Assembly (NCBI GenBank): GCA_027489965.1
Contig: JAIXZA010000053.1
Location: 57,976 to 121,975 of the forward strand
Reading direction: 5' to 3'
Source of the DNA: Verrucomicrobiaceae bacterium
GTDB taxonomy: Bacteria > Verrucomicrobiota > Verrucomicrobiia > Verrucomicrobiales > Verrucomicrobiaceae
Length of the DNA stretch: 64,000 nucleotides
This document shows, piece after piece, positions 1 to 64,000 of this stretch. The translations under genes were made by a program, and so were the position numbers. Numbering within the stretch: the stretch's first letter is position 1; each line of letters opens with the position of its first letter. The notes beneath the pieces are model-generated. The model saw nothing but the letters and a program-made list of their open reading frames with translations, did no database searches and was not told where the DNA came from.

Positions 1-2
1 AC

Positions 3-590
3 ATGGAAGGCCCGAAGGGTAAGCGTGACATCGCACGCCGCCTGAAGGCTGGAGATGAAGTCTGGTGCTATGCAGCGCTGGTACAAATGCCCAATGATTG
101 GGAGGCTGCACACGACAAGCCTGCTACAATTAAAGAGAGTAACCCTCCAGTCTGGTGCCTGGATTTCCCGCCGATGAATCATCGTATTCTCAGTTGGGTC
201 ATGCCACGTCATGGCATCACTGGTATTTGCTATTGGGATACCCTGTATGTCCATCCAGGCGTCGATATCTGGGCTCAAGCAGACACGTTTCACAGTGACG
301 TGACTGACGAAGTCTTTAATGGGGACGGTAGCTTCGTTTATCCCGGCACCAAAAAGCGTCATGGGAGAGACACCCCCGTGGCTAGCATACGATTAAAATG
401 GCTGCGTGAGATGTCTGAGGATTACGATTATCTCATGCTGGCAAAGGATCTGGGATTAGAACGTGAAGCTATGGCAAAAGCTGCTAGCTTTGCGCGTGGT
501 TTTGGTGATTGGAATGACGATATGACAAAGCTTTATACAGCTCGCCGCGCTATCGCAGCGATGATTGTTAAAAAAGGAGGTGGTCAATGA
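3..590 (+). CDS. DUF4091-type C-terminal domain protein (glycoside hydrolase 123-like), 5'-partial
   Basis: Motifs GITGICYW, FNGDGSFVYPG and PVASIRLKWLREMSEDYDYL match the DUF4091 C-terminus. The ORF probably begins before the window. ATGA overlap with the next gene. Confidence 0.7.
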   Translation: MEGPKGKRDIARRLKAGDEVWCYAALVQMPNDWEAAHDKPATIKESNPPVWCLDFPPMNHRILSWVMPRHGITGICYWDTLYVHPGVDIWAQADTFHSDVTDEVFNGDGSFVYPGTKKRHGRDTPVASIRLKWLREMSEDYDYLMLAKDLGLEREAMAKAASFARGFGDWNDDMTKLYTARRAIAAMIVKKGGGQ

Positions 591-1726
591 AGCTGGAAAT
601 CATCCGTGATGAAGCTGGTTATCTGGCTTTAGAGCCTGCTTGGGATAAGCTCCTGGCCAAATCATTCACTCATAGCCCATTCCAGACTTGGGAGTACGTG
701 AATCTCTGGTGGCAGGAATGCCGAGATTCATTTCAACTCTGCATCGGAGTCGTTCGTGACCATGAAGGACAGGTGCAGGGAATTGCCCCGCTGGTGATAG
801 GTCCTGGATCTCATAAGTCTCGGCGACACCTCAAGCACCTTGGCTTTATGAATGGTAAAGGCCCACTGCAAGGCGAGCGACTGGACTTCATCGTGCCTGA
901 AGGTCGTGAAAGTGAAGTCACTTCCGTTTTGGTAACAATAGTTTCTGAATCACGTCAGCTTTGGGATGTGGTGAGACTGAATAAGATCCCCACCGAGTCC
1001 ATGAACTATGCGCATATCATGTCTGAACTCCGGTGGGCTGGCAGCGGCATGGGAGTGCTCAATATGACTGAGTGCCGGTGGACTAAATTACCCGAAGACT
1101 GGAATGAATACGCGATGCTTCACTCAGGCAATTGGCGGCGAAAAATGAGAAAGCGCTGGGAGCAATTGACTGAGGGTCATACGCTACGAAAGATCTTGGC
1201 AGGGAAGGACATTCCTGTTCAGGTCGCAATCAACCGATTCTTCGAACTGCATGGCATGGTGTATCCAGAAGGCGTTAGCAGCTTCTTACGTGAAGAATGC
1301 CAGAGAGTGCACCGCAAGCTCCTGACCACTTGGATTTCAGATGGTCGTGCCAGCCTTCCCATGATTGAACTCGATGGTGTGATCATTGCGGGTATTTATT
1401 GCCTGCACTCGCAGAACGAAACGCTCCAATACCAGCTTGGCAGAGATCCTCAATACTCACGATTTGGGCTGGGCAATCTAGCCATGCAATGGAGCTTTGA
1501 GTGCGCGATGAATTCAGGGTCAAGCATTTATGATCTTTTGCCCGGCGACTATCCCTATAAAAAAGAGTGGTGTGATCGTGTACGTTTCGTATCCGACATT
1601 GAATGTTTCAACCCACTCAGCTTAAAGGGCATCATCTTCCGCATTCTCCGCACTCTCAAAAGGCTTTGGACATGTCCGGCTGCGCCCATGGCTCCAGCAA
1701 AAGCGGATGAACCCGAGCCTACCTAA
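587..1726 (+). CDS. GNAT family N-acetyltransferase, CelD/BcsL-like (EPS-associated)
   Basis: N-terminal LEPAWDKL..PFQTWE..WW, GIAPL, and C-terminal YQLGRDPQYSRFGLG..YDLLPGDYPYKKEW, typical of Acetyltransf_6/CelD proteins. Adjacent to a Wzc-like gene. Confidence 0.85.
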   Translation: MKLEIIRDEAGYLALEPAWDKLLAKSFTHSPFQTWEYVNLWWQECRDSFQLCIGVVRDHEGQVQGIAPLVIGPGSHKSRRHLKHLGFMNGKGPLQGERLDFIVPEGRESEVTSVLVTIVSESRQLWDVVRLNKIPTESMNYAHIMSELRWAGSGMGVLNMTECRWTKLPEDWNEYAMLHSGNWRRKMRKRWEQLTEGHTLRKILAGKDIPVQVAINRFFELHGMVYPEGVSSFLREECQRVHRKLLTTWISDGRASLPMIELDGVIIAGIYCLHSQNETLQYQLGRDPQYSRFGLGNLAMQWSFECAMNSGSSIYDLLPGDYPYKKEWCDRVRFVSDIECFNPLSLKGIIFRILRTLKRLWTCPAAPMAPAKADEPEPT

Positions 1727-1773
1727 ACACCTTCAAACTTAAACAATCACTGCATCTTGCCCAGAGGCTAAGG

Positions 1774-4188
1774 ATGCATGATACTCCGCCCTTGATTCAC
1801 ACCATGGCCTACCGCCTAGCACTTGAACCCACGCCGACGAACCCGCTTTTACCGAGCGCGGTAACGGGTTCGCGCGCCTTGGTGCCAATTGCTCCGTCAT
1901 CGTTGGGAATGCCGTCACCTCTTTCACAGGTGGATCATAGCCCATACCTCTCCACGCCTGCGCCACAGTTCAGTGAATCAATCATCAGTATTACCGATCT
2001 ATTTGGTTATCTGAAAAAGCACTGGTTTAAAGGACTTTGTGCGGGCGTTCCAGCCGCAATGCTGATCTTTTATGCTCTTGGTATGGGGGCTAAAGTCTAT
2101 GAGGCGGAGGCTAAATTAAGACTGCGACTGCAAAACAGCAGTGTCGCCACCTTTGGGGAATCTCAAAAAGGTTTCTCAGAACTCAGCGCTCCGCAGTTGA
2201 TCAACAACCATCTCACAGAGATGATGTCACATCGCTTTGCCGATTACTTGTATGATCACTTTGACCCAGTGAAACGTGCAAAGTACGTGGATGATGTCAG
2301 CAAGAGACTTGGCAGGAAAGATCAGCTACTCAGCGCCATCGGGCTGTATAAACCAGGGAAGCCTACTCCTGAACGCGAAGTTTTTGTCAATGCAGTCGCA
2401 GGAGCTGCTCGAGTCGAGCCTCAAAAGGAATCCCATATTCTTCGTCTTTTAGTGCGTGACCTAGATCCTCAAATGGCCGCCGACATCGCCAACAGCATGT
2501 CAGAGCTCTACATGCGTTTTTATGGAGAAAGTGAGTCCAATCTGACGGAAAGTGATCGCACTTACCTCAAACAACAGGCAGAAGTGCTCAGGAAACGTTT
2601 GGAAGACAGCGAGCGTGAACTCACCGCCTACAGTAAAAGTCAAAACCTCTTCCAGCAAGGCGACAACAGAGATGTGGACGGAGAAAGAGTGCGCCAGTTC
2701 AATGTAGCACTGACAGAAGCTCAGCTTAAATTGGCCCGAGCGAAAAACGAATTACAAAGCATTAGGACAACACAACAAGCAGGACGCGACCTCCGCGAAG
2801 TGCGCAGCATTGCAGACAATGCAGATGTGGCTTTTAATCGCAAAGAACTCGAGGCTAAAGTTCTCGATCGTCGTGCCCTTGAGGCGCAATGCGGCCGTCG
2901 CCACCCAAACATGATTGCCCTTGCCAGCGAAATTGAGACCTTAAAAAATGCGTTAGACGCATCCGTTAACTCCGTCGTCACTATGGCTGAGACAGAAGTG
3001 ACCAACCTGGAGCGCCAGATTGCTGACTATGAAAAACAGCTAGGTAACGCCAGAGGCGCAGCGATTGATCAGAGCGGTAAAACCGTGCAGCAGAGACTCT
3101 TGTCCGATCAAGTCAACACAGACAGAGAGAGCTATCAGAAAATTGTCAAAAGTCTGAACCAAGCAGAAATCAGCGGCCAATTCAAAGACGTCGGTGCCCT
3201 TAGCCTTTCTGATGTGGCGACTCCTCCTGAAAAACCAGTCAAGCCAAACAAACCAATTGCAGCTGTCGCCAGTTTGATGATTTTTGGCATCCTTCTGATC
3301 GGACTGCCCGTTGGCTGGGGCTTGTTTGATGATCACGTCATGAAGCTGATCCGCCAAGGTGGCTCACCCTCAATCAATATCCCTTCAGCCAACCAGGTAC
3401 CGCACATTCCAATCGGCCAAGCCGCATCTATGCAGGCACAGCCTACTCCGTCTCAAGCTCTAGCGGTCCCGTCACTATCTAGTATCAGACCGCAGCATCC
3501 GCCTTTAACGATTCCAGGCATGAATCAGGCTCCGGTCTTGGCCAAGCTTCCACTCATTGGTTCAGCCAATCCAGAAGCGATGTTAGGGCAGCTGCTCAAG
3601 CCTGAGCCCATGGGAGCGGCTGGAGCGCTCCATCAAATCACCACTAATTTAGAAATGCAGGCCCTCAAGCGCAGTGGTCTAGGTGGCATCATTCTCATCA
3701 CCAGCGCCGACGCAGGCGAAGGGAAAACGGTCTCCGCTGCTGCCTTAGCCGCAGCCTTCTGTCATCAGGGCCGGAGCGTCTTCATGATGGAATGCAATTC
3801 CGTCTCTCCCACACTGCATCAATGGTTCCCGCAGGCCTACAATCACAGCTCATGGGCTAATGATTTGGAGTCTCTGCGTTATGGCAATACTCACCTCTTT
3901 CTTCTGCCCGCCCACGATTTACCAGCCTACGCGACCAATGAATTGCTAGATGGGTACCGTGCCTGGATCGACCGCGCCCGGCAGCATGTGGACTGGATCA
4001 TTTTAGACGGTGGTCCAGTTCTCAGGAATTTTGCTGATGTCGCCCCTCTAGCTCCTTTGGCCACAGACGTTCTTCTGGTGAATAATCCCAGCATTTCCAG
4101 TCCCGCCAAACTTCGTGCCGCGCTAAATCTGCTCCAGCCCATGATGTCCAGCAGCGCATTCCGAGGCTTGATCGTTCATGGAGGCTGA
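1774..4188 (+). CDS. GumC/Wzc-like polysaccharide co-polymerase with degenerate tyrosine-kinase domain
   Basis: Two TM segments flank a long coiled-coil periplasmic region (GRRHPNMIAL; DVATPPEKPVKPNK). Walker A TSADAGEGKT is present. No C-terminal Tyr cluster. Confidence 0.85.
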   Translation: MHDTPPLIHTMAYRLALEPTPTNPLLPSAVTGSRALVPIAPSSLGMPSPLSQVDHSPYLSTPAPQFSESIISITDLFGYLKKHWFKGLCAGVPAAMLIFYALGMGAKVYEAEAKLRLRLQNSSVATFGESQKGFSELSAPQLINNHLTEMMSHRFADYLYDHFDPVKRAKYVDDVSKRLGRKDQLLSAIGLYKPGKPTPEREVFVNAVAGAARVEPQKESHILRLLVRDLDPQMAADIANSMSELYMRFYGESESNLTESDRTYLKQQAEVLRKRLEDSERELTAYSKSQNLFQQGDNRDVDGERVRQFNVALTEAQLKLARAKNELQSIRTTQQAGRDLREVRSIADNADVAFNRKELEAKVLDRRALEAQCGRRHPNMIALASEIETLKNALDASVNSVVTMAETEVTNLERQIADYEKQLGNARGAAIDQSGKTVQQRLLSDQVNTDRESYQKIVKSLNQAEISGQFKDVGALSLSDVATPPEKPVKPNKPIAAVASLMIFGILLIGLPVGWGLFDDHVMKLIRQGGSPSINIPSANQVPHIPIGQAASMQAQPTPSQALAVPSLSSIRPQHPPLTIPGMNQAPVLAKLPLIGSANPEAMLGQLLKPEPMGAAGALHQITTNLEMQALKRSGLGGIILITSADAGEGKTVSAAALAAAFCHQGRSVFMMECNSVSPTLHQWFPQAYNHSSWANDLESLRYGNTHLFLLPAHDLPAYATNELLDGYRAWIDRARQHVDWIILDGGPVLRNFADVAPLAPLATDVLLVNNPSISSPAKLRAALNLLQPMMSSSAFRGLIVHGG

Positions 4189-4948
4189 TCCACTGCATGG
4201 CATGACCTCCGAATGCCCAGCAGATTTTCTTTCCAGCCTCGAAACGATGGCTGCGCCCAACGTAGACCAAAGAATCGAGCTGCCGAAGGTGATACTCAAA
4301 GAATTGCGTCCGCTAGGGCATGAAATTTCGCTTTGGGCCAATGAAGCCCAGCAATTGGCACTACGTGTCAGCAAAGTTCGCTATCCCGCCGATTTAAAGG
4401 CCTTCCTAAAGCTCTGGCTACCCGCATTGCCTATCAGTCCGCCCACAGAGGCGTTTCACCTCCTGCTCAGCCAGTCTGACAAGGGCTACCAGATCTCTGG
4501 CAGCTCATTGCCATGGATGCATGATCCGACCTGGGCTGCACTGCTCCAAATTCCCGCTCTGCGATCTAGCTGGATCAGTAGCCTACGCGCCAGTCACTTT
4601 GATCACCTCTTGCGCCTTCTGCCTGCTTCATGGCTCATGGACCCCGCGCCATTGCCACCTGGCTGCGTGATTCCTGGAATAGAAATCGCCACATGGGCAG
4701 ATCTAGTCACACTCCGCGATCATGGGCGCAGTTTTAAAATTCATTCTGCGCAATCAGCTTCGACTCTTTCCGATCTTCAATCGCTCTCCGAATGGCAAAC
4801 CATACTGGGAAACCCAGCCCTGGCAGTTTTAGTCGAACAGCCCCACTCAAAAGCATGGATCTTAGCCCGTTATGAGCAGGATGCAGGTAAAATTCAGCTA
4901 GCAGGCGCTTGGCTCGCAGAAAACGGCCAGCTTTTCGCAGCCCAATAA
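4178..4948 (+). CDS. Hypothetical protein (possibly a degenerate ATP-grasp-like verrucomicrobial family member)
   Basis: 256-aa ORF overlapping the Wzc-like stop. The segment LLPASWLMDPAPLPPGCVIPG..W resembles a conserved verrucomicrobial protein from memory only. Confidence 0.55.
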   Translation: MEADPLHGMTSECPADFLSSLETMAAPNVDQRIELPKVILKELRPLGHEISLWANEAQQLALRVSKVRYPADLKAFLKLWLPALPISPPTEAFHLLLSQSDKGYQISGSSLPWMHDPTWAALLQIPALRSSWISSLRASHFDHLLRLLPASWLMDPAPLPPGCVIPGIEIATWADLVTLRDHGRSFKIHSAQSASTLSDLQSLSEWQTILGNPALAVLVEQPHSKAWILARYEQDAGKIQLAGAWLAENGQLFAAQ

Positions 4949-5036
4949 AATCGCACTAACCGAAAGATGAAAAAACCGTCTTGCTGCAAATCGGCGGCGT
5001 GGCATCGTAAATGCTGCTGACTGTGGCAGCACCGCT

Positions 5037-6512
5037 ATGAAAACACCCCTTTCTAATCTCCGTCTTAATTCACGTCGGCTGACCCACGGCGGAGCAGCAC
5101 CCATTATCATCATTGTGCTAGCGCTCATCATCAGCGCGCTTGTTTTCTTCTTCTACACCCGCCCAAAGCTCGAAAAGAAAGATGAGCTGACCAGTGCCGA
5201 ACTTATCCAGACGCCAGAAGTCAGCTCAGCTAAGCCAGCAGCAATGACACCCCCACCGGTTACACCCGCAGTGCCACCGGTTACTCCTCCTCCCACCCCA
5301 GCTCCCAGCTTTGGCTTTGCCCGTCCGCTAGATCTGGCCAAAGAAATGGCACGGAGTTTAGCAACAGGTGATTTCTCCCGCGTCGGCAGCATGGCTGCTG
5401 CGGCTGATCCAGCACAGGCGACCTCCGCAGCCGCCATGCTTGAGAAACTCATGAAAACCATGGGTGCCAAAGTCGGCCCAGAAGATCAGGTGGAACTCCT
5501 CGGCATGGTGGAAAACAAAACACGGGTCGCCATTCCATTCACTCTGCCAGGACAACCCGAGACATTGAGACTGCAAATGGATCTAGAGCGTGACGAACGC
5601 ATGGGCTGGAAGATCACTCGTCTGGAATTGCCGAAGGAGGTAGCCTCCATCCTTCCCGCCGCTGCACCACCAGCCATGGCCGCCAATTCAACGCAGGGCG
5701 GGCCTGCTGTCCCTCCTGCAGATACTGCAATGACGGTAAAGCCAAAGTCTTTGTTTGCCGTTGCGGAGGGGGTCGATGCTCTCACTTTTGGCAGCGACTT
5801 CGTCCGGGCTCTGCTCACGCATGATTTCGCCACAGCTCGGAAAATGGTGGATGAGAAAAAAGTGCCTGCCGAGCGCCTCGCCGGTCTTTGCATCGTCTTT
5901 GAGGAAGGCCAGTATGAGTTTAAACCCACCAAGCCTCTCATCATCACCGTCGCCAATCCAGAAGTCTCCTGGGTCGTCGCCCAAGTGCAATCTCAGGTGC
6001 TTCAACAGACGACTGAATTTGGGCTGGAACTTCAGCGGCCTAACGTGGATCAGCCTTGGCGTGTCGTCGGACTGAATCTCTCAGAAATTTTAGGCTCCTT
6101 TGCAGCCTCTGCCTCGAAAATGGGTGTTCCCTACACTCCCATCATCACGAACCCAACTGGCGGCGAGTCCCTAGCGCTCTATTTTGAATACGATCAGGCA
6201 ACGCTGCATCCTCGCGCTCAAAAGCAGTTGGACATCGTTGCTGGGCTCTTAAAATCAGATCCCAACAAAAAGCTCAAAATCGCTGGTCACACGGACGATA
6301 AAGGCACCGATGACTACAATCTAAATCTGTCTCGTGCGCGTGCAGAAACCGTCAAGGTCCAGTTAGTGGCACTCGGTGTCCCTGAAGCTCAAGTGATCAC
6401 CACTGCCTTGGGTAAAGCTCAGCCTCTGAGCCCCAACCAAAAGGCCGATGGCACTGACGATCCGAGTGGTCGATCTAAAAATCGCCGCGCAGAGATCTTC
6501 CTAGATTTCTAA
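5037..6512 (+). CDS. OmpA-family peptidoglycan-binding membrane-anchored protein
   Basis: N-terminal TM helix and Pro-rich linker. C-terminal OmpA_C motifs: LYFEYDQATL, IAGHTDDKG, NLNLSRARAETV, NRRAEI. Confidence 0.9.
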   Translation: MKTPLSNLRLNSRRLTHGGAAPIIIIVLALIISALVFFFYTRPKLEKKDELTSAELIQTPEVSSAKPAAMTPPPVTPAVPPVTPPPTPAPSFGFARPLDLAKEMARSLATGDFSRVGSMAAAADPAQATSAAAMLEKLMKTMGAKVGPEDQVELLGMVENKTRVAIPFTLPGQPETLRLQMDLERDERMGWKITRLELPKEVASILPAAAPPAMAANSTQGGPAVPPADTAMTVKPKSLFAVAEGVDALTFGSDFVRALLTHDFATARKMVDEKKVPAERLAGLCIVFEEGQYEFKPTKPLIITVANPEVSWVVAQVQSQVLQQTTEFGLELQRPNVDQPWRVVGLNLSEILGSFAASASKMGVPYTPIITNPTGGESLALYFEYDQATLHPRAQKQLDIVAGLLKSDPNKKLKIAGHTDDKGTDDYNLNLSRARAETVKVQLVALGVPEAQVITTALGKAQPLSPNQKADGTDDPSGRSKNRRAEIFLDF

Positions 6513-6537
6513 TTGGGAGAGAATCGCAAGCAGCCAA

Positions 6538-7098
6538 TTACTGCGCACTATCCTTCGCCTGCTGCTGACTCGCGGCATCCAGCTTGCTCATCGCATAGGG
6601 AACCTCTTGTGCGTTGGCGGGCATGCGAAGGATGACGTTTTCACCTTCCAGGCGCACAAAACCAGCCTTGATCTTTTTGCCCTCAAAATTGGTCCAAGTC
6701 ATAATCGGCGGCAGATCTTTTTTGGCCAAGCCCGCTGTCGGAGTCATTTTGGGAGCATCCTTGGTTAAGCCAGCCCCCTCAGTGATCCACTCGCGCATTG
6801 TTTCGATTTCACGACTGGAAAGATTGTCCTTCGGCGGCATATGCGCCTCATGCTCTGCGTCTGCCACGACGATAAAGAGATGACTTTCAGCAGGATTCCC
6901 AGGCACGATGGCCCCTTTTGGATTGATGTCTTTTTGAAACGTCTCTAGATCATCAAAGACATAACCAGCCTTCTTTTTTCCCGCCTTTTCACTGTGACAT
7001 TCATAGCAATGCTTTTCCAAAATAGGTTGGATGTCTTTTTTGAAATCAGCCGCTAAAGTGCTGCTGGTAATGATAAGAAGAGCTGTGAAAACTTTCAT
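6538..7098 (-). CDS. Secreted planctomycete-type cytochrome c (PSCyt1) with C-terminal SHD1-like domain
   Basis: Signal peptide, DFKKDIQPILEKHCYECH heme motif, IVPGNPAES, HMPP, WITEGA. C-terminal WTNFEGKKIKAGFVRLEGENVIL..LDAASQQ is SHD1-like. ATG at 7098 preferred over TTG at 7110. Confidence 0.85.
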   Translation of the reverse strand: MKVFTALLIITSSTLAADFKKDIQPILEKHCYECHSEKAGKKKAGYVFDDLETFQKDINPKGAIVPGNPAESHLFIVVADAEHEAHMPPKDNLSSREIETMREWITEGAGLTKDAPKMTPTAGLAKKDLPPIMTWTNFEGKKIKAGFVRLEGENVILRMPANAQEVPYAMSKLDAASQQQAKDSAQ

Positions 7099-7197
7099 GA
7101 GGAGTGTCAATCAAACGTGCAAGTCACCATGAGCTTAGATTTTGTCTTTTTCACATCCTTCTTTGCGCCCGGTCCAGCATAGCCCAATATCCCTACC

Positions 7198-8088
7198 GTG
7201 CTAGACGCCATCGACAGCTTCATCCTACACCTCGCTACCGAACGAGGCCTGTCCACCAATTACCAGATCCTGGTCCGTGGTGTTTTAGAGGCTTTTGCCT
7301 CTTGGAGTAAAGAAGATCAAAAGCTCGAAGACGTGGCCGCCGTGACAACTCAAACGCTCTCAGACTACCTCGCCCGCCGGAAGCGTGACGGCATTGCAGC
7401 CTCCAGCGCTCGCATTGAGCTGGTGGCCCTGAAGATTTTCTTCCGCTGGTTAGCCGCCCGCGGCAAGCGTGTCGGTGATCCTGCTGAACCCATCCTCCCT
7501 CCGCGCCAAGAAAAGCATCTGCCTGATACGCTGAACGAGCAGGATGCACGGACGCTTGTTGAGTCGATCACTGGAAACAGCGCCCTAGATCGCCGTGACA
7601 GAGCCATTTTAGAGCTCTTTTATGCTAGCGGCCTGCGCCTTTCTGAACTCGTTAATGCGCGATTAGAAAATCTCAGTCTCGAAGAAGGCTGGATCAGAGT
7701 AACAGGGAAAGGGAATAAAACAAGACTTTCACCCGTCGGCGGTGCAGCTCGCGACGCCCTGCAAGCTTATCTGGGTCATGGCCGGCCTGAATTGGTCGGC
7801 AAAAAGACTCAAAGTCACATCTTTCTCTCCATCCGCGGCACCGCGCTGACTCGGATGCGCGTTTATCAAATCGTTCAGGAGCGCGCCAAAACAGCCGGAC
7901 TTGAGAATCGCGTGCACCCACATCTACTCAGGCACAGCTTTGCGACCCATCTGCTGAACAATGGCGCTGATCTGCGTGTGATCCAAGAAATGCTAGGGCA
8001 CGCCGACATCTCGACGACCCAAATTTACACGCATGTGGATCAGAAGCGGCTGAAACAGGTCCATCGCCAGTTTCATCCGCGCGCTTAG
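7198..8088 (+). CDS. xerD: Site-specific tyrosine recombinase XerD
   Basis: Catalytic motifs ASGLRLSEL, VTGKGNKTR, HLLRHSFATHLL, LGHADISTTQIYTH. 296 aa ending HPRA. Housekeeping context. XerC cannot be fully excluded. Confidence 0.9.
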   Translation: MLDAIDSFILHLATERGLSTNYQILVRGVLEAFASWSKEDQKLEDVAAVTTQTLSDYLARRKRDGIAASSARIELVALKIFFRWLAARGKRVGDPAEPILPPRQEKHLPDTLNEQDARTLVESITGNSALDRRDRAILELFYASGLRLSELVNARLENLSLEEGWIRVTGKGNKTRLSPVGGAARDALQAYLGHGRPELVGKKTQSHIFLSIRGTALTRMRVYQIVQERAKTAGLENRVHPHLLRHSFATHLLNNGADLRVIQEMLGHADISTTQIYTHVDQKRLKQVHRQFHPRA

Positions 8089-8108
8089 TGTAATTTTTTT
8101 CAAATGAT

Positions 8109-8122
8109 TGAACAACTCATCA
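8109..8122 (+). promoter_or_regulatory. Imperfect palindrome resembling an ArsR/SmtB operator core
   Basis: TGAACAACTCATCA versus the SmtB-type core TGAACAnnTnTTCA, 25 bp upstream of the Cys/His-containing 129-aa gene. It overlaps TTCAA-atga-TTGAA and lies next to TCAAC-tgac-GTTGA. Confidence 0.25.
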
Positions 8123-8146
8123 ACTGACGTTGACTGAGAGTTCGTT

Positions 8147-8536
8147 ATGTTTGCTCGACTTACCCACTTCCTCATGGTTCTGCTTATGGCAGTCCCCATG
8201 TGCTTGTGTGGCGTAGCTCAGGCAAAAGAGGAAACAGGGTCATGCATGGCCTGTCACAAGTTCCTGCTTCCTGAGGACAAACCTGCGGATCAGCCGACGC
8301 ATCAATCTGACATGCCCTGCTGCCAGGGCACGCTCGAACGAAATCTTTCCCCTGACACGACTGCCACACCCCGACTGGTCTTGGTCGATTTACAGCCATG
8401 GCTGTGGCAGCGTGCCGAGGAGAGCTTCTTACCTGAAACAGGACACGAACTGAGCCTAAGCCAGTTCATTAAAGATCACGGACCGCCGCGTTTGCAGGTC
8501 CCCCTATATTACCTTCACAGCGCTCTGCTCATTTGA
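8147..8536 (+). CDS. Putative metal-sensing leader/arrest protein (DUF2946/CruR-like)
   Basis: N-terminal hydrophobic segment with CLC, then CMACH and CC. HGPP at codons 111-114 followed by a PLYYLHSALLI tail. Sits directly upstream of a Cys-rich peptide gene. Confidence 0.6.
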   Translation: MFARLTHFLMVLLMAVPMCLCGVAQAKEETGSCMACHKFLLPEDKPADQPTHQSDMPCCQGTLERNLSPDTTATPRLVLVDLQPWLWQRAEESFLPETGHELSLSQFIKDHGPPRLQVPLYYLHSALLI

Positions 8537-8706
8537 GTCGGACAGGCGAACTGCCTTGGCTATCAGCGACGAAATTGTCCGTGCGAAAGAGCACCTCAGT
8601 CCGCCGTTCTGGCGCGTCTCTCCCCAGACCGATGGGCAGGCCAATCCCTTCATGTTAAATGGCTTAAAGTAACGAAACTCAATTCAAATTCAAAACATCA
8701 AAGACT

Positions 8707-8871
8707 ATGAAAACGATCCTATCTATCCTCACTCTTGCTGCCCTTTCCACCTCAGCTTTCTCAGGTGAAGCCTGTAGCAAGTGCTGCTCTGACAAAGGCA
8801 AATCCTGCGCAGAGTGCTGCAAAGATGCTGGCAAGACCTGCGGCAAAGATTGCTGCAAAGAGAAGAAGTAA
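8707..8871 (+). CDS. Secreted 54-aa cysteine-rich metallothionein-like peptide (not in supplied ORF track)
   Basis: Manual translation: MKTILSILTLAALSTSAFSGEACSKCCSDKGKSCAECCKDAGKTCGKDCCKEKK*. Clear signal peptide, 9 Cys, A-rich leader typical of this genome's starts, and a terminator immediately downstream. Confidence 0.85.
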   Translation: MKTILSILTLAALSTSAFSGEACSKCCSDKGKSCAECCKDAGKTCGKDCCKEKK

Positions 8872-8907
8872 GCAGCCCATCGAGCGCCTCAGCGCTTGAA
8901 AACAATT

Positions 8908-8947
8908 ACCGCCGTCATCTGAATCTCAGGTGGCGGCGGTTTTGTTT
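8908..8947. terminator. Rho-independent terminator between the Cys-rich peptide gene and convergent nadA
   Basis: ACCGCCGTCATCTGA-atc-TCAGGTGGCGGCGGT stem followed by TTTGTTT. Confidence 0.85.
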
Positions 8948-8963
8948 AGTATCTATGCAGAAT

Positions 8964-9905
8964 CTACCGACTTAGCTCCAGCATTCTTAAAATCGGCTTT
9001 TCAGCACGGGCACGCAGATCTTCTGGCATCTCCACCTGCGGCGTCAGATCTCTGAGTGCATCGCGCAGCTTTTGCAGGGTATTCAGCTTCATGTAACGGC
9101 AGTCCGCGCAGGCGCAGTGACCCGTCGGACCTGGGATGAATCGCTTGTTTGGCACCTCCCGCTCCAGTCGATGCAGCATTCCGCTTTCCGTCACGATGAT
9201 GAAGGTGTTTGAGTCGCTGTTTTTGCAATAACCCACCATCTTTTCGGTCGAACAAACTTCATCTGCCAACATCCGCACCGCATAAGTGCACTCTGGATGA
9301 GCCACGACTTTTGCATCAGGATACTCGTCTTTAATCGCCTGAATGCTATCACGGGTGAACTCCACATGGACATAGCAAGAGCCCTTCCAAAGATCCATCT
9401 TGCGGCCTGTCTGCTCCATCACCCATGAACCCAGATTCTGATCCGGCACAAAAAGGATCGGACGATCTTTCGGGGCGGCTTCCACGATTTTGACCGCATT
9501 GCCACTCGTGCAGATGCAGTCGCTTAGCGCCTTCACATGACCGCTGCAATTGATGTAAGCGATCACATAATAATTCTTCTCTGCATTCGCCTTCAGGAAA
9601 GACTCCAGCTGCGGCCCAGGGCAGCTTTGCTCCAAGGAACAACCCGCGTCCCGATCTGGCAAAATCACCGTCTTCGTCGGATTGACGATTTTTGCTGTTT
9701 CCGCCATGAAATGCACACCGCAAAAAGCAATCACATCCGCATTCGTCTCTTTGGCTTTGTAAGCCAGCCCCAGAGAATCCCCCACAAAGTCAGCGATTTC
9801 CTGAATGTCCCGAGTTTGGTAGTTGTGCGCGAGAATGAGAGCATTGCGCTCCTGTTTCAGGCGGCGGATATCTTCAATAAGGCTGGGTGTGGCGGTTGCG
9901 ACCAT
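8964..9905 (-). CDS. nadA: Quinolinate synthase A
   Basis: ILAHNYQ, DFVGDSL, FCGVHFMAETAK, AGCSL, YINCS, CYVH, AHPEC, and the C-terminal C..MKLNTL motif. Confidence 0.97.
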   Translation of the reverse strand: MVATATPSLIEDIRRLKQERNALILAHNYQTRDIQEIADFVGDSLGLAYKAKETNADVIAFCGVHFMAETAKIVNPTKTVILPDRDAGCSLEQSCPGPQLESFLKANAEKNYYVIAYINCSGHVKALSDCICTSGNAVKIVEAAPKDRPILFVPDQNLGSWVMEQTGRKMDLWKGSCYVHVEFTRDSIQAIKDEYPDAKVVAHPECTYAVRMLADEVCSTEKMVGYCKNSDSNTFIIVTESGMLHRLEREVPNKRFIPGPTGHCACADCRYMKLNTLQKLRDALRDLTPQVEMPEDLRARAEKPILRMLELSR

Positions 9906-10027
9906 CGGGAAGCTTTAGCGGAGAGTTGCGCCCCCTCAAGAGACAATACGCTGCACATTTTATCACTTGTCGATGAACAACCCTGCCCTGACTCTCGTCT
10001 GAATCACGGTCCGCACTTTAAATCAAT

Positions 10028-12598
10028 ATGAAAACAAGCCACTACCTCCAGCTCGCGAGCGCCTTAGCCCTAGGCCTATCCGCTTGTAAACCAGCTGCCA
10101 ATACTGCCGCTGATGATGAAGCACGTCGGCAGATGGAGGCAACTCGTGCTGCATATGAGAAGCAGGCTGCCGACATGCAAAGCCGTAGTGAAGCCCTGCA
10201 AAAGCAGCTCGCCGACTTGGAGCTCAGCATCAAGGACAAGGAAAATGCGGACCTCAGGGCAAAGCTGGATGCGATTGCTGCTGAAAACCAAAAACTCATG
10301 ACCGATGCAGCCTCGGCACGCAAAAAAAGTGAAGACCTGCGCGATCAACTGGCCAACAACCGCTACACGCCACCCGCCGTCAGCCAGCCCTATCAGCCAC
10401 CTTACGTGCCGCCACAGATCTCGCCCTCTGTCCCCTCCCGTCCGTGGGTGGACCCGTCTGCCGACTACTCCATGTTTTATGATTCCCTCAATCCTCATGG
10501 GCGCTGGCTGAACGTGGATGGCTACGGCTACGCCTTCAGCCCCAGAATTGGTTCCCGTTCTTCATGGCGGCCTTACGTCGATGGACGCTGGGTCTCTACC
10601 GCTCAGGGTTGGGCTTGGGATTCCAACGAACCCTTTGGCTGGGCCTGCTATCACTACGGCCGCTGGACCCGCCTTGCCCGTCACGGATGGGTTTGGATTC
10701 CCGGTCGTCAATGGGCGCCCTCATGGGTTTCTTGGCGCTACGGTAGTGATTCCGTCGGCTGGGCTCCCCTGCCCCCTAGCGTCGGTTATGGCAGCATCGG
10801 CCACGATTGTGATGCCCGTTACGGCATTGCCCCCACCAGCTATACCTTCATCCGTGCGACTAATTTTGGACGTTCTAGCTACGTCAATGTAAGCCTCTCC
10901 ATCACCAACATCACCCAGATTTTCCATCAAACGATCAACGTCACCAACATCGTTCAAGTTCGCCAACAGCAGAATAATCTCTTCATCCAGCGTGGTGGCC
11001 CTGCCTTGGACTGGGTCGAAAAACGCTGCGGTGAACGCATCGAGCGGGCACCGATTCAAGTCGTCCACACCTTAGAGCGGCCAGGAGAACGCCGCCCCGG
11101 CCACAGCGATCATGGTTTCATCGCAGCCCCGTTGCCATCAGGACGCGCCAATCGCCCGACTGAACTCCCTCGCAATGCAGAACGTGTCATAGCACCGACC
11201 GTTGTCGATGCCTGGACTGAAGTGCCAGCCGATCAACGCGACGACCTACGTAAAGCCATCACTGAACAAGCCACCGAAGCTCAACCAAAGCCCGTTCTCG
11301 CCGTCACCGACCCGATCATTGTGGAACCAGTGCGTGAATCACCCGCACAGCCAACCATCCCAGCACCAACTGTGGCCGAATTGCCAGGTCGCGGCCCAGG
11401 CCGTAATCGCGGCAAAGGAGACGCCCCAGCCATGCCACAGTTAGAGATTGCTCAAGACGCGGCCAACAAAGCTGACCTAGCCCGCCGAGATGCAGAGCGC
11501 CAGATGCAAGAAGCTCAAGCAGAGCGCGAAAAGCAGCTAGCTGAACAAAAAGCTGCTGAAAGTGCCATGGTAGCCCAACAAGAAAATCTTGCCAAAAAGC
11601 AGGCCGAAGCCATCGCCATGCAGGAGCAGCTAGCCGAGCAAGCTAAGAAAGACGCTGCCATGCGTGAAAAGCAGGCCAGTGAGATGAGCGACAAAGAAGC
11701 CGCTGCACTCAAAGAAAAACAAGCCTCCGACATGGCGGCTCAACAGGAAGAGCTCGCCAAAAAGCAGGCTGAAGCTGTAGCCATGCAGCAGCAGATCGCC
11801 GAGCAGGAAAAAAAAGCCCTGGCCATGCGTGAAGAACAAGCCGCCATCATGAAGCAGCAAGAGGCCGAGGCAGAAAAGGCCAAGGAACTTGCAATGATGG
11901 CAGCCCAGCAAGAAGCCGAAGCCCGCAAACAAGCTGAAGCAGCTTCCATGGCACAGCAAGAAGCCGCCATGCAGGCCGATGCTCTGAAACAACAACAAAT
12001 GCAAACGGCGCAACAGGAAGCAGAACAACGTAAACTCGCCGAGATGGAAGCCGGCAAAGCCCGCGAAAATGCCATGGCAGCCCAACAAGCCGCTCAGGAA
12101 GAACAAGCACGCCGCCAAGCCGAAGCTGCAGCCATGGAAGCTCAACGCGAAGCCAACATGCAGGCCCAACAGGAAGCCGCCGAACGCCAGCGCCTAGCCG
12201 CCATGGAAGCTCAACGCGAAGCCGCGATGCAGGCGCAACAAGAAGCCGCCGAACGTCAGCGCCAAGCCGCCATGGAAGCTCAGCGTGAAGCTGCCATGCA
12301 AGCCCAACAAGAAGCAGCCGAACGCCAGCGCCTAGCCGCCATGGAAGCTCAACGTGAGGCCGCTATGCAGGCCCAACAGGAAGCCGCCGAACGTCAGCGC
12401 CAAGCCGCCATGGAAGCTCAACGTGAAGCTGCGATGCGTGCACAGCAGGAAGCTCAAGAAGCAATGCGCCAACAGCAACAAGAAGCTGCCCGTCGTGCCC
12501 AAGAAGAAGCCATGCGAGCCCAGCAAGAAGCTGCCCAGCGCGCTGCCGCCGAAGAAGCGGCACGACGCGCTGCCCAGCAGCCACCGCCAGGACAATAA
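10028..12598 (+). CDS. Lipoprotein with DUF6600-type Trp/Tyr-rich domain and long Ala/Gln/Glu helical tail
   Basis: Lipobox LSAC, N-terminal coiled coil, FYDSLNPHGRW..WRPYVDGRW..EPFGWACYHYGRW..WAPSWVSWR, and a C-terminal low-complexity helical repeat region. Confidence 0.85.
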   Translation: MKTSHYLQLASALALGLSACKPAANTAADDEARRQMEATRAAYEKQAADMQSRSEALQKQLADLELSIKDKENADLRAKLDAIAAENQKLMTDAASARKKSEDLRDQLANNRYTPPAVSQPYQPPYVPPQISPSVPSRPWVDPSADYSMFYDSLNPHGRWLNVDGYGYAFSPRIGSRSSWRPYVDGRWVSTAQGWAWDSNEPFGWACYHYGRWTRLARHGWVWIPGRQWAPSWVSWRYGSDSVGWAPLPPSVGYGSIGHDCDARYGIAPTSYTFIRATNFGRSSYVNVSLSITNITQIFHQTINVTNIVQVRQQQNNLFIQRGGPALDWVEKRCGERIERAPIQVVHTLERPGERRPGHSDHGFIAAPLPSGRANRPTELPRNAERVIAPTVVDAWTEVPADQRDDLRKAITEQATEAQPKPVLAVTDPIIVEPVRESPAQPTIPAPTVAELPGRGPGRNRGKGDAPAMPQLEIAQDAANKADLARRDAERQMQEAQAEREKQLAEQKAAESAMVAQQENLAKKQAEAIAMQEQLAEQAKKDAAMREKQASEMSDKEAAALKEKQASDMAAQQEELAKKQAEAVAMQQQIAEQEKKALAMREEQAAIMKQQEAEAEKAKELAMMAAQQEAEARKQAEAASMAQQEAAMQADALKQQQMQTAQQEAEQRKLAEMEAGKARENAMAAQQAAQEEQARRQAEAAAMEAQREANMQAQQEAAERQRLAAMEAQREAAMQAQQEAAERQRQAAMEAQREAAMQAQQEAAERQRLAAMEAQREAAMQAQQEAAERQRQAAMEAQREAAMRAQQEAQEAMRQQQQEAARRAQEEAMRAQQEAAQRAAAEEAARRAAQQPPPGQ
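12128..12457 (+). repeat. In-frame 69-bp tandem repeat (23 aa; 4 full copies plus a partial fifth)
   Basis: Unit AA(M)EAQREAAMQAQQEAAERQR[L/Q] starts at 12128, 12197, 12266, 12335 and 12404. The last residue alternates L,Q,L,Q. Confidence 0.95.
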
Positions 12599-12631
12599 CC
12601 GCCCCTAATTGCACAGGTGAGGCGCATTCCT

Positions 12632-12661
12632 CTGAGTTGCCCAAGCATCAGGGTAACTCAG
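12632..12661 (+). other. Intergenic hairpin without U-tract
   Basis: CTGAGTTGCCC-aagcatca-GGGTAACTCAG, 12 bp upstream of the next ATG. Confidence 0.5.
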
Positions 12662-12673
12662 ACTTGACTCATC

Positions 12674-13129
12674 ATGCGCTTTCTCTTTCTTTTAACAGTG
12701 ACAGTCCTTTCGGCCTGTACTTCTAGTGAATCAGAGAGCGAGACACGACCCACGGGCCGAAATGTCCTCGACGACACAACTTTAAAATCAGCTGCTTCGG
12801 GGAACATCAGTTTCACCGAGCATGTGAAGCCCATTCTTGAGGCCAAGTGCGCCATGTGTCACAACCAAAACGGGCTTCCTGGTCGCCTCGGTTTCGCCAG
12901 CCGAGAAGCAGCCGTCAAAACTGGCACTCTCGGTATCTTCATCGTTCCTGGACATCCCGAAAGTAGCAGGCTCCTCACGCATCTAACCAGCGCTCATTCT
13001 TCCGTGAATGCCATGCCTCCTGTCGGTGAAACACTGACTTCAGAAGAAACAGCTCTTTTGAGTCGCTGGATCAGCCAAGGTGCCATTTGGCCAGCCGGAG
13101 AGGCTGGCAAGCTGATCACAGAACGCTGA
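12674..13129 (+). CDS. Planctomycete-type cytochrome c lipoprotein (PSCyt1)
   Basis: Lipobox LSAC, ISFTEHVKPILEAKCAMCH, IVPGHPESSRL, AMPPVGETL, WISQGA. Confidence 0.85.
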   Translation: MRFLFLLTVTVLSACTSSESESETRPTGRNVLDDTTLKSAASGNISFTEHVKPILEAKCAMCHNQNGLPGRLGFASREAAVKTGTLGIFIVPGHPESSRLLTHLTSAHSSVNAMPPVGETLTSEETALLSRWISQGAIWPAGEAGKLITER

Positions 13130-13261
13130 TTATCGGCGCAAAGCAGACGTTATTGGATCGTGGAGACAATGATCGAGAGATGGTCGTGCATCACCACAAT
13201 CGCACTGATTTAATGCTGCATTCATCAGCCTAGACCCAAAGCCAGCGAAACTTCTTGAAAT

Positions 13262-13642
13262 AGGGACCCATTCCGCGCTCTTTGTCCGAGCACACGCGGT
13301 GCCACCGTGTTCCCCATGATGTTGCTGGGCTTTCATCAGACCGCCGTTGGGATCTATATTTTTATTGTTTATCTCTGGTCCACCTTCATTCATGCAAACA
13401 TCGGCTGGCGTCTCAAGTGGATGGAAAAGCTACTGGTCACACCGCGCTTCCACCACTGGCATCATGGCATCGAAAAGGAAGCCATCGATGTGAATTTCTC
13501 GATTCACTTTTCACTGCTCGACAAGATCTTTGGCACTTATCACATGCCCGAAGAACGCTGGCCTGAAGGTTACGGCATCGGTAGACATCCTGTTCCCAAA
13601 GGGTACCTTCAGCAATTGCTGCATCCGTTTCGGGAAAAGTGA
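13262..13642 (+). pseudogene. 5'-truncated sterol desaturase/fatty acid hydroxylase family gene
   Basis: Only the C-terminal half is present: FIHANI, TPRFHHWHH, NFSIHFSLLDKIFGT. In-frame stops upstream (13211-13, 13256-58) and no first His boxes. Confidence 0.7.
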
Positions 13643-13732
13643 GCTATGCCTGCGATGAACGCAGAATCTCCGTGCTCGAAGTTGCCATCTCATCAGAGAC
13701 AGCGAGAGTTCGGCGACTCACTATTCTTCTCT

Positions 13733-15313
13733 GTGTCTGCTCTTCTTCGCGTTCCTGCATCCATCCTTTGTGCCATCAGTCTAGCGGCCTGTGCACCCGA
13801 AAAACCGCGTGCAGATCTGATCTTCATCCAGAGTGCTGAACCAGAGACCATCGACCCTGCACTCGCTTCGGATCAGGTTTCGATGCGCATTGCGACCTCC
13901 CTTTTTGAAGGGCTCTGCCGTGTGACGGCTGAAGGCAAACCCGAGCCAGGCATGGCAGAGCGCTGGGACATTTCAGCGGATAAGAAAACCTACACCTTCC
14001 ATCTCCGCACAGGCACTGCCTGGACAGATGGCACGCCTGTTTCTGCTCAGGATTTCGTGGAATCTTGGCAGCGAGTCTTGACTCCCGAGACTGGCGCTGA
14101 CTACGCCAACCTCATGTTCATCATCCGAGGTGCTCGCGCATTCTCTGAAGGGCAAGAGAAGGACTTCTCTAAAGTGGGCGTCACAGCTCTGAATGAAAAA
14201 ACGCTACGGATCGAACTGGAAAACCCCACACCTTATTTTATCGACCTGTGTTCGTTTGTAACGCTTTCACCGGTTTCTCTAAAAAGCATTCGGCAACATA
14301 ACACAGCCTGGATCAAGCCACAGAACATCGTCACCAATGGTGCTTATCTTTTGGAAGACTGGAAGTTAGACGATCACATACGTTTGAAGAAAAACCCGCA
14401 CTATTGGGATGCCGCGAATGTGAAGATGCAGTCCGTCGAGGTGAAGCCTGTACAGGACGCCAATACAGCGCTGAGCTACTTTCACACCGGCCAATGCGAT
14501 CTCATGATGGACAAGGGCATGGTGCCGCCATCCCTGACTCAAAAGCTCAAACAACAGCCTTGGTTTCATACCGGACCATTTCTTGGCACTTGGTTCATCC
14601 GCATCAATGTCACGCGTCCACCGTTTAATGATCCGCGGGTCAGGCAGGCATTTGCTTTAGCTGTCGATAAGCGGCGGATCGTGGATAAAATCACCCAACT
14701 TGGCGAACCGGTGGCCAATAGCATGACGCCCCCTGGCGCTGGTCAAAATTACCAGCCACCCGCTGGGTTAACTTACGATATTAAAAAAGCGCGTGAGCTA
14801 CTGAGCGAAGCAGGCTTCCCCGGCGGCAAAGGCTTTCCCCGAATCGAGTATCTCTACATCCCCTTACCGATCGAGCGCAGCATCGCCATCGAGCTACAGA
14901 GCATGTGGCAGGAGACTCTTGGAGTGACCGTGAACCTGACCAAGCAAGAGCAAAAAGTCTGGCTGAAATCCATGCGCGAACTGGACTACCACCTCTGCCG
15001 CAGCAGTTGGGTAGGAGACTACAATGATCCCAGCACTTTCCTGGATCTCTTCACTCAGGGAAATGGTCAAAACCGCACCGGCTATGCCAGCAGCGCCTAT
15101 GATGAATTCATTGCCGCCGCTGCCTCAGAAGCTGACACTCAGCGCCGGAACGGTCTTTTTCAGCAAGCCGAGACTCTACTCACCACCACAGATGCGGCGG
15201 TCATTCCCGTGTATTTCTATGTCGGTGTGCAGTTCTATCACAGCGACCGCCTCAGCGGCGTACAGGGGAATCTCATCGATGACCACCCCTTCCGCTGCAT
15301 GAACTGGAAGTAA
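13733..15313 (+). CDS. oppA: Peptide ABC transporter substrate-binding lipoprotein (OppA-like)
   Basis: AEPETIDP, LFEGL, PGMAERWDIS, YTFHLR..W.DGTPV.A.DF, NGAYLLEDW, PPFNDPRVRQA, W.GDYNDP. GTG at 13733 gives lipobox LAAC (the ORF track starts at 13646). Confidence 0.9.
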   Translation: MSALLRVPASILCAISLAACAPEKPRADLIFIQSAEPETIDPALASDQVSMRIATSLFEGLCRVTAEGKPEPGMAERWDISADKKTYTFHLRTGTAWTDGTPVSAQDFVESWQRVLTPETGADYANLMFIIRGARAFSEGQEKDFSKVGVTALNEKTLRIELENPTPYFIDLCSFVTLSPVSLKSIRQHNTAWIKPQNIVTNGAYLLEDWKLDDHIRLKKNPHYWDAANVKMQSVEVKPVQDANTALSYFHTGQCDLMMDKGMVPPSLTQKLKQQPWFHTGPFLGTWFIRINVTRPPFNDPRVRQAFALAVDKRRIVDKITQLGEPVANSMTPPGAGQNYQPPAGLTYDIKKARELLSEAGFPGGKGFPRIEYLYIPLPIERSIAIELQSMWQETLGVTVNLTKQEQKVWLKSMRELDYHLCRSSWVGDYNDPSTFLDLFTQGNGQNRTGYASSAYDEFIAAAASEADTQRRNGLFQQAETLLTTTDAAVIPVYFYVGVQFYHSDRLSGVQGNLIDDHPFRCMNWK

Positions 15314-15327
15314 CAAGCTTGGCAGCT

Positions 15328-15355
15328 TTGACATTGCCTCATCCAACGCCACTCT
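15328..15355 (+). promoter_or_regulatory. Possible sigma70 promoter of gcvT
   Basis: Perfect -35 TTGACA, 16-bp spacer, weak -10 CACTCT. Confidence 0.3.
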
Positions 15356-15362
15356 GAAAGGC

Positions 15363-16472
15363 ATGTCAGACACTTCTCTTCTCCGCACTCCCTTATATGA
15401 AAGCCATGTCGCGATAGGCGGCAAAATCATCCCTTTTGCTGGTTGGGAGATGCCGGTGCAGTACACAGGCATCGTTCAGGAACATCAGGCCGTGCGGAAT
15501 GCTGTGGGTGTGTTTGACATCTCTCACATGGGGCAGTTCACCGTCAGCGGCAGTGGTGCATTGGCTTTCCTGAATCGTGCCCTGACCAATGATGTATCGA
15601 AGCTCGAAATCGGGCAGGGACAATACACGATCCTGCTGAATGAAAGGGGTGGTGTGATCGACGATCTCATCCTTTACCGCAGCAGCGCGGTGGAGTTCTT
15701 CTTGGTCGTCAATGCCAGCAAAATCAGCGAAGACTGGGCACAATTCCAAAACCTGCTCACGGAAGCCGATGAAGTGCAGATGGCAAACCTGAGTGACACG
15801 ACCGCAGGCCTTGCGATCCAGGGACCCAAAAGCCGCGCTGTCTTTGATCGTGTATTCGGTAGCCAGGCCACTTTTCCCTCCCATAACAGCCTTTTTATCT
15901 CCTCTAGCGGTGCTGGCTTGATGTGGCTATGCGGCACGGGGTACACGGGCGAAGAAGGCTTTGAGTTCTTCATGCCTGCGACCACGGCTACATCCTGGTG
16001 GGATAAAATCGTAGCTGCCGTCCGTGAAGAAGGTGGTCAGCCCTGTGGACTCGGAGCGCGCGATACTTTGCGTTTGGAAATGGGCTACCCACTCAATGGC
16101 AACGACCTTTTCCCAGACAAAACCCCACTTCAGGCCGGCCTGGGTTTCTTCGTGGCCATGGACAAAGGTGACTTCGTTGGCAAAGCAGCGCTTGAGGCAC
16201 AAAAGGCAGCCGGTCTGCCCAGCAAGCTGGCCGCTTTTAAAATGATCGGCAGCGCGCCACCACCACGCCCGCATTACCCTGTGGCTTTTCAGGATCAGAT
16301 CGTAGGCGAAGTGGCAAGTGGAACGCAGTCTCCGAGCCTCAGCACTGGGATTGGCATGGCTTATCTACCACTCGATGCAGCCAAAGAGGGAACGCAGATC
16401 GAGATCGAAATTCGCGGACGCAAATTCCTAGCCGAAGTGGTGAAAAAGCCCTTCTATCGGAAATCAGTCTAA
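15363..16472 (+). CDS. gcvT: Glycine cleavage system aminomethyltransferase T
   Basis: RTPLYESH, FAGWEMPVQY, FDISHMG, GTGYTGEEGFE, GLGARDTLRLEMG, VKKPFY. Confidence 0.97.
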   Translation: MSDTSLLRTPLYESHVAIGGKIIPFAGWEMPVQYTGIVQEHQAVRNAVGVFDISHMGQFTVSGSGALAFLNRALTNDVSKLEIGQGQYTILLNERGGVIDDLILYRSSAVEFFLVVNASKISEDWAQFQNLLTEADEVQMANLSDTTAGLAIQGPKSRAVFDRVFGSQATFPSHNSLFISSSGAGLMWLCGTGYTGEEGFEFFMPATTATSWWDKIVAAVREEGGQPCGLGARDTLRLEMGYPLNGNDLFPDKTPLQAGLGFFVAMDKGDFVGKAALEAQKAAGLPSKLAAFKMIGSAPPPRPHYPVAFQDQIVGEVASGTQSPSLSTGIGMAYLPLDAAKEGTQIEIEIRGRKFLAEVVKKPFYRKSV

Positions 16473-16478
16473 CTTTCT

Positions 16479-19184
16479 ATGATCTTGCGGCATCCAGAGT
16501 GGCTAGCGCTGTTACCCATCCTGCTACTTGCGGGCTGGTTACTACCACGTTTTAATCTTTGGCGGCCCTTACGACTGATCTTACTAGCGCTCATCACCCT
16601 CACCCTGGCTCAGCCACAATGGCGGAGATTGGCGGATGGCATCGATCTCTGGGTTCTCCTAGACAGCTCCATCTCCGCCGAAAAACCCATGGCCAAAGGT
16701 CTGCCCGAGTGGGAAAAGCTGCTGGATCAAAGCAAAGGACGCGACGACCGCATCCATTACCTGAACTACGCCACCGAGGTCATGCGACGCGGGGCAGAAG
16801 GCGCAGAGCTTTATGAAAGAAATCGCCAATCTACCCAAACCGGATTAGCCATCGCGCAGGCGCTGACTTTTGCCCAACGTGAAAGCAAAAACCGCCCAGC
16901 GCGTTTGCTAGTCCTCAGCGATGGCTACTCGACGGAACCCCTCACTGGCATTGCTGAAAAACTGACACGCCAAGGCGTGGAACTGGATTACCGAATCGTG
17001 CGAGATCCAGAGCCAACAGACTATCGCATTTCAGCTCTGAACGTTCCAACCCGATCCCAACTCGGCGAGCCTTTCCTTATCGAGATCCAAGTGCGAGGCA
17101 CACGAGACGGCACCTTTCCACTGATCGTGCTGCGTGATGGCCGTGAGCTCAAAACCACCGACGTGGAAGTTCATCTCGGCAAAGGACTCGTGCGCTTTAC
17201 AGATCGATTGGGAACCGCAGGAGTTACCCATTACAAAGCCATCATCCAACCCAAGGTGGACGCACATCCAGGCAACAACATCCACGAAGCCATGATCGAA
17301 ATCGCAGGTGGTCCGAGGGTTCTTCTTTTGACCTCCTACTTGAATGACCCCGTCGCCCAGACCCTGCAAAGACAGGGCTTCACAGTCGAAACAGTGACCG
17401 ATCTACGAGGTCTGCGTCCGGGTCAGATGGCAGGGGCAAAATGCGTCATTTTAAACAACGTGCCGGCCTTTGAATTACCCGCAGACTTCCTCCGCGCTCT
17501 CGACTTCTATGTCCGTGAGCAGGGTGGCAGTCTGCTGATGGCGGGTGGTAAGAAAAGCTTCGCAGCTGGAGGTTACTTCGAGTCCGCGATTGACCCGCTT
17601 CTGCCAGTCTCCATGGAACTGAAGCAAGAACACCGCAAACTCATGGTCGCCATGGCCATCGTTATGGACCGCAGTGGCTCCATGGGCATGACGGTGAAAA
17701 ATGGGTTCACGAAAATGTCTTTGGCTGATGAGGGCGCTGCCAATGCAATCCGATTCCTTTCCCCACAAGATCTACTGACAGTGTTTGCCGTGGACAGCAG
17801 CGCTCATGAAATGGTGCCGCTCCAGGAGGTAGGTCCGAATCGAGAAAAAATGGAAAGCGCTGTGCGCCGCATCGAAAGCACTGGAGGCGGAATCTTTGTC
17901 TATGAGGGCCTCAAAGCCGCTTGGGATAAGCTCAAAACAGCGCCCGCAGGTCAGCGCCACATCATCCTCTTTTCAGATGCTGCCGATTCAGAAGAACCCG
18001 GCGACTACGTCCGCCTCATCGACGAGATTGTGGCCAACAGCGGCACCATCAGCGTGATCGCTCTGGGCGAACGCAGTGATACGGATGCGTGGCTACTGGA
18101 AGACATCGCGAAGCGTGGTAAGGGCCGTCTCTTTTTTACCGATAAAGCCGAAGAACTGCCCAGCATCTTCAGTCAAGAAACCGTCGCAGTAGCACGCAGC
18201 GCTTTCATCGTTGATCCGGTGAAGACGCAAAGCTCGGGAGGTTGGTTCGAGATCAGCGGTCAGAAGCTGGACTGGTTAGCTGAGGCCGATGGCTACAATC
18301 TCAGCTACCTACGTGATTGGGCCAGTCAGGCAATCCTAACGAATGATGAGTACAAAGCGCCACTTGTTTCCTTTGGCCAGCGCGGCATCGGGCGTACCGC
18401 CGCCATCTGCTTTCCACTCGGCGGTGAGCATTCAGACAAAGTGCGCGCTTGGCCAAAGTATGGGGACTTTCTGCAAACCCTCGTTCGCTGGCTCATGGGC
18501 GAGCAACTGCCACCTGGCATCGGATTAAATCATCGCATCGACGGAGATACCTTAACGCTAAATCTCATGCATGACGCCGAGTGGGAACCCAAGCTACAAG
18601 CCAAGCCCCCACGCATTTTAGTCGCCCACGGCACCCGTGCTGAAAGCAGCGAAGAATTAGCCTGGGAGCGCCTCTCGCCAGGTCATTATCAGGCTAGCGT
18701 CCGCATGAAGGAAGGCGAGATGCTTCGAGGTGCCGTGCAGCTCGGTGGCGCAGCATTGAACTTCGGTCCCACCCTGCTCGGCAGCAGCACAGAATGGGCC
18801 TTTGATGAATCACGCGCCGAAGAACTCCGCCAAGCTTCCAAAAGCAGCGGAGGCCGCGAACTGCTCGACATGAGTCAGGCCTGGCGCAGTCCGCAGACAC
18901 CGCGTTTCACAGACATGCAAAACGGGCTTTTGCTCACCACTCTGATCCTGATGATCCTAGACGCTCTCATCACTCGCACCAGTTGGCAGCTTCCCGTCTG
19001 GGCATTTGCCGGATGGAAACCCAAGTCCACAAGCCCACTGAATAAAGCCGTGATCAAGCACCAAAAGCGCTTGCTTGAGCCAGTGCCAGGAATCCTGCCA
19101 GCTCCCTCAATTGCCTCAACTCCTGCTGTAGATTTACTGCCCGAAGACCGGCAAAGGAGGTTTGATCGAGCCAAAAGGAGATGA
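16479..19184 (+). CDS. Membrane protein with two vWA domains and a glutamine-amidotransferase-like domain
   Basis: N-terminal TM, LLDSSISA, MDRSGSMG (MIDAS), GGSLLMAGGKKSF..GGY..S.ID.LLPV, ILFSDAAD, and a C-terminal TM. Confidence 0.85.
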   Translation: MILRHPEWLALLPILLLAGWLLPRFNLWRPLRLILLALITLTLAQPQWRRLADGIDLWVLLDSSISAEKPMAKGLPEWEKLLDQSKGRDDRIHYLNYATEVMRRGAEGAELYERNRQSTQTGLAIAQALTFAQRESKNRPARLLVLSDGYSTEPLTGIAEKLTRQGVELDYRIVRDPEPTDYRISALNVPTRSQLGEPFLIEIQVRGTRDGTFPLIVLRDGRELKTTDVEVHLGKGLVRFTDRLGTAGVTHYKAIIQPKVDAHPGNNIHEAMIEIAGGPRVLLLTSYLNDPVAQTLQRQGFTVETVTDLRGLRPGQMAGAKCVILNNVPAFELPADFLRALDFYVREQGGSLLMAGGKKSFAAGGYFESAIDPLLPVSMELKQEHRKLMVAMAIVMDRSGSMGMTVKNGFTKMSLADEGAANAIRFLSPQDLLTVFAVDSSAHEMVPLQEVGPNREKMESAVRRIESTGGGIFVYEGLKAAWDKLKTAPAGQRHIILFSDAADSEEPGDYVRLIDEIVANSGTISVIALGERSDTDAWLLEDIAKRGKGRLFFTDKAEELPSIFSQETVAVARSAFIVDPVKTQSSGGWFEISGQKLDWLAEADGYNLSYLRDWASQAILTNDEYKAPLVSFGQRGIGRTAAICFPLGGEHSDKVRAWPKYGDFLQTLVRWLMGEQLPPGIGLNHRIDGDTLTLNLMHDAEWEPKLQAKPPRILVAHGTRAESSEELAWERLSPGHYQASVRMKEGEMLRGAVQLGGAALNFGPTLLGSSTEWAFDESRAEELRQASKSSGGRELLDMSQAWRSPQTPRFTDMQNGLLLTTLILMILDALITRTSWQLPVWAFAGWKPKSTSPLNKAVIKHQKRLLEPVPGILPAPSIASTPAVDLLPEDRQRRFDRAKRR

Positions 19185-19226
19185 TTTCAATTTGCAGGAA
19201 TAGGGTAATAAGTTATAATTACCATA

Positions 19227-20696
19227 ATGCGTTCTTTGCTGCCACTCATGTTGAGTTTCCTAGCGACTGCACTTGGCACCACATCCGTGCTAGGGCAGAA
19301 GAACCTGCGTTCAGCAGATCATCAGACTCAAGAAACCCAGCGCGAATCCCTTTCCGTCGATCAACGGCAGGAGCATGACGACCACCAAGCTGCGGCCCGC
19401 TATTGGTATGAAAGCCGCAATCCAAAGAATCTACCCGCCATGGATGAAGCTCTGGCAAAAGTCATGCCGATTGCGTTGCGTCAGTCTGATTGGGTAACCG
19501 AGCCGCCCACTTGGGAAAAAGCCCATCATACTCAGGCCTACCATGATGCTGGGGCAATCCTTTTGGCCAAGTGCTACACCCTTCTTTATTATGGTGATGT
19601 CAAGGAAGCCCAGGAGAGCCTACGGCTAGTGCACGAAAAGTTTCCACATTCGCTTCTGCTGTACCCCAGCAGGATGGTCGTCCTTGTCCGCAAAAACATC
19701 CGCTACCACCTTCATGCCTGCATGCTTTATCATGCCATCTCGACACGCAAGATGGATCAGTTTGAATTCCCTCCAGAACTCGATGAATACGACGGCTGGG
19801 CGCAGCCACGAGCCGCTGAGGACATGGCCATGCTCAGACTAAGAGAGGGTGATTTTGAATCGCTCGACCACTTGGCCGCGCAGGCCCGAAAAAGACAATT
19901 AAAGACCGTCAGCGGACAATGGGTCTCAGACTATGTGTACAGCGGCATGCATCCGCCCGAAAACGAACGCTGGGCAGCCACCGCCTGGGATGAAATGGGT
20001 GAACGCATCCAACAATGGCGGAAAAAAAAACCCGACTCAGCCGATGCACGCATCGGCGAGCTCATCTACACCCTTTACCGTATGAGAGGCATGGTGGACG
20101 AACCTGAAAAACTCAAACTAGCCAAATTCAGCGTGGAACAGATGATCCAGGAGATCGGCCCAATCTGTCCACAAGTCTCTTTCATCAAGCTTCTCGTAAA
20201 CATTTATGATGAGAAGAGCTTTAAATCAACGGCCAACATTTTTCATGAAGCCAACAAAAGATATCCAGATTACCCCAACCTCTCCTTCTTCATGCTCGTG
20301 CGACTTGCCGATGAAAAAGATGGGCTAGTCCTCTGCGGAGCCACGCTAAATTTCATCGGTGAATCCAAGCACAACGAGCAGTTGGCCTTGAGTCTGTTGC
20401 CTGTCTCCACTTCATTTAAAGCGATCAAAGACATCACGCAAAATGTCAAAATAGCCAACCTCAGAAACAGCATTTACCGTGCCTTAGAAATGTACCCGCA
20501 CAGTCTATCTCTGCGCAATCGACTAGGCATGATAGCCCTCTATGCAGGGCAGGATGATGTAGCCATGGACATCATGTCCAAAGTAGGCCGCAAATGGGAT
20601 AAAGAACTCTGGAAAAACCAAGAATCCGAAGCCATCCGCCTCACTGAGAAACGCCATGTCTCCAAGGCTCCGGCGGTCAAAATGACCAGAATTTAA
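19227..20696 (+). CDS. Secreted DUF4034-like/TPR-like protein
   Basis: Signal peptide. LREGDFESLDHLAAQAR..SGQW and WRKKKPDS resemble DUF4034. C-terminal NRLGMIALYAG..A..IM.KVG..WDKELW. Confidence 0.6.
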   Translation: MRSLLPLMLSFLATALGTTSVLGQKNLRSADHQTQETQRESLSVDQRQEHDDHQAAARYWYESRNPKNLPAMDEALAKVMPIALRQSDWVTEPPTWEKAHHTQAYHDAGAILLAKCYTLLYYGDVKEAQESLRLVHEKFPHSLLLYPSRMVVLVRKNIRYHLHACMLYHAISTRKMDQFEFPPELDEYDGWAQPRAAEDMAMLRLREGDFESLDHLAAQARKRQLKTVSGQWVSDYVYSGMHPPENERWAATAWDEMGERIQQWRKKKPDSADARIGELIYTLYRMRGMVDEPEKLKLAKFSVEQMIQEIGPICPQVSFIKLLVNIYDEKSFKSTANIFHEANKRYPDYPNLSFFMLVRLADEKDGLVLCGATLNFIGESKHNEQLALSLLPVSTSFKAIKDITQNVKIANLRNSIYRALEMYPHSLSLRNRLGMIALYAGQDDVAMDIMSKVGRKWDKELWKNQESEAIRLTEKRHVSKAPAVKMTRI

Positions 20697-21838
20697 GCAG
20701 CGCCACCCGCACCAATCGTGATGCGTTTCTGGGGAATGGGAGACTCAATGATGCCTTCGGCGGTTTCTTGCTTCAAGCGGAGCTGACCGCAGGCAGCGGC
20801 GATGTCGTGGCCTTTTTCACGGCGCAGTGTCGCAGTGACACCAGCAGCGACGAGGACATCACGGAAGGCGTCTTGCTGGGCTTCGCTTGGGCGAGTCCAG
20901 GGCAGGCCATCGACGGTGTTGTATGGGATCAGATTGACTTTAGCATGGACAGCTCGGGCGCGCTTGGCCAGCATCCGAGCCTGATCCAGCATGTCGTTGA
21001 CGCCTTCGATGAGGATGTATTCCAAAGTGATGTGTTGCTTACTCTTGGAGCGCCAATATTGCAGAGCGTCGAAAAGCTCGGCCAAGTTGTGCTTTTCATT
21101 CACCGGCATGATCTTACTCCGCACCTCATCACTGGCTCCGTGTAGTGAGATGGCGAGACGAATTTGCAGCGGGAAATCGGCCAGCTTCATGATCTGTGGC
21201 GCTAAGCCACTGGTGCTGACGGTCATGTGCCGTGCACCAATGCCAATGCCCCATTCAGCATTGAGGATCTCAATGGCTTTAATGAGGTTCGAGTAATTTG
21301 CCAAAGGCTCGCCCATGCCCATGAAGACGAGGTTATCGACACGCTCACCAGCATGGGCTTCGACCTGGACGATCTGCTCCACGATCTCAGCGGCGGTGAG
21401 GTTACGAGTGAATCCCGCTAGGCCACTGGCACAAAATTTACAGTCATAGGCGCAGCCGACTTGGCTGGAAACGCAGAGCGTGCGGCGATCTGATTTGCCG
21501 CCATACAGCGCGGGATTGGCAGGGATGAGGACGGTCTCCACGTAGCGCCCATCGTGCAGTTTAAGCAGATATTTCCGTGTCGTATCCGCAGAACCGGTGA
21601 CATCGACAATGACCATGCTGCGGGCGACGTAGCGCTCCGTCAGGGCCTGGCGCATCGGCTTGGACAAGCTGGACATGGCCTCGATCGTGGTGGCACGCTT
21701 GGCATAGGTCCACTCGATGAGTTGCTTGGCGCGGAAGCCAGGCTCACCGAGCTGCGTGACGACCTCTGTGAGTTCTTGTGGCGTAGTGCCGAGTAGAGCA
21801 GTCAGAGGTTTAGCTGGAGTCGTGACCGGCGCTGTCAT
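20693..21838 (-). CDS. rlmN: 23S rRNA (A2503-C2) / tRNA methyltransferase RlmN (radical SAM)
   Basis: CVSSQVGCAYDCKFC, VFMGMGEPLAN, LAISLHGA, VNLIPYN, GHDIAAACGQL. Confidence 0.97.
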   Translation of the reverse strand: MTAPVTTPAKPLTALLGTTPQELTEVVTQLGEPGFRAKQLIEWTYAKRATTIEAMSSLSKPMRQALTERYVARSMVIVDVTGSADTTRKYLLKLHDGRYVETVLIPANPALYGGKSDRRTLCVSSQVGCAYDCKFCASGLAGFTRNLTAAEIVEQIVQVEAHAGERVDNLVFMGMGEPLANYSNLIKAIEILNAEWGIGIGARHMTVSTSGLAPQIMKLADFPLQIRLAISLHGASDEVRSKIMPVNEKHNLAELFDALQYWRSKSKQHITLEYILIEGVNDMLDQARMLAKRARAVHAKVNLIPYNTVDGLPWTRPSEAQQDAFRDVLVAAGVTATLRREKGHDIAAACGQLRLKQETAEGIIESPIPQKRITIGAGGAA

Positions 21839-22221
21839 TTCGGTGCATGAAAGGACTTCACGACCTCTTTGACATGCGGCACATTTTTAGCATCGCGCTC
21901 AAAGATGATCTTCCGCTCATGATAGGCTTTGGCGCTACCTTGAGGCAGTGAATAGAGCCACTCGGCATCATTGTTCCGGCGCTCAAAAGGTACGCCGAGA
22001 TAATCAAAGACCTGCTTCCCATCCATCCCTGGGCGGATACGTGCGAAATGATCCGCACTGTATTTCATGGAATAACGAGTGCTGGACTTGAGGAAGTGGC
22101 TCACTGCCTCGACCGCCTCATTTACCGGATAACCGTAAGCGAGGATATAAAATCCCAGCAGGAATGCGGGGAGGCCAACAATGGCAAGCGGTGTGAAAAG
22201 GTACCAGTTCTTTTTGAGCAT
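21835..22221 (-). CDS. Membrane-anchored protein with SmpA/OmlA(BamE)-like domain
   Basis: N-terminal TM, then FARIRPGMDGKQVFDYLGVP..WLYS. ATG at 22221 preferred (ORF track 22281). ATGA-type overlap with rlmN. Confidence 0.6.
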   Translation of the reverse strand: MLKKNWYLFTPLAIVGLPAFLLGFYILAYGYPVNEAVEAVSHFLKSSTRYSMKYSADHFARIRPGMDGKQVFDYLGVPFERRNNDAEWLYSLPQGSAKAYHERKIIFERDAKNVPHVKEVVKSFHAPK

Positions 22222-22426
22222 AAGGATGAGAAGGGGGGGAGATCTGATCCTCGGCAGACTGGGGACTCTGGCAAGGATCAAATGTGACCAACTCTGTGAG
22301 CCACCAAAAGCACTTCTCAGTGCGATTCCGAAAATACATTGTCAGGAAATGCCCAAAACAATCAAAGAGTGCATGCTGCACTGATTGTCCAGCCGCTGAC
22401 ATGCCTTTTCTAACCTGCCAACAATC

Positions 22427-25400
22427 ATGAAGCTCTTCAAAATCACTCGCTGCCGCCTACTCTTGGCTATGCTGATCTGCCTGGGGGCGGGGTCAAGCTC
22501 TGGGCAGACGGCGATCACTCTGGAAGCAAACCAGAAGATGCTCTCATCAGGTATGCGCATTGAGTTCGGCAGCATCGATATTGGTGGGTATAAGACGCAG
22601 AATTTCACTGTCACGAACGCTAGCCTCTCCCCGGTCACAGGGCTGACCTGCACGCTGGATGGCGCGAATGCAGCGGACTTTGTGCTGAGCACACCGACAC
22701 TGGCAGATCTTGCCGTGGGAGCGGCGGTCAGCTTCTCGGTGACTTATGTGCCGGAGCTAGAGGGCAAAACCTCAGTCGCTGCGCTGCATGTGCGCAGTTC
22801 TGGAGGCAGCTCCTATGAGCTGCCACTGACGGCCACGGGCGGCAATCTGAACCCGACTGTGCTGGTGGAGGAGGTCGGCGGAGCTGTGGTGACCAGCCTC
22901 AGCCGACCTCTGGATTTCGGCAGCCCGATGATCGGCCAAAGTACCAGCAAGACTTTCCGCATCACCAACACCGGCACAGCTCCGCTGCGGGAGGTGAGTG
23001 TGGCGCGGGATGATCCTTGGAACTACAGGAACTTCTGGTCTATTGGCATTTATCCCACTTACACTTACCAATACGAGAGTGGCTTCACCGTCACTGGCGA
23101 CATCACCAGCGTCATCCCCCCTGGCGAAAGCCGTAGCATCACCGTCACGTGGAAGCCCTATGAAACGGTGCAGAAGACTCGCAACATCACACTTTCCTGG
23201 GCCATACGCTACCCACCGCCGCCACCGACAACCTATGATTTAACAAGTGACCCAAACCTTCTTTTCGCAGGTCAGGCCACCAGCATCATTATCGAAGGCA
23301 TTTACCTCAGCCCACGCCCCTACATCCCGCCTGTCCGCTTCAGCATCCCTGTTACCGGAGCTGCTGTGCCGTATGTTGTGACTCCCACACCGCTGAGTGG
23401 TCTGCAGTATCATCTGGGCAATGAAAACTCCACTGGCCAACTCCTCCCTAACCAAGCAGGCGCGCCCCCAGCTGATCCCAGGCTAGGCCCTGTGACTTCT
23501 TCTGTTCCTGACGGCGCAGGCCTGCTCACCGACACGCTGATACGCTGGAAACCAGCCGCCGCACCTTACAACAGCCTCACCTACTACAATAGCAACGTTG
23601 ATTGGCGCAACTACGCGCAGATGCAGCTCAGGCTAATCCCGATCACCGTGCCGGACATTGAAGCCACCCAAAAGCTAGGAGTGACTGTCGTTAAAAGTCC
23701 CAGGTCCGTCTTCGTCACGGGCACAGGCAGTGCAGCGGAGGCGCTGGGTAGCCGTATGGCGGTTGCCTTTACCGGTGGCACTCGGCTCAGTCATTCGGAT
23801 ATGCAGCTGCCTGCTGGAGACAATGTAGGCATGGAGCTATGGTTCAAGCCTGCAAGCCTCTCGGGCACTCAGTGCGTAGCCTTCATGGGAGCAACAGCGG
23901 ACGCTGGCTTTGGCCTATGGCTGACTGATGGCGTGCTGCAAGGCCGTGCTGGCAGCCTCTCCATCCTAGCTAGCACACCGGCGCTGGCGGTGGAGGAGTG
24001 GCATCACGTCGCCTTGATCGTGCAAAGTGGTAGCGCCAAACTCTACGTCGATGGTGAATTCGCAGGCAGTGCCGCGAGCGTGACCTTACCAGAAACTGTA
24101 AAGGGGCTCTCCATCGGTGCGATGCACGATGGCAGCAGCGGCTACGAAGGGCAGGTCGATGAGCTGCGTTTGTTTGAAATTCCCGCCAATGACTTCGATG
24201 TTACCCGCCACCTGCTCGCCAATGCGCGGCCATCGGCTTCACTAGATCAGACGGCACTCGACTATGGCCAAGTGCTGCCGGCGGCCATTTCGCGCCGCAG
24301 CGCTATCTTGGCAAATATTGGCCCAGGCTGGCTACGGGTGCTTTCCATGGAACTCATGGGCGATGGTGCTAGCGATTACAGCGTGTCAGCGCTGGGGCCA
24401 TACAACAGCTCCATACCCATCCAGCCGAATGCCACACCAGCTCCAGTTTATCCTACGTATAACTGGGGATTGACGACTGTGGGTAGTCTGTTTTTTCTCG
24501 ATGGCAACAGCGTGCCCGCCAACGAAGGCGTCGGCACGAAGATCGCTTACCGAGTGGCTGTCGCACCGCAGACAAAGCTGGAGGCGGTCGTCACCCACAC
24601 GGCGGGCGCGCTAGGGACACGCCCAGCTACGCTGCGGATCACCACGAACGACCCAGCGCATCCTGTTTATGAGATCGCGCTGAATGCGACCGTGGCGGCT
24701 CCCGTGCCCCAGTCGAAGATCGAAGTCAGTTCTGATGATGCTTGGGATTGGGGCAGCCTACTAACGAATGGTCAGAGCAATCGCACCTACACCGTACGCA
24801 CGGTGGGTTCTTTACCAATGGCTAGTTTCGGCGTGGAAATCATTGGCCCAAACGCAGAAGACATCACGCTCGACACGCAAAACAACCCGATAAACAACGG
24901 GCGAGTGAGCTTTTCCGACAACGGCTCGGCCTCTATCAGAATCGATGTCCGCCCTCGTTCTAGCGGTGCGCGCTACGCGGTGCTGCGAATCACCAGTGCC
25001 GACCCTGTGCGGCCAGAAATCATCATCCCGCTCTATGGCCGTGGCGTGCAGGCCGTGCCAGAGATCGCAGTAACGGTACATGACAGCGGCGACACCCGTA
25101 GGACTTCAGTAGCAGATGGCGGCAGCGCTGTGTTTAAAGCTACGCTCTCAGGCGGGCATCACTCCTTGATGAACTGCATCGTGCATAGTATCGGCACGGG
25201 GACGCTAGAAGGTGTCAGCGCCAACATCGACGGGGCAGACGCTGCCGATTTCGCCATCGTGGGCGAGCTGCCGGCCACTCTGCCGAGTCCTCACTACTCA
25301 TATTATCATCACAACGCTGGGATCAATCTGCGCTTTACTCCTAGCCGAGTTGGCAGCCATCGTGCGGTCTTGCACATCCTCAGCAACGACGCCGACGAGA

Positions 25401-28400
25401 GCCCCTATGACATCACGCTCACAGGTGAAGGACTAGCACCCGCCCCGATCATGCAGGTGATCGACCGAGACACAGTCATCGAGTCCGGCACAGGCTTCAC
25501 CCGCATGGGAAATGCCGTCATCGGCGCGGCATCTGTCACCCAGACACTGCGTCTGCGAAATGCCGGCACTGCACCGCTGACGGGCTTCACGGCCAGCTTT
25601 AGCGGACCGAACGCCAGCGAATTCAGCGCCACGCTGCCCAGCCATATCGCCGCAGGAACGGCGGGAGATGTCATCATCGCTTTTACCCCGGAGGACATCG
25701 GCCCGCGCAGTGCTGTGCTGACGCTGACTAGCAATGCCCCAAACAACCGCACCTACCGCATGAGCCTGGGTGGCACAGGAGCTTATGGGGTGAGGTCAAA
25801 TCTCGCGCCACCGGCCATCCCAGGCTGGGTCGGCACGACGATGGCTGAGCTGCCAGATGGCAGCATCGTCATGGCTGGCTACGTGGCAGCTGGCGCAGGT
25901 GAGACAGCACCAGCAGTGCCGACGAGCAGGCTGCGCATTATTGGCAAGGATGGCAGCGAGCGAAAGCGGGCACGGCTCCAACACGTGACGATTTCAGGCA
26001 TCGTCAAAAGTATTTGCGTTCGGGCTGATGGCAGCCTGCTGCTGGCAGGCGATTTTACACGACTCTGGGGTTCCCTAAGGCCTTCAAATGTTACGACTGG
26101 TTGGATGCCACCTCCAGGTTACGATACGAGACCCTTCATTGACTGCCAAGGAGTGGCTTTGATACTCTCAGATACTGCATGGATGCCCGCTCAAATAAGT
26201 GACGTTCTTTTAACAATGAGCTCAGACGGTCAAGGCCAAGCCTACCCCTTGGCATGGAGCACCAGCTTCGCTCCACCCACGGGAACCTTCAGCGGCCGCT
26301 CTGTGGTTGCTTTACCTGATGGCAAAGTGCTCGTCGGCGGCAGTGGTAGCCTGGGTGGCAGGGCCAACCTCTTACGCCTCAATGCCAATGGCACGATCGA
26401 TCCCACCTTCACTCTGCCCGAGCCGAATGGCCCCGTGAATGCGCTGGCCATGCAGGATGATGGCAAAGTGATTGTCGGGGGAGAGTTCACCAATCTTGGT
26501 CATGACAAACTCCCCAACGAAACGACAGCCAGCACGACCATTCCTTCCACCACAACCCCACGCAGTGGTTTATGCCGGCTCAATGCCGATGGCAGCGATG
26601 ATGCCACCTTTGCCAATCGCGGATTTCGCCAAGTCATGTCCCTCGCTGTGCGTGGGGATAGCATCGCTGTCGGTGGAAAGGGACCGCAATATACAGCCAT
26701 GATCGCCGGCCCTACGACTAACTTCATCACGCCCCCACCTAACTATGTCGAGATCGATCAAGCCGTGGCGAGACTACTTGGTCGTAATGGTGCGATCCTA
26801 GCGACTCAAACCGTTATAGAACCCCCGCAAGCTGTGGCCCTGCAGCCAGGCAATCGAATGCTCTTCTCCTCACGCTTCCTGAGCTTCAACGACACCATCA
26901 CGTATCCTGATATCGCCATGCTCCAGCCAGACTCAGCGCCGAAGGAATGGTTTGGCATCAAAATCACTGCTGACGTGATGCCTACCAGCAGCGTGGAGCC
27001 CTTTCTGATCAAATACCAGCAACTTCTCGGCGCGAGCGGAGTGCCTCTCGCGATCAACGCCCTGATTGCACAAGCCGATGGCAAAGTGCTCACGGCGGGT
27101 AATTTCACCAGGGCCAAAGTAGGACTCGATCGGCGTGGGTACCGTTCTGAGGGTGATCAGCGCCTGCCCCAGCCCACTCCCTTGCTGCCAGTGCTGGACA
27201 ATTCCCCACTGCCAGCCGAGAAGCAACTGGCAGGCTTTGCGCAGCTGGATGTCGATGGGTTTTATCATGCGAGTCCTGAGGTTTATGCAGGTAGTGGTAT
27301 TCATTGGGTAGGTGCCCCCTATGAAACGGACGAGACTACAATGTCCGATGGTCTGCGACGCCTCGACTTAGGCACCTTTCATGGGAACTTGGGAGCCATT
27401 GATCAATGGCTGATTGTTCCAACCTCAAGCGCCGCCAATCCCGATGCGATTACAATCGATGGAGATGATGCTGCCGACTTTGGCTTCATACCTGCGAGTG
27501 AAGGTTCCAATCATCTGTGGCTACATTTCACCCCCAGCCATTCAGGCAAACACCAGGCAAGGCTTCACGTCCGTGAGGATGGTCTCGTCAACAGTTTCGA
27601 CATTGCCCTTGAAGCTACAGCGACCGGCCGTTTGCCCGATCAAGTGAGGCTCGCGGATACGACGGGCCGAGTGTACCAGAGCACCGAGACGCGGGACCTC
27701 GGTAGCGTTAAACTCGGCAGCTCGACCACGCTAGATTTGCGGCTCTTCAATGATGGGTTAGTCGAAAACAGCACGCCTTTTGAGCTTAGTCTTTCAGGCA
27801 TTAAGGCCAGTGACTTCAAGGTATCTCCAACAGCGATTACCAGCATCCCAGGCTCCTCGCGCAATGGTACTGGCAGTGTGCCGATCACTGTCACTTTCAC
27901 TCCCAATGACTCAGGCCCAAGCACAGCGGTACTGAATCTCGTCACGATTTCGCGTGGCCGAAATGGCGACACACGAAGCATTCCCTTCACCCTCACGCTG
28001 ACAGGCGCTGGTGTCGTAGAGTCGCCTTTCTTTATCTCACATCCGCAGGATGTAATCGTGATGAAGGGCACGCCATTCAACCTGAGCTTTGAAGCCATTC
28101 ATAATTATAGAGGCTTTGAATTTGAATGGCGTCAGCAACGAGGCAGTAGGGATGTGATCATACGTCAACAAATCAGCGTCACTCGTGGCACCGCAGGCAA
28201 TGCCATCCACAAAACCAGCGACACCCTCGCCGTGGCCAAAGCCGACGCGACCTCCGCAGGCTACTATCATGTGGTGATCCGAAATGAAGACGGCACGGCT
28301 AACTCCCGCCGCGCTAGAGTCGGCGTCGTCGAGGTGGTGAACCGTGAATTCACCACAACGATTGGCGGAGACGCCGCTTTCGGCGTCTCCGTGAGCGGTC

Positions 28401-29641
28401 CGCCAATGCCGCCTGGAAGCAACGCTTTTGATTACCAATGGCTGTTCAAGGGAGAGCCACTGACCAACTCAGCAAACGTCAATGGTACTAATGGCCCGAA
28501 CATTCGTTTCACCCAAGTCACGGCTGACCAAGAGGGTGCCTATACCTGCCAAATCGCCCTGGGCACAAAAACTCTGACCACTCCACCGATCCAACTACAC
28601 GTCGTCAGCAAGCCGCAAATCGCCAGCATTCCAGACATGAACTGGCAGGTAGGCAGACCAGTGGATTTCCAAATCCAGGCTATGCAAAAGAACCTTCGTT
28701 TCAGCATCAAAGGTCTGCCGCCAGGCGTGATCGTGAATGCGCTGACGGGTCAACTCAGCGGCAGGCCCACGAGAGCGGGTAACTACACCCTACGCATTCA
28801 GGTGGAAAATGCGGCGGGTTCCAGCAGCAGCACATCCCGCGTCGTCGTCCTACCTTTACCTGAAGACGTCTTCGGCAGCTTTTTTGGCAACATTTATCGG
28901 AATCCCGAATTCAATGACGGCCTGGGCGGCACGTGGAGTTTGACCGTCACAACGACGGGTGCCTACTCGGCCAAACTGAATCTGGCTACCAGCGAACTGA
29001 GCAGGAAGAAGAAAGGGAAAATGAAGACTCTCACGCTCTCTGGGATCATCTTGCCAAAGGGAGACTTGGCTGAGACGATGCCGGTCTCGCTGCCGCATCC
29101 CACAGGCGGTGCGGCGCTGCAGGTGAGCTTCCGGCTCACGGCTAAGACGGTCGTCAATGGCGAAGATCAGCACACGGCGGCCATTCTTTTTCTGAAAGAG
29201 AATCATCGCGATCAATCGAATGGGGCAGCTTTCGGTCGTGAAAAAACACCCAGAGCAGCCGTCGGCCGGTTCAGCAGTGGTTCTGATCAGAAATTGGATC
29301 TTTGGGTTTCCCCCAGTGGCGCTAGCATTTGGACAGCCAAGATTCAGACAGATTCAGGCCCACACACCGTGACCGGATCGGCACCCTTTATCACTTGGGG
29401 CCCGTCCTTATTTCTGCATCAAATCCTACCTCACCCGACACAGCCTTCATCCATCGTCGGTTTAGTGCAGTGGTTTGGCATTGATACTTGGTCAGGCGAA
29501 ACCGATCTGCGCAGGCCAGAGGCGGTCACGACTGAAGAAACGAATGGGATTCTGATCCCCAGGGATTCAATTCAGGCCAAGCGTGTCAAGCCGCCAGCCC
29601 CTGCCCTGCCCACTCTAGGACCTGCCCCAAAACGATTTTAG
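22427..29641 (+). CDS. 2404-aa secreted multidomain surface protein (choice-of-anchor D/ASH Ig-like repeats, LamG, delta-60 beta-propeller repeats, Ig and putative Ig domains)
   Basis: Signal peptide, repeated .DFG....G.....F.I.N.G...L..A.L.I.SND domains, LamG (WHHVAL..LYVDG..GQVDELRLF), ALAMQDDGKVIVGGEFT / RLNADGS.D.TF repeats, YQWLFKG, FSIKGLPPGV.VNALTGQLSG.PT. Confidence 0.85.
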   Translation: MKLFKITRCRLLLAMLICLGAGSSSGQTAITLEANQKMLSSGMRIEFGSIDIGGYKTQNFTVTNASLSPVTGLTCTLDGANAADFVLSTPTLADLAVGAAVSFSVTYVPELEGKTSVAALHVRSSGGSSYELPLTATGGNLNPTVLVEEVGGAVVTSLSRPLDFGSPMIGQSTSKTFRITNTGTAPLREVSVARDDPWNYRNFWSIGIYPTYTYQYESGFTVTGDITSVIPPGESRSITVTWKPYETVQKTRNITLSWAIRYPPPPPTTYDLTSDPNLLFAGQATSIIIEGIYLSPRPYIPPVRFSIPVTGAAVPYVVTPTPLSGLQYHLGNENSTGQLLPNQAGAPPADPRLGPVTSSVPDGAGLLTDTLIRWKPAAAPYNSLTYYNSNVDWRNYAQMQLRLIPITVPDIEATQKLGVTVVKSPRSVFVTGTGSAAEALGSRMAVAFTGGTRLSHSDMQLPAGDNVGMELWFKPASLSGTQCVAFMGATADAGFGLWLTDGVLQGRAGSLSILASTPALAVEEWHHVALIVQSGSAKLYVDGEFAGSAASVTLPETVKGLSIGAMHDGSSGYEGQVDELRLFEIPANDFDVTRHLLANARPSASLDQTALDYGQVLPAAISRRSAILANIGPGWLRVLSMELMGDGASDYSVSALGPYNSSIPIQPNATPAPVYPTYNWGLTTVGSLFFLDGNSVPANEGVGTKIAYRVAVAPQTKLEAVVTHTAGALGTRPATLRITTNDPAHPVYEIALNATVAAPVPQSKIEVSSDDAWDWGSLLTNGQSNRTYTVRTVGSLPMASFGVEIIGPNAEDITLDTQNNPINNGRVSFSDNGSASIRIDVRPRSSGARYAVLRITSADPVRPEIIIPLYGRGVQAVPEIAVTVHDSGDTRRTSVADGGSAVFKATLSGGHHSLMNCIVHSIGTGTLEGVSANIDGADAADFAIVGELPATLPSPHYSYYHHNAGINLRFTPSRVGSHRAVLHILSNDADESPYDITLTGEGLAPAPIMQVIDRDTVIESGTGFTRMGNAVIGAASVTQTLRLRNAGTAPLTGFTASFSGPNASEFSATLPSHIAAGTAGDVIIAFTPEDIGPRSAVLTLTSNAPNNRTYRMSLGGTGAYGVRSNLAPPAIPGWVGTTMAELPDGSIVMAGYVAAGAGETAPAVPTSRLRIIGKDGSERKRARLQHVTISGIVKSICVRADGSLLLAGDFTRLWGSLRPSNVTTGWMPPPGYDTRPFIDCQGVALILSDTAWMPAQISDVLLTMSSDGQGQAYPLAWSTSFAPPTGTFSGRSVVALPDGKVLVGGSGSLGGRANLLRLNANGTIDPTFTLPEPNGPVNALAMQDDGKVIVGGEFTNLGHDKLPNETTASTTIPSTTTPRSGLCRLNADGSDDATFANRGFRQVMSLAVRGDSIAVGGKGPQYTAMIAGPTTNFITPPPNYVEIDQAVARLLGRNGAILATQTVIEPPQAVALQPGNRMLFSSRFLSFNDTITYPDIAMLQPDSAPKEWFGIKITADVMPTSSVEPFLIKYQQLLGASGVPLAINALIAQADGKVLTAGNFTRAKVGLDRRGYRSEGDQRLPQPTPLLPVLDNSPLPAEKQLAGFAQLDVDGFYHASPEVYAGSGIHWVGAPYETDETTMSDGLRRLDLGTFHGNLGAIDQWLIVPTSSAANPDAITIDGDDAADFGFIPASEGSNHLWLHFTPSHSGKHQARLHVREDGLVNSFDIALEATATGRLPDQVRLADTTGRVYQSTETRDLGSVKLGSSTTLDLRLFNDGLVENSTPFELSLSGIKASDFKVSPTAITSIPGSSRNGTGSVPITVTFTPNDSGPSTAVLNLVTISRGRNGDTRSIPFTLTLTGAGVVESPFFISHPQDVIVMKGTPFNLSFEAIHNYRGFEFEWRQQRGSRDVIIRQQISVTRGTAGNAIHKTSDTLAVAKADATSAGYYHVVIRNEDGTANSRRARVGVVEVVNREFTTTIGGDAAFGVSVSGPPMPPGSNAFDYQWLFKGEPLTNSANVNGTNGPNIRFTQVTADQEGAYTCQIALGTKTLTTPPIQLHVVSKPQIASIPDMNWQVGRPVDFQIQAMQKNLRFSIKGLPPGVIVNALTGQLSGRPTRAGNYTLRIQVENAAGSSSSTSRVVVLPLPEDVFGSFFGNIYRNPEFNDGLGGTWSLTVTTTGAYSAKLNLATSELSRKKKGKMKTLTLSGIILPKGDLAETMPVSLPHPTGGAALQVSFRLTAKTVVNGEDQHTAAILFLKENHRDQSNGAAFGREKTPRAAVGRFSSGSDQKLDLWVSPSGASIWTAKIQTDSGPHTVTGSAPFITWGPSLFLHQILPHPTQPSSIVGLVQWFGIDTWSGETDLRRPEAVTTEETNGILIPRDSIQAKRVKPPAPALPTLGPAPKRF

Positions 29642-29645
29642 ATGA

Positions 29646-30401
29646 TCAGATCCAAGTCGTGTAACCTAACGCCTTCAGCAAGGTGCGCAGGCTCAGACAG
29701 ATCACCAGCACACCGACAACAACCATCATGGGGCGCTGTGGGAGCTTTTTCGTCAAATAGGCTCCGAACGGGGCGGCGATGACGCCACCAAGTGCCAACC
29801 CTGCGATGACCTGCCAGTGACCGAGGCCAATACTCAGGAAAAAGGTGATGGAGGCGGAAAGCGTCACAAAGAACTCCACGGCATTCACGCTGCCGACGGT
29901 CTCGCGAAAGGCATTGCCACGGACGATCAGATTGGTGGCCACGATCGGACCCCATCCGCCACCGCCGACAGCATCCAGAAAGGAGCCGATCAGTGCTAAC
30001 GGTGTCAGTTTGGTCGTCACCTCACGTGGGGGAAAAGGCAGAAAGGCCTTGGTGATGATGATCACTCCCATGATCATGAGGTAGCCGGAAATATAGGGCT
30101 TGATGATGTCGCCATTGATAGAGCTGAGGACATAAGCCCCCACCGCTGCACCAATGATCCCAGGGATGAGCAATCGGCGAAAAAGGTCCCGGCTAATGTT
30201 CCCAAACGCATGATGCGAGATGGCTGAGGCACCCGTCGTAAAACACTCGGCAGCATGAACCGTGCTACTCACCACCGCTGGCGGCACACCCCAGCCCATG
30301 AGCAGGCTGGACGCCGTGACGCCATAGGCCATGCCCAGCGCGCCATCGATGATTTGAGCCAGAAAACCAGCGATGATGTAAACGAGAAAATTATGATCCA
30401 T
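29646..30401 (-). CDS. Sulfite exporter TauE/SafE family membrane protein
   Basis: GFLAQIIDGALGMAYGV, GGGGWGPI, GSVNAVEFFV. Multiple TMs. ATG at 30401 preferred. Confidence 0.9.
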   Translation of the reverse strand: MDHNFLVYIIAGFLAQIIDGALGMAYGVTASSLLMGWGVPPAVVSSTVHAAECFTTGASAISHHAFGNISRDLFRRLLIPGIIGAAVGAYVLSSINGDIIKPYISGYLMIMGVIIITKAFLPFPPREVTTKLTPLALIGSFLDAVGGGGWGPIVATNLIVRGNAFRETVGSVNAVEFFVTLSASITFFLSIGLGHWQVIAGLALGGVIAAPFGAYLTKKLPQRPMMVVVGVLVICLSLRTLLKALGYTTWI

Positions 30402-30585
30402 GAAGAGCCTGAAAGTGATCCGAGAAATCTCGGGAGTGGAACTAATGCATGGACAAAGACCCATGTTCAAGCTAAAAGTTGACTATTCCCGTAGGGTAAG
30501 TCTAGAGTGATCTATTTTACCCCTTTTCTCCCTCAATGCCCCTGCTTGCCAGCTCGCAATCGCGGCCTAATTTCCCCACTTTCTC

Positions 30586-32919
30586 ATGACCCACGCCGTT
30601 CTAAGCCTCCTCAAAGAAAACCGCCACCCCATCCGCATCGATCTCATCGGAGTTGCGGGCTCGGGAATGAGTGGGTTAGCCCTGCTGCTTCTGGCGCTCG
30701 GTCACAAGGTCAGCGGATCCGATAAGGCCACGACAGTAGAGACGGAGCGCCTGCAAAAGCTGGGACTGCAATTTTTCCACGGGCACACAGAGCGTGAGGT
30801 CGAAGACTGTGACATGGTCATTTACTCCAGCGCCATCAAACCAGGCAATGTGGCCTATGAATCGGCTTATAAACAAGGCATCCCGCTGGTGCGCCGTGCC
30901 GAGGCTCTGGCTGCGGTGATGGCAAATAAAAAAGGCGTGGTCGTCGGTGGAACCCATGGAAAAACAACGACCTCAGCACTCACCGCCCACGTTTTAAGGC
31001 AAGGCGGCATGAAACCGAGTCACTATGTGGGCGCGGAGATTCCGATTCTGGGCTCAAACGCGCACTGGGATACCGAAGGCGAGCTGTTTGTGGCCGAGGG
31101 AGATGAGAGCGACGGCACGCTTGTAAACTTCCACCCGCAGCACTCGATCATTCTCAACATTGAGCCCGAGCACCTGGATTTCTATGATGGGATCGAGGCG
31201 ATAAAGGTCGTCTTCCGCCAGTTGCTCAGCCAGACGCCAGGTTACTGGGTGTATTGCGCCGAAGATCCCGTCGCACATGAAGTCTGCGGCGGCACGGAGC
31301 ATTCCGTGAGTTATGGCTGGAGCCGCGACCATGATTTTTCAGCTACCATTTTAGAGATGAAGCCGGACCACTCTGACTTTGAGGTGTATCACAAAGACCA
31401 GCTTCTCGGCGTGGCCACGCTTGGCATTCCGGGCAAGCACAACGTCTCGAATGCTCTCGCTGCGATTGCTCTAGCCACGAAGGTCGGGGTCACGTTTGAG
31501 AGTATCCAACACGCGCTCAAGACCTTTCGCGGAGCCAAGCGCCGCTTTGAAATCCGGCACAGTGGCGAGCGCTTTACCGTGGTGGACGATTATGGCCATC
31601 ACCCGAGTGAAATCGCAGCAACACTGGCCACGGCCAAGGGGCTCCAGCCCAAGCGGATCGTCTGCGTTTTCCAGCCTCATCGCTACAGCCGCACGCAACT
31701 TTTGAAAAAGGAGTTCGGCGCTTCCTTTGATGACGTGGATGAGCTTTTTGTCACCGACATCTACGCAGCCAGTGAAAAGCCTCTGCCTGGAGTCACTGGA
31801 AACACCATCGTGGAAGAAGTCCGTGAGCATGACCAAGCACGCGGTGTGATCCGCCCGGCTGCCAGCTTTCAATTCACGCCTACGATGCTCATTTCTCGAG
31901 ACAAAGTCGGCAATGCCCTGCGTCCAGGAGATCTACTGATCACCCTTGGAGCCGGCAACGTCCATGAAGTAGGCCGCTGCATCTCCCGTGATCTGCCTGT
32001 GCTGGAAAAGCTCTGGGAACTCCTCGAAGCCAACGGCGGCGGCAGCGCCAAGCTGTATGAACCCATGAACCGCCACACGACCTTCCTCATCGGTGGGCCA
32101 GCGCAGTATTGGATCGAACCGCGCAGCGTTTCTGGCTTTGCGGAGATCGTGCGCTACCTGCGCTCAGCCAGCGTGCCAATCCGAGTCATCGGTCGCGGTT
32201 CCAATCTACTCGTCAAAGATGGCGGCATTCGCGGTGCGGTGATTCATCCTAGCAAAGGCGACTTTGAAGAAGTGCGGCACGAAAACGGCCAGCTAATTTG
32301 CGGAGTTGGTGCCCGCTTAAAAAAGATCGCCAGTGCCGCACGCAATGCCGGCATCGGCGGCATGGAGTGGATGGAAGGCGTGCCCGGCAACCTCGGCGGA
32401 GCGATCCGCATGAACGCCGGAGCCATGGGCGTCGAAATGGCGGATAACTTAGTCAGCGTGCGCTTCATCGCCGCCGATGGCAGCATTCAGGAGAAGCCGC
32501 TGAGCGAGATCCAGCATCAGTATCGCAGCATCGCCGAGTTTGAAGATCACTACATCGTCAGCGCCGTGCTGAAAGGCCATCCAGCGCCCATCGCTGACAT
32601 TGATGCAGGCCTGGAAGCCAGCCGAATCAAACGCCGCAACAGCCAGCCCATCGGTGCCAGTGCAGGCTGCATGTTTAAAAACCCCGAACTCTGCGGCGCT
32701 GGTAAGCTTGTGGATGACCTCGGACTTAAAGGCAAGCGCGTCGGCCAAGTGGTTGTCTCCCAGGTGCATGGTAATTTCTTCGTCAATGAAGGCGGAGCCA
32801 CTGCACGGGAGGTGCTGGATCTCGTCACCGAAATCAAAGAAGTGGCTCAGCGCGAGCGCGGAGTTCAACTTGAAATGGAGGTCAAAGTGATCGGTGAAGA
32901 TCAACCTCTGGTGCTGTGA
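30586..32919 (+). CDS. murC: Fused UDP-N-acetylmuramate--L-alanine ligase (MurC) and UDP-N-acetylenolpyruvoylglucosamine reductase (MurB)
   Basis: MurC motifs: IGVAGSGMSGLA, GTHGKTTT, EGDESDG, DDYGHHP, FQPHRYSRT, TLGAGNV. MurB motifs: HTTFLIGGPA, GRGSNLLV, GVPGNLGGAIRMNAGA, SAGCMFKNP, HGNFFVN. One continuous frame. Confidence 0.95.
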   Translation: MTHAVLSLLKENRHPIRIDLIGVAGSGMSGLALLLLALGHKVSGSDKATTVETERLQKLGLQFFHGHTEREVEDCDMVIYSSAIKPGNVAYESAYKQGIPLVRRAEALAAVMANKKGVVVGGTHGKTTTSALTAHVLRQGGMKPSHYVGAEIPILGSNAHWDTEGELFVAEGDESDGTLVNFHPQHSIILNIEPEHLDFYDGIEAIKVVFRQLLSQTPGYWVYCAEDPVAHEVCGGTEHSVSYGWSRDHDFSATILEMKPDHSDFEVYHKDQLLGVATLGIPGKHNVSNALAAIALATKVGVTFESIQHALKTFRGAKRRFEIRHSGERFTVVDDYGHHPSEIAATLATAKGLQPKRIVCVFQPHRYSRTQLLKKEFGASFDDVDELFVTDIYAASEKPLPGVTGNTIVEEVREHDQARGVIRPAASFQFTPTMLISRDKVGNALRPGDLLITLGAGNVHEVGRCISRDLPVLEKLWELLEANGGGSAKLYEPMNRHTTFLIGGPAQYWIEPRSVSGFAEIVRYLRSASVPIRVIGRGSNLLVKDGGIRGAVIHPSKGDFEEVRHENGQLICGVGARLKKIASAARNAGIGGMEWMEGVPGNLGGAIRMNAGAMGVEMADNLVSVRFIAADGSIQEKPLSEIQHQYRSIAEFEDHYIVSAVLKGHPAPIADIDAGLEASRIKRRNSQPIGASAGCMFKNPELCGAGKLVDDLGLKGKRVGQVVVSQVHGNFFVNEGGATAREVLDLVTEIKEVAQRERGVQLEMEVKVIGEDQPLVL

Positions 32920-33054
32920 GCTGCAAAAGCGGCGTCCTGACCATGAAAATCATAAGAACTCGATAAAAAGATCCAAAAAAGAATCATTAGATCACAAAAA
33001 AGAAGATTCGTTCTTGCCAGACTGGGGTCTAATTGGCTAAAACTATAAATCCGC

Positions 33055-33474
33055 ATGAAAAATCGTATCGTCCTTTCCATCCTCGCCCTCTGCGCTCTAT
33101 GCACAGCAGCAGTGGCAGACATCCAGTCGCCTCCTGGCCACCACTTCAACTGGAGCCGCAAGCTCAGCCGTGGTCTCGGAAACATCATGTACGGCTTCAC
33201 AGAGCCCTTCAGTGTCTGGCAGCGCACCAACCGCAGTGACGGTGCCAATGCTGCCGCTGCCGATTTCTTTGTTGAAGGCATCAAGCGCACCATCGTCCGT
33301 GCTGGCTACGGCGTTTATGAAATCGCCACCTTCCCGCAACCGACTTGGAAGAACACTTATCGCCCACCTTACTACCGCAAAGAAAAAATCGATCCATGGT
33401 GGGGTTACACCGAGTTCGCTCCAGATCTCGGAGCAGGTGCCCATGCTGATTACAGCCGAAGTGTTAGCTGGTAA
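33055..33474 (+). CDS. Exosortase-system-associated protein, TIGR04073-like
   Basis: Signal peptide, then RKLSRGLGNIMYGFTE..GIKRTIVRAGYGVYEIATFP.P. Confidence 0.75.
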   Translation: MKNRIVLSILALCALCTAAVADIQSPPGHHFNWSRKLSRGLGNIMYGFTEPFSVWQRTNRSDGANAAAADFFVEGIKRTIVRAGYGVYEIATFPQPTWKNTYRPPYYRKEKIDPWWGYTEFAPDLGAGAHADYSRSVSW

Positions 33475-33493
33475 TTCAATTTGATTAAATCAG

Positions 33494-33524
33494 GGCGCAG
33501 GTCGAAAGACCTGCGCCTTTTTTT
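33494..33524 (+). terminator. Rho-independent terminator
   Basis: GGCGCAGGTC-gaaa-GACCTGCGCC followed by TTTTTTT. Confidence 0.92.
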
Positions 33525-33602
33525 GTTTTAGCTCATCAATCCGGTCCACCTGACTGCTTGACGAATCCTGCCAGATGCTGAATATTTGTATATATTATAA
33601 AT

Positions 33603-34178
33603 GTGATAAAATCAAAGCGCGACTATTTGGCCTATCTTGAAGCCGATCGTCAAGCCCTCGGCCGCCAAGGCAGAGGGCCGCTTTTTCTTATTCAGGACCC
33701 CATTTGGTATTTTCAGCGTCTGCTTAGAAAGTTAGAGTTCTACCACAACTGCCGTTCTTCCACCTTCTGGTGGCCACTGCGGATGTGGGTAAAGTACCGC
33801 TACAAAAGCGCCCGTTTACTTCTGGGGATTAATATTCCGCCCAATGTGATCGGACCTGGTCTGCTCCTAGCTCATGAAGGTCCAATCCTCATCCATGACG
33901 ATGCGCGGATCGGTAGCCACTTTGCCACAAATATTGGCGTGGTCATCGGCATCGGCAGAGAAGAAAAAGACGTGCCTGTCATCGGTAATCATGTCCTCGT
34001 CGAACCGGGTGCCAAAATCTTTGGGGGCATCACCATCGCCGACTGGACCCACATCGGAGCCAATGCCGTGGTGAATAAATCAGTCACTGAGGTGGGGATG
34101 ATCGTCGCAGGTGTGCCGGCGCGGATAATCAAGCCCAGCCCGCTTTACCTGGAGGCAAAGGCATCAGGCTTAGCTTAA
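33603..34178 (+). CDS. Hexapeptide-repeat (serine acetyltransferase-like) EPS O-acetyltransferase
   Basis: IGPGLLLAHEGPILIH, PVIGNHVLVEPGAKIFGGITIAD..IGANAVV, VAGVPARII. Confidence 0.85.
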   Translation: MIKSKRDYLAYLEADRQALGRQGRGPLFLIQDPIWYFQRLLRKLEFYHNCRSSTFWWPLRMWVKYRYKSARLLLGINIPPNVIGPGLLLAHEGPILIHDDARIGSHFATNIGVVIGIGREEKDVPVIGNHVLVEPGAKIFGGITIADWTHIGANAVVNKSVTEVGMIVAGVPARIIKPSPLYLEAKASGLA

Positions 34179-35558
34179 ATCAGCTTGGATCTTCCCCTGA
34201 ATCTGCCGCAGAACATAGAGGCAGGCCATTCCTGCTGAAAGCATCTGCACCAGCACACTAGAAAGCGCAATCCCGGCAGCCCCCATGTTCTGCATCAAAA
34301 TCCAATTTAGCGACGCATTCGCGATCAAGCCAATCGCCGAAAGAACCAAGATAAATCGAGTGGCTTGCAGAGCCACCACGACACGGGAAGCTAGGCCACC
34401 CAAAATGTAAAAGGGAATCTGAAGCGCTGCAAAACGCAGCACATGCGCCACACGTTCCGTATCCGATGCTGAGAATGTCCCACGCTCGAAAAGCAGCTGA
34501 ATCACTACTGGTGCTAACCAACAGAGAAGCAAAGCCGCCGGCAGCGCAAAGCTCAGGATGATCCCTGCACTACTGAAAAGCTGGCGCCTAATCCCGTGCC
34601 AATCTCGGCGCGCCACCTTATCGGCAAAGTAAGGAAACAGCACATCGCAGGCAGGAGAGGCAGTGAGTGCGAGAATGATGCCACAAACCTTATCCGTATA
34701 ACCAAGCACAGCCACACTGCCCGGCTCCAGCCAGGCGGCCATCGTCTGATCCACGACGACGACGCTGGTAAAAATGGCTCCCGCAAAAACAAAAGGAACC
34801 GCATTTTTCATCACGTGCTGCATTTCCGGCTCCCATCGGAAGAGGCAATGCCATAAAAAACTCAAGCTTGGCTTAAACGCACGCCAGAGCACCAGCGTGA
34901 GCGTAAGCATGTGCAAGAGCGTGCCCAACAGGCTTCCATATAGTAGAGTCTGCAAATTGGATTCTGCGCCATCTTTGAAAAAGAAAATCAAGATGACCAA
35001 AGGGACAAGGACTGGCGCGGCTGTGGCAATAGTGAAAAATTTGTCCGCTCGTAACCAGGCGCTCAGCTGAAAGCTCATCCCATAGCACATCATCAACGGC
35101 ATGAGCTGGCGCATCATTTCCACTGCCAGCTGCTTCTTTCCAGCCGTAAACCCAGTGGCGATCCAGCCAACATAAAAGGGGGACGCAAAATAAAGAACAC
35201 TGCCGATAAAAATCAGTACAAGCGCATGAACCATGCAACTCTGAACTGCCAGACGATACGCCCGTCCCTCACTCTGCTGATAACGCATCTCGGCATACAT
35301 TGGTAAGAACGACTCAGGGATGCCACCCCCCACAAGGGCCGCCAGAAAGGCCAGAAAGCCGAATGAAAACATGAAAGCATCCAGCGAATCACTGGTACCA
35401 AACTGACGCGCGACCACCGCATCCTTCACGAACGACAAGGCTTTTGACCCCAAAGTCAGCAATGCCACCAACACAAATCCCGACGCCATGCGGGAGGCTA
35501 AACCACGCTGGAATAGACTTTTGAAAGAGGTGGTTAACTTCTGAATGAGGTGCGTCAA
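34170..35558 (-). CDS. murJ: MurJ/MviN-family (MOP) flippase
   Basis: A.QFGTSDSLDAF, VVDQTMAAWLEPGSVAVLGY, LLFERGTFSASDT, MGAAGIAL. The start is uncertain (TTG 35558, ATG 35489, or 35648). It may flip EPS repeat units rather than lipid II. Confidence 0.8.
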   Translation of the reverse strand: MTHLIQKLTTSFKSLFQRGLASRMASGFVLVALLTLGSKALSFVKDAVVARQFGTSDSLDAFMFSFGFLAFLAALVGGGIPESFLPMYAEMRYQQSEGRAYRLAVQSCMVHALVLIFIGSVLYFASPFYVGWIATGFTAGKKQLAVEMMRQLMPLMMCYGMSFQLSAWLRADKFFTIATAAPVLVPLVILIFFFKDGAESNLQTLLYGSLLGTLLHMLTLTLVLWRAFKPSLSFLWHCLFRWEPEMQHVMKNAVPFVFAGAIFTSVVVVDQTMAAWLEPGSVAVLGYTDKVCGIILALTASPACDVLFPYFADKVARRDWHGIRRQLFSSAGIILSFALPAALLLCWLAPVVIQLLFERGTFSASDTERVAHVLRFAALQIPFYILGGLASRVVVALQATRFILVLSAIGLIANASLNWILMQNMGAAGIALSSVLVQMLSAGMACLYVLRQIQGKIQADLS

Positions 35559-35675
35559 GTGTCCAAATACTATAAAGCCTCTCCCCGTGGCGGCAAATAC
35601 TGTCACGACGAAGGTCGAACAAAGTTGGAGACAAGCCCGCAGATGCATCCCATACTAGCCGCCCCTATTCTGGCC

Positions 35676-37433
35676 ATGAGCGATAACGAAGTGACTTCTG
35701 CTGATACACCCGCACCGAAACCGTCGGTCGCGGTGGACCTTTCCGATTTTAAAATGATGCCCGGCTGGGTTTCCGGCATCGGCAGCGCACCTGCGAACCT
35801 AAGCCGCTTTGAAGAGCGTGAAGATCGTGGACCACGCCGTGATGGCGATCGCCGTGGCGGACCTCCTGGCCGTGGTGCCGGAGGAGGCCAAGGCCGTGAC
35901 CGCGGAGACTCGCGTCCACCACGCCGTGATGGACCTCCAGGTCAAGGCGGCGGCCCGCGCCGTGATGGGCCCCCAGGACAAAGTGGCGGACCGCGCCGTG
36001 ATGGCGGTGATCGCAATGGTCCACGCAGATTCAGTGATCGTGACGGCCCACGTCAGCCGCAGCGTGACTGGGTGGAAATCCCACGCGACGTCCAAGTCGT
36101 CATCGAGCCGGAAGACAAATCCGCCGAAGCTCTGGCCAATCACATTCGCAACAGCGGCCACGCTTTCAGCATGTTTGATGCGGCACGTCTCGTCCTCGCA
36201 GAGGGAGATCGCTTCCAGGCACGCTACACCTGTGCCTCAGAGCGCACCTCGGGCTTGTTCGTGACGCCAGCTGATGGCGGTCTCTTTTTAACTCGTGATG
36301 AGGCCACCCAGCACGTGCTGCGTAGCGCTGCATTGGAAACCTACTACCGTACGGAAGAGATCGAACTCGAAGAACCCAAGGGTGACTTCAAAAGTGTCGG
36401 AGTCTGCGGCATGAGCGGAGAACTCATCGCCCCACCGAGCCATCACAGCTTCCAGACAGCCATCATCCGCCTGCACCGTGAGCGCTTTTCCAACATGCCG
36501 CTGGAGGATTACAAGCGCCGCGTGCGTGTTGAGTCTGATCCAGAACTCGTCACCAAATGGAAAGAGCAGCAGAAAAAAGGCATGCGCTGGATCTGGCTCA
36601 AAGATCAGCCTGCGGAAGGTGCCGAGCCTACCACATTAAGCACGCGGGCAGAAATGGAGTCCCACTTCCGCCGTATGCATGGTGAAGATGCCGTCCGCGA
36701 AGTGCGTGAGGCCATTGTTCATGGCAATGTCGATAAACAAAAGCTTTCTCACGTCCTCTTCATCCTCCTCCGCGGAGCCGTGGACACAGCGCGGAAGCAC
36801 CTCTTCGAGATGTCCCAAAAACTCGGCGGAGGTTTCGAGCGCCGCAGCCTGAAGCTGTTCAAGCGCCGCGCAGGAAAGCTTTTCGTCTGCCGAGTCAAAC
36901 CCAAAGCCATCGACCCAGGCGTCGTCTTTTCGACTCGTGTATCAAACATTGTGGAAGTACTTAAAGGCAAGTCTGGCATCATGCTGCATGACTTGGTCGA
37001 AGCCATCTGCCCATCTAATGTCGTAGCCGAACCTGTCGAAGGCGAAACCCAAGCTTCCAAAGTCCCCGCAGCCCCAACTGAAGAACAAATCTCCGTGATC
37101 AAAGACATTCGTTGGCTCGCCAATGAAGGTTATGTCATCGAATACAGTGACGGCATGGTCTTCCTCGGTGTCCAAGGTGAAGTACAGCCAGCCAAAGCTC
37201 CTAAAGCAGCCTCAAAAGCTGAGTCCCTCGAAACTTTAGAAGTCAAGGCTGAGGAAACGAATACTCCTACTGACCCAGAGGAAACGATTGAGACTCCTGA
37301 ATCTTCAGGAACAGAAAATTCAAGCCAAGAAGTAGAGCCTGATCCTTCTCTAATAGCTGAGGTTGATGCTATGGCTGAATCCGGTCAAAAAGCCGAAGAC
37401 CCAGCAGATATCGCCGAGACAAAGGAAGATTAG
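35676..37433 (+). CDS. Conserved hypothetical protein with RGG/PRRDG-rich disordered N-terminus and acidic C-terminal tail
   Basis: Low-complexity RG-rich segment, a folded core containing CGMSG..IAPP.HH.FQ, a winged-helix-like DIRWLANEGYVIEYSDG, and a Glu-rich tail. ATG at 35676 preferred. Confidence 0.75.
   Translation: MSDNEVTSADTPAPKPSVAVDLSDFKMMPGWVSGIGSAPANLSRFEEREDRGPRRDGDRRGGPPGRGAGGGQGRDRGDSRPPRRDGPPGQGGGPRRDGPPGQSGGPRRDGGDRNGPRRFSDRDGPRQPQRDWVEIPRDVQVVIEPEDKSAEALANHIRNSGHAFSMFDAARLVLAEGDRFQARYTCASERTSGLFVTPADGGLFLTRDEATQHVLRSAALETYYRTEEIELEEPKGDFKSVGVCGMSGELIAPPSHHSFQTAIIRLHRERFSNMPLEDYKRRVRVESDPELVTKWKEQQKKGMRWIWLKDQPAEGAEPTTLSTRAEMESHFRRMHGEDAVREVREAIVHGNVDKQKLSHVLFILLRGAVDTARKHLFEMSQKLGGGFERRSLKLFKRRAGKLFVCRVKPKAIDPGVVFSTRVSNIVEVLKGKSGIMLHDLVEAICPSNVVAEPVEGETQASKVPAAPTEEQISVIKDIRWLANEGYVIEYSDGMVFLGVQGEVQPAKAPKAASKAESLETLEVKAEETNTPTDPEETIETPESSGTENSSQEVEPDPSLIAEVDAMAESGQKAEDPADIAETKED
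35919..36008 (+). repeat. In-frame 36-bp tandem repeat (PRRDGPPGQ[G/S]GG x2.5)
   Basis: Units start at 35919, 35955 and 35991. Confidence 0.85.
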
Positions 37434-37892
37434 TCAGAATCAAGATTCTACATTCTGGGCAAAGGCAATTCCACAACCGACGATGGGAGTCACTCGATCG
37501 TAGATTGAGCATGCTTGGCGAGGGAAAATCATGCATGCATGAAAACATCATCCCCAGCCTTCCCTGACTTTCTTTGAAGGCACACACACCACCTAGCCTC
37601 CGACACCATACTCCAGGCACGGATCTCGGCCATTGGGATAGGGAGCGTCTTCCTCCCGTTTCTCTGCCGCTCAGCCTACCCACACTGCTGGTAAGTACGT
37701 CATTCCAGCGGTCCCACTTCTGATTCCTTCATAGAGCTAGAGAACGCTAGGTTTATCCCGAGTCAGAGTCTTACGAGCCAACGCTCTCAAAATCATACCA
37801 TTATGGCGCATTTACAGGATACTCGAAAAATACCAATTTACATAAATATTATATAAACCATATTATTTAACATTCCCCTTCACGAGGCAAGG

Positions 37893-38723
37893 ATGTCTCT
37901 TTATATCACACCGACTACTTCTGTTATGAATTCTAGCTCCACTCTTGTCGAACGCGTCGAACGCGAGCGCTACTCTCATACCGTGAAAGATGTGATGGCA
38001 GAACACAACAAGCTTAAAGGCCGCTTCCCGCACAATGACACTTATCCGTCCACCGTCAGGCTGAGTGATCTTTATCAGGACTACATGCGAAATCTCGACG
38101 GCCTGACAATTCTAGATTATGGCTGCGGACGTGGTGATATGGCTCTGCAATATCTGAATAACGGAGCAACCAAGATCCATGGGATCGACATTTCGGATGT
38201 CTATGTAGCCCACGCAGACGAGCAGGCACGGAAGCACGGCTTTTCTCCAGATCGCTTTGACTTTCAAGTCATGGATGCCCATAAACTGAGCTTCCCTGAC
38301 AATAGTTTTGATATCGTAGCAGGATGGAGCATTTTACATCACCTCGATGCGGAAACGGCCATGAATGAAGTTTACCGTGTGCTTAAACCCGGTGGACGCG
38401 TGCTGTTCTGGGAGCCTCTGGCAGACCATCCAATGCTGAAAGTTTTCCGCTGGTTGACTCCCCAAGCGCGCACTGTGGATGAGGCCCCATTCACTGGCAC
38501 AGCCTTGAAACGTATCGTGGAGCAAAACAACTGGCGTTCTGAATTGGCCTACTGTGGTCTCATTGAAGGACCTGTGGCTATGCTGACATCCGTGCTAATT
38601 CCAAATCATCCAGATAATTTCCTTCTTCGAATCGCTGATAAAATCGAACGCTGGACGCATGAGAAAAAAATCCTCACTTCGTGGAATCAACGAGTGCTTT
38701 TCAACTTGGTCAAGCAAGTCTGA
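37893..38723 (+). CDS. Class I SAM-dependent methyltransferase
   Basis: ILDYGCGRG, IHGIDIS, MDAHKLSFPDNSFDIV, ILHHL..VYRVLKPGG. AT-rich upstream region. Confidence 0.9.
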   Translation: MSLYITPTTSVMNSSSTLVERVERERYSHTVKDVMAEHNKLKGRFPHNDTYPSTVRLSDLYQDYMRNLDGLTILDYGCGRGDMALQYLNNGATKIHGIDISDVYVAHADEQARKHGFSPDRFDFQVMDAHKLSFPDNSFDIVAGWSILHHLDAETAMNEVYRVLKPGGRVLFWEPLADHPMLKVFRWLTPQARTVDEAPFTGTALKRIVEQNNWRSELAYCGLIEGPVAMLTSVLIPNHPDNFLLRIADKIERWTHEKKILTSWNQRVLFNLVKQV

Positions 38724-38849
38724 TCAAACAGAAAACACGAAACCTGGCATCTTTTTTGCCGCGTTTCTAACCTACTTCCCGACTTGAGCAAAATCTGCCT
38801 CAGGCACGAGCATCCGCCATCTATAGATGCATGAGTTGCTCACGGACAG

Positions 38850-38995
38850 TGGTTTGCGAGGTGCTAAGCACAAGTGACTTCATCAGGCACTTCAAGGGGC
38901 CGTTTTCCCAACCGCAGAGCCAACGCAAGTTCGTTTCGGATTTCAGGCGGTCAATAATCGAGCAGCAGTTTCATCGTTGAGTCGTCGGTCGCAAT
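38850..38995 (-). mobile_element. Degenerate IS5/IS1182-like transposase fragment
   Basis: The minus strand encodes ..PTT..IDRLKSETNLRWLCGWENG and, after a frameshift, EVPDEVT. This resembles the 'L..RL..D..LR.ICGW...VP.E.TFSR' N-terminal transposase motif. Stops and frameshifts present. Confidence 0.45.
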
Positions 38996-39076
38996 TCAAT
39001 GAAGGTTAATGGATGCAAGCAAGGTCTGAAGAAAGAATAAGTATATACAGTGCCCCATCGAAGCTACCCATTCCTC

Positions 39077-40396
39077 ATGAAGCCAACCCTTCTCCTCACC
39101 CTCCTTACGCTCGCCATCGTTCCTATCTCGCATGGTCAGCAACCGCCGCTCGTTGGCGGATTCAGCCAAACGGCGACCACCGATGCCGAAGTGCTCAAGG
39201 CAGCGCAATTTGCCGTCAAAGCCCACGATGTGAAACTCACGCTGCAAAGCGTCAATGCCGCCGAGCAGCAGGTCGTCGCAGGCATCAACTACAAGCTCCG
39301 GCTGGCCACTTCCGACGGTCGCAAGGCCGATGCCGTCGTCTGGCGCAAGCTTGATGGCAGCCACAAACTCACCTACTGGCAATCGATCTCTGTCGATCCC
39401 GCGATCCTCAAAACCGAATACATCTACAACACTGGCCCTTACCCACAGATCCACGCCACCACGATCGTCGAAACGCCCACGGGGCTTGTTTCTGCTTGGT
39501 TTGGCGGCACCGCCGAAAGGAATCCTGATGTGTGCATCTGGGTGTCGCGTCAGCTTCCCGATGGCAAATGGACCGAGGGCGTCGAAACGGCCAATGGTGT
39601 GCAAGCAGATGGCTCGCGGCATCCCACATGGAATCCTGTGCTGTTTCAGCCAAAAGATTCGCCGCTGATGCTCTTCTACAAGGTCGGCCCATCGCCAAGC
39701 ACCTGGTGGGGTGAACTCAAAACCTCGACCAATGGGGGCAAAACATGGTCAGCAGCTCAAAAGCTGCCAAAAGGCATCTTTGGCCCCATCAAGAACAAGC
39801 CCGTGCAACTCGCGAATGGCGATATCCTTTGCCCGACAAGCAACGAGACCGACACCAAGCCAAGCGCCTGGGCCATCTACTTCGAGCGCACCGCCGATCT
39901 CGGCAAAACCTGGACGCGCACGGAGCTGTTGCACGATGGTTTGAAAATCGGAGCCATCCAGCCTAGTATTCTTTTTCTCGGTGGCGATAAACTCCAAGCC
40001 GTGGGCCGCACGAAACAGGGTAAAGTCTTCCACATCACCTCCGACGATGCCGGCAAGACCTGGGGCGAGATTTCACTCACCGAACTGCCAAACCCGAACT
40101 CCGGCACCGACGCCGTCACGCTTGCCGATGGTCGTCATCTGCTCATCTACAACCACACCGCCAAAGGTCGCAGCCCGCTGAACCTCGCCGTGAGCAAGGA
40201 TGGCAAGACCTGGGAAGCTGCCTTGATGCTTGAGGACGCGCCAAAAAAAGAATTTAGCTATCCCGCTATCATTCAAACCAAGGACGGCCTCATACACATC
40301 ACCTACACTTGGCAGCGCCAGAAGGTGAAACATGTCGTGCTTGATCCTGCGAAACTTATGACAAAGCCCATTCTCGGTAGTCAGTGGCCGCAGTAG
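39077..40396 (+). CDS. Secreted cystatin-like domain fused to BNR/Asp-box sialidase-like beta-propeller
   Basis: Signal peptide. Cystatin hallmarks LVGGF..QQVVAGINY..VVW. Propeller with HATTIVE, WFGGTAE, WNPVLF and Asp-boxes STNGGKTW, TADLGKTW, SDDAGKTW, SKDGKTW. Confidence 0.85.
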   Translation: MKPTLLLTLLTLAIVPISHGQQPPLVGGFSQTATTDAEVLKAAQFAVKAHDVKLTLQSVNAAEQQVVAGINYKLRLATSDGRKADAVVWRKLDGSHKLTYWQSISVDPAILKTEYIYNTGPYPQIHATTIVETPTGLVSAWFGGTAERNPDVCIWVSRQLPDGKWTEGVETANGVQADGSRHPTWNPVLFQPKDSPLMLFYKVGPSPSTWWGELKTSTNGGKTWSAAQKLPKGIFGPIKNKPVQLANGDILCPTSNETDTKPSAWAIYFERTADLGKTWTRTELLHDGLKIGAIQPSILFLGGDKLQAVGRTKQGKVFHITSDDAGKTWGEISLTELPNPNSGTDAVTLADGRHLLIYNHTAKGRSPLNLAVSKDGKTWEAALMLEDAPKKEFSYPAIIQTKDGLIHITYTWQRQKVKHVVLDPAKLMTKPILGSQWPQ

Positions 40397-40410
40397 CGTC
40401 GATTGAAGTG

Positions 40411-40453
40411 GCGATTGAATTCGAATCACCCAAACTGATTCGATTTCAATCGC
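40411..40453. repeat. 18-bp inverted repeat (1 mismatch) with 7-nt loop
   Basis: GCGATTGAATTCGAATCA-cccaaac-TGATTCGATTTCAATCGC. Confidence 0.85.
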
Positions 40454-40461
40454 ATCTACGA

Positions 40462-41082
40462 CTCAAGAATACGCTCTCCATCCTTCTCCTGCTAGCATGT
40501 CTCACTTTGCAATTGCACGCTCAAGAAATGCCCGCAGAGACCTTTGAGGTCGCCGGACACTCCGCCTACGTGCGCGGCTCGCCAGCCAGCACGGCGAAGT
40601 TCACGCTGTTTTAAAACGAGATGATCAAGCGTGGCTATTCCCCGAAGCCGATCCTGCTCGGCCAAAGTCGAGGCGGCATGATGACTCTGGCGTGGGCATT
40701 TCGAAATCCCGATAAGGTGAAGGTCTGGGTTGGAATCTACCCCGTCTGCAATCTCGCGAGTTGGCCGCTCCAGCCCGCCGAGGCCTCGACACTAGCCGAC
40801 TACGGCATGAAGAAGGAGGAACTCGTCGCCAAACTCAGTGAGTTCAATCCTATCGACAATCTCGCCGGACTCGCGGCAAACAAGGTTCCCATATTCGCCG
40901 TCCATGGCGATAGCGATGTGGTGGTGCCGTATGATTTGAACACGCAGACCCTCAAGGAGCGCTATCAGGCTGCAGGAGGCTCTTTCAACGTGAAGATGGT
41001 CCACTCTGAAGGTCATAAGGTTGGCCCTTCATTCTTCAAATGCCGAGAGCTGGTCGATTTTGTCCTGAAACACGCTAAATAA
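40462..41082 (+). pseudogene. Secreted alpha/beta hydrolase pseudogene
   Basis: A signal-like segment lacking ATG (ctc aag aat acg..), an in-frame TAA at 40612-40614, then the same frame continues with the nucleophile elbow GQSRGG, GIYPV, VHGDSDVVVP and a His region. The N-terminal part looks internally deleted. Confidence 0.7.
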
Positions 41083-41091
41083 CATAGCCCC

Positions 41092-41535
41092 ATGAAAACA
41101 CTGCTCGCCACCCTCTCACTTCTTTTCGCTTTCCAAGTACACGCTGAGGATCATCCGAGTCTCGCAGCAGTCCAAGCGGCTGATAAAGCCCGCATCGCAG
41201 CAATGCAATCCGGCGACCGAGAAAAGCTCGACGCGATCTTCTCCGTCGATCTTCGCTACGCGCACTCGAACGGCATCGTGGACACGAAAACGTCATTTAT
41301 TGATATTCTTAGCGCCGGGAAGACGAAGTATGTCGGCTATGACTACGAGGAGCAAAACTTCACCTTCCCCGCGCCAGGCATCGCGCTGATGACGGGGCAT
41401 GCGCATATCAAAGCGGAGGCGGACGGTAAGGTGATGGATGCGGTGCTGAGCTTCCTAGCTGTGTGGCGCGAGGAAAAAGGCCAGTGGCGCTTTTTGGCGT
41501 GGCAGTCGTGCAAACTACCGCCGGCGACGAAGTAG
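41092..41535 (+). CDS. Secreted NTF2-like (DUF4440) protein
   Basis: Signal peptide, LDAIFSVDLRYAHSNG.VDTK..FI, and FLAVWREEKGQWRFLAWQS. Confidence 0.85.
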   Translation: MKTLLATLSLLFAFQVHAEDHPSLAAVQAADKARIAAMQSGDREKLDAIFSVDLRYAHSNGIVDTKTSFIDILSAGKTKYVGYDYEEQNFTFPAPGIALMTGHAHIKAEADGKVMDAVLSFLAVWREEKGQWRFLAWQSCKLPPATK

Positions 41536-41550
41536 CTTCAACCTAAAACC

Positions 41551-41690
41551 AATTTCATGTTTCAAGTTCACGGTTTTCAAGCCCTGAAACCCAAAGCCTT
41601 GCGACCGAAGTGTTCCACATTTTTTTGAGGGTCATGCCTGGTAACAGCCTGATTCAGAAAACTTTGAACGTGAATCCCGAAACTTGAATT
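41551..41690. repeat. ~140-bp element bounded by imperfect inverted repeats of TTCAAG-type motifs (MITE/REP-like)
   Basis: The left end AATTTCATGTTTCAAGTTCACGGTTTTCAAG resembles the reverse complement of the right end (AAATTCAAGTTTCGGGATTCACGTTCAAAG). Confidence 0.45.
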
Positions 41691-41810
41691 TAGCTTAAAG
41701 TGTCACTCGAAGACGAACGCCCGAGCACCCTCGATTACTGATCGAAACCGCAGGTAAATCAGAGGCTAGAAAACCAGCGCCGAAGCCGTTTACATGGGTC
41801 CAGATAACGA

Positions 41811-42791
41811 ATGATATCCCTGATTGTCGGCCTTTTTGTCCTTTTACTTGTCTCGCTTGCCGAGTGGATTCATGGACGGCGCATTCGGGTGGCGGCGCGG
41901 CTGGCTTTTGGCACACAGGGCGCAAAGGCCTGGACACATCTGGTGCCGTGGCTGCGGGTCGCAAGTCTGACGGCGTTTGCGTGGGGCGTGACGACGTTGC
42001 TAATCCTCAAGCTTGAGATGCCCGAAGATACCTCGGCCAAGGAGCGCCAGGATGCAGAGGCGACGCGGCTGGTATTTGTCGCGGATTTGTCGCCGAGCAT
42101 GTTTTTAAAGGACTCGGGGCCGGATGGCACGCTGACACGTCATGCGCGGATGCGCGAGGTGGTGGAGGGCATTCTCCAGCGCGTGAGCGGGAACCTGCGC
42201 TTTGGCGTGATCGGGTTTTATACGGACTCATTGCCAGTGGTGATGGAGGCGCGCGATCCTGAGTTGGTGCGGAACGTCTTCAATGGTCTGCCGCTTACTT
42301 ATGCAATGCCTGTCGGTCAGACGGATCTCGGCACGGCAATCAATCGCACCTTGGAAATCGTGGAGGACTTTCCCAAAAGCAGCACACGCATGATCATCCT
42401 CACGGATGGCGACTCCATCCCGCTCGCGCCGATCAATCCGCGACCAGCATCGGTGCGGGAGCTGCTGGTGCTCGGCGTCGGCAATCCGCGCAAGGGCAGC
42501 TTCATCGACGGGCATCAATCGCGCCAGGAGTCCGATACATTGCAACGGGTCGCGATCTCGCTGCTTGGTGTTTATCATGATGTGAATGACAAGCATCTCG
42601 CGACCGAGGCATTGGGCGACCTCGTCGTGCCGCTGGCCCTGCCGCATCAGGGGCTCACGCTCGCGCAATGGGCTGTGCTGGCGATGGCGCTCGGCGCTTT
42701 CATTTATGCGCTGATTCCCGTAACGCTCGAATACTTCGGAACCGATTGGAAGGTGCGCAGCGTCAGGAAGGAGGTGGCCTCCGCACGATGA
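41811..42791 (+). CDS. vWA domain membrane protein (BatB-like)
   Basis: N-terminal TM pair, MIDAS DLSPSM, GQTDLG, IILTDGD, and a C-terminal TM. ATGA-coupled to the next gene. Confidence 0.85.
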   Translation: MISLIVGLFVLLLVSLAEWIHGRRIRVAARLAFGTQGAKAWTHLVPWLRVASLTAFAWGVTTLLILKLEMPEDTSAKERQDAEATRLVFVADLSPSMFLKDSGPDGTLTRHARMREVVEGILQRVSGNLRFGVIGFYTDSLPVVMEARDPELVRNVFNGLPLTYAMPVGQTDLGTAINRTLEIVEDFPKSSTRMIILTDGDSIPLAPINPRPASVRELLVLGVGNPRKGSFIDGHQSRQESDTLQRVAISLLGVYHDVNDKHLATEALGDLVVPLALPHQGLTLAQWAVLAMALGAFIYALIPVTLEYFGTDWKVRSVRKEVASAR

Positions 42792-43342
42792 GAAAGTTCT
42801 TCACCTTGCTCTGGCTGCTGTGTCCGGTGGCGGCGTTGTATTACCACTTCAATGAAGGTCAAAACGAGCTGGCCCGCATCCAGGCGCGCAAGCACGTCGA
42901 GCAAATCCGCGAGCTGGAGCGCATGAAGGAGCCGGATTGGGCGGTCATCATTGAGGAATATGACAAGCTCAGCGCTGAGCTGCCGAAGACCGAAGCCCCG
43001 CTCGTGCATCATCAGATTCGTCTGGCGAAATCCAAGGCGCAGTTGGAGTTGCTCGATGTCGCGGGCAGCATCGAAGAACTGACCAATCTATTGCGTGAGG
43101 CGGCACAGACACATGGCGAGGACGCAAAAATCACCCGCGCCGTGCGCGAGATGCTCGGCAAGGCGCACTATTACGCGACTTATCTTTTGAAGACCAACGG
43201 TGCAGCCGAGGAAGAATGGCGGCCCTTCGCCGAACGCACGCGGCAGATCTTCCGCTTCCTCGCGGAGCATCAGGAACCCGGCGCGCTCGCGAAGTATGAA
43301 GACCGCGTCGCGGCAGAATTTGAGAAGACGACCAGCAAATGA
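42788..43342 (+). CDS. Membrane-anchored helical/TPR-like protein (BatC position)
   Basis: ATG 42788 overlaps the upstream stop (the ORF track extends it to 42668). N-terminal hydrophobic segment and an all-helical pattern. Confidence 0.7.
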   Translation: MRKFFTLLWLLCPVAALYYHFNEGQNELARIQARKHVEQIRELERMKEPDWAVIIEEYDKLSAELPKTEAPLVHHQIRLAKSKAQLELLDVAGSIEELTNLLREAAQTHGEDAKITRAVREMLGKAHYYATYLLKTNGAAEEEWRPFAERTRQIFRFLAEHQEPGALAKYEDRVAAEFEKTTSK

Positions 43343-43929
43343 AAACACTGAAGTTCATCATCCTCTCATCACTCATGGCGGGCAGCGCCATGGCCCAGGA
43401 AAAATCTGCTATGGATGCGATCAATGGCGTCAAAGGCGTGAAGCAGGAAGCCGTGCAAAGCATTAAGAAGATCGCGCCACCAACGGTTGTGCCCGTGTCT
43501 CCGCCGCCACCAACGAGAGTGACTCAACCCATCCCTCCTCCACCGCCCACGGGTGTCGCGCAGCCACCGCCACCACCACCTCCTGCCGCACAAGGCGTCA
43601 ACAAAGTGGATGGCATTCAAGCAACGTCGCCGAACACCGTGAAGGGCATCCCGCCTCCGCCCGCTGCGACTATCAGCACTATCCGCGCGGTGCAAGGCGT
43701 GCAGGGAATCATCGCGCCGAAGCAGATGAATCTTGAAGCCGCGCTGCTTATCAAAGAAGACGCCAAAGGCGTTCCTGCTGCCAGAGGTACAGAAGGCGGC
43801 AAAGGTAAAGCTGCCGCTGCTGCCTTACTGAACGGTCCAAAGGGACTCACCCCCGCGCCACCCGTCCCGAACGGCGATGGACGCGCGGGACTACAAGAGT
43901 TCGAGAAGCTCGACAAGCCCGGATCATAA
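43339..43929 (+). CDS. Secreted proline-rich hypothetical protein
   Basis: Signal peptide (..GSAMA|QEK), poly-Pro runs, and a recurring V.GV.GI motif. ATGA-coupled. Confidence 0.75.
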   Translation: MKTLKFIILSSLMAGSAMAQEKSAMDAINGVKGVKQEAVQSIKKIAPPTVVPVSPPPPTRVTQPIPPPPPTGVAQPPPPPPPAAQGVNKVDGIQATSPNTVKGIPPPPAATISTIRAVQGVQGIIAPKQMNLEAALLIKEDAKGVPAARGTEGGKGKAAAAALLNGPKGLTPAPPVPNGDGRAGLQEFEKLDKPGS

Positions 43930-43938
43930 TCATACTCC

Positions 43939-46900
43939 ATGAACCCAATTCATCTCTGCGCCGCACTCGCGCTCGTCATCCTCACGGCTGTGCAAGCCCA
44001 ACAACCAGCGGCTCCCGTCCCCACTCTACTACCTGGGCCTGATCCAAAGCTCATCAAGGAATACGAGTCGATCCTGAAACAGAAGTTCACCCGCGACCCT
44101 GGCGAGCTGTTGCGTCACCTTGAACGCGTCGGCACCGCTGATCCCGCGACCTTACCGGCGAATGAGCGCTTCCTCATGCGCTTCGTCACCGGGGATTGGG
44201 CCAAGGTGGGTCAGGAACTGAAGCTGATGCCGCCCGAGCTTGCGGTGCAGATTTATAACAAGATGCTCGCTGATCTCACAGAGAATCGGAAGCCCGTGGT
44301 GCGCCTCGATGACATCATCGCGCTCTCCGATGTCTCACCGACGGAGCTCAACAACGACAACATCCGCCGACTCGGCCAACTCCTCGGTATCGCCGTGCCG
44401 ATGAGTGAGATCTTCTGGCTAACCGACCGTTTTCAAAAAGGCACGAGCAAGTTTGGCGGCACCGATCCGACAAAACGATTGCTTGCGGCGCGTGTGCTCA
44501 TCGCGGGCAATTTCCGCGATCTCGCACGCTCTTATTTGCCAGGGAACGATCAGATCGCAGAGATCGCCGATGAAGGCGTGCGTAATGAATTGATGAACTT
44601 CGTCGCCACGCAGGAGCAACGCGAGAGCACGCAGCGAAGTGAGGTGCAACGCATCTGGGATGAGAACATCCGCGAACTGCTCGCGCCTTCGACCGGAAAA
44701 AATAGAAACTCGGAACATCAGAGAGCCATCAGCAACCTTTCGAAGGTCATCACCCAAGTGCCGCCCGGCACCTTGGCCCCTGTCTTCACGGAACTCGTCA
44801 AAGACCATCCCGACACCGCGATGAAGCTGCTCACCGCGCTCGCTCGCAAAGTTCAATACGATCGTAATGGTGAAGTGCTGACCCGCACGTCGAACATCAC
44901 CGTGCAGGCGAATGTCGCGACCTTGCTCTGCGATCTCGTGAAGCCAGGCGAGCAGCCGTGGACGCAAGTCATCGAGCTGATGGCCGATGTTTGGGCCAGC
45001 GAAGCGGAGAACACGTTCACGCAAAAATCCGCCACGAGTAACCAGCAGAAGTTTATCCTGCCCGAAGACCTCATGCCGCACGCGCCAACGGGCAAATGGG
45101 CCGCTGTTCTCACTGCCAGTTCGCGTGATCGCATGGATGTCGCCATGTCTCGCCTCATCCTCACGGGAGCCAATTTTGATCAAGCCGCTGAACGCATCGT
45201 CGAGATCGGCAAACGTAGCGCGCGCGCCGGAGCCGCGTTGGCGGAGGATTTCCTCGGTGTCTGGGCGAAGACGCACAACCCGCAGATCCCCGAACCCCTG
45301 CGCCGCAAGTTCGGCCTGCCCGACGATGCACGCATCCCCGTCACGCCGATCATGATGGAGAAGAACATCGAGAGCCTCTCGCGCATGATGGCGCTGTTTC
45401 GTCAGGCCGGCATCGCACCAGCGGATTACAGCAAGGTCGTCGAGGCCTTCGATCTCGCTTACAGCAATGCGGAGACGTATCGCACCACGCACATCGAGAA
45501 AGTCTTCGGTCAGATGGACAAGATGGATGAGCCTTTGTTCTTCCTCATCCTTTCGCGCATGAGTAAGAACCTTGGCGAACGCTGGCGCAAAATGGACGTG
45601 CAAACAGCCGGTATGACGCAGCGCGATGAACAGCAGACGCTCGATCTTGTGCGCGAAGGCTACAGCACCGCGCTGAAGCTCATCGACGGCTGGATCGCAG
45701 GCCATGGCGACAGCTCGCGAGCGCTCACGCTCGCAGGCACGCTGCTCGTTGAGTGGGGCGATTTTGAATACTTCCAGGAACTCGTCGCTGGTGACAGCAA
45801 GATGCGTCTGCTAGGCTACAAAGAGAAGAATCTGCAAGCCCAGGACTACTTCAATCGCGGAGCCGTCGCCTATGGCAAGCAAGTCGCCAAACTCGCACCT
45901 GACGATTACAGCGTGGATGCCTACCTTGGCTGGTTCAATGGACTGCTCGGCATCAGCTCGAACGGCCAGATCAATCTCAGCAAAGCCATGAATCGCGCCG
46001 CTTTGACACGCATCCGCGAGCATCTCGTCGCGCTGCCCGGCAAGGCAGCGAAGACGCACATCAGTATGTTTGCCAAGATCGTGAATGACCGTCTTGCGGA
46101 TGAAAAAGACCCGCTGCACGAGGATTTGAAATACCGCTACCTCGCCAGCTCGCTCGTCATCACCAAGGACGATCCCTTCACGCTCGGCGCACAAAAACAG
46201 GTCGCGTATCTCGATGAATTGCTCAGTGAAGTGCGGCTGCAAACTCGCGTCGATGGACCGAACACCGTGGGTCGCGATCAAGACTTCGGCATCATCGTTA
46301 GCATCGTCCACACCGAGGCCATGGGCCGCGCAGCTCACTTCGGCCAATACCTCACGAACGACGCCAATGCCGGACTCGTGAAGCAGCAGAGAAAGCCATC
46401 CGCACTCGTGAAGAAGATGCGCGCCGCGCAAGGCCCCCGCGATGAACTCGAACTCAACATCACCGAAGCACTCGCACCCTTCTTTGACATCAAGAGCATC
46501 ACCTTCGCCACGCCCGACATCAAGCCACGCCCCACCGCACAAGCGGGTTGGGACGAGACCGTGCTCGCCTACCTGCATGTGCGCGCGAAGGACGCCAGCG
46601 TTGATAAGATCCCGCCGGTGCAGCTTGAACTTAAGTTCGTCGATCTCAGTGGCCCCATCACCATCCCCGCCGAGTCTGCCGAGACCGTCATCAAGGTCGC
46701 CACGGACAAGATCGAACCACGCCCAGCGAATAACATCGAGATCACGCAAACGCTCGACAACCGCCAACTCAACATCAACGGCGGCCTCACGCTCGAAGTG
46801 AAAGCCACCGCGAGCGGACTCGTGCCCGAGCTTGAGCAACTGCTCGACATGAAAGCCGCGAACGCCATCGCGGTGAAGAATGTGAACCCGCACGAAGGCC

Positions 46901-47490
46901 TGCAAATCACCGAGCTGAACACCTGGGCCGATCAAGTCGCGCCGAAGTCCGAGCGCGTCTGGACGATCTCATTGGATGGCGATCAAGTTCGCGCCTCCGA
47001 GACGCCCATCACGTTCAGCTTTCCTCAACCCAAGGCCAAGGATGCGAAGGTCGTGAACGAAAGCTACACCGACATGAACCTCACCACCTTGAAGGAGCCC
47101 GCGGTGCAAGTTGGCCGCACCATGACTGCCAAGGAGGTCGCCATCGTCGCCGCGAAGAGTCCGTATCTTTGGCCATCCATCATCGGCGGCGCGGTTTTGG
47201 CACTGGCATTGATCCTCTGGCTCGCACTACGCGGCAAGGGCAAAACAGAGCGCCCAGTGCGTGCCCGCGATGTCTTCACGATGCCCAAGGAAGTCGATGG
47301 CTTCGCCGTCGTCGCCCTGCTGCGACGCTTGTGTTCGAGTCCGCTCGTGAAACTGAAGGAAACGCAGCAGAGCGAACTACAAACCGACCTCAAGCGCGTG
47401 GAAGCCGCCTGCTTCGGCTCCAGCGCAGGCGCGATGTCCGAAACTGATTTGCGCGCCATCGCCTCGAAGTGGCTCCGCAGCGCTACGTAA
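43939..47490 (+). CDS. 1183-aa secreted/membrane-anchored protein (helical N-terminus, BatD-like Ig-type C-terminus)
   Basis: Signal peptide, a long alpha-helical region, a beta-rich region from about VRLQTRVDGP, and a C-terminal TM (LWPSIIGGAVLALALILWLAL) with a cytoplasmic tail. Confidence 0.75.
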   Translation: MNPIHLCAALALVILTAVQAQQPAAPVPTLLPGPDPKLIKEYESILKQKFTRDPGELLRHLERVGTADPATLPANERFLMRFVTGDWAKVGQELKLMPPELAVQIYNKMLADLTENRKPVVRLDDIIALSDVSPTELNNDNIRRLGQLLGIAVPMSEIFWLTDRFQKGTSKFGGTDPTKRLLAARVLIAGNFRDLARSYLPGNDQIAEIADEGVRNELMNFVATQEQRESTQRSEVQRIWDENIRELLAPSTGKNRNSEHQRAISNLSKVITQVPPGTLAPVFTELVKDHPDTAMKLLTALARKVQYDRNGEVLTRTSNITVQANVATLLCDLVKPGEQPWTQVIELMADVWASEAENTFTQKSATSNQQKFILPEDLMPHAPTGKWAAVLTASSRDRMDVAMSRLILTGANFDQAAERIVEIGKRSARAGAALAEDFLGVWAKTHNPQIPEPLRRKFGLPDDARIPVTPIMMEKNIESLSRMMALFRQAGIAPADYSKVVEAFDLAYSNAETYRTTHIEKVFGQMDKMDEPLFFLILSRMSKNLGERWRKMDVQTAGMTQRDEQQTLDLVREGYSTALKLIDGWIAGHGDSSRALTLAGTLLVEWGDFEYFQELVAGDSKMRLLGYKEKNLQAQDYFNRGAVAYGKQVAKLAPDDYSVDAYLGWFNGLLGISSNGQINLSKAMNRAALTRIREHLVALPGKAAKTHISMFAKIVNDRLADEKDPLHEDLKYRYLASSLVITKDDPFTLGAQKQVAYLDELLSEVRLQTRVDGPNTVGRDQDFGIIVSIVHTEAMGRAAHFGQYLTNDANAGLVKQQRKPSALVKKMRAAQGPRDELELNITEALAPFFDIKSITFATPDIKPRPTAQAGWDETVLAYLHVRAKDASVDKIPPVQLELKFVDLSGPITIPAESAETVIKVATDKIEPRPANNIEITQTLDNRQLNINGGLTLEVKATASGLVPELEQLLDMKAANAIAVKNVNPHEGLQITELNTWADQVAPKSERVWTISLDGDQVRASETPITFSFPQPKAKDAKVVNESYTDMNLTTLKEPAVQVGRTMTAKEVAIVAAKSPYLWPSIIGGAVLALALILWLALRGKGKTERPVRARDVFTMPKEVDGFAVVALLRRLCSSPLVKLKETQQSELQTDLKRVEAACFGSSAGAMSETDLRAIASKWLRSAT

Positions 47491-47514
47491 GCCCAACCTT
47501 TCCCAAAACACTTC

Positions 47515-48504
47515 ATGTCCACTACCACCACTTATCCTCAGAGTCCGCAGCAGTTCGTCGCCGGAGTTCGCGAGCGTGTCGCGAAGATCGTCGTCGGCCA
47601 GGATGTCGTCGTCGAGCGCGTGATGATCGCCTTGCTCACGGGCGGGCATTTGCTCCTGCAGGGCCTACCCGGCCTCGCGAAGACGTTGCTCGTCAACACC
47701 ATCGCCAAGGCCATTAACCTCGACTTCAAGCGCATCCAGTTCACCATCGACATGCTGCCGTCCGACATCATCGGATCGGAGATCATCGAGCAAAAAAGCG
47801 GCGAGTTCCGCATCCATCGCGGCCCGGTGTTCACGAACCTGCTGCTCGCCGATGAAATTAACCGCGCGGCTCCGAAGGTGCAGGGCGCGATGCTCGAAGC
47901 GATGCAGGAACGCAAGGTGACCATCGGCGGCCAGAACCTCAAACTGCCCACGCCTTTCCTCGTCATCGCCACGCAAAACCCGGTCGAACAATCAGGCACC
48001 TTCGATCTCCCCGAGGCACAACTCGACCGCTTCATGCTGCTGCATCGCCTCGGTTATCCGACACGTGATGAAGAACAGATGATCCTGCAACGCCAGCTCG
48101 GCATGGGTTTGCGAAAGGAAGACGGCGGCGCGGTCCCACGCTCTGCCTTCGACATGATCGAAGATAGCCCAGGGGCATCCGTCGCTGATCTCGTCACCTC
48201 CATGGAGGCGGTGCAGGCCGTGCACGTCAGCGAAGTCTTCGTGAAGCATTGCGTCGAACTCGTGCGCCGCACGCGCGACAATCCGCTACTCGACTTCGGT
48301 TGCAGCCCGCGCGCCGGACTCGCGCTCATCAACTCCGCCCGCGCACGCGCCATCATGCATGATCGCGATTACGTCACGCCCGAGGATCTCTTCGATCTCG
48401 CCGAAGACGTCATCCTACACCGCATCCGCGTCAGCTACGAAGCGTCCGCGGCCGGTCACACTGGTAAACAAATGCTCGAAGGCATCCTCGCAGGCTTGGG
48501 CTGA
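47515..48504 (+). CDS. moxR: MoxR-family AAA+ ATPase
   Basis: GHLLLQGLPGLAKT, RIQFTIDMLPSDIIG, LLADEINRAAPKVQGAMLEAMQE, ATQNPVEQSGTFDLPEAQLDRF, GCSPRA. Confidence 0.95.
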   Translation: MSTTTTYPQSPQQFVAGVRERVAKIVVGQDVVVERVMIALLTGGHLLLQGLPGLAKTLLVNTIAKAINLDFKRIQFTIDMLPSDIIGSEIIEQKSGEFRIHRGPVFTNLLLADEINRAAPKVQGAMLEAMQERKVTIGGQNLKLPTPFLVIATQNPVEQSGTFDLPEAQLDRFMLLHRLGYPTRDEEQMILQRQLGMGLRKEDGGAVPRSAFDMIEDSPGASVADLVTSMEAVQAVHVSEVFVKHCVELVRRTRDNPLLDFGCSPRAGLALINSARARAIMHDRDYVTPEDLFDLAEDVILHRIRVSYEASAAGHTGKQMLEGILAGLG

Positions 48505-48515
48505 TTCGCATTGTC

Positions 48516-49379
48516 ATGAAAGGCCAATTCCAGCTCAATCCCGATCCTGTCGATGCGCGGCAGTTCGAGGTCACGGTCAAGCAACTGGCCAACAGCCTCA
48601 ACTTCGGCCAGGAGGAGTCCGTCTTCCACGGTGGCGGGCTGGAGTATGCGCAGTCGCGGCTCTATGTGGCGGGCGATCCAGTGAAGTTTATTGATTGGAA
48701 AGTCTCCGCGCGTGTCGGCAAGCTCTTCATCAAAGAGTATCAGGAGCCGAAGCAAATCCCGCTCTACCTGCTGCTCGATACGTCCGCGTCGATGTGCTTA
48801 AGCTCGCAAATGCTGAGCAAGTATGCCTGGGCCGTGCGCATCGCCACGGGCATCGCGCTCGCGGCGCAGACGAGCATGACGCCTGTGGGCTTGCTCGGAT
48901 GCGGCGCGCGTGAGCTGCATGTGCGGCCCACGCTCTCGCGGAATCTCGTCATGGAATGGTCGCACAAATTGCGCCTGCACGACTTCCTGGAAGAAACTTC
49001 GCTCGCCAAACGCGCCCGCGAAGTCGCGCCTTCATTAAAGCGCCGCACTACTGTCATTGTGCTCAGCGATCTGCATGACCCGGATGCCTTCGCTGCGCTG
49101 CAAGTCATGTCGCAAGAGCATGATTGTCTGGTGCTGCATCTCCAAGATCCTGCCGAGTTGAACATCAAAGGCGCGGGCATCTTTCGCGGCAGTGAAGCTG
49201 AGTCTGGTCGCAGCTTCGTCGGCCATGGACGCCGTGCCTTCATCAAGAGCGAGGAATGGAAAAGCGAACTCACACGCTTCGGCATCGATTACATGCACTT
49301 GCGCACCGACCAACCCATCCTTGGCAAGTTGCGTCACTTTTTAAACCGTCGCGGCTTCGGAGGTAGCTCAGGACGATGA
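48516..49379 (+). CDS. DUF58 (vWA-like) protein
   Basis: GLEYAQSRLYVAGDPVKFIDWKVSAR..LFIKEYQE, LLLDTSASM, IVLSDL. Confidence 0.92.
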   Translation: MKGQFQLNPDPVDARQFEVTVKQLANSLNFGQEESVFHGGGLEYAQSRLYVAGDPVKFIDWKVSARVGKLFIKEYQEPKQIPLYLLLDTSASMCLSSQMLSKYAWAVRIATGIALAAQTSMTPVGLLGCGARELHVRPTLSRNLVMEWSHKLRLHDFLEETSLAKRAREVAPSLKRRTTVIVLSDLHDPDAFAALQVMSQEHDCLVLHLQDPAELNIKGAGIFRGSEAESGRSFVGHGRRAFIKSEEWKSELTRFGIDYMHLRTDQPILGKLRHFLNRRGFGGSSGR

Positions 49380-50188
49380 AACGCAAACACCTCATTCTGC
49401 TCACCGCAGTCCTCGTCATCGCGGGCATCATCGCCTTTGTGGTCACGCGCAGGAAAGACGATGGACTGCGCGTGCCGCTCGGGGTCGAGCAAGCCGCCAT
49501 CGTCACCTACAGCGGGCCGTTGCTCGCGGTTGCGCCTTACAAGTGGGGTGTGGCGGTGAATGTGCGCATCGCTGAGGTCACGGAGAAGCCGGACCGTCGA
49601 GTGTATGACCTGCGCTACATCGTCAATCGTGCGGGCACCTTTGATCTCAAGGACTACCTCGTCGCCGATGACGGCAGCACGCTGGAAGGTCTGCCCGCGT
49701 TCAAGTTCGAAGGCGATCCCAAGCTCTCGAAGAACCTCGACACACGCATCCAGGAGACCGAAGAGATCCGTGTCGATGTCGGTGGCCACTACTATGAGCG
49801 GATGGCCTTGTTCACGCTGCTGTGGATCGGTTGGTTGTTCCTGCTCATCTTCTGGAAGCGTCCGAAACCGCCTGCCGAGACGGATGCTGGACCACCGCCA
49901 CCCACACTCGCCGAGATGATGCGCAGCTTCCTCGCCCAACTCGAAGCGGGCACTCTCAACGCCGACGCAAAGGCCAAAATGGAAATGGTCATGCTGCAAT
50001 GCTGGCGCAACGAACTCGCCTTGGGCAATGAACCGATGGAAAGCGTGCTTGCTCACATAGCCAGCAATGGCAAGACCAGCGAGGCTTTGAAGAAGCTGCA
50101 GCATTGGTTGCATCACCCGAGTTCATCCGTTCCCAGCGCTGACATAGCTGCTGTGATCAAGCCCTATACCCTGGAGGCTGCGTCATGA
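49376..50188 (+). CDS. Membrane protein of MoxR/vWA operon (position between DUF58 and BatA)
   Basis: N-terminal TM, a beta-rich domain (YDLRYIVNRAGTFDLKDYL), a second TM and a Pro-rich linker. ATGA-coupled on both sides. Confidence 0.75.
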   Translation: MKRKHLILLTAVLVIAGIIAFVVTRRKDDGLRVPLGVEQAAIVTYSGPLLAVAPYKWGVAVNVRIAEVTEKPDRRVYDLRYIVNRAGTFDLKDYLVADDGSTLEGLPAFKFEGDPKLSKNLDTRIQETEEIRVDVGGHYYERMALFTLLWIGWLFLLIFWKRPKPPAETDAGPPPPTLAEMMRSFLAQLEAGTLNADAKAKMEMVMLQCWRNELALGNEPMESVLAHIASNGKTSEALKKLQHWLHHPSSSVPSADIAAVIKPYTLEAAS

Positions 50189-51153
50189 TCTTCCAGCATC
50201 CCCAGTTCTTAGGCCTGCTCGCGCTACCCGTCATCCTCGCCTTTTGGGAATGGACACGGCGGGGACAACCCATCGCCATGCCCTTCGATCATGGGCATCA
50301 GGGGCGTGGACGTATTTTGCAGTTTTTCGTGCTCACCGCGAACTGCCTGCCCGCCGCACTGCTCGCGATGGCGATCATCTTTCTCGCTCATCCAATGACC
50401 TACACACCGCCGGAAGTGGAGCGGAAGCTCAACAACGTGCAGTTCGTGCTCGATACCTCCGGCAGCATGGCCGAGGACCATGGTTCACAAGCAAAGGGTC
50501 GGCATCGGCGCTTCGATTCGGCGATGGATGCGATCGAGCAGTTCATCACCTATCGCCAAGGCGATGCCTTCGGGCTTACCATCTTCTCCCGTAGCTTCAT
50601 CCACTGGCTGCCGCTCACTCTCGATACTCAGTCGATCCCACTTTCCAAGCGCTTCATCGAGCCGAACAACCCCAAGCTTGATCCTCCTTCCATGGGCCGC
50701 CACGGCCTGCCCGATGAACTTTGGGGTGGAACCTTCATCGGCAAAGCCCTGCACGGCGCTGCCGATTTGCTCGACCAACGCCCCGAGGGTGATCGCATGA
50801 TCATCCTCATGACCGATGGCGAAAGCGATGACATCAAGCCGCCCCTTGACGCTGCCGTCATTGAGCACTTGCGGGCCAAGAAGATTACTGTTTTCAGCAT
50901 CATGCTCACGGGCGATAAGATCTCGGAACCTCTCATCAACATCACCCGCGCCACTGGCGGCGAAGTCTTCAATGCCGTTACACCTGAGGCATTAGCGAGC
51001 GTCTTCAAGAGCATCGACGAAATGAAAAAAGTCATCGTGCTGGAGAAGCGCCCGCGCGTCATCGACTTCTACGATCCGTTTTTCATCCCCTCGATCAGCT
51101 TGCTGGGAGTGAGCGTGCTGGCATTATTCGGCCTACGGTTCACCCCCTGGTAA
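50185..51153 (+). CDS. vWA domain membrane protein (BatA-like)
   Basis: MIFQHPQFLGLLALP BatA-type N-terminus, MIDAS DTSGSM, GDAFGLTIF, GTFIGKAL, ILMTDGE, and a C-terminal TM. Confidence 0.9.
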   Translation: MIFQHPQFLGLLALPVILAFWEWTRRGQPIAMPFDHGHQGRGRILQFFVLTANCLPAALLAMAIIFLAHPMTYTPPEVERKLNNVQFVLDTSGSMAEDHGSQAKGRHRRFDSAMDAIEQFITYRQGDAFGLTIFSRSFIHWLPLTLDTQSIPLSKRFIEPNNPKLDPPSMGRHGLPDELWGGTFIGKALHGAADLLDQRPEGDRMIILMTDGESDDIKPPLDAAVIEHLRAKKITVFSIMLTGDKISEPLINITRATGGEVFNAVTPEALASVFKSIDEMKKVIVLEKRPRVIDFYDPFFIPSISLLGVSVLALFGLRFTPW

Positions 51154-51324
51154 AATGGGCATGAGCAACACCAAGTCCTCAGTGGCTCCGATTTAGCGAG
51201 GCTGGCGAAGCGGCAAAACGTCATCATGACGCATCGACGGAAGTGGTTCATCCTTGGGATGATTCAGAAACGCGACTAGATGTCGAGTCTGTGCCGTTCA
51301 TCTGGATCAACCCAACGCATCTTC

Positions 51325-51765
51325 ATGAAAAATCTCCTCCTGATGTTATTTGGCGGCTTATCCGTCGTTACCATGGCCGCCGCTCAAACCGACATGAATC
51401 ACACCACCGCCCTCACAGCCTACGTTGAGGCTCTCAACACGCATTCGAGGGAACAGATCGCGCCCTGTGTCACCGAAGATGCCGCGTTCATTTTCACAGA
51501 AGACACATTTATCGGCAAACTAGCGGCGAAGGCGGCTTTCGAGAAGACCTTTAAGCTGATCGAAAACGAGGTTTTCAGCCTTCACGACATCGTCTGGACC
51601 GTCATCTGCGAAGACGTGGCCACCTGTCACTACGAGTTTCGCTGGAAGGGCTTCATCATTGGCCAAGAATCCTCCGGTGGTGGTCGTGGCACCAGCATTC
51701 TGCGCAAGGTCGATGACCGCTGGTTCATCGCGCATGAGCATCTCGGGCCTTATCCACGCAAGTGA
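51325..51765 (+). CDS. Secreted NTF2/SnoaL-like protein
   Basis: Signal peptide from ATG 51325, Y..ALNTH, GGGRGTSILRKVDDRWFIAHEHL. Confidence 0.85.
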   Translation: MKNLLLMLFGGLSVVTMAAAQTDMNHTTALTAYVEALNTHSREQIAPCVTEDAAFIFTEDTFIGKLAAKAAFEKTFKLIENEVFSLHDIVWTVICEDVATCHYEFRWKGFIIGQESSGGGRGTSILRKVDDRWFIAHEHLGPYPRK

Positions 51766-51829
51766 TGCCTCTCTATTGGCGTTATCACTTCTGGCTCCCA
51801 AACCTGATTTCCCACTCGATTCCTGAACC

Positions 51830-53266
51830 ATGAAAAAACCTGAAACATCCCCTCCATCATCCCGCCGCGGATTCGTCAAACAATCGGTCGCCGCAGGATT
51901 CGGCTTCACGTTTCTGCCAGCCTATCTGACCAGCGCACGCGCGGCAGACAATCCGAAGCTGCCGCCGAGCCGACGCATCAATCTAGGCTGCATCGGTATC
52001 GGTGGACGTGCGGGCAGTGTCATTCCGGGGCTCACCGCGGGTGGCATCGCCACGCCGGTGGCCTTTACAGATGTCGATTTCGTTACAGCCAAGAGCGTGG
52101 AGAAGAACCTGAAGGCCTTCCCTGATGTGAGGCGCTTTAACGACTTCCGTGAGATGCTGGATAAAATGGGCAAAGACATCGACGCCGTGAGCGTGGTGAC
52201 GCCAGATCACACGCATTTCACCGCCGCGATCAGCGCCATGGCCCTGGGTAAGCATGTGTATGTGGAGAAGCCTTTAACGCACACTTTTGAAGAAGCCGAG
52301 ATCCTCATGCGGGCGGAAAAGAAGTTCAAAGTGGTCACGCAGATGGGCAACCAAGGCCACACCTCGGCTGGCGCAGAGCAGTTCAAGCAAATGCTCGCTG
52401 CAGGCATCGTAGATGACATCGTGAAGATCCAAGCATGGAAATCGCCCTCGCTTTGGTTCATGAACGCTGCCGAACGCATTCAAGGCTATCCAGCAGCAGA
52501 GCCGATGCCTGAGTCGCTGAAGAGCTGGGATCTCTGGTGTGGACCGCAGGAGGTCAAACCGTTCAGCAAGATGTATCACGCCTTCAACTGGCGCGGTTTC
52601 CACCTCTACGGCGGCGGTATGTTTGGCGACTGGGGTGCACATATCATCGACTTTGCCCATCACCATCTGAAGCTCGGCTTGCCCACGCGCATCACACCGC
52701 TAGCGCTCGCCGATTACAATCAGATCAGCTACCCGCTCAGTTCAGACATCCGCTTCGAGTTCCCAGCTCGCGGCGAAAAACTGCCCGCTCTGGAGCTTCA
52801 TTGGAAAGCCGGTGGCGACATCAAGTTCGACATCGAAGAGAAATACGGTGATCCAGGCCCCGATGGCAAAATCGTGATCCCAAATCCCGGCGGTGCTGGA
52901 TCACTCCTGCATCGCAAACAAGGCGACTACCTCGTGCAGCGCGGCTCACATGATCGTCACTCGCTCCTGTATCCACGCGCGAAGATGGTAGAATTCAAAG
53001 ACGCCATGGGTCTTCATCCCTTGAAGCGCACTCACTTCGATAGCTTCATCAACGCCTGCATGGGCGAAGGCAAGACGGAGTCACCCTTCAGTGTCTCCGG
53101 CCTGCTGACGCAGGTCCTGAACCTCGGCACCATAGCCGAGTATCTCAATGTTGATCTCCAATTCGATCCGGCCACGAAGCGCTTCATCGGCAACGACGAA
53201 GCCAACGCCCGTCTGGCAGGACCAGCTCCGCGTGCTGAATGGGCTGACTGCTACAAGCTAGCATAG
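51830..53266 (+). CDS. Tat-exported Gfo/Idh/MocA family oxidoreductase
   Basis: Tat motif SRRGFVK, INLGCIGIGGR, IDAVSVVTPDHTH, HVYVEKPL, TQMGNQG, GDWGAHIID. Confidence 0.93.
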   Translation: MKKPETSPPSSRRGFVKQSVAAGFGFTFLPAYLTSARAADNPKLPPSRRINLGCIGIGGRAGSVIPGLTAGGIATPVAFTDVDFVTAKSVEKNLKAFPDVRRFNDFREMLDKMGKDIDAVSVVTPDHTHFTAAISAMALGKHVYVEKPLTHTFEEAEILMRAEKKFKVVTQMGNQGHTSAGAEQFKQMLAAGIVDDIVKIQAWKSPSLWFMNAAERIQGYPAAEPMPESLKSWDLWCGPQEVKPFSKMYHAFNWRGFHLYGGGMFGDWGAHIIDFAHHHLKLGLPTRITPLALADYNQISYPLSSDIRFEFPARGEKLPALELHWKAGGDIKFDIEEKYGDPGPDGKIVIPNPGGAGSLLHRKQGDYLVQRGSHDRHSLLYPRAKMVEFKDAMGLHPLKRTHFDSFINACMGEGKTESPFSVSGLLTQVLNLGTIAEYLNVDLQFDPATKRFIGNDEANARLAGPAPRAEWADCYKLA

Positions 53267-53489
53267 CTCCTGCGATTTGTAGCCGCTTGGAAACGCAGAG
53301 AGCCAATAGGTGGATTAAAATCACCTTTTGCGCTCTCTGAGTTCCATTCCTGAAAAGCACCATCCTGACTTAAACATCTGGCCAGTTCCCTGCACGATCA
53401 ACAGGTCGCAAAAAGCTGAGTCACTGTGTGCTGACCAAGTGATTCTGCATAGACGGAGATTCTCACCAGCGTTAAAGGAATAGCCCGCC

Positions 53490-54722
53490 ATGCAAATCCG
53501 TCCTTTCATCGTTTCCCTCATCCTCGCTCTTCCAGCCTTCGCGGAGACGCAAATCCCCCCTAACGCACGAGTCGCCATCATCGGTGACTCGATCACGGAA
53601 CAGAAGTTGTACTCGCGGTTCATCGAAACGTATCTTCTCGGCTGCACCGGACGCAAAGACATCAGGTGTTTCCAATTCGGCTGGAGTGGTGAAACGGCAC
53701 AGGGATTCAGTAGCCGATTGGAAAATGATCTGAGTGTCTTCAATCCTACGGTCGCAACCACATGCTACGGCATGAACGACGGACGCTACGTTCCCTATGA
53801 TCCAAGCATTGGCGCGAGCTATGAAAAATGGATGCGCCTCGTGCTCGAAGGTCTGAAGAAGGTTGGCGTAACCCACATCGTCGCGGGTTCGCCCGGTGCG
53901 GTGGATACGCGTTGGTTTGTGAAGTCAGGCGCAACAGCGGATCAATACAACGACACCCTCGCTCACCTGCGTGACATCGACAAAAAGCTCGCCGCTGAAT
54001 ATCACACAGCCTTCGCTGACGTGCATGATGAGATGATTCACGCCATGGCCGCCGCCAAAGCCAAGCTTGGAACAGACTACGATGTCGGCGGTCGCGATGG
54101 CGTGCATCCGGGGGCAAACGGTCATCTGCTCATGGCGGCTGCGTTTCTCAAAGGCTTGGGTCTCGACGGTAACATCGGCGACATTACCATCGACTTGAAA
54201 GGCGCAAGCTCTGGCAACGAAGGTCATACAGTGACTGGAAGCAACGGCATTGCCGAGATCGAGAGCGTTAAACTGCCCTTTTTTCTGGAGCCTGAGATGC
54301 GCAAGATCACGTCGTTTTGCCACTTCAACGAAGAGCTGAATCGCTACACGCTGCGCGTGAAAAACGTTACCACAGCCAGAGCCAAAGTCACTTGGGGCAC
54401 TGAGGCCAAAGAGTTCACCAAGGAGCAACTCACTGCGGGCATCAATCTCGCCGTCGAGTTCGACAAGTCGCCGCTCGACAATGCTTTCATCCAGCTGGTC
54501 ATCGCTGTGAATGCGAAGCAGGCCTATGAAACACCGATGATCAAAGGCATGATCACCAACTTCCGTAACTTCGCTAACGACGCCAAGGCAGATCCCGAAC
54601 TCGCCGCCGCACTGAACACGTTGAAGCAAAAGATGATCGACAAGCAGGAAAAACTGGATGCCGCAGCTCACGCAAAGCTAGTCCCCGTGAAACATACGAT
54701 CAAAGTTGAAGCCTTGAATTAA
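53490..54722 (+). CDS. Secreted SGNH/GDSL hydrolase
   Basis: IIGDSITEQ (block I), GWSGE, YGMND (block III), RDGVHP (block V). Confidence 0.9.
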   Translation: MQIRPFIVSLILALPAFAETQIPPNARVAIIGDSITEQKLYSRFIETYLLGCTGRKDIRCFQFGWSGETAQGFSSRLENDLSVFNPTVATTCYGMNDGRYVPYDPSIGASYEKWMRLVLEGLKKVGVTHIVAGSPGAVDTRWFVKSGATADQYNDTLAHLRDIDKKLAAEYHTAFADVHDEMIHAMAAAKAKLGTDYDVGGRDGVHPGANGHLLMAAAFLKGLGLDGNIGDITIDLKGASSGNEGHTVTGSNGIAEIESVKLPFFLEPEMRKITSFCHFNEELNRYTLRVKNVTTARAKVTWGTEAKEFTKEQLTAGINLAVEFDKSPLDNAFIQLVIAVNAKQAYETPMIKGMITNFRNFANDAKADPELAAALNTLKQKMIDKQEKLDAAAHAKLVPVKHTIKVEALN

Positions 54723-54820
54723 GTCGTGCAGTAGCGCCAGCAGTGAATGCCATAGCTCTTGCGGATGAGTATCAATCGTTGGAGCCAATCCATTTCATCT
54801 CTCAAAGAATCCGCACATCA

Positions 54821-56959
54821 ATGTTCATGAACCGCACCTTACTCGCTCTCGTTTTGGCAGTTTCTTTAACCTCTGAAGCTGCCGACTTGAAGCTTACTTC
54901 GAGCGGCATTGAAATCCGTGCAGGCAGCCTTGGTACTTACACGCTGTCTTACCCTGAGTTTAGCAATCAGGCGAGTGCGATCGTCCATAAGATCATTGAA
55001 GTGAAAGCTGGCCCAAACGCCGCCACAGTGCGCTATGAAGGCGGGGCAGAGTGTGCTGTATCGATCAATGGCGGCGAAATCAACACGACCTTTAAGACTG
55101 TTCCGGCAAATGTGAAATCTTGGAAAATGAGCACCCTAATTGACATCAACTTCTCCAAGGGTGGCACTTGGAAAATCGGTGATCAAAGTGGGTCTTTCCC
55201 TATCGATAAGCCCAAGGTTCCACAGCTGGCCAGCCTCAGTGCCACGTCTTTTACACTAAAGAATGCGCAGGGACAGAGCCTCACTTTCACCACACCTGAT
55301 TATACCTTTCAACAACTCACTGATAACCGCGAGTGGAACTGGGCCATCTTTAACTGGCAGTTCATTTTGCCTTTTAATGCCAACAGTCCGACGGCGAAAG
55401 TTCGCGTCTCATCAGATCTCGCCGCGAGCGCCAAATTGATCGACACTTTTGGCCAGTCCATCTCTGCAACTTTCCCAAACAAACTCGGCAGCGTGGAAGA
55501 GCTGAAATCAGACCTCGCTTCGGAGCAGGCCTACTTTGATGCTATCCAGACTCCGAGCTTGGATCGCTTCGGAGGACTGTCTGAATCTTCGCTGAGCCTG
55601 AAAAAAACTGGCTACTTTCACATCGAACAGCAGCAGGGGAAATCATGGCTCGTGGACCCAGATGGCCACCTCTTCTTTCATCTCGGTGTCTGTGGTTTTG
55701 CTCCTAGCGATGACTACACCTATGTTAAGGGGCGTGAAGACATTTATGAATGGCTTCCCAAAGCCGAAAGCGAATTTGCCTCCGCCTTCCGAGCTGGCGA
55801 TGACAATGCGCACTTTTCCTTTTATTTGGCAAACACGATCCGCAAATTTGGCCAGCCATTTACGCTGGATCGCTTTGCAGAGCGAATGATCCAGCGTGTC
55901 CGCAAATGGGGCTTTAACTCCATCGGTGCCTTTAGCCCCACGCCCCCGACAGCCCATGTGAATGCCAATTTTCCTTATGTGGCGAGTCTGCCAATCAATG
56001 AATGGGAAGGTATTCCACGTATCGCAGGCGCTCACGAAGTCTGGGATCCCTATGATGCTGAGACAGAAAAAAAGATCGCAGACAACCTCGCTAAAGAACT
56101 CCCTGCAAAAGCGAATGATCCGCTGCTGATTGGTTACTTTATCGTCAATGAACCACGCTATGATGAGCTGCCCCGCGTGATCCCATCCTTAAACGGAAAA
56201 CAAGCCTGCAAGCTTCGTTTAGTGGACAGCCTCAGGATCAAATACACAGACATCGCCTCATACAACGCCGCTTGGCAGGCGAACGCCAAATCCTTTGATG
56301 AACTCATCGACACAGGTCTCGCCGTTTCCACAGACACGGCAAAGGCCGACGTGAAGGATTTCGTGGGCGATTTCATGGAGGCCTATTTTAACCAGATCGA
56401 GACACTCTTTCGAAAGCACGATCCGCATCATTTGCTCCTAGGCTCGCGCTTGCAGCCAATCACGATCGAGGACGAGCAACTCTGCCGAATCATGGGTAAG
56501 CATGTGGATGTTGTCTCCTACAACTACTACACCTACGGCGTGGATACTGAGTCGCTCAAACGCATTCATGACTGGTGCGGTAAGAAACCCATAATGCTCA
56601 GTGAATTCTTCTGGGCCTCTAGCAAGGACAGCGGCCTCATCGGCGGACGAGAAGTCAGCAGTCAGAAGCAGCGAGGCCTGGCCTATCGCAACTATGTCGA
56701 GCAAAGCGCCGCACTTGGCTTTGTGGTCGGCATCGAATGGTTCACGCTCATCGACCAAGCCACCACAGGGCGCTGGTTCAGCAAATACAATGGCGAAAGC
56801 TATAACACAGGCCTCGTCAGCGTGGCAGATCGCCCGTGGAAAGACATGCTCGCTGAGATGATGAAAACGAATCACAGCATCTATGACGTGCTGCTTGGCA
56901 AGCGCCCTCCCTTTGTTTGGGATGATTCAAGGTTCCAGATTCAGAAAACCAAGCCATGA
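54821..56959 (+). CDS. Secreted glycoside hydrolase, GH50/beta-agarase-like
   Basis: WLVDPDG.LFFHLGV, KWGFNSIG, DPLLIGYFIVNEP, DVVSYNYY, KPIMLSEF, VGIEWF..DQ..GR...GESYNTGLV. ATG at 54821 preferred. Confidence 0.8.
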   Translation: MFMNRTLLALVLAVSLTSEAADLKLTSSGIEIRAGSLGTYTLSYPEFSNQASAIVHKIIEVKAGPNAATVRYEGGAECAVSINGGEINTTFKTVPANVKSWKMSTLIDINFSKGGTWKIGDQSGSFPIDKPKVPQLASLSATSFTLKNAQGQSLTFTTPDYTFQQLTDNREWNWAIFNWQFILPFNANSPTAKVRVSSDLAASAKLIDTFGQSISATFPNKLGSVEELKSDLASEQAYFDAIQTPSLDRFGGLSESSLSLKKTGYFHIEQQQGKSWLVDPDGHLFFHLGVCGFAPSDDYTYVKGREDIYEWLPKAESEFASAFRAGDDNAHFSFYLANTIRKFGQPFTLDRFAERMIQRVRKWGFNSIGAFSPTPPTAHVNANFPYVASLPINEWEGIPRIAGAHEVWDPYDAETEKKIADNLAKELPAKANDPLLIGYFIVNEPRYDELPRVIPSLNGKQACKLRLVDSLRIKYTDIASYNAAWQANAKSFDELIDTGLAVSTDTAKADVKDFVGDFMEAYFNQIETLFRKHDPHHLLLGSRLQPITIEDEQLCRIMGKHVDVVSYNYYTYGVDTESLKRIHDWCGKKPIMLSEFFWASSKDSGLIGGREVSSQKQRGLAYRNYVEQSAALGFVVGIEWFTLIDQATTGRWFSKYNGESYNTGLVSVADRPWKDMLAEMMKTNHSIYDVLLGKRPPFVWDDSRFQIQKTKP

Positions 56960-56981
56960 CTTGCAGCATTCGAATGGCCTC

Positions 56982-58163
56982 ATGAAAGCGCTCCTCTTCT
57001 TTTTTGGCTTTGCTGGTCTGCTCTCGGCGACAGACCTTTATGTCGGTAAAAATCTGCCCACCATCCAACAGGCGATCAAAGCCGCGCAACCTGGTGACAC
57101 GATTCATCTTCAGCCAAAGGTCTATCATGACTACGCTGGATTTTACGCCAAAAAAGGCGAGCCAACCAAACCCATCACACTGGATGGTCATGGGGCGATC
57201 TTAGAAGGCAGTGATCCGATTGATCCAGCGAAATGGACTGAGGTTTCTCCTGGCCTCTTTCAAAATGACGCACTGCTTCCCTTCCTCAACGACGCCATAA
57301 CCAGTCGCTGGTTCTTTTTATTCAACAACAAGATGCAGCTCATGAAACGCACCTCGAAAGGTCGAAGTGCGCCCTATAAAAAGGCTGAAGAACTGCAGCC
57401 CGGAGAGTGGACCTTCATCAAAGGCACAGCCCGCCTTAATGCAAAACCACAGCAAACCTTTGGGACCTTTTACATCAAAATCGAGGCAGGAGAGAAGCTC
57501 GCAGATGCTAACATTAGCTATCCCATTCGTAGTGCAGGTGTTCAGTTCAGCGGTGACAATGCCCACCTCATCATCAAGAACCTCGCTGTAACCCATCCTT
57601 ACAACGATGGTTTCAACATCCATGGCGACTGCCGCAACTGCGTTTTTGAAAACATCCAGGCCATCGAATGCGGAGATGATGGCATCAGCGCCCATGAATC
57701 TGCGCAGTATCGAGTGGATGGCTTTGTCAGCATCGGCAATAGCACTGGCATTTGCGACACAGGAACTGCGCAAACGAGTTACAACCATGTTTTCATCGCC
57801 AATTGTGTTGGCTTTGATCTCTACTTTCTAGACCAAGGCCGTTACTCACTAAGCAACTCAGTCATCCTCTCTTCCGCTCAAAATCCACTCGCCATCACCG
57901 GCCGCGACAAAGGAAACTGTCGCATGACCATGGACAATGTCCTCTTCCGTCGCCTCACTGAGCCACGCCTCGGAAACGTAGCCTTGCATGCCGCGCTTGA
58001 GGCTAAAAACTGCACCTTTGAGAATCTCGAAGTTAAAGTCACTGGCACAGCCACTTGGCATAACTGCCTCATCAATCACAAGCCCATGCCAGAGGGCAGT
58101 CAAGCCAACGGCGCGAAGGTGGGCGAACTGTTGAAGCTCATTCCAAAAGACGACCAACCATGA
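56982..58163 (+). CDS. Secreted right-handed parallel beta-helix protein
   Basis: TIQQAIKAAQPGDTIHL, PITLDGHGA, NDGFNIHG, GDDGISAHE, STGICD repeats. Confidence 0.85.
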   Translation: MKALLFFFGFAGLLSATDLYVGKNLPTIQQAIKAAQPGDTIHLQPKVYHDYAGFYAKKGEPTKPITLDGHGAILEGSDPIDPAKWTEVSPGLFQNDALLPFLNDAITSRWFFLFNNKMQLMKRTSKGRSAPYKKAEELQPGEWTFIKGTARLNAKPQQTFGTFYIKIEAGEKLADANISYPIRSAGVQFSGDNAHLIIKNLAVTHPYNDGFNIHGDCRNCVFENIQAIECGDDGISAHESAQYRVDGFVSIGNSTGICDTGTAQTSYNHVFIANCVGFDLYFLDQGRYSLSNSVILSSAQNPLAITGRDKGNCRMTMDNVLFRRLTEPRLGNVALHAALEAKNCTFENLEVKVTGTATWHNCLINHKPMPEGSQANGAKVGELLKLIPKDDQP

Positions 58164-60187
58164 AACACCTCCTCACGCTCCTTTTCATCACCTCGTCCTT
58201 TGGTGCCGAACCAATCACCAACTCCATCGGCATGAAGTTCGCGCCGATTTTGCCAGGCAGCTTCATCATGGGCCAAGATGGACCCGCAGCGGATTACCAG
58301 GTAAAGAAACACGCGGAGAAATTTGATGACGCAGACTGGGACGAAAAACCAGCGCACCGTGTGACGATGACACAACTGTTTCATCTCGGGACAACGGAGG
58401 TCACTGTGGCGCAATACCGGCAGTTTGCAGCAAAGCATCCTGGCCAAAACGATAACGACGCAGTGACGAATGTGAGCTGGAACGATGCGGTGAAGTTCTG
58501 CGATTGGCTGTCAAAGAAAGAGGACAAAACCTATCGCTTACCCACCGAGGCAGAGTGGGAGTTCGCCTGCCGCGCCGGCACCACCACGTTGTTTCACACA
58601 GGAGATGCCGTGCCAGCAGGCTTTCACTCCTGGCCGACAGACAGTGGGCAGAGGGATCGCTTTTTTCCCGATGAACAACTACCGCCGGAGTATCAGCCAA
58701 AGCCCACGAAGCTCTCGCTAAAAATCGCGCAAAGATCAGGGAATGCCTGGGGTCTTCATGACATGCACGGCAATGTCTCCGAGTGGTGCGCGGATTGCTA
58801 TGGACCGTATGAGGCAGGTGAACAGAGTGATCCGATGGGACGCGTGCAGGGAGATTTCCGCGTGATTCGTGGAGGCAGTCATTCCGTGCAAACTCGGCTG
58901 CTGAGATCGGCCAATCGCAGCTCCTGGTTGCCTGCGGCAGTGAATGACCGCATTGGATTTCGCGTGGCGCTCGGAGATTGGCCAAAGGGTGAAAAACTGC
59001 CATTGCCGAAGCCTGAATTGCATGCGCAGAAGGTATCGCAATTCACGGCCAAGATGGAGTCACTGAAGGAAGAAGCACCCTTTTTCGATGGCCCCAAGCC
59101 TTTCGTCATCATCCCACCGAACTCCTCCGGCCCTTTGTATTCCTGGCACAATCACAGTCCGGCCATCGCCGAGTGCCCAAATGGTGATCTTCTTGCGGTC
59201 TGGTATTCCTGCGTCGATGAAGCAGGAACAGAGCTCAACAACCTCGCCAGCCGTCTTCGGCACGGAGCATCCGAGTGGGAGCCTGCATCGCTGTTCTGGG
59301 ATGGTGCCGATGTGAACGATCATGCGCCTAAACTCTGGTGGGATGGTGACAAGACGCTCTTCCATTTCGCTCGTGGCCATCGCGAAAACATCGTGCGTCA
59401 CAGCATCGATAACGGTGCGACTTGGAGCCAAGCCCAGATCATCCAGCCATGGAGTGAGATAGGCAATCAGCTCTTTCGTACGCGTGCTGGCACGATCTTG
59501 ATGACACAGGACGCCACCACCACCAGCCTCACCCAAAGCACCGATGGTGGTAAGACGTGGTCCTCCGAAGTCATCACTAACAAAAAGCTCGCGCATCGCA
59601 ATGGCAGCGCGGCACGGCATGCAGGCATCCACGCGCCCATCGTCGAATTGAAGGACGGTCGTCTCATGAGTTTTGGCCGAATCAACGACGATTCCGATCA
59701 AGAAAAGTTTCATTTTAAAACACCCGCCAGCTTCTCTAGCGATGGCGGCAAGACCTGGACCCACGAGCCCACCGAATTCCCCGCCATCAGCAGCGTGCAG
59801 CGTCAGGTGCTCATTCGCCTGCAAGAAGGTCCCCTGCTCTTCTGTTCCTTCACCGATCTATCTGCGAATGCGAAAAACCCAAAAGGTATGACCTTCCAAA
59901 GCAAGGCCGGCGAATTCAATGGTGCAGGTCTGTTTGCTGCGATCTCTTTTGATGATGGCAAAACTTGGTCCCACAAACGTCTTGTCACTCCAGGTGGCCC
60001 AGAGCGCATCGTCAACGGCATTGACCGCAATCAGTTCCCTCTCAGCGATACCCGTGCCGAGCACAATGGCTACCTTGCCGCCATCCAATCCCGCGACGGT
60101 CGAATCCAGCTCATCAGTAGCAAGAATCACTACGTCTTCAATCTGGCTTGGCTGAAGGCTTTGCCGGAGAAGCCAATTTCTAAATGA
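58160..60187 (+). CDS. FGE-sulfatase (SUMF1/EgtB-like) domain fused to BNR sialidase-like domain
   Basis: NSIGMKF, EVTVAQY, VSWNDA..FC.WLS, YRLPTEAEWEFACRAG, NAWGLHDMHGNVSEW, RGGS, GFRV. Then HNHSPAIAECPNGDLL and Asp-boxes SIDNGATW, STDGGKTW, SSDGGKTW, SFDDGKTW. Confidence 0.9.
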   Translation: MKHLLTLLFITSSFGAEPITNSIGMKFAPILPGSFIMGQDGPAADYQVKKHAEKFDDADWDEKPAHRVTMTQLFHLGTTEVTVAQYRQFAAKHPGQNDNDAVTNVSWNDAVKFCDWLSKKEDKTYRLPTEAEWEFACRAGTTTLFHTGDAVPAGFHSWPTDSGQRDRFFPDEQLPPEYQPKPTKLSLKIAQRSGNAWGLHDMHGNVSEWCADCYGPYEAGEQSDPMGRVQGDFRVIRGGSHSVQTRLLRSANRSSWLPAAVNDRIGFRVALGDWPKGEKLPLPKPELHAQKVSQFTAKMESLKEEAPFFDGPKPFVIIPPNSSGPLYSWHNHSPAIAECPNGDLLAVWYSCVDEAGTELNNLASRLRHGASEWEPASLFWDGADVNDHAPKLWWDGDKTLFHFARGHRENIVRHSIDNGATWSQAQIIQPWSEIGNQLFRTRAGTILMTQDATTTSLTQSTDGGKTWSSEVITNKKLAHRNGSAARHAGIHAPIVELKDGRLMSFGRINDDSDQEKFHFKTPASFSSDGGKTWTHEPTEFPAISSVQRQVLIRLQEGPLLFCSFTDLSANAKNPKGMTFQSKAGEFNGAGLFAAISFDDGKTWSHKRLVTPGGPERIVNGIDRNQFPLSDTRAEHNGYLAAIQSRDGRIQLISSKNHYVFNLAWLKALPEKPISK

Positions 60188-60247
60188 TTCGATAACTCAT
60201 CCAATCTAAACGCAAGCATCCGGCTCAGGGGACGTTCTCTCTTCTTC

Positions 60248-62443
60248 ATGATTCGATCTTTCTGCCTCGCTTTCGCTCTCGCCCTTTTTGTCACTCGTTC
60301 TGATGCTGAAGACTGGGGAGCTTACCAAATTGTGTCCGTCAGCGCCCCTGAGTTTGTCTTAGAAGCTGTCGGCGGCACGAATGAAGGCGATGTCGTTTCA
60401 GTCAATCAACCGAACAACGCAGCGAATCAGAAATGGATCATTCAGCCCAAGGGAGAGGGTTGGTTCTGGCTGATGCCTTCTTCGCAGCCGACGCTCGCGC
60501 TCACAGTGACGAATGGTGAGACAAAAACGGGCGCAAAGATCACCATCGAAAAGGACAACAAATCCGACGCGCAGCTCTGGTCGCTCAAGAGGCAGGACAA
60601 CGGCAGCTATGCGCTGGAACCAAAGCACGCGCCGGGTATGGGGCTCGATCACCTTGGCGGCAAAAAGCAAGTCGGGGCCAAAGTCGATCTTTGGCAGAAC
60701 AAACCGGGCGATCAGCATTTGCAGTGGTTCATCAAGCCACTCGCAGGTAGTGGGCCAGCCGTAGCGAAGAAGGTTGAATCGCCGACTTACACACCACCCG
60801 CCATCCAGCCCGAGGCCGTCCTTCCTGGTCGCACCGAGACCTTTCAATTCAACCAAAGCAAAGTCTTCCCCGGCACTGTGCGGGAAGTGACGGTCTTCAT
60901 CCCAGCACAATACGATGCCAGCAAGCCCGCCTGCGTTTATGTGAAGACCGATGGCTTCAATCCACGCGAGAAAACGAACCTCGAACTCGCCATCGCCACC
61001 CAGGAAATGCCGGTGACTGTGGGCGTCTTTGTGAGACCCGGTGAAGTTCCTGCGCCCATGAAAGGCACCGCTGGACGGCGTAATCGTGACTTTGAATACG
61101 ACGGCATCAGCGACCACAACCTGCGCTTCTTTGACGAGGAACTTCTGCCTTTCGTCGCAAAGCAGTATCAGCTCAGTCTTAGCACCGATGGCAATGATCG
61201 CTGCATCGTCGGTGGCAGCAGCGGCGGCATCGCAGCTTTCACGGCGGCCTGGCACAAGCCTGAGGCCTTCAGCCGAGTCTATGCCGCCAGTGGCAGTTGG
61301 GTGGCGTTTCGCGGTGGGCATGAGTTTCCCACGATGGTACGCAAGTTTGAAGCACGCCCGATCCGCTCGTATCTCACCACCGCCACGCACGACATGGAAA
61401 ACGCGGCAGGCGACTGGTTCCTCGTCGATCAGGAGATGGACAAAGCACTCAAGTTTTCTGGCTACGACTATCAGTTCCGCATCATCGAAGGCAAACACGT
61501 CGCGGGCTATAGCGAGAACTGGCAAGAGGCGATGGCTTACCTTTGGAAAAACTGGCCTGCGAAGGTCAAAGCAGGCCCCAGTGCTCCACGAGCTCAAGAA
61601 ATCATCCTCCCTGGCGAGGACTGGAAACTCGTCGCCGAAGGCTTCAAAAGCACTCGAGGAGCCTCCACCGCCGCGAATGGCGAAGTCTTCTTCGCCGACA
61701 CCTCCGCCGACAAAATCCACCGCATCGGTCTCGACGACCAAGTCAGCGTTTTCGCCGAAAAAACCGGCAATGCGCACTGCGTCAGCGTTGGAGCCGATGG
61801 ATCGCTTTACACCATCTCCGAGAAATCCGGCCAGCTCCTGCGCTACGACGCCTCGGGCAAGTCCAGCGTCGTTTTGGACGGCATACTCGGTCACAGCATC
61901 CTCGCGCATCCGAACGGCAGCCTCTACGTCACCGATAACGACGCGAAGAAGCCCAACAATGGAGGCAGTGTCTGGCTCATCAAGGACGGCCAGAAGAAGC
62001 AGGTTGATGCTGGCATCAAATTCGCCACTGGCATGGCCTTCCGCCCCGATCAATGGCTCCTCAGCGTCGCCGAAGGCCACTCGAAGTGGGCCTACAGTTA
62101 TCAGATAGCTGATGACGGCTCGCTCATTAACAAAGAGCGCTTCTTCCACCTCCACGTCCAGGATTGGGACGACGACGCCGGTGCGGAATGCCTCTGCTAC
62201 TCGCAGGAAGGCCGTCAATTCATCGCCACCAAGAGCGGCATCCAAATCAGCGCCGACGACGGCCCCACCCAGGTCATCCTCACCGTCCCTGATCGCGGCC
62301 GCGTCACCTCCGTCGCCATTGGTGGCAAGGACCAAGACACGCTCTACGCCTTCTGCGGCAACAAGATCTGGAAACGCAAAATCCAGCAGCATGCGCTCGG
62401 TGCATGGAGTCCATGGACGAAGGTGGTGCCGAACAAGCTGTAG
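60248..62443 (+). CDS. Ricin-B lectin + esterase + SMP-30/gluconolactonase fusion protein
   Basis: QxW repeats (NQKW, AQLW, HLQW), an esterase segment with GGSSGG, and a beta-propeller with GMAF.PD..L and GAECLC. Confidence 0.85.
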   Translation: MIRSFCLAFALALFVTRSDAEDWGAYQIVSVSAPEFVLEAVGGTNEGDVVSVNQPNNAANQKWIIQPKGEGWFWLMPSSQPTLALTVTNGETKTGAKITIEKDNKSDAQLWSLKRQDNGSYALEPKHAPGMGLDHLGGKKQVGAKVDLWQNKPGDQHLQWFIKPLAGSGPAVAKKVESPTYTPPAIQPEAVLPGRTETFQFNQSKVFPGTVREVTVFIPAQYDASKPACVYVKTDGFNPREKTNLELAIATQEMPVTVGVFVRPGEVPAPMKGTAGRRNRDFEYDGISDHNLRFFDEELLPFVAKQYQLSLSTDGNDRCIVGGSSGGIAAFTAAWHKPEAFSRVYAASGSWVAFRGGHEFPTMVRKFEARPIRSYLTTATHDMENAAGDWFLVDQEMDKALKFSGYDYQFRIIEGKHVAGYSENWQEAMAYLWKNWPAKVKAGPSAPRAQEIILPGEDWKLVAEGFKSTRGASTAANGEVFFADTSADKIHRIGLDDQVSVFAEKTGNAHCVSVGADGSLYTISEKSGQLLRYDASGKSSVVLDGILGHSILAHPNGSLYVTDNDAKKPNNGGSVWLIKDGQKKQVDAGIKFATGMAFRPDQWLLSVAEGHSKWAYSYQIADDGSLINKERFFHLHVQDWDDDAGAECLCYSQEGRQFIATKSGIQISADDGPTQVILTVPDRGRVTSVAIGGKDQDTLYAFCGNKIWKRKIQQHALGAWSPWTKVVPNKL

Positions 62444-62636
62444 CGTCCATTGGCAATATAAGCTGTGAGAAGCACAAATACGACACCCATAGGCTCCTGT
62501 TGTCAAAAGCAGCGGTTAGGCCATCTTGTTCGGCAAAAAAGCTGCCATCAAAGTCCGCGCTGCCGGAGCCTAATGCCTGCAATTCTTCAATCATAAGCGC
62601 AAAGAGATATCCCAAGATCTCGCCGACTAATCCCTC

Positions 62637-63473
62637 ATGAAACCACTGCTTCTCATCCTCAGCCTTCTCCTGTCCATCCACCCCCTCGCCGCGCGACCTG
62701 AGGCATGGATGGAACCCTTTCCACCTCACAAGATCGCTGGAAATCTCTACTATGTCGGCTCGAAGGACCTTGCGTCCTATCTCATCGCCACGCCAGAGGG
62801 CCACGTCCTCATCAACAGCAGCTTCGAGGAGTCCGTGCCACTTATTCGCGCCAGCATCGAGAAACTGGGCTTCAAATTCACTGACGTGAAAATCCTGCTT
62901 ATCAGCCATGCGCACTCGGATCACTGCGCAGGCAGTGCGGAGATCATCAAAGAGACAAAGGCTCAATACTTCGTCATGGAGCAGGATGCCGATGCCGTGG
63001 AGAACGGCGGCGCGAAAAAATCCCGCATCAAAGCCGACCACACGCAGTTCACGCCCGCCAAAGTGGATCGCCGGCTTCAAGACGGCGACGAGGTGAAGCT
63101 CGGCGGCAGCACGCTTGTCGCTCGCCTCACAGCTGGCCACACCCGTGGCTGCACGACATGGACGATGCAGATCGCTGGCCTCAATGCCATCATCATTGGC
63201 AGTCCAAACGTGAACCCTGGCTACATCCTCGTGAATAACCAGGACTACCCCAACATCGCCACCGACTACGAGCGCACCTTCCAATTTCTCAAAGAAAAGC
63301 CCATCGATCTCTTCCTCGGGGCCCACGGCAGCTACTACAACATGAACGCGAAGTACGCCCGCCTAGGCATCAACAACACCAATCCTTTCATCGACCGCGA
63401 AGGCTATCACCGCTACGTCGAGGATCGCGAACAAGCCTTCCGGACCGAACTGGCAAAGCAGAAGACCCAATAG
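62637..63473 (+). CDS. Subclass B3 metallo-beta-lactamase
   Basis: Signal peptide, PFPPHKIAGNLYYVG, SHAHSDHCAG (HxHxDH), AGHTRGCTTW, LGAHGSYY. Confidence 0.88.
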   Translation: MKPLLLILSLLLSIHPLAARPEAWMEPFPPHKIAGNLYYVGSKDLASYLIATPEGHVLINSSFEESVPLIRASIEKLGFKFTDVKILLISHAHSDHCAGSAEIIKETKAQYFVMEQDADAVENGGAKKSRIKADHTQFTPAKVDRRLQDGDEVKLGGSTLVARLTAGHTRGCTTWTMQIAGLNAIIIGSPNVNPGYILVNNQDYPNIATDYERTFQFLKEKPIDLFLGAHGSYYNMNAKYARLGINNTNPFIDREGYHRYVEDREQAFRTELAKQKTQ

Positions 63474-63805
63474 ATCTTCGCGCATTCATGCCAAGTGTCT
63501 CCCGCATCGGCAGCCGCACGCCCGCGCATCTGAATCAGGGCTTTGTGGCGCTTGCGTTGATGATCCGGCCTTTGCTAGTCAAGCTCAACCTTGCCGCCTT
63601 TGGCGGAATTGACGCTGGTCCTCGTGCCTACTACGAGCTCACGGTGCTGTGCCTCTTGGAAACGAAGAGCGACATCCAGTGCGCACCTTTTAATCTGCAG
63701 TGAATCACAGTTCCTTAATGGGGCTGAGACGGCCCGCATTCAGTTCTTTCCATCCCTTGAAACACCGTGCTCGTAAGGCACTGTGCGTTTCCCCCCTTTT
63801 TTACC

Positions 63806-64000
63806 ATGTCACGACTCCCACGCATTCTCGCTACCTGTCTCGCTGTCTCCACTTCAGCTCTCGCGCTAACACCGCAGGAGATGCAGCAGCGTCTGCAGCC
63901 AGTGCAGACGAAATTGCCGGCGATGAAAAATCAACCGGAGCCGTTTTCGGGCGTGGTGAAGCATCCAGGTTATGGGGCACGCACTTGGGTGCGGTTTCCA
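63806..64000 (+). CDS. Secreted hypothetical protein, 3'-partial
   Basis: MSRLPRILATCLAVSTSALALTPQEM.. open to the window end, with a signal-peptide-like start. Confidence 0.65.
   Translation, partial: MSRLPRILATCLAVSTSALALTPQEMQQRLQPVQTKLPAMKNQPEPFSGVVKHPGYGARTWVRFP

Follow-up and report, generated by a model that had tools for sequence, protein, structure and literature searches.

A putative copper-type leader gene paired with a gene for a small, putatively exported cysteine-rich peptide in Verrucomicrobiaceae

Introduction

TnaC, the 24-aa leader peptide of Escherichia coli tna, is cytoplasmic, and the tryptophan to which it responds is sensed within the tunnel of the ribosome. Its conserved residues lie in the last 12–24 codons, a spacer of ~220 nt follows, and a ribosome at the stop codon blocks Rho (also summarised in PMC9973294). 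The leaders SilD, CutF and CruR are cis-acting too, their mature proteins being undetectable (PMC9973294, PMC9426467); CutF-like proteins are defined as needing to be translated and exported in order to act, with a mature form that is unstable (PMC9973294). CutF of the Rhodobacter capsulatus cutFOG operon (PMC9973294, bioRxiv 10.1101/2025.02.05.636593) has fewer than 150 aa, a Sec-type N-terminus and a CxxxC that stands 45 residues away from a C-terminal PPP. [quoted passage not shown] In CruR (Bp2923 of Bordetella pertussis), the product of an upstream ORF with Cys motifs, RAPP stands 3 residues from the end, an intergenic region of 162 nt with C > G follows, and copper relieves stalling so that an uptake system is switched off via Rho (PMC9426467). 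DUF2946 proteins keep CXXC and RAPP ~45 residues apart (+/- 1–2; PMC9426467), and a similar spacing constraint has been described in PMC9973294. SilD, or CusD, heads the RND efflux operon silDCBA of Cupriavidus metallidurans pMOL30 and has been called 'CutF-like' (PMC9973294).

Here we analyse two neighbouring genes, ORF-A and ORF-B, of a Verrucomicrobiaceae genome within a 64-kb window, the whole stretch of DNA studied, in whose coordinates all positions are given. On sequence grounds we lean towards assigning this A-B unit to the homeostasis of copper (or a similar thiophilic metal), with ORF-A as the Verrucomicrobiaceae counterpart of the CutF/CruR/SilD cis-acting leaders; the unit is probably a variant of known copper-defence control. 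An earlier note on this DNA had regarded the pairing of a leader with a small metal-binding peptide as undescribed: leaders upstream of periplasmic copper proteins were in fact already described (PMC9973294, PMC9426467), and it is the output peptide that is new.

Gene organisation, linkage and transcription

ORF-A (8147–8536, + strand, 129 aa) and ORF-B (8707–8871, + strand, 54 aa with nine Cys) are separated by a spacer of exactly 170 nt (8537–8706, + strand), both genes being established by direct reading and by the ORF listing. Upstream, ORF-A is flanked by xerD (7198–8088, + strand), and the convergent nadA (8964–9905, − strand) lies 3′ of ORF-B. Between ORF-B and nadA the unit is closed by an intrinsic-terminator-like hairpin and T-run (8908–8950, + strand), whose stem (8908–8940) has 15 pairs, nine of them G-C, before TTTGTTT. 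The layout thus agrees with the earlier note, which had described a self-contained unit between xerD and nadA with a leader-like gene of 129 aa, a peptide gene of 54 aa with nine Cys and a terminator behind it.

Homologues were found for ORF-A (16 word-indexed; 59 representative clusters) and for ORF-B (30), and substitutions concentrate on third codon positions in ORF-A (17/22 and 12/18) as well as in ORF-B (11/11 and 12/13). ORF-A and ORF-B are therefore real coding genes under protein-level selection.

The order of the two genes, a check that the earlier note had called for, holds across relatives: in 56 Verrucomicrobiaceae genomes ORF-A stands immediately 5′ of ORF-B in about 50 of 53 informative loci, and the genes that flank the pair are of at least four unrelated kinds. 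One genome (L038) has ORF-B without ORF-A. The Prosthecobacter debontii-like clade keeps the same xerD-A-B-nadA order, and the cassette is also present in the cultured Brevifollis gellanilyticus NBRC 108608 (L027) and Prosthecobacter fluviatilis KACC 12649 (L055). Metatranscriptome contigs cover ORF-A, the spacer and ORF-B: one of 711 nt spans 8163–8873 with zero depth over xerD and nadA, another of 250 nt (98% identity) joins 8527–8776, and the contigs stop at 8873–8896. An obligately linked, co-transcribed pair is supported by these data. Missing conservation of xGPP and CxxC, missing synteny and missing co-transcription, each of which the earlier note had named as speaking against its reading, were all checked, and the reading survived these checks. 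RNA depth is higher over ORF-B than over ORF-A, a difference that could come from an internal promoter or from processing instead of leader control.

Promoter region and A-B spacer

Upstream of ORF-A, the element TTGAAC-N14-CGTTGAC (8108–8134, + strand) resembles ECF-sigma promoters, and from the ECF consensus sequences (AAC in the −35, CGT in the −10) we take it to be an ECF-like promoter. Its [TC]GAAC part is found in 40 of 56 unique loci, mostly 35–39 nt 5′ of the ORF-A start codon, against a background of 9.4% of random 50-nt windows. TGAAC-N13–16-CGTT has a single occurrence in the 64 kb, and the promoter motif precedes only 1 of 41 long ORFs there. The operator-like palindrome that the earlier note had placed in this region reduces to TCAAC-tgac-GTTGA (8121–8134), with arms of 5 bp of which the left one varies in the closest relatives; being short-armed, unconserved and contained in the conserved promoter-like element, it was rejected as an operator. 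The ECF-like promoter alone could be sufficient for control of the A-B unit.

Across 56 loci the A-B spacer measures 117–263 nt and has C > G in every one. The earlier description of a hairpin-rich spacer of 170 nt holds for the length and not for the hairpins, since the minimum free energy of 8470–8720 (−60.4 kcal/mol) is that of shuffled sequences (−60.2 +/- 4.4 kcal/mol; z = −0.04). The leader of ORF-B (8665–8706, + strand) is G-depleted, A/C-rich and has no Shine-Dalgarno sequence; such motifs stand upstream of 9 of the 41 long ORFs in the window. Averaged over 56 loci, G makes up 7–8% of the 40 nt 5′ of the ORF-B start. The predicted unpaired probability is 0.74 at the start region vs 0.40 in the remaining spacer, and the initiation region is predicted to be the more open of the two in 56/56 loci. 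Because the start region appears open throughout and spacer structure is at chance, a CutF/SecM-style hairpin that unmasks the ribosome-binding site of ORF-B is unlikely, and both an RBS-masking hairpin and a hairpin-rich spacer were discarded.

One small hairpin is conserved, GUGC-GAAAGA-GCAC (8581–8594, + strand), 44 nt past the ORF-A stop codon. A hairpin lies 31–54 nt past this stop in 19/56 spacers vs 2% of shuffles, with compensatory changes in 4 of 5 pairs and a covariation score of 0.49 vs 0.21, in a sequence set pre-selected for having the stem, which biases the percentage of paired cells upward. Several other elements were considered for the spacer and rejected: a riboswitch or known RNA (no Rfam family at E <= 1), an intrinsic attenuator between the two genes (no terminator-like site on the + strand) and a second [TC]GAAC promoter (22/56 spacers, about chance level). 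A scan of the spacer for sigma-70-like promoters gave no match either; an internal promoter of another type may be present.

Conserved features and genomic contexts of ORF-A

Members of the ORF-A family have 111–165 aa (mean 130). Judged by eye, the N-terminus consists of a basic residue, a hydrophobic stretch of ~17 residues and A-Q-A, with PMCLC inside the hydrophobic segment. AlphaFold2 returned a confident helix at residues 2–26 alone (pTM 0.23), so that ORF-A is predicted to be unfolded except for this N-terminal helix. Searches of Pfam, NCBIfam and PDB with ORF-A gave no match.

The Cys motifs noted earlier (CxC, CxxCH and CC) were confirmed by direct reading, together with the HGPP near the C-terminus, and in an alignment of 58 sequences (A3) C33 is invariant and P17, C19, C21, C36 and C58 are nearly so. 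C19-L-C21 (CxC, codons 19–21, 8201–8209, + strand) ends the N-terminal hydrophobic segment, in a region with the family consensus P-x-C-W-C-C. The first putatively exported Cys motif is C33-M-A-C36-H37 (CxxCH, codons 33–37, 8243–8257, + strand), for which c-type haem attachment was rejected, since distant members keep neither the His nor the CxxC spacing and have CC instead. No lipobox was found ahead of a Cys in ORF-A or ORF-B, and a lipoprotein signal was dropped for both. C58-C59 (CC, codons 58–59, 8318–8323, + strand) belongs to a conserved (D)CPC(C) motif that reads PCC here.

Members differ in how far PP lies from the first motif (CxxC, reduced to CC in the distant ones), with 65–84 residues between the two, whereas CPC(C) stands 51–54 residues from the first Pro of PP in 71/80 family sequences. 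Between CPC and PP the length is kept while the sequence is the least conserved, above all in the 20 residues before PP, those that a ribosome stalled at PP would have in its exit tunnel. This candidate elongation-stall motif, H111-G-P-P114 (codons 111–114, 8477–8488, + strand), is followed by 15 residues after P114. An xPP lies 14–26 residues from the C-terminus in 82 of 111 unique family members (74%), and 58 of those 82 end exactly 15 residues past the second Pro; the variants include HGPP (20), TGPP (11), HSPP (7) and RAPP (6). Six relatives carry PP immediately before LY, within the last 15 residues. At its canonical place PP is missing in about 21–26% of the family, and in the close Prosthecobacter clade (P. 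debontii-like) HRSSR replaces it. Since about a quarter of the family, this close clade included, lacks PP, the motif is, going by the sequences, not indispensable. The most conserved block of all is the tail P-L-Y-Y-L-H-S-A-L-L-I-stop (codons 119–129 and stop, 8501–8536, + strand; family pattern P-L-x-x-x-H-C-x-x-x-[ILT]-stop), with a mean top-residue frequency of 0.65 over the last 9 residues vs 0.17–0.20 for residues 91–110.

Relatives of ORF-A are found next to copper genes. Paralogues head the gene of a CusB-like HlyD_D23+HMBD protein, OEP (CusC-like) genes, and in another case OEP plus a multicopper oxidase; the paralogues in loci L059 and L069 head RND efflux operons. One paralogue is followed by a multicopper oxidase, YHS/TRASH lipoproteins and a Cu P-type ATPase, and at one locus the order is ORF-A, a B-like peptide, a multicopper oxidase and an HMA protein. 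A small YHS/TRASH-like gene lies 3′ of ORF-B in at least 7 loci. The ORF-A-type protein always comes first, with a long gap, before varied copper genes (ORF-B, multicopper oxidase, OEP, CusB-like).

These observations bear on two other views of ORF-A. It might be a stable, exported or membrane-anchored Cys-rich copper handler (chaperone, thiol-redox partner or metal sensor) that works with ORF-B in the periplasm, the two forming an operon under the ECF promoter, as would suit protein-level selection, conservation at several places along its length beyond the C-terminus, a conserved gene-specific promoter, a constitutively open ORF-B initiation region and the quarter of members that do without PP. 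However, no fold is predicted past the N-terminal helix, the CPC-PP linker behaves like a ruler and not like a domain in keeping its length but not its sequence, the nonpolar tail and PP mirror the cis-acting SilD, CutF and CruR (PMC9973294, PMC9426467), and the same type of protein leads, across a long gap, very different copper genes. We regard a stable ORF-A protein as unlikely, while giving it some weight.

Considerably less probable, in our judgement, is that ORF-A senses the periplasmic thiol-disulfide status instead of a metal, with ORF-B as a secreted thiol-rich redox buffer and a mechanism otherwise as for a leader. Several Cys pairs in ORF-A and the nine Cys of ORF-B would fit such sensing, as would the disulfide-driven relief of stalling invoked in the 2025 CutF model (bioRxiv 10.1101/2025.02.05.636593), but the informative contexts of ORF-A paralogues and ORF-B are all of the copper/heavy-metal kind (multicopper oxidase, HMA, HMBD-CusB, Cu-ATPase, YHS/TRASH), with zero Dsb or thioredoxin genes.

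Relation of ORF-A to described leader peptides

The earlier proposal of a CruR-like leader is supported as regards layout, which is that of the CutF/CruR class, xPP, Cys-to-PP spacing and copper contexts; membership in DUF2946 is not detectable. The DUF2946 profile (PF11162) gave no match to the ORF-A of the window at E <= 1, and it is the sole Pfam family weakly matched by several members (3 of 58, best E = 0.1). SilD itself fails PF11162, while two of its relatives carry it. In an hhalign comparison of ORF-A with the SilD family just the last 15 columns align (P = 0.0023, probability 12.7%); with hmmscan and hhalign not significant beyond the C-terminal tail, direct homology to DUF2946 or SilD was rejected. 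The motif spacing of ORF-A is also unlike that of DUF2946, with 65–84 residues for CxxC-PP and, for another motif and at another length, 51–54 for CPC(C)-PP.

Held against the definition of CutF-like proteins (PMC9973294), ORF-A is shorter than 150 aa, contains a Cys motif and has ORF-B downstream, where paralogues have copper genes; its PP, at 113–114 of 129, misses the position filter by 1–2 residues, like that of 58 of the 82 relatives with PP. Verrucomicrobia entries were not found in the accessible part of the supplement of PMC9973294. With CutF it further shares Cys motifs at a fixed distance from a C-terminal Pro-Pro and the first position in its unit, in some paralogues before a multicopper oxidase; its N-terminus, judged by eye, may be of the Sec type as well. 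Instead of the single CxxxC of CutF it has CxxC plus CPC(C), the latter 51–54 residues from an xPP that 15 conserved residues follow, and where CutF melts a stem-loop across a short spacer, the A-B spacer of 117–263 nt leads to a start predicted to be open. Sequence homology to CutF was looked for and none was detected.

CruR and ORF-A are alike in combining Cys motifs with a Pro-Pro motif at conserved spacing, in their nonpolar C-terminal residues and in being followed by C-rich intergenic regions of similar length (162 and 170 nt). They differ in the 15 residues that follow PP in ORF-A, and a defence-type output of ORF-A would require the opposite sign of regulation. SilD is near ORF-A in size, has a conserved Cys that likewise closes the N-terminal hydrophobic segment, heads an efflux operon as do the L059 and L069 paralogues, and ends in P-L-A-I-L-H-C-C-F-R-I-stop, in the same register as the ORF-A tail after PP. 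Unlike the ORF-A family, SilD is proteobacterial, and the SilD family has LCxxHC and an (R)APPPP that abuts PL. The R-[AG]-[PG]-P arrest class (ApdA, ApdP, SecM), which the earlier note had also invoked, is represented by a literal RAPP in 6/111 relatives, whereas the window has HGPP, the family mainly HGPP, TGPP and HSPP, and the residues that would lie in the tunnel are the least conserved. Conserved C-terminal codons followed by a long spacer are common to ORF-A and TnaC, from which ORF-A differs in its 129 aa, its richness in Cys and its putative export.

The ORF-B peptide

ORF-B begins with a signal-like segment (~codons 1–19, the cleavage judged by eye), after which a mature peptide of 35 residues would remain, GEACSKCCSDKGKSCAECCKDAGKTCGKDCCKEKK. 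This has nine Cys and ten Lys, no aromatic residue and no His, and its Cys are arranged in three C-x2/3-CC units 11 residues apart, a repeat that matches no described family. With ~26% Cys it has the composition of a metallothionein (small, >20% clustered Cys, few or no aromatics), and most likely ORF-B is an exported Cys/Lys-rich peptide that binds or buffers periplasmic metal; in the periplasm its nine Cys might be disulfide-bonded instead of metal-binding. Searches of Pfam, NCBIfam and PDB with ORF-B came back without a match, hence no homology to a known metallothionein family. AlphaFold2 gave two short helices with a mean pLDDT of 64, and annotation by structure was abandoned for both proteins, the models of ORF-A (pTM 0.23) and ORF-B being too weak for fold searches.

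Smallness, Cys richness and lack of aromatics are shared with SmtA/BmtA, MymT and the eukaryotic metallothioneins, but classical bacterial metallothioneins are cytoplasmic and ORF-B is putatively exported. PcoE/SilE, CusF and Csp1 act outside the cytoplasm, as ORF-B would given its predicted export; PcoE/SilE and CusF use Met and His for metal where ORF-B has Cys and no His, and Csp1 is a four-helix bundle. ORF-B has no sequence relationship to any of these proteins or to CopK. Literature searches on bacterial metallothioneins that are exported or reside in the periplasm, and on the pairing with a leader peptide, brought up nothing relevant.

A small, Lys- and Cys-rich peptide with a signal-like N-terminus, encoded beside a second ORF equally without family matches, could also be a cationic antimicrobial peptide that the cell secretes, or the precursor of a RiPP or bacteriocin, with ORF-A as immunity or maturation factor. 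We consider this very improbable: the 56 loci show no conserved adjoining radical-SAM or other modification enzyme, protease or ABC exporter, the flanks are unrelated housekeeping genes, the pair is single-copy at conserved core-genome positions across the bacterial family, and it is linked to copper genes in several lineages.

Proposed mechanism and significance

For the A-B unit as a metal-responsive leader and its output, we infer export, stalling, the metal, the sign of regulation and the way in which the two genes are coupled as follows. Transcription would start at the gene-specific ECF-like promoter and end at the terminator, and the hydrophobic N-terminus of ORF-A would feed the growing polypeptide into the Sec translocon. 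With the ribosome at G-P-P, or at the stop codon 15 codons on, CPC(C), ~52 residues upstream, would be just emerging on the periplasmic side. Metal binding or disulfides at these CPC(C) cysteines would alter the pulling force on the nascent chain, which would set the dwell of the ribosome on the last 20 codons, and this dwell would decide if transcription and translation proceed into ORF-B. Because the ORF-B start is predicted to be open in all loci and the spacer is long and C-rich, we consider CruR/TnaC-like coupling, in which the ribosome keeps the spacer RNA from being terminated or degraded, more likely than CutF/SecM-like melting of an RBS hairpin.

More tentatively, and as a possibility we rate below an even chance, the family may be an unrecognised Verrucomicrobiaceae clade of CutF/CruR-type sensors that arrest on their last ~20 codons (with G-P-P placed at the constriction of the tunnel and the P-L-Y-x-x-H-C-A-L-L tail at the stop) and whose main output would be new Sec-exported 35-residue Cys/Lys-rich peptides, the first thiolate-based periplasmic metal sponges (exported metallothioneins). 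Some lineages of this clade would have the peptide gene inserted after the leader and ahead of a multicopper oxidase.

If the leader reading is true, leader-peptide copper sensing, worked out so far in two Proteobacteria only, reaches another phylum, through a sensor family invisible to domain databases, so that such regulators would be commoner and more diverse than counts suggest. The bacterial copper toolkit would also gain a new exported peptide, very small and rich in Cys, and with it the chemical question of how nine thiols stay metal-competent in an oxidising compartment. The natural variants (HGPP, RAPP or the PP-less HRSSR; peptide, oxidase or pump as output) suit a dissection of the cause of arrest, and the cultured carriers NBRC 108608 and KACC 12649 make the leader proposal directly testable. 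The Verrucomicrobiaceae with the A-B unit are freshwater and soil bacteria.

Layout and reality of the A-B genes

Direct reading of positions 7800-9200 together with the ORF listing recovered the whole order described in the earlier note, from xerD to nadA. The xerD gene (7198-8088, + strand) exceeds the cut-off of the NF001399 tyrosine recombinase model (320.7 bits), and its product scores 315.1 against TIGR02225 XerD, under the model cut-off of 329.6. It is followed by ORF-A (8147-8536, +; 129 aa; hereafter A), a spacer of exactly 170 nt (8537-8706, +), ORF-B (8707-8871, +; 54 aa; hereafter B), a terminator-like hairpin of 15 pairs ending in TTTGTTT (8908-8940) and the convergent nadA (8964-9905; Pfam NadA, 1.3e-114). 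A carries C19-x-C21, C33-x-x-C36-H37, C58-C59 and H111-G-P-P114, and B combines a signal-like N-terminus with nine Cys in three C-x2/3-CC units, 11 residues apart.

Pfam, NCBIfam and PDB sequences gave no match to either protein, and the region had no Rfam match. A has 16 homologues in a word-indexed search, and a search of 1.84 billion proteins yielded 59 representative clusters (E <= 1e-3); all measure 111-174 aa and match end to end. B has 30 homologues. Relative to the two closest loci, third codon positions account for 17/22 and 12/18 substitutions in A and for 11/11 and 12/13 in B. Both A and B are real genes. The closest public genome locus, L012 (JAIXOU010000105.1), encodes a B peptide identical to that of the window and differs at ~6% of A and B nucleotides, so the window derives from another, related population.

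Linkage and co-transcription

A B-profile scan considering one genome per species returned 56 loci, all from Verrucomicrobiaceae (Prosthecobacter, Brevifollis, Phragmitibacter and MAGs). The co-occurrence of both genes in this order, suggested earlier as a check, was confirmed: of the 53 loci whose upstream sequence is long enough, ~50 have an A-family gene directly before B on the same strand, ending 117-263 nt from it. Flanking genes vary between lineages (xerD/nadA in the window; acetyltransferase/PSCyt1; 3-keto-disaccharide hydrolase/GYF; GDSL lipase; others) and therefore it is the pair that is conserved, not its neighbourhood. Among the exceptions, the Verrucomicrobiaceae MAG L038 has xerD, 227 nt (2774-3000) and then B, lacking A while keeping the A/C-rich B leader, and in L060 A is truncated. 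In several distant loci a conserved ~165-aa protein, anchored in the membrane by its N-terminus and unmatched in Pfam, is encoded directly upstream of A (L070 1064-1558, L071 2831-3433, L072 2936-3433 and L060 300-797).

A 711-nt contig from a lake metatranscriptome (93% identity) spans 8163-8873, running from 16 nt past the A ATG across the spacer and B, and both xerD and nadA have zero depth in the same dataset. Another metatranscriptome run gave a contig of 250 nt that connects A to B across 8527-8776 with 4 mismatches. Such contigs are imperfect evidence for one A-B RNA, and they support transcription of the pair as a bicistronic RNA. Depth is higher over B than over A (roughly 7-26 vs 3-12), possibly because transcription also starts inside the unit, or because the RNA is processed or differs in stability along its length.

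A conserved promoter-like element precedes A

Alignment of the 110 nt upstream of A from 56 unique loci showed a conserved TTGAAC, with CGTT ~14-15 nt downstream of it in many loci; in the window the element reads TTGAAC-N14-CGTTGAC (8108-8134). 40/56 loci carry [TC]GAAC, concentrated between -35 and -39 relative to the A ATG (random windows: 9.4%). TGAAC-N13-16-CGTT occurs a single time in the window (8109-8131) and the motif is upstream of just one of its 41 long ORFs. The element is thus a predicted gene-specific promoter, whose AAC/CGT pattern we take to be similar to that of ECF-sigma promoters. The operator-like palindrome proposed previously (TCAAC-tgac-GTTGA, 8121-8134) was discarded as an operator: its arms have 5 bp, the left one is unconserved and the right one is the conserved -10-like CGTTGA of this promoter-like element.

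Anatomy of the A family and comparison with copper leaders

Conservation was taken from a 58-sequence alignment and motif counts from 111 unique members. The N-terminal hydrophobic segment ends in a conserved P-x-C-W-C-C, followed by C33 (invariant), C36, a C-P-C motif (C58), R65, P75, G-P-P and the tail P-L-Y-x-R-H-C-A-L-L-x-stop. The best conserved parts are the final nine residues (0.65) and the core of the hydrophobic segment (0.63), and residues 91-110 are the least conserved (0.17-0.20). Apart from the N-terminal helix, AlphaFold2 predicted no fold (pTM 0.23). An xPP motif (HGPP 20, TGPP 11, HSPP 7 and RAPP 6 among its variants) lies 14-26 residues from the C-terminus in 82 of 111 members (74%), and in 58 of those 82 exactly 15 residues follow the second Pro; six further members have PP directly before L-Y. 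The C-P-C to PP distance is 51-54 residues in 71/80 sequences, across the least conserved part of the protein, and the CxxC-to-PP distance is loose (65-84 residues).

Leader ORFs that sense copper and control periplasmic copper proteins are already known; the present case is new in its sequence family, phylum, motif geometry and output peptide. In CruR (DUF2946) of Bordetella, 45 residues separate the CXXC and RAPP motifs, the intergenic region measures 162 nt with C > G, and a RAPP-stalled ribosome prevents Rho-dependent termination until copper relieves the stall (PMC9426467). CutF-like proteins are shorter than 150 aa and combine a signal peptide and a Cys motif with a PP in their C-terminal part; copper lengthens stalling during their co-translational export and the mature protein is degraded (PMC9973294; bioRxiv 10.1101/2025.02.05.636593). 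The motif layout of the A family reproduces these defining traits. The ~52-residue distance agrees with the published geometric argument, which counts ~30 residues inside the ribosomal tunnel and ~17-20 more to cross SecY: with the ribosome at PP, CPC(C) would sit at the periplasmic mouth of the translocon.

The DUF2946 model PF11162 did not match the window A and gave weak matches to 3/58 relatives (best E = 0.1), being the sole family matched more than once. Neither did it match SilD of Cupriavidus metallidurans pMOL30, named CutF-like (PMC9973294), and 2/80 SilD relatives carry it. SilD ends in R-P-P-P-R-P-L-A-I-L-H-C-C-F-R-I-stop and the window A in G-P-P-R-L-Q-V-P-L-Y-Y-L-H-S-A-L-L-I-stop (family consensus H-C-A-L-L), P-L and H-C being equally far from the stop codon in both. 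Profile comparison by hhalign aligns the last 15 columns only (P = 0.0023, probability 12.7%). Since these PF11162 and hhalign comparisons fall short, membership of A in the CutF/CruR/SilD families is not demonstrable from sequence, and we treat A as leader-like in its working, with homology unproven.

Copper genes around A paralogues and B

In the MAG locus L059, B, a YHS-like gene and a second A-family paralogue (628-1026) are followed, after 134 nt, by a CusB-like adaptor gene (1161-2582; HlyD_D23 6e-57, HMBD 5e-9) whose product is extended at the C-terminus by a TRASH-like part. In L069 the A-like gene is followed by an outer-membrane efflux protein gene (OEP 5.5e-19), and in a JGI contig A precedes OEP and then a multicopper oxidase. 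L075 presents A, 149 nt, a multicopper oxidase, two YHS/TRASH-like lipoproteins (6231-6479 and 6707-6961) and an HMBD P-type ATPase, while L072 has A, a B-like peptide (…GDTCSQCCGDNCAACCQGDCASCCGN), a multicopper oxidase and an HMA protein, in that order. This peptide (3999-4271; CSQCC-GDN-CAACC-QGD-CASCC, without Lys-rich spacers) was uncalled, in a 478-nt "gap" between the A-family and oxidase genes. Gene callers overlook B-type genes or extend them N-terminally, as in the 100-aa call of L001 and the 74-93-aa entries among B homologues.

In at least seven loci, B is followed by an exported or lipoprotein-like protein of ~80 aa with weak YHS/TRASH matches and the motif KPYPLxTCxxSGxxL...CCxxC (L009 4238-4483, L050, L052, L059 369-620, L060, L064 and L074 1005-1253), probably an optional third component. 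The two L075 lipoproteins, which lie within the multicopper-oxidase/Cu-ATPase operon, belong to this type. The neighbours of A paralogues are the spectrum reported for CutF-like and DUF2946 genes, and they link both genes of the pair to copper or a comparable soft metal.

Mature B has 35 residues, with 9 Cys, 10 Lys and no aromatic residues or His, and is modelled by AlphaFold2 as two short helices with modest confidence. Its composition is like that of metallothioneins, to which it is unrelated and to which it adds a putative Sec-type signal. Because of its genomic contexts, our best guess is that B is a periplasmic thiolate metal buffer. PcoE/SilE, CusF and CopK handle metal through Met and His ligands; B would have a similar role using thiolates.

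Spacer and possible coupling of A to B

The spacer, earlier described as hairpin-rich, is no more structured than its shuffles (z = -0.04) and has no intrinsic terminator. The B initiation region lacks a Shine-Dalgarno sequence, has only 7-8% G and is predicted to be unpaired in 56/56 loci (0.74 vs 0.40 in the rest of the spacer), so an unmasking hairpin of the CutF/SecM type is unlikely. SD-like motifs precede only 9 of the 41 long ORFs of the window. Most initiation in this genome therefore seems to proceed without SD, and an apparently "missing" ribosome-binding site has to be judged in that light.

All spacers are richer in C than in G (in the window, over 8438-8567 and strongly over 8594-8801), resembling the CruR region and making ribosome-controlled Rho termination or RNA decay the more compatible model: a ribosome on A would govern either process within the spacer. 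Given that the most conserved residues run from after PP to the stop codon, the ribosome may arrest while terminating, as it does in TnaC; PP, ~15 residues earlier, would then lie close to the tunnel constriction. The spacer also holds a small hairpin whose GAAAGN loop is conserved and whose stem covaries (GUGC-GAAAGA-GCAC, 8581-8594, ~44 nt past the A stop). Such a hairpin lies 31-54 nt past the stop in 19/56 spacers (shuffles: 2%), with compensatory changes in 4/5 pairs; because sequences were selected for a stem, the percentage of paired positions is biased upward. The hairpin could act in pausing, processing or stability.

Several points weaken the reading of A as a leader. Roughly one member in four lacks PP, among them a P. 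debontii-like clade of unchanged gene order with HRSSR where the window has HGPPR; one genome keeps B without A; and the promoter alone could supply all regulation of the pair. The main alternative, in which A would be a stable, Cys-rich protein working alongside B in the periplasm, strikes us as rather improbable. Copper contexts, linkage and motif spacing favour a candidate leader that would sense metal and control B. What the earlier note saw in the sequence largely holds, apart from its palindrome and hairpin-rich spacer, which fell away; its interpretation is supported in part, and the comparative data much strengthen it.

Other genes near the pair

One gene from A-B, the window encodes an exported protein of 190 aa (6538-7110, -) that carries a domain of the PSCyt1 type (Planctomycete cytochrome c, CxxCH). 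Its counterpart in L009 (4552-5124, -), also one gene from A-B in a different genomic context, is 35% identical over the full length (E = 4e-27). This proximity may be coincidence, as PSCyt1 proteins are frequent in this group. At 5037-6512 (+), a 491-aa protein joins a Pro/Ala-rich N-terminal half to a C-terminal OmpA-family peptidoglycan-binding domain (2e-20). An 856-aa protein at 10028-12598 (+) contains a DUF6600 domain (4e-33), and its long C-terminal half consists of near-identical Q/A/E/R-rich repeats (…AAMEAQREAAMQAQQEAAERQR…).

Follow-up and report, generated by a model that had tools for sequence, protein, structure and literature searches.

The question raised by this locus is whether a 129-aa open reading frame (ORF) of a Verrucomicrobiaceae bacterium encodes a leader peptide that is sensed while it is being translated and, if so, what it would sense and which gene it would control. 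The operon leaders CutF, CruR, CopL and SilD are small, exported, intrinsically unstructured and cysteine-rich, and they act mainly while nascent; CutF/CruR-type metal-sensing arrest leaders, which turn an extracytoplasmic signal into translational control, have been recognised only recently. The reading favoured here, with a probability of roughly 0.55, is that the ORF is a diverged, Verrucomicrobiaceae-specific member of this functional class, in which the nascent chain would pause the ribosome. The window, that is, the whole stretch of DNA that was analysed, has a length of 64,000 nucleotides. An earlier note on this DNA had placed an HGPP motif at 8477-8488, 15 residues from the C-terminus of the 129-aa protein, and both the coordinates and the translation were confirmed. 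The layout that it described (signal or transmembrane segment, CxxCH, spacer, HGPP, LYYLHSALLI) is also present, and signal, Cys, spacer, PP and tail are kept across the family. The features of the ORF are as follows.

8147-8536, + strand: the 129-aa ORF (ATG at 8147, TGA at 8534-8536), exported, cysteine-rich and predicted to be unstructured, with a CutF/SilD-like layout
8147-8224, + strand: predicted signal peptide or signal anchor, residues 1-26, with R4, a hydrophobic core (LMVLLMAVPMCLCGV) and AQA
8243-8257, + strand: C33-M-A-C36-H37, the first Cys pair of the mature part
8318-8407, + strand: the most constrained core, residues 58-87, with C58-C59, R65 and P75, then RLVLVDLQPWLW
8408-8476, + strand: variable linker of conserved length, residues 88-110 (dN/dS of 0.19-0.81)
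8477-8488, + strand: H111-G112-P113-P114 (codons CAC GGA CCG CCG), a candidate ribosome-pausing diproline
8501-8536, + strand: C-terminal tail P119-L-Y-Y-L-H124-S-A-L-L-I129 and the stop codon, from which residue frequencies are counted

Sixteen close homologues of the ORF were found, and the family comprises 59 representatives (clusters at 50% identity), whose taxonomically placed members are Verrucomicrobiaceae in every case. The ORF is under purifying selection (dN/dS of 0.16-0.38), and among the ORFs of 60-170 aa on both strands of the 64-kb window it is the only one to pass a simple CutF-like filter, which asks for a hydrophobic N-terminus, two or more Cys and a PP no further than 22 residues from the end. 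Given its homologues, this selection and its unique passage through the filter, the ORF goes beyond what chance would produce. No match for it was obtained in Pfam, NCBIfam or, with the family profile, the PDB; the Pfam and NCBIfam scans of the ORF, of 17 plus 59 relatives, of three family consensus sequences and of the small peptide encoded downstream returned nothing useful, and for the window protein no Pfam family appeared at E<=1 or at E<=10. The profile search against DUF2946 (PF11162) that the earlier note had suggested was negative for the window protein at the same limit of 10, and PF11162 was matched by only 3/59 relatives (best E-value 0.1) and by none of the three consensus sequences. 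Two AlphaFold2 runs gave no confident fold (pLDDT of 44.5 and 64.9, pTM of 0.18 and 0.23), and none emerged even with 59 sequences.

By hydropathy and inspection, the N-terminus consists of R4, a hydrophobic core at residues 8-23 and AQA at residues 24-26, and its Kyte-Doolittle 12-residue mean reaches 2.67. CutF-like proteins are taken to be shorter than 150 aa and to carry an N-terminal Sec signal (PMC9973294); the window protein has 129 aa and a signal by hydropathy. Column counts identify P17 and C21 (58/59 each) and C19 (53/59) as near-invariant residues of the signal segment. In the mature part, the same counts give C33 in all 59 representatives, C36 in 58 and H37 in only 23, and the pair is CxxC in 27 representatives and adjacent CC in 32. 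Because H37 is so rarely kept and CxxC so often gives way to CC, C33/C36 is read as a thiol or metal motif and not as a haem-c site. The alternative raised in the earlier note, namely a small c-type cytochrome or haem sensor working through C33-xx-C36-H37, draws on the CMACH of the window protein and its close relatives, but it is hardly credible in view of these counts and of the missing cytochrome Pfam match of the ORF. PSCyt1 is scored instead by two genes neighbouring it.

The strongest constraint is found in the core of residues 58-87. C58, R65 and P75 are each present in 58/59 representatives, and the spacing C58-x6-R65-x9-P75 is practically fixed, with C58-R65 at 7 in 58/59 and R65-P75 at 10 in 59/59; over residues 33-87, dN/dS is 0.04-0.28. 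Despite the fast-evolving linker (dN/dS up to 0.81), C58 and P113 stay 51-57 residues apart in all but two of the 59 representatives (57/59), and C36 and P113 are 67-83 residues apart across the family. These features bear on a second, less probable explanation: the ORF product would be a stable thiol or metal-binding protein, either membrane-anchored or periplasmic, acting in trans together with the small peptide, be it as a metallochaperone, as a receptor or docking partner, or as a folding or oxidation helper for the 10-Cys peptide, and the C-terminal PP and tail would be ordinary protein-protein or metal-site motifs. The invariant C-x6-R-x9-P spacing within the most constrained part agrees with such a protein, as do the conserved P17, C19, C21 and C22 in the hydrophobic segment, which are odd for a cleaved signal peptide, and CutF itself was initially read as a chaperone (PMC8456105). 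On the other hand, no confident fold emerged even with 59 sequences, and a linker of fixed length and free sequence speaks against a protein of this kind.

In the window protein, exactly 15 residues follow HGPP (RLQVPLYYLHSALLI, ending in LYYLHSALLI). P113 occurs in 51/59 representatives and P114 in 44/59; PP is found at the aligned position in 43/59 and anywhere in the last 20 residues in 48/59. The two preceding residues are not conserved, with H111 in 21/59 and G112 in 28/59, Arg at position 111 in only 8/59 and Ala at position 112 in 9/59. The alignment of homologues that the earlier note had proposed for [RH]-[AG]-P-P hence bears out the diproline and not the variable positions before it, and HGPP, having no Arg, does not behave as the variant of RAPP or RGPP for which it had been taken. 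In 47/59 representatives, the C-terminus lies 16 residues from PP (P113), the PP of the window protein standing at -17/-16. About one fifth of the representatives (~11/59) have no PP at the C-terminus; the abundant lineages L001, L009 and L010 (NHRSSR) and L025 (TPGAL) lack it while keeping the remaining protein and the partner peptide, and such dispensability favours the protein acting in trans. Several members without PP at position 113 carry PP right before LY (xPPLY), at -12/-11. The family consensus of the tail is PLYxRHCALL[IL]-stop, with frequencies of 0.83 for P(-11), 0.73 for L(-10), 0.66 for H(-6) and 0.75 for C(-5), at which last position the window protein has S.

An N-terminal export signal together with a C-proximal PP motif also recalls the Sec/YidC secretion monitors of the SecM, VemP, MifM, ApdA and ApdP type, which sense translocation force; like them, the ORF combines an export signal with a C-proximal, proline-containing conserved block of ~18 residues, which would fill the ribosomal tunnel. 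However, these arrest peptides act on Sec or YidC genes and do so without any requirement for cysteines, whereas no Sec or YidC gene was found downstream in the window or in any examined relative locus. With no Arg in R-A/G-P-P and the invariant cysteines left unexplained, the force-sensing function entertained in the earlier note is very improbable, and the target and the invariant residues of the ORF point to metal or redox sensing.

The tail recurs in SilD of Cupriavidus metallidurans pMOL30 (WP_008642716), which is encoded upstream of silCBA and has been labelled a CutF-like node (PMC9973294). The tail consensus of the SilD family is xRAPPPPLxILHCCFRT, ending in PLxILHCCFR[TI]-stop, with frequencies of 0.89 for P(-11), 1.0 for L(-10), 0.95 for H(-6) and 1.0 for C(-5), and the pattern P-L-x3-H-C-x4-stop lies at identical distances from the stop codon in the two families. 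By a back-of-envelope estimate, the chance of four fixed tail residues is ~1e-6 per protein, and the exact register to the stop codon held in common with SilD argues against a protein acting in trans. The resemblance extends to a length of about 130 aa, an N-terminal hydrophobic segment ending in Cys, central Cys motifs, a variable linker of fixed length followed by a C-terminal PP, and an outer-membrane efflux (OEP) gene downstream of one member of the ORF family; in the xPPLY members, PP is placed as in SilD (PPPL). In contrast, SilD has R-A-P-P-P-P-L right before the tail, whereas the ORF family is without the Arg and has a PP that is more distant from the tail by 3-4 residues; the CxxHC of SilD is 48 residues upstream (CxxHC to PP is 48 in 16/19 SilD homologues), whereas the C(xx)C and CPC/PCC of the ORF family are at 51-57; and the usual downstream gene encodes a small Cys-rich peptide instead of an efflux pump. 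In the hhalign comparison with the SilD family, only the last 13-14 residues aligned (P=0.009, probability 4.5%), and no statistically significant homology of the ORF to DUF2946, CutF or SilD was detected beyond the last 14 residues. Among the SilD homologues, one matches PF11162.

Similarly, CutF of the Rhodobacter capsulatus cutFOG operon (PMC8456105, PMC9973294, 10.1101/2025.02.05.636593) is a small Sec-exported protein with four Cys in its mature part and no predicted mature fold, is encoded at the head of an operon whose product is exported and related to metal, and has a C-terminal G-P-P(-P)-R-L, ending in EGPPPRL where the window protein reads HGPPRL. However, CutF stops 2 residues after PPP, whereas the window protein has 15 more conserved residues; its target is a multicopper oxidase and not a 54-aa peptide; and, unlike in CutF, the downstream start is unstructured and has no Shine-Dalgarno sequence. 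With its PP at -17/-16 the window protein falls outside the CutF-like filter on PP position (PMC9973294), which a minority of relatives with xPPLY would pass; as for the link to metal that CutF-like genes are expected to show, Cys motifs are present, the neighbour in the window is an uncharacterised 10-Cys peptide, and some relatives adjoin metal genes. CruR of Bordetella pertussis (Bp2923, DUF2946; PMC9426467) shares a long intergenic region (162 nt, against 170 nt here), a conserved Cys-to-PP spacing and a poorly structured protein, and its model of Rho-dependent polarity is compatible with the C>G spacer of this locus. CruR differs in that it combines CXXC with RAPP three residues from its end, matches PF11162, needs no signal peptide and represses a TonB-dependent importer. 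In DUF2946 proteins, 45 intervening residues, conserved within 1-2, separate CXXC from RAPP (PMC9426467); the spacing of the ORF family is conserved but different and looser, and instead of RAPP near the end the window protein has HGPP 15 residues away from it.

The candidate target and the end of the transcript are as follows.

8707-8871, + strand: a 54-aa ORF with a Sec-type signal and a 34-residue Lys/Cys-rich mature peptide; 10 Cys (EACSKCCSDKGKSCAECCKDAGKTCGKDCCKEKK)
8908-8940, no strand assigned: strong terminator hairpin with 15 bp, 9 GC and a T-run, separating the small ORF from the convergent nadA

The small ORF starts 170 nt downstream of the 129-aa ORF on the + strand and is followed by the convergent nadA; the locus is flanked by xerD and nadA and holds no other metal gene. 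There are 30 homologues of the small ORF, the sole one with a taxon name being Verrucomicrobiales, its dN/dS is 0.04-0.12, and no Pfam, NCBIfam or PDB match was found for the peptide; this secreted 10-Cys peptide is novel. With the single exception of L029, every locus examined has it downstream of the 129-aa ORF in the same orientation, and the two occur together in at least five different flanking contexts. The 54-aa peptide is the probable conserved partner and regulated gene of the 129-aa ORF, which may control this tiny secreted Cys-rich peptide. The two ORFs are co-transcribed, as single RNA contigs at 8163-8873 (run X12) and 8527-8776 (run X23) reach from the one into the other and cover the small ORF, these contigs being derived from mixed communities, with possible DNA content and 5' ends not given. 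No terminator was found between the two ORFs; the metatranscriptome contig ends at 8873, depth is 0 after about 8896, and the hairpin at 8908-8940 probably ends the two-gene transcript.

A peptide with a Sec signal, a net charge of about +3 and 10 Cys, next to a partner that is a small membrane or exported protein, might also suggest a bacteriocin or defensin-like system, in which a cationic, disulfide-rich antimicrobial peptide is secreted and the partner is its single-pass immunity protein. This is unlikely, as the pair seems to have been passed on vertically, keeping a syntenic xerD-nadA position in lineages whose ORF identity falls to 35-57%, purifying selection on the peptide is very strong, transporter and modification genes are not present, and the metal-gene neighbours and the SilD-like tail would go unexplained. 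As to those neighbours, 108 nt separate the family member P0069 from an OEP/CusC-type gene downstream of it (Pfam E=4.8e-19), and genes of this type are what most often follows a CutF-like gene (PMC9973294). A YHS/TRASH-like protein is encoded downstream of the pair in both L021 and L028; L021 has an OEP fragment and a multicopper oxidase there as well. An OEP gene lies downstream of a family member only in L029, where no small peptide is present; since this member leads an OEP gene without the peptide, the family is not tied to it, which also weighs against a protein that works in trans with the peptide.

The region between the two ORFs contains the following predicted elements.

8533-8667, + strand: structured intergenic RNA domain, with a closing helix of 8533-8539 (stop-codon region) and 8661-8667
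8581-8594 (GTGC-GAAAGA-GCAC) and 8602-8614, + strand: inner hairpins of this domain
8668-8706, + strand: A-rich leader of the small ORF, predicted to be unpaired and without a Shine-Dalgarno sequence

The structure was obtained with RNAalifold on 8 loci, and compensatory changes are seen at 12 of its 29 pairs, whereas shuffles give 6.2 +/- 1.5 (0/500) and slid controls give 2-5, a comparison based on only 8 sequences and on a structure derived from the same alignment. A covarying intergenic RNA structure with the stop codon in its closing helix is thus reported with moderate confidence. Of 14 folds of single sequences, 10 have the stop region paired with a site 28-58 nt before the start of the small ORF. 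The conserved structure stops ~40 nt upstream of this start, and the mean unpaired probability at -25..+12 of the small ORF is 0.63-0.92 in 14 loci. No stem-loop or Shine-Dalgarno-shielding hairpin over the start was found in the folds of the 14 loci, which agrees with a protein acting in trans. The single-sequence fold of 8470-8730 does not exceed shuffles in stability (z = -0.17) and leaves the start unoccluded, and the CutF-style model of Shine-Dalgarno shielding was therefore dropped. No Rfam family was found in 8000-9100. The C/G ratio of the spacer is 1.19-1.78 in 13 loci against a window background of 1.12, an excess too weak for a rut site call, and an operator reading of the palindrome GTGC-N6-GCAC at 8581-8594 was set aside, as no promoter-like site was found.

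For the favoured reading, the nascent-chain leader, the following mechanism may be proposed. The signal sequence would take the nascent chain into the Sec translocon. With the ribosome at G112-P113-P114 and the tail (PLYxxH[C/S]ALLI-stop), C33/C36 would be ~77-80 residues back and already outside, and C58/C59 would be ~54-55 residues back, about at the ribosome exit and translocon entry. Binding of a thiophilic metal, of which copper is the likeliest, or a shift in disulfide formation at these cysteines would alter the dwell of the ribosome at the diproline or tail. This dwell, or the moment when the ribosome gets to the stop codon, would in turn remodel the intergenic RNA, whose closing helix includes that codon, and/or Rho access to the 170-nt spacer would be altered. 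The output thereby set would be the secreted 10-Cys Lys-rich peptide, which may bind or buffer periplasmic metal.

In favour of the leader are the layout and the disorder, the latter as in CruR (PMC9426467), the invariant C33, C36, C58, R65 and P75, the ruler-like Cys-to-PP and PP-to-stop spacing, the PP enrichment and the tail shared with SilD, as well as the OEP and metal-gene neighbours, the pairing across contexts, the co-transcription and the covarying intergenic RNA. Against it are the limitation of homology with DUF2946, CutF and SilD to 14 residues, the ~11/59 members without PP, and a PP 16 residues from the stop codon, compared with 1-3 in CruR and CutF, so that a pause at this site would keep the ribosome from reaching the intergenic RNA. 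In addition, the most constrained part is the core of residues 58-87, which would equally fit an independent function of the mature protein; the metal link of the partner peptide is putative, in a locus otherwise without metal genes; and no stem-loop shields the small ORF start. In general, the metal-sensing leader layout put forward in the earlier note is upheld by the match with the CutF/CruR class and by the SilD tail, and it is not upheld by a Pfam match, by the PP in about one fifth of members or by a shielding hairpin.

A more speculative extension, offered tentatively, is that the two genes form a module whose nascent-chain sensor governs the production of a secreted, metallothionein-like 10-Cys peptide of a new kind, with the 18-residue block GPP-x4-PLYxxHCALLI-stop acting in the tunnel. 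This C-terminal block would act at or just before termination, while the stop codon would be clamped in the closing helix of the covarying 135-nt RNA domain. If this is true, the module would work as a switch, by arrest or by pausing at termination, that responds to the metal or thiol-redox state of the periplasm without Shine-Dalgarno occlusion, and PL-x3-HC-x4-stop would be a previously unrecognised arrest module, also present in SilD-type efflux-operon leaders.

To our knowledge, metal-sensing arrest leaders have so far been characterised only in Proteobacteria. Because both the published filter for PP within 15 residues and Pfam DUF2946 miss the ORF family, the metal-sensing leader class is probably broader than currently catalogued. 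If the favoured reading is true, the ORF family would extend this class to Verrucomicrobia and would add a new type of target, a tiny secreted Cys-rich peptide with a possible role in buffering periplasmic metal, and the PL-x3-HC-x4-stop tail shared with SilD could be the key tunnel-interacting element in a large subgroup of leaders.

The putative leader ORF (window 8147-8536, + strand; below, the leader ORF) codes for 129 aa (MFARLTHFLMVLLMAVPMCLCGVAQA / KEETGSCMACHKF...MPCCQGTLERNLSPDTTATPRLVLVDLQPWLWQ...KDHGPPRLQVPLYYLHSALLI). The ORF and its HGPP motif lie exactly where the earlier note had placed them, and the surroundings are as follows.

7198-8088: xerD-type recombinase gene on one flank (Pfam Phage_integrase, E=1e-44)
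8477-8488 (+): HGPP of the leader ORF, with 15 residues between it and the C-terminus
8707-8871 (+): small ORF of 54 aa, 170 nt downstream of the leader ORF; Sec-type signal peptide plus EACSKCCSDKGKSCAECCKDAGKTCGKDCCKEKK
8908-8940: strong GC-rich hairpin of 15 bp with T-runs, in the gap that separates the small ORF from nadA
8964-9905: nadA on the other flank, convergent to the leader ORF (Pfam NadA, E=1e-114)

A word-indexed search returned 16 homologues at 44-98% identity, and an exhaustive profile search gave a family that reduces to 59 representatives at 50% identity. Almost all of these are 111-139 aa in length, and the family's genome matches are Verrucomicrobiaceae MAGs throughout (Prosthecobacter, Brevifollis, unclassified). 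By codon analysis, dN/dS is 0.16-0.38 overall, 0.04-0.28 for aa 33-87, 0.19-0.81 for the linker (aa 88-110), and 0.05-0.37 in most pairs for the last 19 residues. The leader ORF is a real, conserved gene. After nadA, the window encodes an 856-aa protein (10028-12598, +) with a lipoprotein-like N-terminal signal and a long C-terminal region of near-identical Q/A/E-rich repeats (AAMEAQREAAMQAQQEAAERQR...), which suggest a coiled-coil protein of the surface or periplasm; a large homologous ORF occupies the same place in two relatives' loci, L001 and L004.

Among the 59 representatives, P17, C21, C33, C36, C58, R65, P75 and L128 show little or no variation, the C58-R65 and R65-P75 intervals are constant (7 and 10 residues), and the tail reads P-L-Y-x-R-H-C-A-L-L-[IL]-stop. 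Although the linker evolves fast, 57/59 keep C58 and P113 51-57 residues apart, and 16 residues separate P113 from the C-terminus in 47/59. P113 is present in 51, P114 in 44 and the diproline in 43, while PP occurs somewhere in the last 20 residues of 48 representatives; several members lacking it at 113 have PP immediately in front of LY instead (GPPLY, APPLY, HPPLY). In others, such as those at L001/L009/L010 (NHRSSR, H124 -> Y) and L025 (TPGAL), PP is wholly absent and all else is retained. H111 is found in only 21/59 and G112 in 28/59, so that HGPP does not hold up as a RAPP/RGPP variant. The histidine of CxxCH is present in only 23/59 and CxxC is replaced by CC in 32/59, which rules out a conserved haem-c site and with it the proposed haem alternative. 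Two small exported PSCyt1 (Planctomycete cytochrome c domain) proteins, at 6538-7110 (-, E=1e-11) and 12674-13129 (+, E=1e-7), each carry a true CxxCH; genuine haem-c motifs in the window thus do score in Pfam, unlike the leader ORF. The idea of a force-sensing Sec monitor likewise fails, since no Sec/YidC gene was found downstream. The earlier note's interpretation is thus supported in part: what holds is the layout of a metal-sensing leader.

The small ORF encodes a Lys/Cys-rich mature peptide with 10 Cys in 34 residues (C-x2-CC-x6-C-x2-CC-x6-C-x3-CC), and its dN/dS of 0.04-0.12 indicates conservation far above that of the leader ORF. Of its 30 homologues, the only taxon-labelled one is from Verrucomicrobiales, and no functional name was found among them or in any database searched; the composition could be that of a periplasmic metallothionein-like or disulfide-rich peptide. 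The gene lies 3' of the leader ORF on the same strand, at 150-300 nt, in all loci with enough sequence but one (L029), and the pairing holds in relatives of about 25-35% identity with unrelated flanks (L017, L021, L022, L025, L028, L030, L031). Two unrelated contigs (L030 233-724, L031 2956-3447) share, directly upstream of the leader-family member, a conserved protein of 163 aa that has a transmembrane segment at its N-terminus and no recorded Pfam family; it may be an additional component in this sub-lineage. In lake metatranscriptomes, one 711-nt contig of run X12 covers 8163-8873 (both genes and the spacer) and a contig of run X23 covers 8527-8776, with zero coverage of xerD and nadA; the contigs derive from related strains, DNA may have contributed to them, and they leave 5' ends undefined. 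The coverage fits a bicistronic transcript, and the 8908-8940 hairpin is probably a bidirectional intrinsic terminator.

Metal-related genes accompany several relatives. At L029, the gene that follows the leader-family member P0069, after 108 nt, codes for an outer-membrane efflux protein (OEP, E=4.8e-19). In two distant lineages (L021 5890-6147, L028 1635-1895), an exported or lipoprotein-like YHS/TRASH-like protein of 85-86 aa follows the leader/small-ORF pair, forming a three-gene unit; further downstream at L021 are an OEP fragment and a multicopper oxidase.

Small exported Cys-rich leaders with a C-terminal PP or RAPP, which sense copper while nascent, are a known class (PMC9426467, PMC8456105, PMC9973294). 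In CruR (DUF2946), CXXC is followed by 45 residues and then RAPP three residues from the end; the protein is poorly structured, the spacer has 162 nt and control is Rho-dependent (PMC9426467). CutF carries C69xxHC73 and ends in EGPPPRL, where EF-P-dependent stalling at PPP opens a stem-loop (PMC8456105, PMC9973294, 10.1101/2025.02.05.636593). To count as CutF-like, a protein must have <150 aa, a signal peptide, PP among its last 15 residues and a gene downstream on the same strand, which is most commonly of OEP/CusC type; members that lack the proline motif (CzcI) are acknowledged (PMC9973294). With 15 residues after HGPP, the leader ORF falls outside the PP-within-15 rule. Pfam, NCBIfam and PDB sequence comparison gave no match for it, and formal membership in DUF2946 (PF11162), the family raised in the earlier note, fails; a precomputed PF11162 match exists on one SilD homologue. 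SilD, a labelled CutF-like network member from pMOL30, ends in ...VPRPPPRPLAILHCCFRI-stop (family consensus xRAPPPPLxILHCCFRT-stop), and P(-11), L(-10), H(-6) and C(-5) from the stop are the same in the leader family's PLYxRHCALLI-stop. The hhalign match covers only the last 14 residues, gapless to both C-termini, and is alone not significant (P=0.009, probability 4.5%). Cys-to-PP spacing is 48 residues from the SilD CxxHC, as in CruR, versus 51-57 in the leader family. Because of size, Cys-ended export signal, Cys motifs, fixed-length variable linker, PP, in-register tail and the OEP-leading member, the best reading is that the leader family and SilD-type CutF-like leaders share an origin or a mechanism.

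The intergenic spacer has no Rfam match, and its single-sequence fold in the window is not more stable than shuffles. RNAalifold on 8 loci predicts a multi-helix domain (8533-8667, +) in which TTGAGTC (last base of the Ile codon, TGA, GTC) pairs with GGCTTAA (8661-8667) as the closing helix, around inner hairpins at 8581-8594 and 8602-8614. The former, a 14-nt palindrome (GTGC-GAAAGA-GCAC), is kept across lineages with diverged flanking spacer, and L016 has a compensatory ATGC/GCAT variant. Compensatory changes occur in 12/29 pairs, versus 6.2 +/- 1.5 when columns are shuffled (0/500) and 2-5 with partners slid. In 10/14 independent single-sequence folds, distant L012-L015 and L022 included, the stop-codon region pairs with a segment that precedes the small ORF start by 28-58 nt; at L012 the two strands, CATCTGAA/TTCAGATG, match perfectly over 8 bp. 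Evidence for a covarying domain with the leader stop codon in its closing helix is moderate, since sequences are few, the structure comes from the same alignment and 5'/3' closeness is generic to RNA folds. The A-rich ~40 nt before the small ORF are predicted unpaired (0.63-0.92) and contain no Shine-Dalgarno sequence, which rules out a CutF-style stem-loop shielding one.

Every functional step of the proposed mechanism is inferred. G-P-P is an EF-P-dependent slow motif. With codons 113-114 in the peptidyl-transferase centre, C58/C59 would lie ~54-55 residues back, about the tunnel length plus translocon entry, and C33/C36, ~77-80 residues back, would already be outside; at termination, the conserved last 18 residues would fill the ribosomal tunnel while the stop codon would sit in the closing helix. 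From these relations we propose a model in which the exported Cys, through metal or thiol chemistry, would modulate how long the ribosome dwells at GPP or in the tail, and in which altered dwell would determine how much of the co-transcribed Cys-rich peptide is made, via spacer-RNA remodelling and/or Rho access. The chief competing reading is that the protein is stable and acts in trans, as a thiol or metal protein that partners the small peptide. AlphaFold2 gave the leader protein no confident fold (mean pLDDT 44.5 with 17 sequences; 64.9, pTM 0.23, with 59). As a putative arrest leader, the leader ORF with its small peptide is of a known kind, in a new variant and with a novel downstream partner.

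Follow-up and report, generated by a model that had tools for sequence, protein, structure and literature searches.

The open reading frame at 8707..8871 of the window, by which we mean the whole 64,000-nucleotide stretch of DNA that was analysed, is a genuine gene that is conserved, under purifying selection and transcribed, and it encodes a cysteine-rich peptide of a new family whose function we infer below. Because this gene is consistently preceded by a partner gene built like the leader genes of copper-sensing systems, its product is probably a periplasmic metal-binding peptide of an undescribed kind. We tentatively propose that the two genes form a module in which a nascent-chain thiol or metal sensor controls a Sec-exported, metallothionein-like peptide that binds a soft metal in the periplasm, a reading to which we give somewhat less than an even chance.

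A conserved gene encodes a nine-cysteine peptide with a predicted export signal

The peptide gene comprises the following features.

8707..8871, forward strand: open reading frame of the Cys-rich peptide, with an ATG start, 54 amino acids and a TAA stop
8707..8763, forward strand: predicted signal peptide of 19 amino acids, from sequence reading and an A-x-A motif before G that is kept in homologues
8764..8871, forward strand: mature peptide of 35 amino acids with nine invariant Cys in three C-x2/3-CC modules, plus the stop codon, from sequence, alignment and pN/pS

The full translation is MKTILSILTLAALSTSAFSGEACSKCCSDKGKSCAECCKDAGKTCGKDCCKEKK, which divides into a signal part, MKTILSILTLAALSTSAFS, and a mature part, GEACSKCCSDKGKSCAECCKDAGKTCGKDCCKEKK. 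These boundaries agree exactly with a preliminary description of the DNA, which had placed a 54-residue peptide at this position. As read from the sequence, the N terminus has the layout of a Sec signal (MK, 15 hydrophobic residues and A-F-S before G), and the cleavage motif in most homologues is A-F-A rather than A-F-S before G, which bears out the earlier call of a 19-residue signal peptide and suggests that the peptide is exported via Sec. In one relative, P0056, a lipobox takes the place of the ordinary cleavage site. The mature part contains nine Cys in 35 residues (26%), arranged as C-x2-CC-x6-C-x2-CC-x6-C-x3-CC, together with nine Lys, three Asp and three Glu and no aromatic residue, His or Met, and has a net charge of about +3; the Cys pattern and the aromatic-free composition had both been described correctly beforehand. 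Within the 64-kb window, it is the sole open reading frame that combines a hydrophobic N terminus with at least 10% Cys outside the antisense frames of larger genes. Other frames on both strands overlap it. An AF2 model of the peptide contains two short helices (residues 22-29 and 34-41) at a pLDDT of about 77. A single long helix with a stripe of Cys, as in a Csp-like bundle, was considered and rejected on account of these two short helices and of three-residue deletions that relatives carry between modules.

The search for homologues that had been suggested for this peptide found them, and they are confined to Verrucomicrobiaceae (Prosthecobacter, Brevifollis and Phragmitibacter), where carriers amount to approximately 40 sequence clusters and 56 GTDB species. 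Two of the carriers are cultured strains, Brevifollis gellanilyticus NBRC 108608 (locus L025) and Prosthecobacter fluviatilis KACC 12649 (locus L053). These counts derive from 30 clusters in one search, 39 representative clusters among 1.84 billion, and loci in 56 GTDB species. The contig index gave no exact match to the peptide sequence from the window itself. Peptide identity among relatives is 55-98%, and the gene apparently occurs as one copy that passes vertically, with synteny kept in part. The alignment of 38 diverse homologues shows no change at any of the nine Cys, which excludes the possibility, raised at the outset, that the Cys would not be conserved, and their codons swap between TGC and TGT synonymously. 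Among 58 distinct nucleotide sequences, pN/pS is 0.24 for the mature part versus 0.63 for the signal peptide. The 11-residue repeat of the preliminary description did not hold up: many relatives have the arrangement C-x2-CC-x3-C-x2-CC-x6-C-x3-CC, in which three residues are deleted between modules 1 and 2 so that x3 replaces x6. Because this spacing varies among relatives, the conserved unit is the three-Cys module and not the 11-residue period.

Sequence and structure searches did not place the peptide in any described family. An hmmscan against Pfam-A at E<=1 returned no family, and DUF2282 did not match; a scan of NCBIfam at E<=10 returned no match, and sequence-profile searches of the PDB at E<=10 gave none for either the peptide or the partner family. 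Foldseek comparison of the peptide model with the PDB gave one meaningless match (E 7.5) and no toxin-like or knottin-like fold. A match to P0057 (2454 aa) was rejected as spurious, this protein being a eukaryotic protein of the sushi/CUB type.

The peptide gene is transcribed

The peptide gene is covered by RNA in four freshwater metatranscriptomes at a word depth of 6-32, and coverage of the flanking xerD and nadA genes is near zero. This evidence consists of assembled metatranscriptome contigs, which are strandless, may contain DNA, and may end at assembly breaks. One RNA contig of 226 nt is 100% identical to Prosthecobacter fluviatilis. A single contig spans both the partner and the peptide genes (X12, 8163-8873), a second likewise covers the two (X42), and a third crosses the intergenic leader between them (X23). 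Two others end within the leader: one contains the partner open reading frame and only 87 nt of leader (X28), and the other contains the peptide with only a 56-nt leader (X58), which makes an internal switch possible. The unit is followed by a strong intrinsic terminator.

8908..8950, forward strand: intrinsic terminator closing the two-gene unit, with a 15-bp stem of which nine pairs are G-C, followed by TTTGTTT

Equivalent terminators lie 3' of the peptide gene at two further loci (L007 and L053), and the wider flanking genes differ between lineages.

With conservation and transcription in metatranscriptomes both in hand, the earlier view of the peptide as a real gene is upheld. The opposite reading, a frame that is open by chance or an error of annotation, could appeal to the shortness of the frame (54 aa) and to the overlapping frames on both strands; it is refuted, with practically no probability left to it, by the conservation of the frame, the signal peptide and every Cys across 56 species, by purifying selection and by the RNA coverage.

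A partner gene and a long leader precede the peptide gene

Upstream of the peptide gene, we identified a partner gene and an intergenic leader with the following features.

8147..8536, forward strand: partner gene for a Cys-rich, largely disordered protein of 129 amino acids, predicted to be exported; putative nascent-chain metal sensor or leader open reading frame, from synteny, alignment and AF2
8147..8224, forward strand: predicted export signal or membrane helix of the partner, residues 1-26, with P-x-C-x-C(C) and possible cleavage between A-Q-A and K, from sequence reading, alignments and AF2
8243..8254, forward strand: invariant CxxC of the partner (C33 and C36), from alignments
8315..8323, forward strand: P-C-C / C-P-C-C motif of the partner, residues 57-59, with C58 invariant, from alignments
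8480..8488, forward strand: G-P-P of the partner, residues 112-114, a candidate ribosome-arrest site, at least 90% conserved in alignment A5
8501..8533, forward strand: conserved tail of the partner, PLYYLHSALLI (consensus PLY.RHCALL[IL]), from alignments
8537..8706, forward strand: intergenic leader with a structured 5' part and an unpaired 3' end, from folding, composition and conservation

At the 54 loci measured, the gap from the partner to the peptide gene downstream on the same strand is 117-263 nt. The partner is present at every locus with enough upstream sequence except one (L036, a single species), where the peptide is kept without it. The partner open reading frame remains open across loci at 117-139 aa, and its invariant or nearly invariant positions are P17, C19, C21, C33, C36, C58, R65, P75, G112-P113-P114, P119, L127 and L128. 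All members have a hydrophobic N-terminal helix, which is also the only confident part of the AF2 model (residues 2-15; overall pLDDT 56, pTM 0.21). Identity between relatives is 24-57%, and pN/pS is approximately 0.7, which indicates that only the motifs are constrained. The distance from the CPC(C) motif to the PP motif is constant at 54-57 residues. G-P-P varies in relatives to RAPP, RGPP, HPPP and RPPP, and the PP motif stands 15-16 residues before the C terminus in most members and 10-11 in a few. At 11 of the 54 distinct partner loci, PP is absent from its usual position, and the C-terminal tail is kept even there. A tblastn search of 72,556 plasmids, with a partner protein as query, produced chance matches only (E 4-9).

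The leader contains a hairpin at 8581-8594 (GTGC-GAAAGA-GCAC), which recurs elsewhere with different complementary stems, although this evidence is semi-quantitative. Its last approximately 45 nt are A/C-rich, G-poor and unpaired and contain no Shine-Dalgarno sequence, and across the 29 loci folded, the 40 nt before the peptide ATG have an unpaired probability of 0.55-0.92 (mostly 0.65-0.9). C exceeds G in 54 of 54 leaders, and between closely related species the conservation of the leader exceeds that of the fourfold sites of the partner open reading frame. No hairpin masking the peptide start codon, as in the CutF mechanism, was found in those 29 loci. An Rfam scan of 8000..9000 gave only two chance snoRNA-like matches, and no consistent sigma-70-like promoter or intrinsic terminator was found within the leader in four loci. 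RNAalifold applied to a MAFFT alignment of 20 leaders recovered only two pairs, because that alignment is not structure-aware.

The partner is built like CutF, CruR and SilD

We compared the partner with the leader open reading frames of the systems cutF-cutO (Rhodobacter capsulatus), cruR-bfrG (Bordetella pertussis) and silD-silCBA (Cupriavidus metallidurans). The features of CutF, CruR and DUF2946 and their association with copper genes have been described (PMC9426467; 10.1101/2022.11.11.516240; 10.1101/2025.02.05.636593; PMC8456105), and CXXC is the copper-sensing hallmark of DUF2946/CruR (PMC9426467). Like these proteins, the partner is first in its unit, is shorter than 150 aa, and is predicted from its sequence to begin with an export signal. 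It shares with them Cys motifs that include CxxC (C33-x2-C36, invariant in alignment A5), at most loci a C-proximal proline motif ([RH][AG]PP or PPP) at a fixed spacing from the Cys motif (GPPPRL in CutF, RAPP in CruR, G-P-P in the partner), a poorly conserved body that is modelled as disordered, and a long leader before a downstream exported protein, with RNA contigs that cover both genes.

The partner also departs from the class in several respects. Its PP motif lies 15-16 residues from the end versus 2-13 in CutF-like proteins, so that most members fall just outside the published rule that PP occurs within the last 15 residues, and some members have no PP. The spacing from Cys to PP is 54-57 residues versus approximately 41-45, and unlike in CutF, the 29 folded loci show no stem-loop masking the ribosome-binding site upstream of the peptide. 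The downstream gene encodes a tiny Cys-rich peptide and not an oxidase, efflux pump, TonB-dependent transporter or chaperone. The portions of the published CutF-like surveys at hand do not name Verrucomicrobiota, the host phylum here.

At the level of sequence, Pfam DUF2946 (PF11162) scored at best 15.8 bits against the partner (E 0.024), which is below the 23.7-bit cut-off, and matched 2 of 32 members; an NCBIfam scan of the partner gave nothing above threshold. We also built a SilD family alignment expressly for profile-profile comparison. With hhalign, only a tail of 12-13 residues aligned between the partner and this family (P approximately 0.03), and partner/SilD HMM scores were no better than those of shuffled decoys, for which reasons we claim no homology between the two. 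The C-terminal segment of the SilD family, PPLAILHCCFRI, lies at the same distance from the end as the partner tail, a match that is not statistically significant. The end of C. metallidurans SilD, RPPPRPLAILHCCFRI, resembles ..GPPR..PLY..HCALLI of the partner, and side by side the two tails read PLY..HCALLI (partner) and PLAILHCCFRI (SilD). Taken together, the architecture of the partner as read from its sequence matches the CutF/CruR/SilD class, and sequence homology is statistically not demonstrable. By analogy with that class, the metal hypothesis gains independent contextual support from the partner.

A different role for the partner, which we regard as unlikely, is that of a membrane-anchored functional protein and not a regulator: a thiol metallochaperone, a transporter subunit that loads or unloads the peptide, or a thiol-disulfide factor that reduces or oxidises it. 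The conserved Cys within its N-terminal hydrophobic helix (P-x-C-x-C-C) recall MerT, in which a vicinal Cys pair forms a membrane-embedded metal site, and the protein additionally has the conserved CxxC and CPCC motifs. Its tail, which runs 15 residues past PP and persists where PP is lost, suits a finished protein better than a pure arrest peptide. Such a role fits poorly with a body that evolves far faster than the peptide and is modelled as disordered, and the species that dropped the partner retained the peptide. Furthermore, the long conserved leader and the RNA contigs that end or start within it point to regulation.

The peptide resembles metallothioneins but lies outside their families

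The earlier comparison of the peptide's composition with metallothioneins holds for length (35 residues), Cys content, lack of aromatic residues, and the presence of CC and CxxC. Like metallothioneins (the vertebrate and yeast beta-domain, SmtA/BmtA and MymT), the peptide is small, with approximately 26% Cys, CC and C-x-x-C motifs, abundant Lys and no aromatic residue. A beta-domain cluster of M(II)3 or Cu(I)~6 has just this number of Cys, nine, as its ligands, and the peptide, like metallothioneins, is modelled with little structure without metal. Unlike metallothioneins, it shows no sequence relationship in Pfam, NCBIfam or the PDB, has a regular three-module layout, and is restricted to one bacterial family. 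Unlike SmtA/BmtA (Metallothio_Pro), which are zinc-finger-like and use Cys and His ligands, it has no profile match and no His. By these sequence comparisons, the peptide is outside every characterised bacterial metallothionein family.

Known bacterial metallothioneins are cytoplasmic, unlike this peptide with its predicted Sec signal. The remark that an exported metallothionein would be unusual was broadly right, although not as an absolute, since the Tat-exported Csp1 copper storage proteins are a precedent for an exported thiolate metal store (PMC7558416). Like Csp1 of methanotrophs and others, an exported Cys-thiolate store of Cu(I) outside the cytoplasm, the peptide is predicted to have a metal role there. 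Csp1 is a pre-folded four-helix bundle of approximately 120 residues that has a Cys-lined core, forms tetramers and is exported by Tat, whereas the mature peptide has 35 residues, a signal beginning MKTIL without a twin arginine, no Pfam match and two short predicted helices. Another comparison is with bufferins and other MNIO-modified RiPPs, which are small Sec-exported precursors whose Cys underlie periplasmic copper binding. The precursors of this group are always encoded beside a DUF692 (MNIO) enzyme and a partner protein; neither DUF692 nor DUF2063 was found near the peptide in the window or in two other genomic contexts, as judged by the Pfam content of neighbours.

We also considered which metal the peptide may bind. 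No gene for copper or another metal was present among the 17 other open reading frames scanned in the window or in neighbours elsewhere. Instead of copper, the ligand could be Zn(II) or Cd(II) in an M3S9 beta-domain-like cluster, Hg(II), or As(III) or Sb(III) at three three-Cys sites. The three modules contain exactly three Cys each and include vicinal CC pairs, which are the Hg and As ligands of MerT, MerA and ArsD, and nine Cys is the ligand count of an M(II)3Cys9 cluster. According to the CutF-like literature, moreover, not all such sensors are copper-specific. Against a metal other than copper, the characterised Cys-type CutF-like open reading frames are overwhelmingly linked to copper or silver genes, and no mer, ars, czc or znt gene lies near the peptide in the contexts examined, which leaves this choice of metal improbable.

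A more distant alternative, which we consider quite unlikely, is a disulfide-rich secreted peptide without any metal role (a bacteriocin-like toxin, signal, inhibitor or structural peptide), with the partner as its immunity or maturation factor. A small, secreted, Cys-rich and mildly cationic product next to a gene for a small membrane protein is a common bacteriocin/immunity layout, and Cys exported via Sec are normally oxidised in the periplasm. However, the number of Cys is odd in every case and vicinal CC pairs do not readily form disulfides, hydrophobic and aromatic residues are missing from the mature peptide, and its sequence is conserved and not diversifying. The single-copy, vertical inheritance argues in the same direction, as do the lack of toxin-like or knottin-like folds in the Foldseek result and the absence of transporter, protease or modification genes adjacent to the peptide in the contexts examined.

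The peptide might instead serve as a periplasmic thiol reservoir or redox buffer, either an oxidant scavenger or an electron donor, with a partner that senses thiol-oxidative stress and not metal. The very high thiol density would suit this function, and the readout in the CutF model, a disulfide formed or not formed on the nascent chain, could equally report redox state. We judge this very unlikely, as no periplasmic thiol buffer of such a kind that is made by the ribosome is known and no linked reductase or recycling system was found in the contexts examined.

Proposed function of the two-gene unit

Returning to the soft-metal reading, the mechanism that we infer is conditional in its export, its metal binding, its choice of metal and every regulatory step. 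The peptide and the upstream 129-residue partner would form a lineage-specific two-gene unit, and the nine thiols of the three C-x2/3-CC modules would form a thiolate cluster around a soft metal in the periplasm, with Cu(I) as the first candidate, so that the peptide may serve after export as a buffer, store or chaperone of the metallothionein kind. In the CutF/CruR/SilD class, periplasmic copper is sensed via Cys motifs of a co-translationally exported nascent chain, which leads to ribosome arrest at the C-proximal proline motif. Similarly, the Cys motifs of the partner may bind metal or form disulfides during translation and export, and this state may alter ribosome dwell at G-P-P or at the C-terminal tail. 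The dwell, in turn, would decide whether transcription and translation run through the structured, C-rich leader into the peptide gene. Since the peptide start codon lies under no hairpin in the folded loci, a CruR-like switch by transcription termination or RNA processing is likelier than unmasking of a ribosome-binding site of the CutF type.

The stricter form of the proposal, in which a self-contained and undescribed soft-metal module has a CutF/CruR-type transmembrane sensor that gates a Sec-exported metallothionein, is possible but more doubtful than the general one. Counted against the module were the lack of demonstrable homology to DUF2946/CutF/SilD, the PP exceptions, the locus without a partner, the lack of a metal gene among the neighbours scanned and the lack of a masking hairpin. 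The periplasm is oxidising, and nine Cys could form four disulfides and leave one free thiol.

In the current view, thiolate-rich metal buffers of bacteria are essentially cytoplasmic, and periplasmic copper is handled by Met/His proteins, multicopper oxidases and efflux pumps. This picture would gain a new player in a conserved nine-Cys peptide exported via Sec, and the question would arise of how its thiols stay functional in an oxidising compartment. If the proposal is true, bacteria would have in this family their first periplasmic peptides of the metallothionein type, and metal sensors that work by stalling would have a new class of cargo, in a phylum, Verrucomicrobiota, where neither has been studied. 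If the partner is CutF/CruR-like, no sensor-effector unit for extracytoplasmic metal smaller than this pair would be known, and the range of stalling-based metal sensing would come to include Verrucomicrobiota and a new output. Metagenomes of lakes, rivers, soil and sludge contain the family in abundance, and it is transcribed in situ, which suggests that it may matter for the trace-metal ecology of freshwater Verrucomicrobiaceae. The two cultured strains that carry the gene allow the hypothesis to be tested directly.

The peptide ORF is a real gene

The following features surround and include the peptide, a nine-cysteine product that is predicted to be exported:

8147..8536, + strand: partner ORF, 129 codons, directly upstream of the peptide
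8581-8594: hairpin with a GAAAG-type loop, in the 5' part of the leader, the intergenic stretch between the two genes
8707..8871, + strand: peptide ORF, ATG to TAA, 54 codons, MKTILSILTLAALSTSAFSGEACSKCCSDKGKSCAECCKDAGKTCGKDCCKEKK
8908-8950: terminator-type hairpin, 15 bp and G+C-rich, followed by TTTGTTT, 37 nt past the peptide stop codon

The preliminary description of the peptide ORF was accurate when its coordinates, cysteine pattern and composition were rechecked. As read from the sequence, residues 1-19 are arranged as in a Sec signal peptide, with MK, a hydrophobic core and A-F-S ahead of Gly20. The mature part comprises 35 residues, which include nine Cys arranged as C-x2-CC-x6-C-x2-CC-x6-C-x3-CC, nine Lys, three Asp and three Glu; aromatic residues, His and Met are absent. 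No other ORF in the 64-kb window has both a hydrophobic N-terminus and a Cys content of 10% or more, once frames antisense to larger genes are set aside.

The homologue search that had been proposed for the peptide returned relatives, and the nine cysteines are invariant in 38 diverse aligned members. Word-indexed searching through 5.8 billion proteins gave 30 clusters that are 63-89% identical, an exhaustive search with a profile through 1.84 billion cluster representatives gave 39 matches, and scanning a single genome for each GTDB species gave 56 loci (L-numbers below). All named records belong to the Verrucomicrobiaceae (Prosthecobacter, Brevifollis, Phragmitibacter, plus MAGs), and MAG contig JAIXOU010000105.1 (L010) matches the window and encodes a 100% identical peptide. 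The 11-residue repeat that had been noted does not hold as a conserved period: many relatives have x3 in place of x6 between the first two modules, which indicates that the conserved unit is the three-Cys module. Rarer variants include P0056, which has a lipobox (lipoprotein signal LSAC|G); P0055, in which the signal peptide is unchanged and the tail differs, being Asp-rich with many Cys; and P0059, P0060 and P0063, which have only 6-7 Cys. One further protein, P0065, resembles a frameshifted copy.

Among 58 distinct nucleotide sequences, TGC and TGT interchange at Cys codons and pooled pN/pS was 0.24 for the mature part versus 0.63 for the signal peptide (pS about 0.5-0.6). The peptide ORF is a real gene, and a chance ORF is excluded by the conservation of frame and cysteines across species, the low pN/pS of the mature part and the presence of RNA contigs. 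In the pairs L018/L025, L053/L059 and L053/L061, where L025 is Brevifollis gellanilyticus and L053 is Prosthecobacter fluviatilis, four-fold degenerate sites are conserved at 0.81-0.88 in the peptide gene versus 0.45-0.51 in the adjoining partner, and the Cys codons are nearly always TGC. This unusual conservation suggests either that codons are under strong selection because the peptide gene is highly expressed or that its sequence is constrained at the RNA level.

The peptide had no match in Pfam-A (E<=1), in NCBIfam (E<=10) or, by profile, in the PDB (E<=10). Given the family alignment, AlphaFold2 produced a model of moderate confidence (pLDDT about 77 over the mature part), in which short helices at 22-29 and 34-41 carry one C-x2-CC module each and the third module is coil; a Foldseek search of this model against the PDB found no structural relative. 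A disulfide-rich secreted peptide, with the partner as its immunity or maturation factor, is an improbable reading of this cysteine-rich product, and a periplasmic thiol or redox buffer is more improbable still. A metallothionein-like function is the reading that we develop below.

The peptide gene is paired with an upstream cysteine-rich ORF

At every locus with enough upstream sequence except L036, the peptide gene is preceded on its own strand, at a distance of 117-263 nt, by a partner homologue; these pairs include divergent partner copies at L037 and L060. In one species, at L036 (5773-6001; MAG VAR_18_concoct_94_sub), the peptide is kept without the partner, and 228 nt separate the end of a xerD-like gene from the peptide ATG. 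Only closer relatives retain synteny with xerD, nadA and the PSCyt1-protein gene, and other lineages differ, which indicates that the partner-peptide pair is the conserved unit.

Partner identity is 24-57% versus 55-98% for the peptide, and partner pN/pS is about 0.7. The conserved partner residues are P17, C19 and C21 in an N-terminal hydrophobic helix (P-x-C-x-C-C), C33-x2-C36, C58 (C-P-C-C), R65, P75, G112-P113-P114 and a tail, P119...L127-L128, with the consensus PLY.RHCALL[IL]. In most loci the PP motif lies 15-16 residues before the C-terminus and 54-57 after the CPC motif; it is missing from that position in 11 of 54 distinct partner loci. In the AlphaFold2 model of the partner (pLDDT 56, pTM 0.21), confidence is confined to the N-terminal helix. 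A membrane-anchored functional partner of the peptide, rather than a regulator, would be a rather unlikely role for this protein.

None of the 32 partner members scanned received a Pfam assignment. The sole recurrent weak match was DUF2946, in 2 of the 32 (best E 0.024, 15.8 bits versus a 23.7-bit cut-off); one of these matches is full-length, and the profile ends at the second Pro of RGPP.

The partner resembles CutF/CruR/SilD leader ORFs

Two DUF2946 members, CruR and CutF, are characterised (PMC9426467; 10.1101/2022.11.11.516240). In Bordetella pertussis, the upstream ORF CruR is described as giving a nascent product that senses copper via CXXC; arrest at its C-terminal RAPP controls Rho-dependent termination ahead of a downstream transporter gene, and the CXXC-RAPP spacing is conserved (PMC9426467). 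[quoted passage not shown]

In these authors' definition, CutF-like proteins are shorter than 150 aa, with an N-terminal signal, PP in the last 15 residues and a same-strand downstream gene within 1000 nt; similarity between clusters is very low, and CopL, SilD and CusD are named members. The partner has each of these properties except that its PP would need to lie one or two residues closer to the C-terminus. The C-terminus of SilD from pMOL30 (...VPRPPPRPLAILHCCFRI) strikingly resembles those of the partner (...HGPPRLQVPLYYLHSALLI) and the Brevifollis partner (...RPPPDPKVPLYQRHCALLI), and two SilD homologues carry a precomputed PF11162 match. Profile-profile comparison of the partner with the SilD family aligned just the 12-13-residue tail (P about 0.03), and HMM searches between them did not separate real sequences from shuffled decoys. 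We conclude that the partner is built like, and by analogy would work like, a CutF/CruR/SilD leader ORF, with family membership not established.

The excerpts consulted from two surveys of CutF-like ORFs list multicopper oxidases, RND efflux components, TonB-dependent transporters, PCuAC, CusF, HupE/UreJ and NosZ/NosR as downstream neighbours, and no such peptide is among them. Full-text searches of a literature collection found no paper that describes the peptide or partner family, and none on a metallothionein-like peptide that is exported by Sec and encoded after a CutF-like ORF. The pair would combine two familiar types, a metallothionein-like peptide and a metal-sensor unit of the stalling type, with its function predicted.

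The leader and transcription of the pair

The leader is 170 nt long in the window, and its 5' two-thirds are predicted to fold stably. A hairpin whose loop is purine-rich (GAAAG or GAAGC) recurs 40-90 nt past the partner stop codon in L013, L014-L020, L025-L046 and L051-L062. Its stems vary by lineage yet remain complementary (GTGC/GCAC, GGCGC/GCGCC, GCGTT/GACGC, GCGTCTG/CAGACGC and others), evidence that is semi-quantitative because the hairpins were located by searching. Many loci also have a second hairpin, of GGGCAT...ATGCCC type, nearer the peptide gene. A and C are abundant and G is scarce in the last 40-50 nt, which lack a Shine-Dalgarno sequence and, in folds of 29 loci, are predicted to be unpaired (probability mostly 0.65-0.9), with no hairpin masking the peptide start codon. 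C exceeds G in all 54 leaders. Within the leaders of four loci, we found neither a sigma-70-like promoter nor a consistent intrinsic terminator. Between closely related species, conservation of the leader exceeds that of partner four-fold sites (e.g., 0.90 versus 0.60 and 0.77 versus 0.52).

Contigs over the peptide ORF occur in four freshwater metatranscriptomes from separate studies at a word depth of 6-32, and the xerD-like and nadA neighbours have next to no coverage there. These RNA contigs are assembled and strandless and may include DNA, so that they report presence rather than quantity. Two metatranscriptomes, X12 (8163-8873) and X42, place partner and peptide on a single contig. The X28 contig covers the partner ORF and only 87 nt of leader, ending inside the conserved hairpin. 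A soil contig (X58), 100% identical to the P. fluviatilis locus, contains the peptide without the partner and spans from 56 nt before the ATG to just beyond the stop codon. A bicistronic unit in which termination or processing acts as an internal switch would show these three coverage types; they could also arise from assembly breaks or from a second promoter.

A proposed mechanism

We infer every step of the following mechanism from architecture and analogy. The peptide would be exported unfolded via Sec, and its nine thiolates would capture a soft metal, as a cluster or in three three-Cys sites, which may make it a periplasmic metal buffer, store or chaperone. Cu(I) is the first candidate; that the physiological metal is instead Zn, Cd, Hg or As seems a minority prospect. 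Peptide output would be set by the partner, whose nascent chain may thread into the periplasm, where its Cys motifs would bind metal or form disulfides. The state of these cysteines would change how hard the chain is pulled, and through this how long the ribosome dwells at G-P-P or the tail; the position of the stalled ribosome would decide whether RNA polymerase proceeds through the C-rich leader. Such a switch would, as in CruR, relieve a Rho-type termination event rather than unmask a ribosome-binding site. Control could run in either direction, with excess metal inducing the peptide for detoxification or scarcity inducing it for storage.

Other features of the window and neighbouring loci

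Two other lineages have an extra small ORF (74-104 aa) after the peptide gene on the same strand (L007 10259-10483 and L001 10265-10579), one of which has a weak GYF_2 match. The window has no such ORF; nadA is next, on the opposite strand. Further features of the window are as follows:

6538-7110, - strand: small secreted protein with a Planctomycete cytochrome c motif (PSCyt1 match, E 1e-11)
10028-12598, + strand: 856-aa protein with DUF6600, then a very long Ala/Gln/Glu-rich region
12674-13129, + strand: small secreted protein with a Planctomycete cytochrome c motif, containing KPILEAKCAMCHN
22427-29641, + strand: 2404-aa giant ORF with ASH/HYDIN/Cep192-like Ig, Laminin_G_3, DUF5122 beta-propeller repeats and He_PIG
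30586-32919, + strand: 777-aa single ORF, a Mur ligase (MurC-type domains) fused to MurB (FAD_binding_4 + MurB_C)

In L007-L009 and L022, a homologue of the 6538-7110 protein (35-37% identity) also adjoins the peptide pair, differently arranged. The 2404-aa product is probably a cell-surface adhesin-like protein. The Ala/Gln/Glu-rich region of the DUF6600 protein, which is probably a coiled-coil surface or periplasmic protein, includes near-perfect tandem repeats (AAMEAQREAAMQAQQEAAERQR...).
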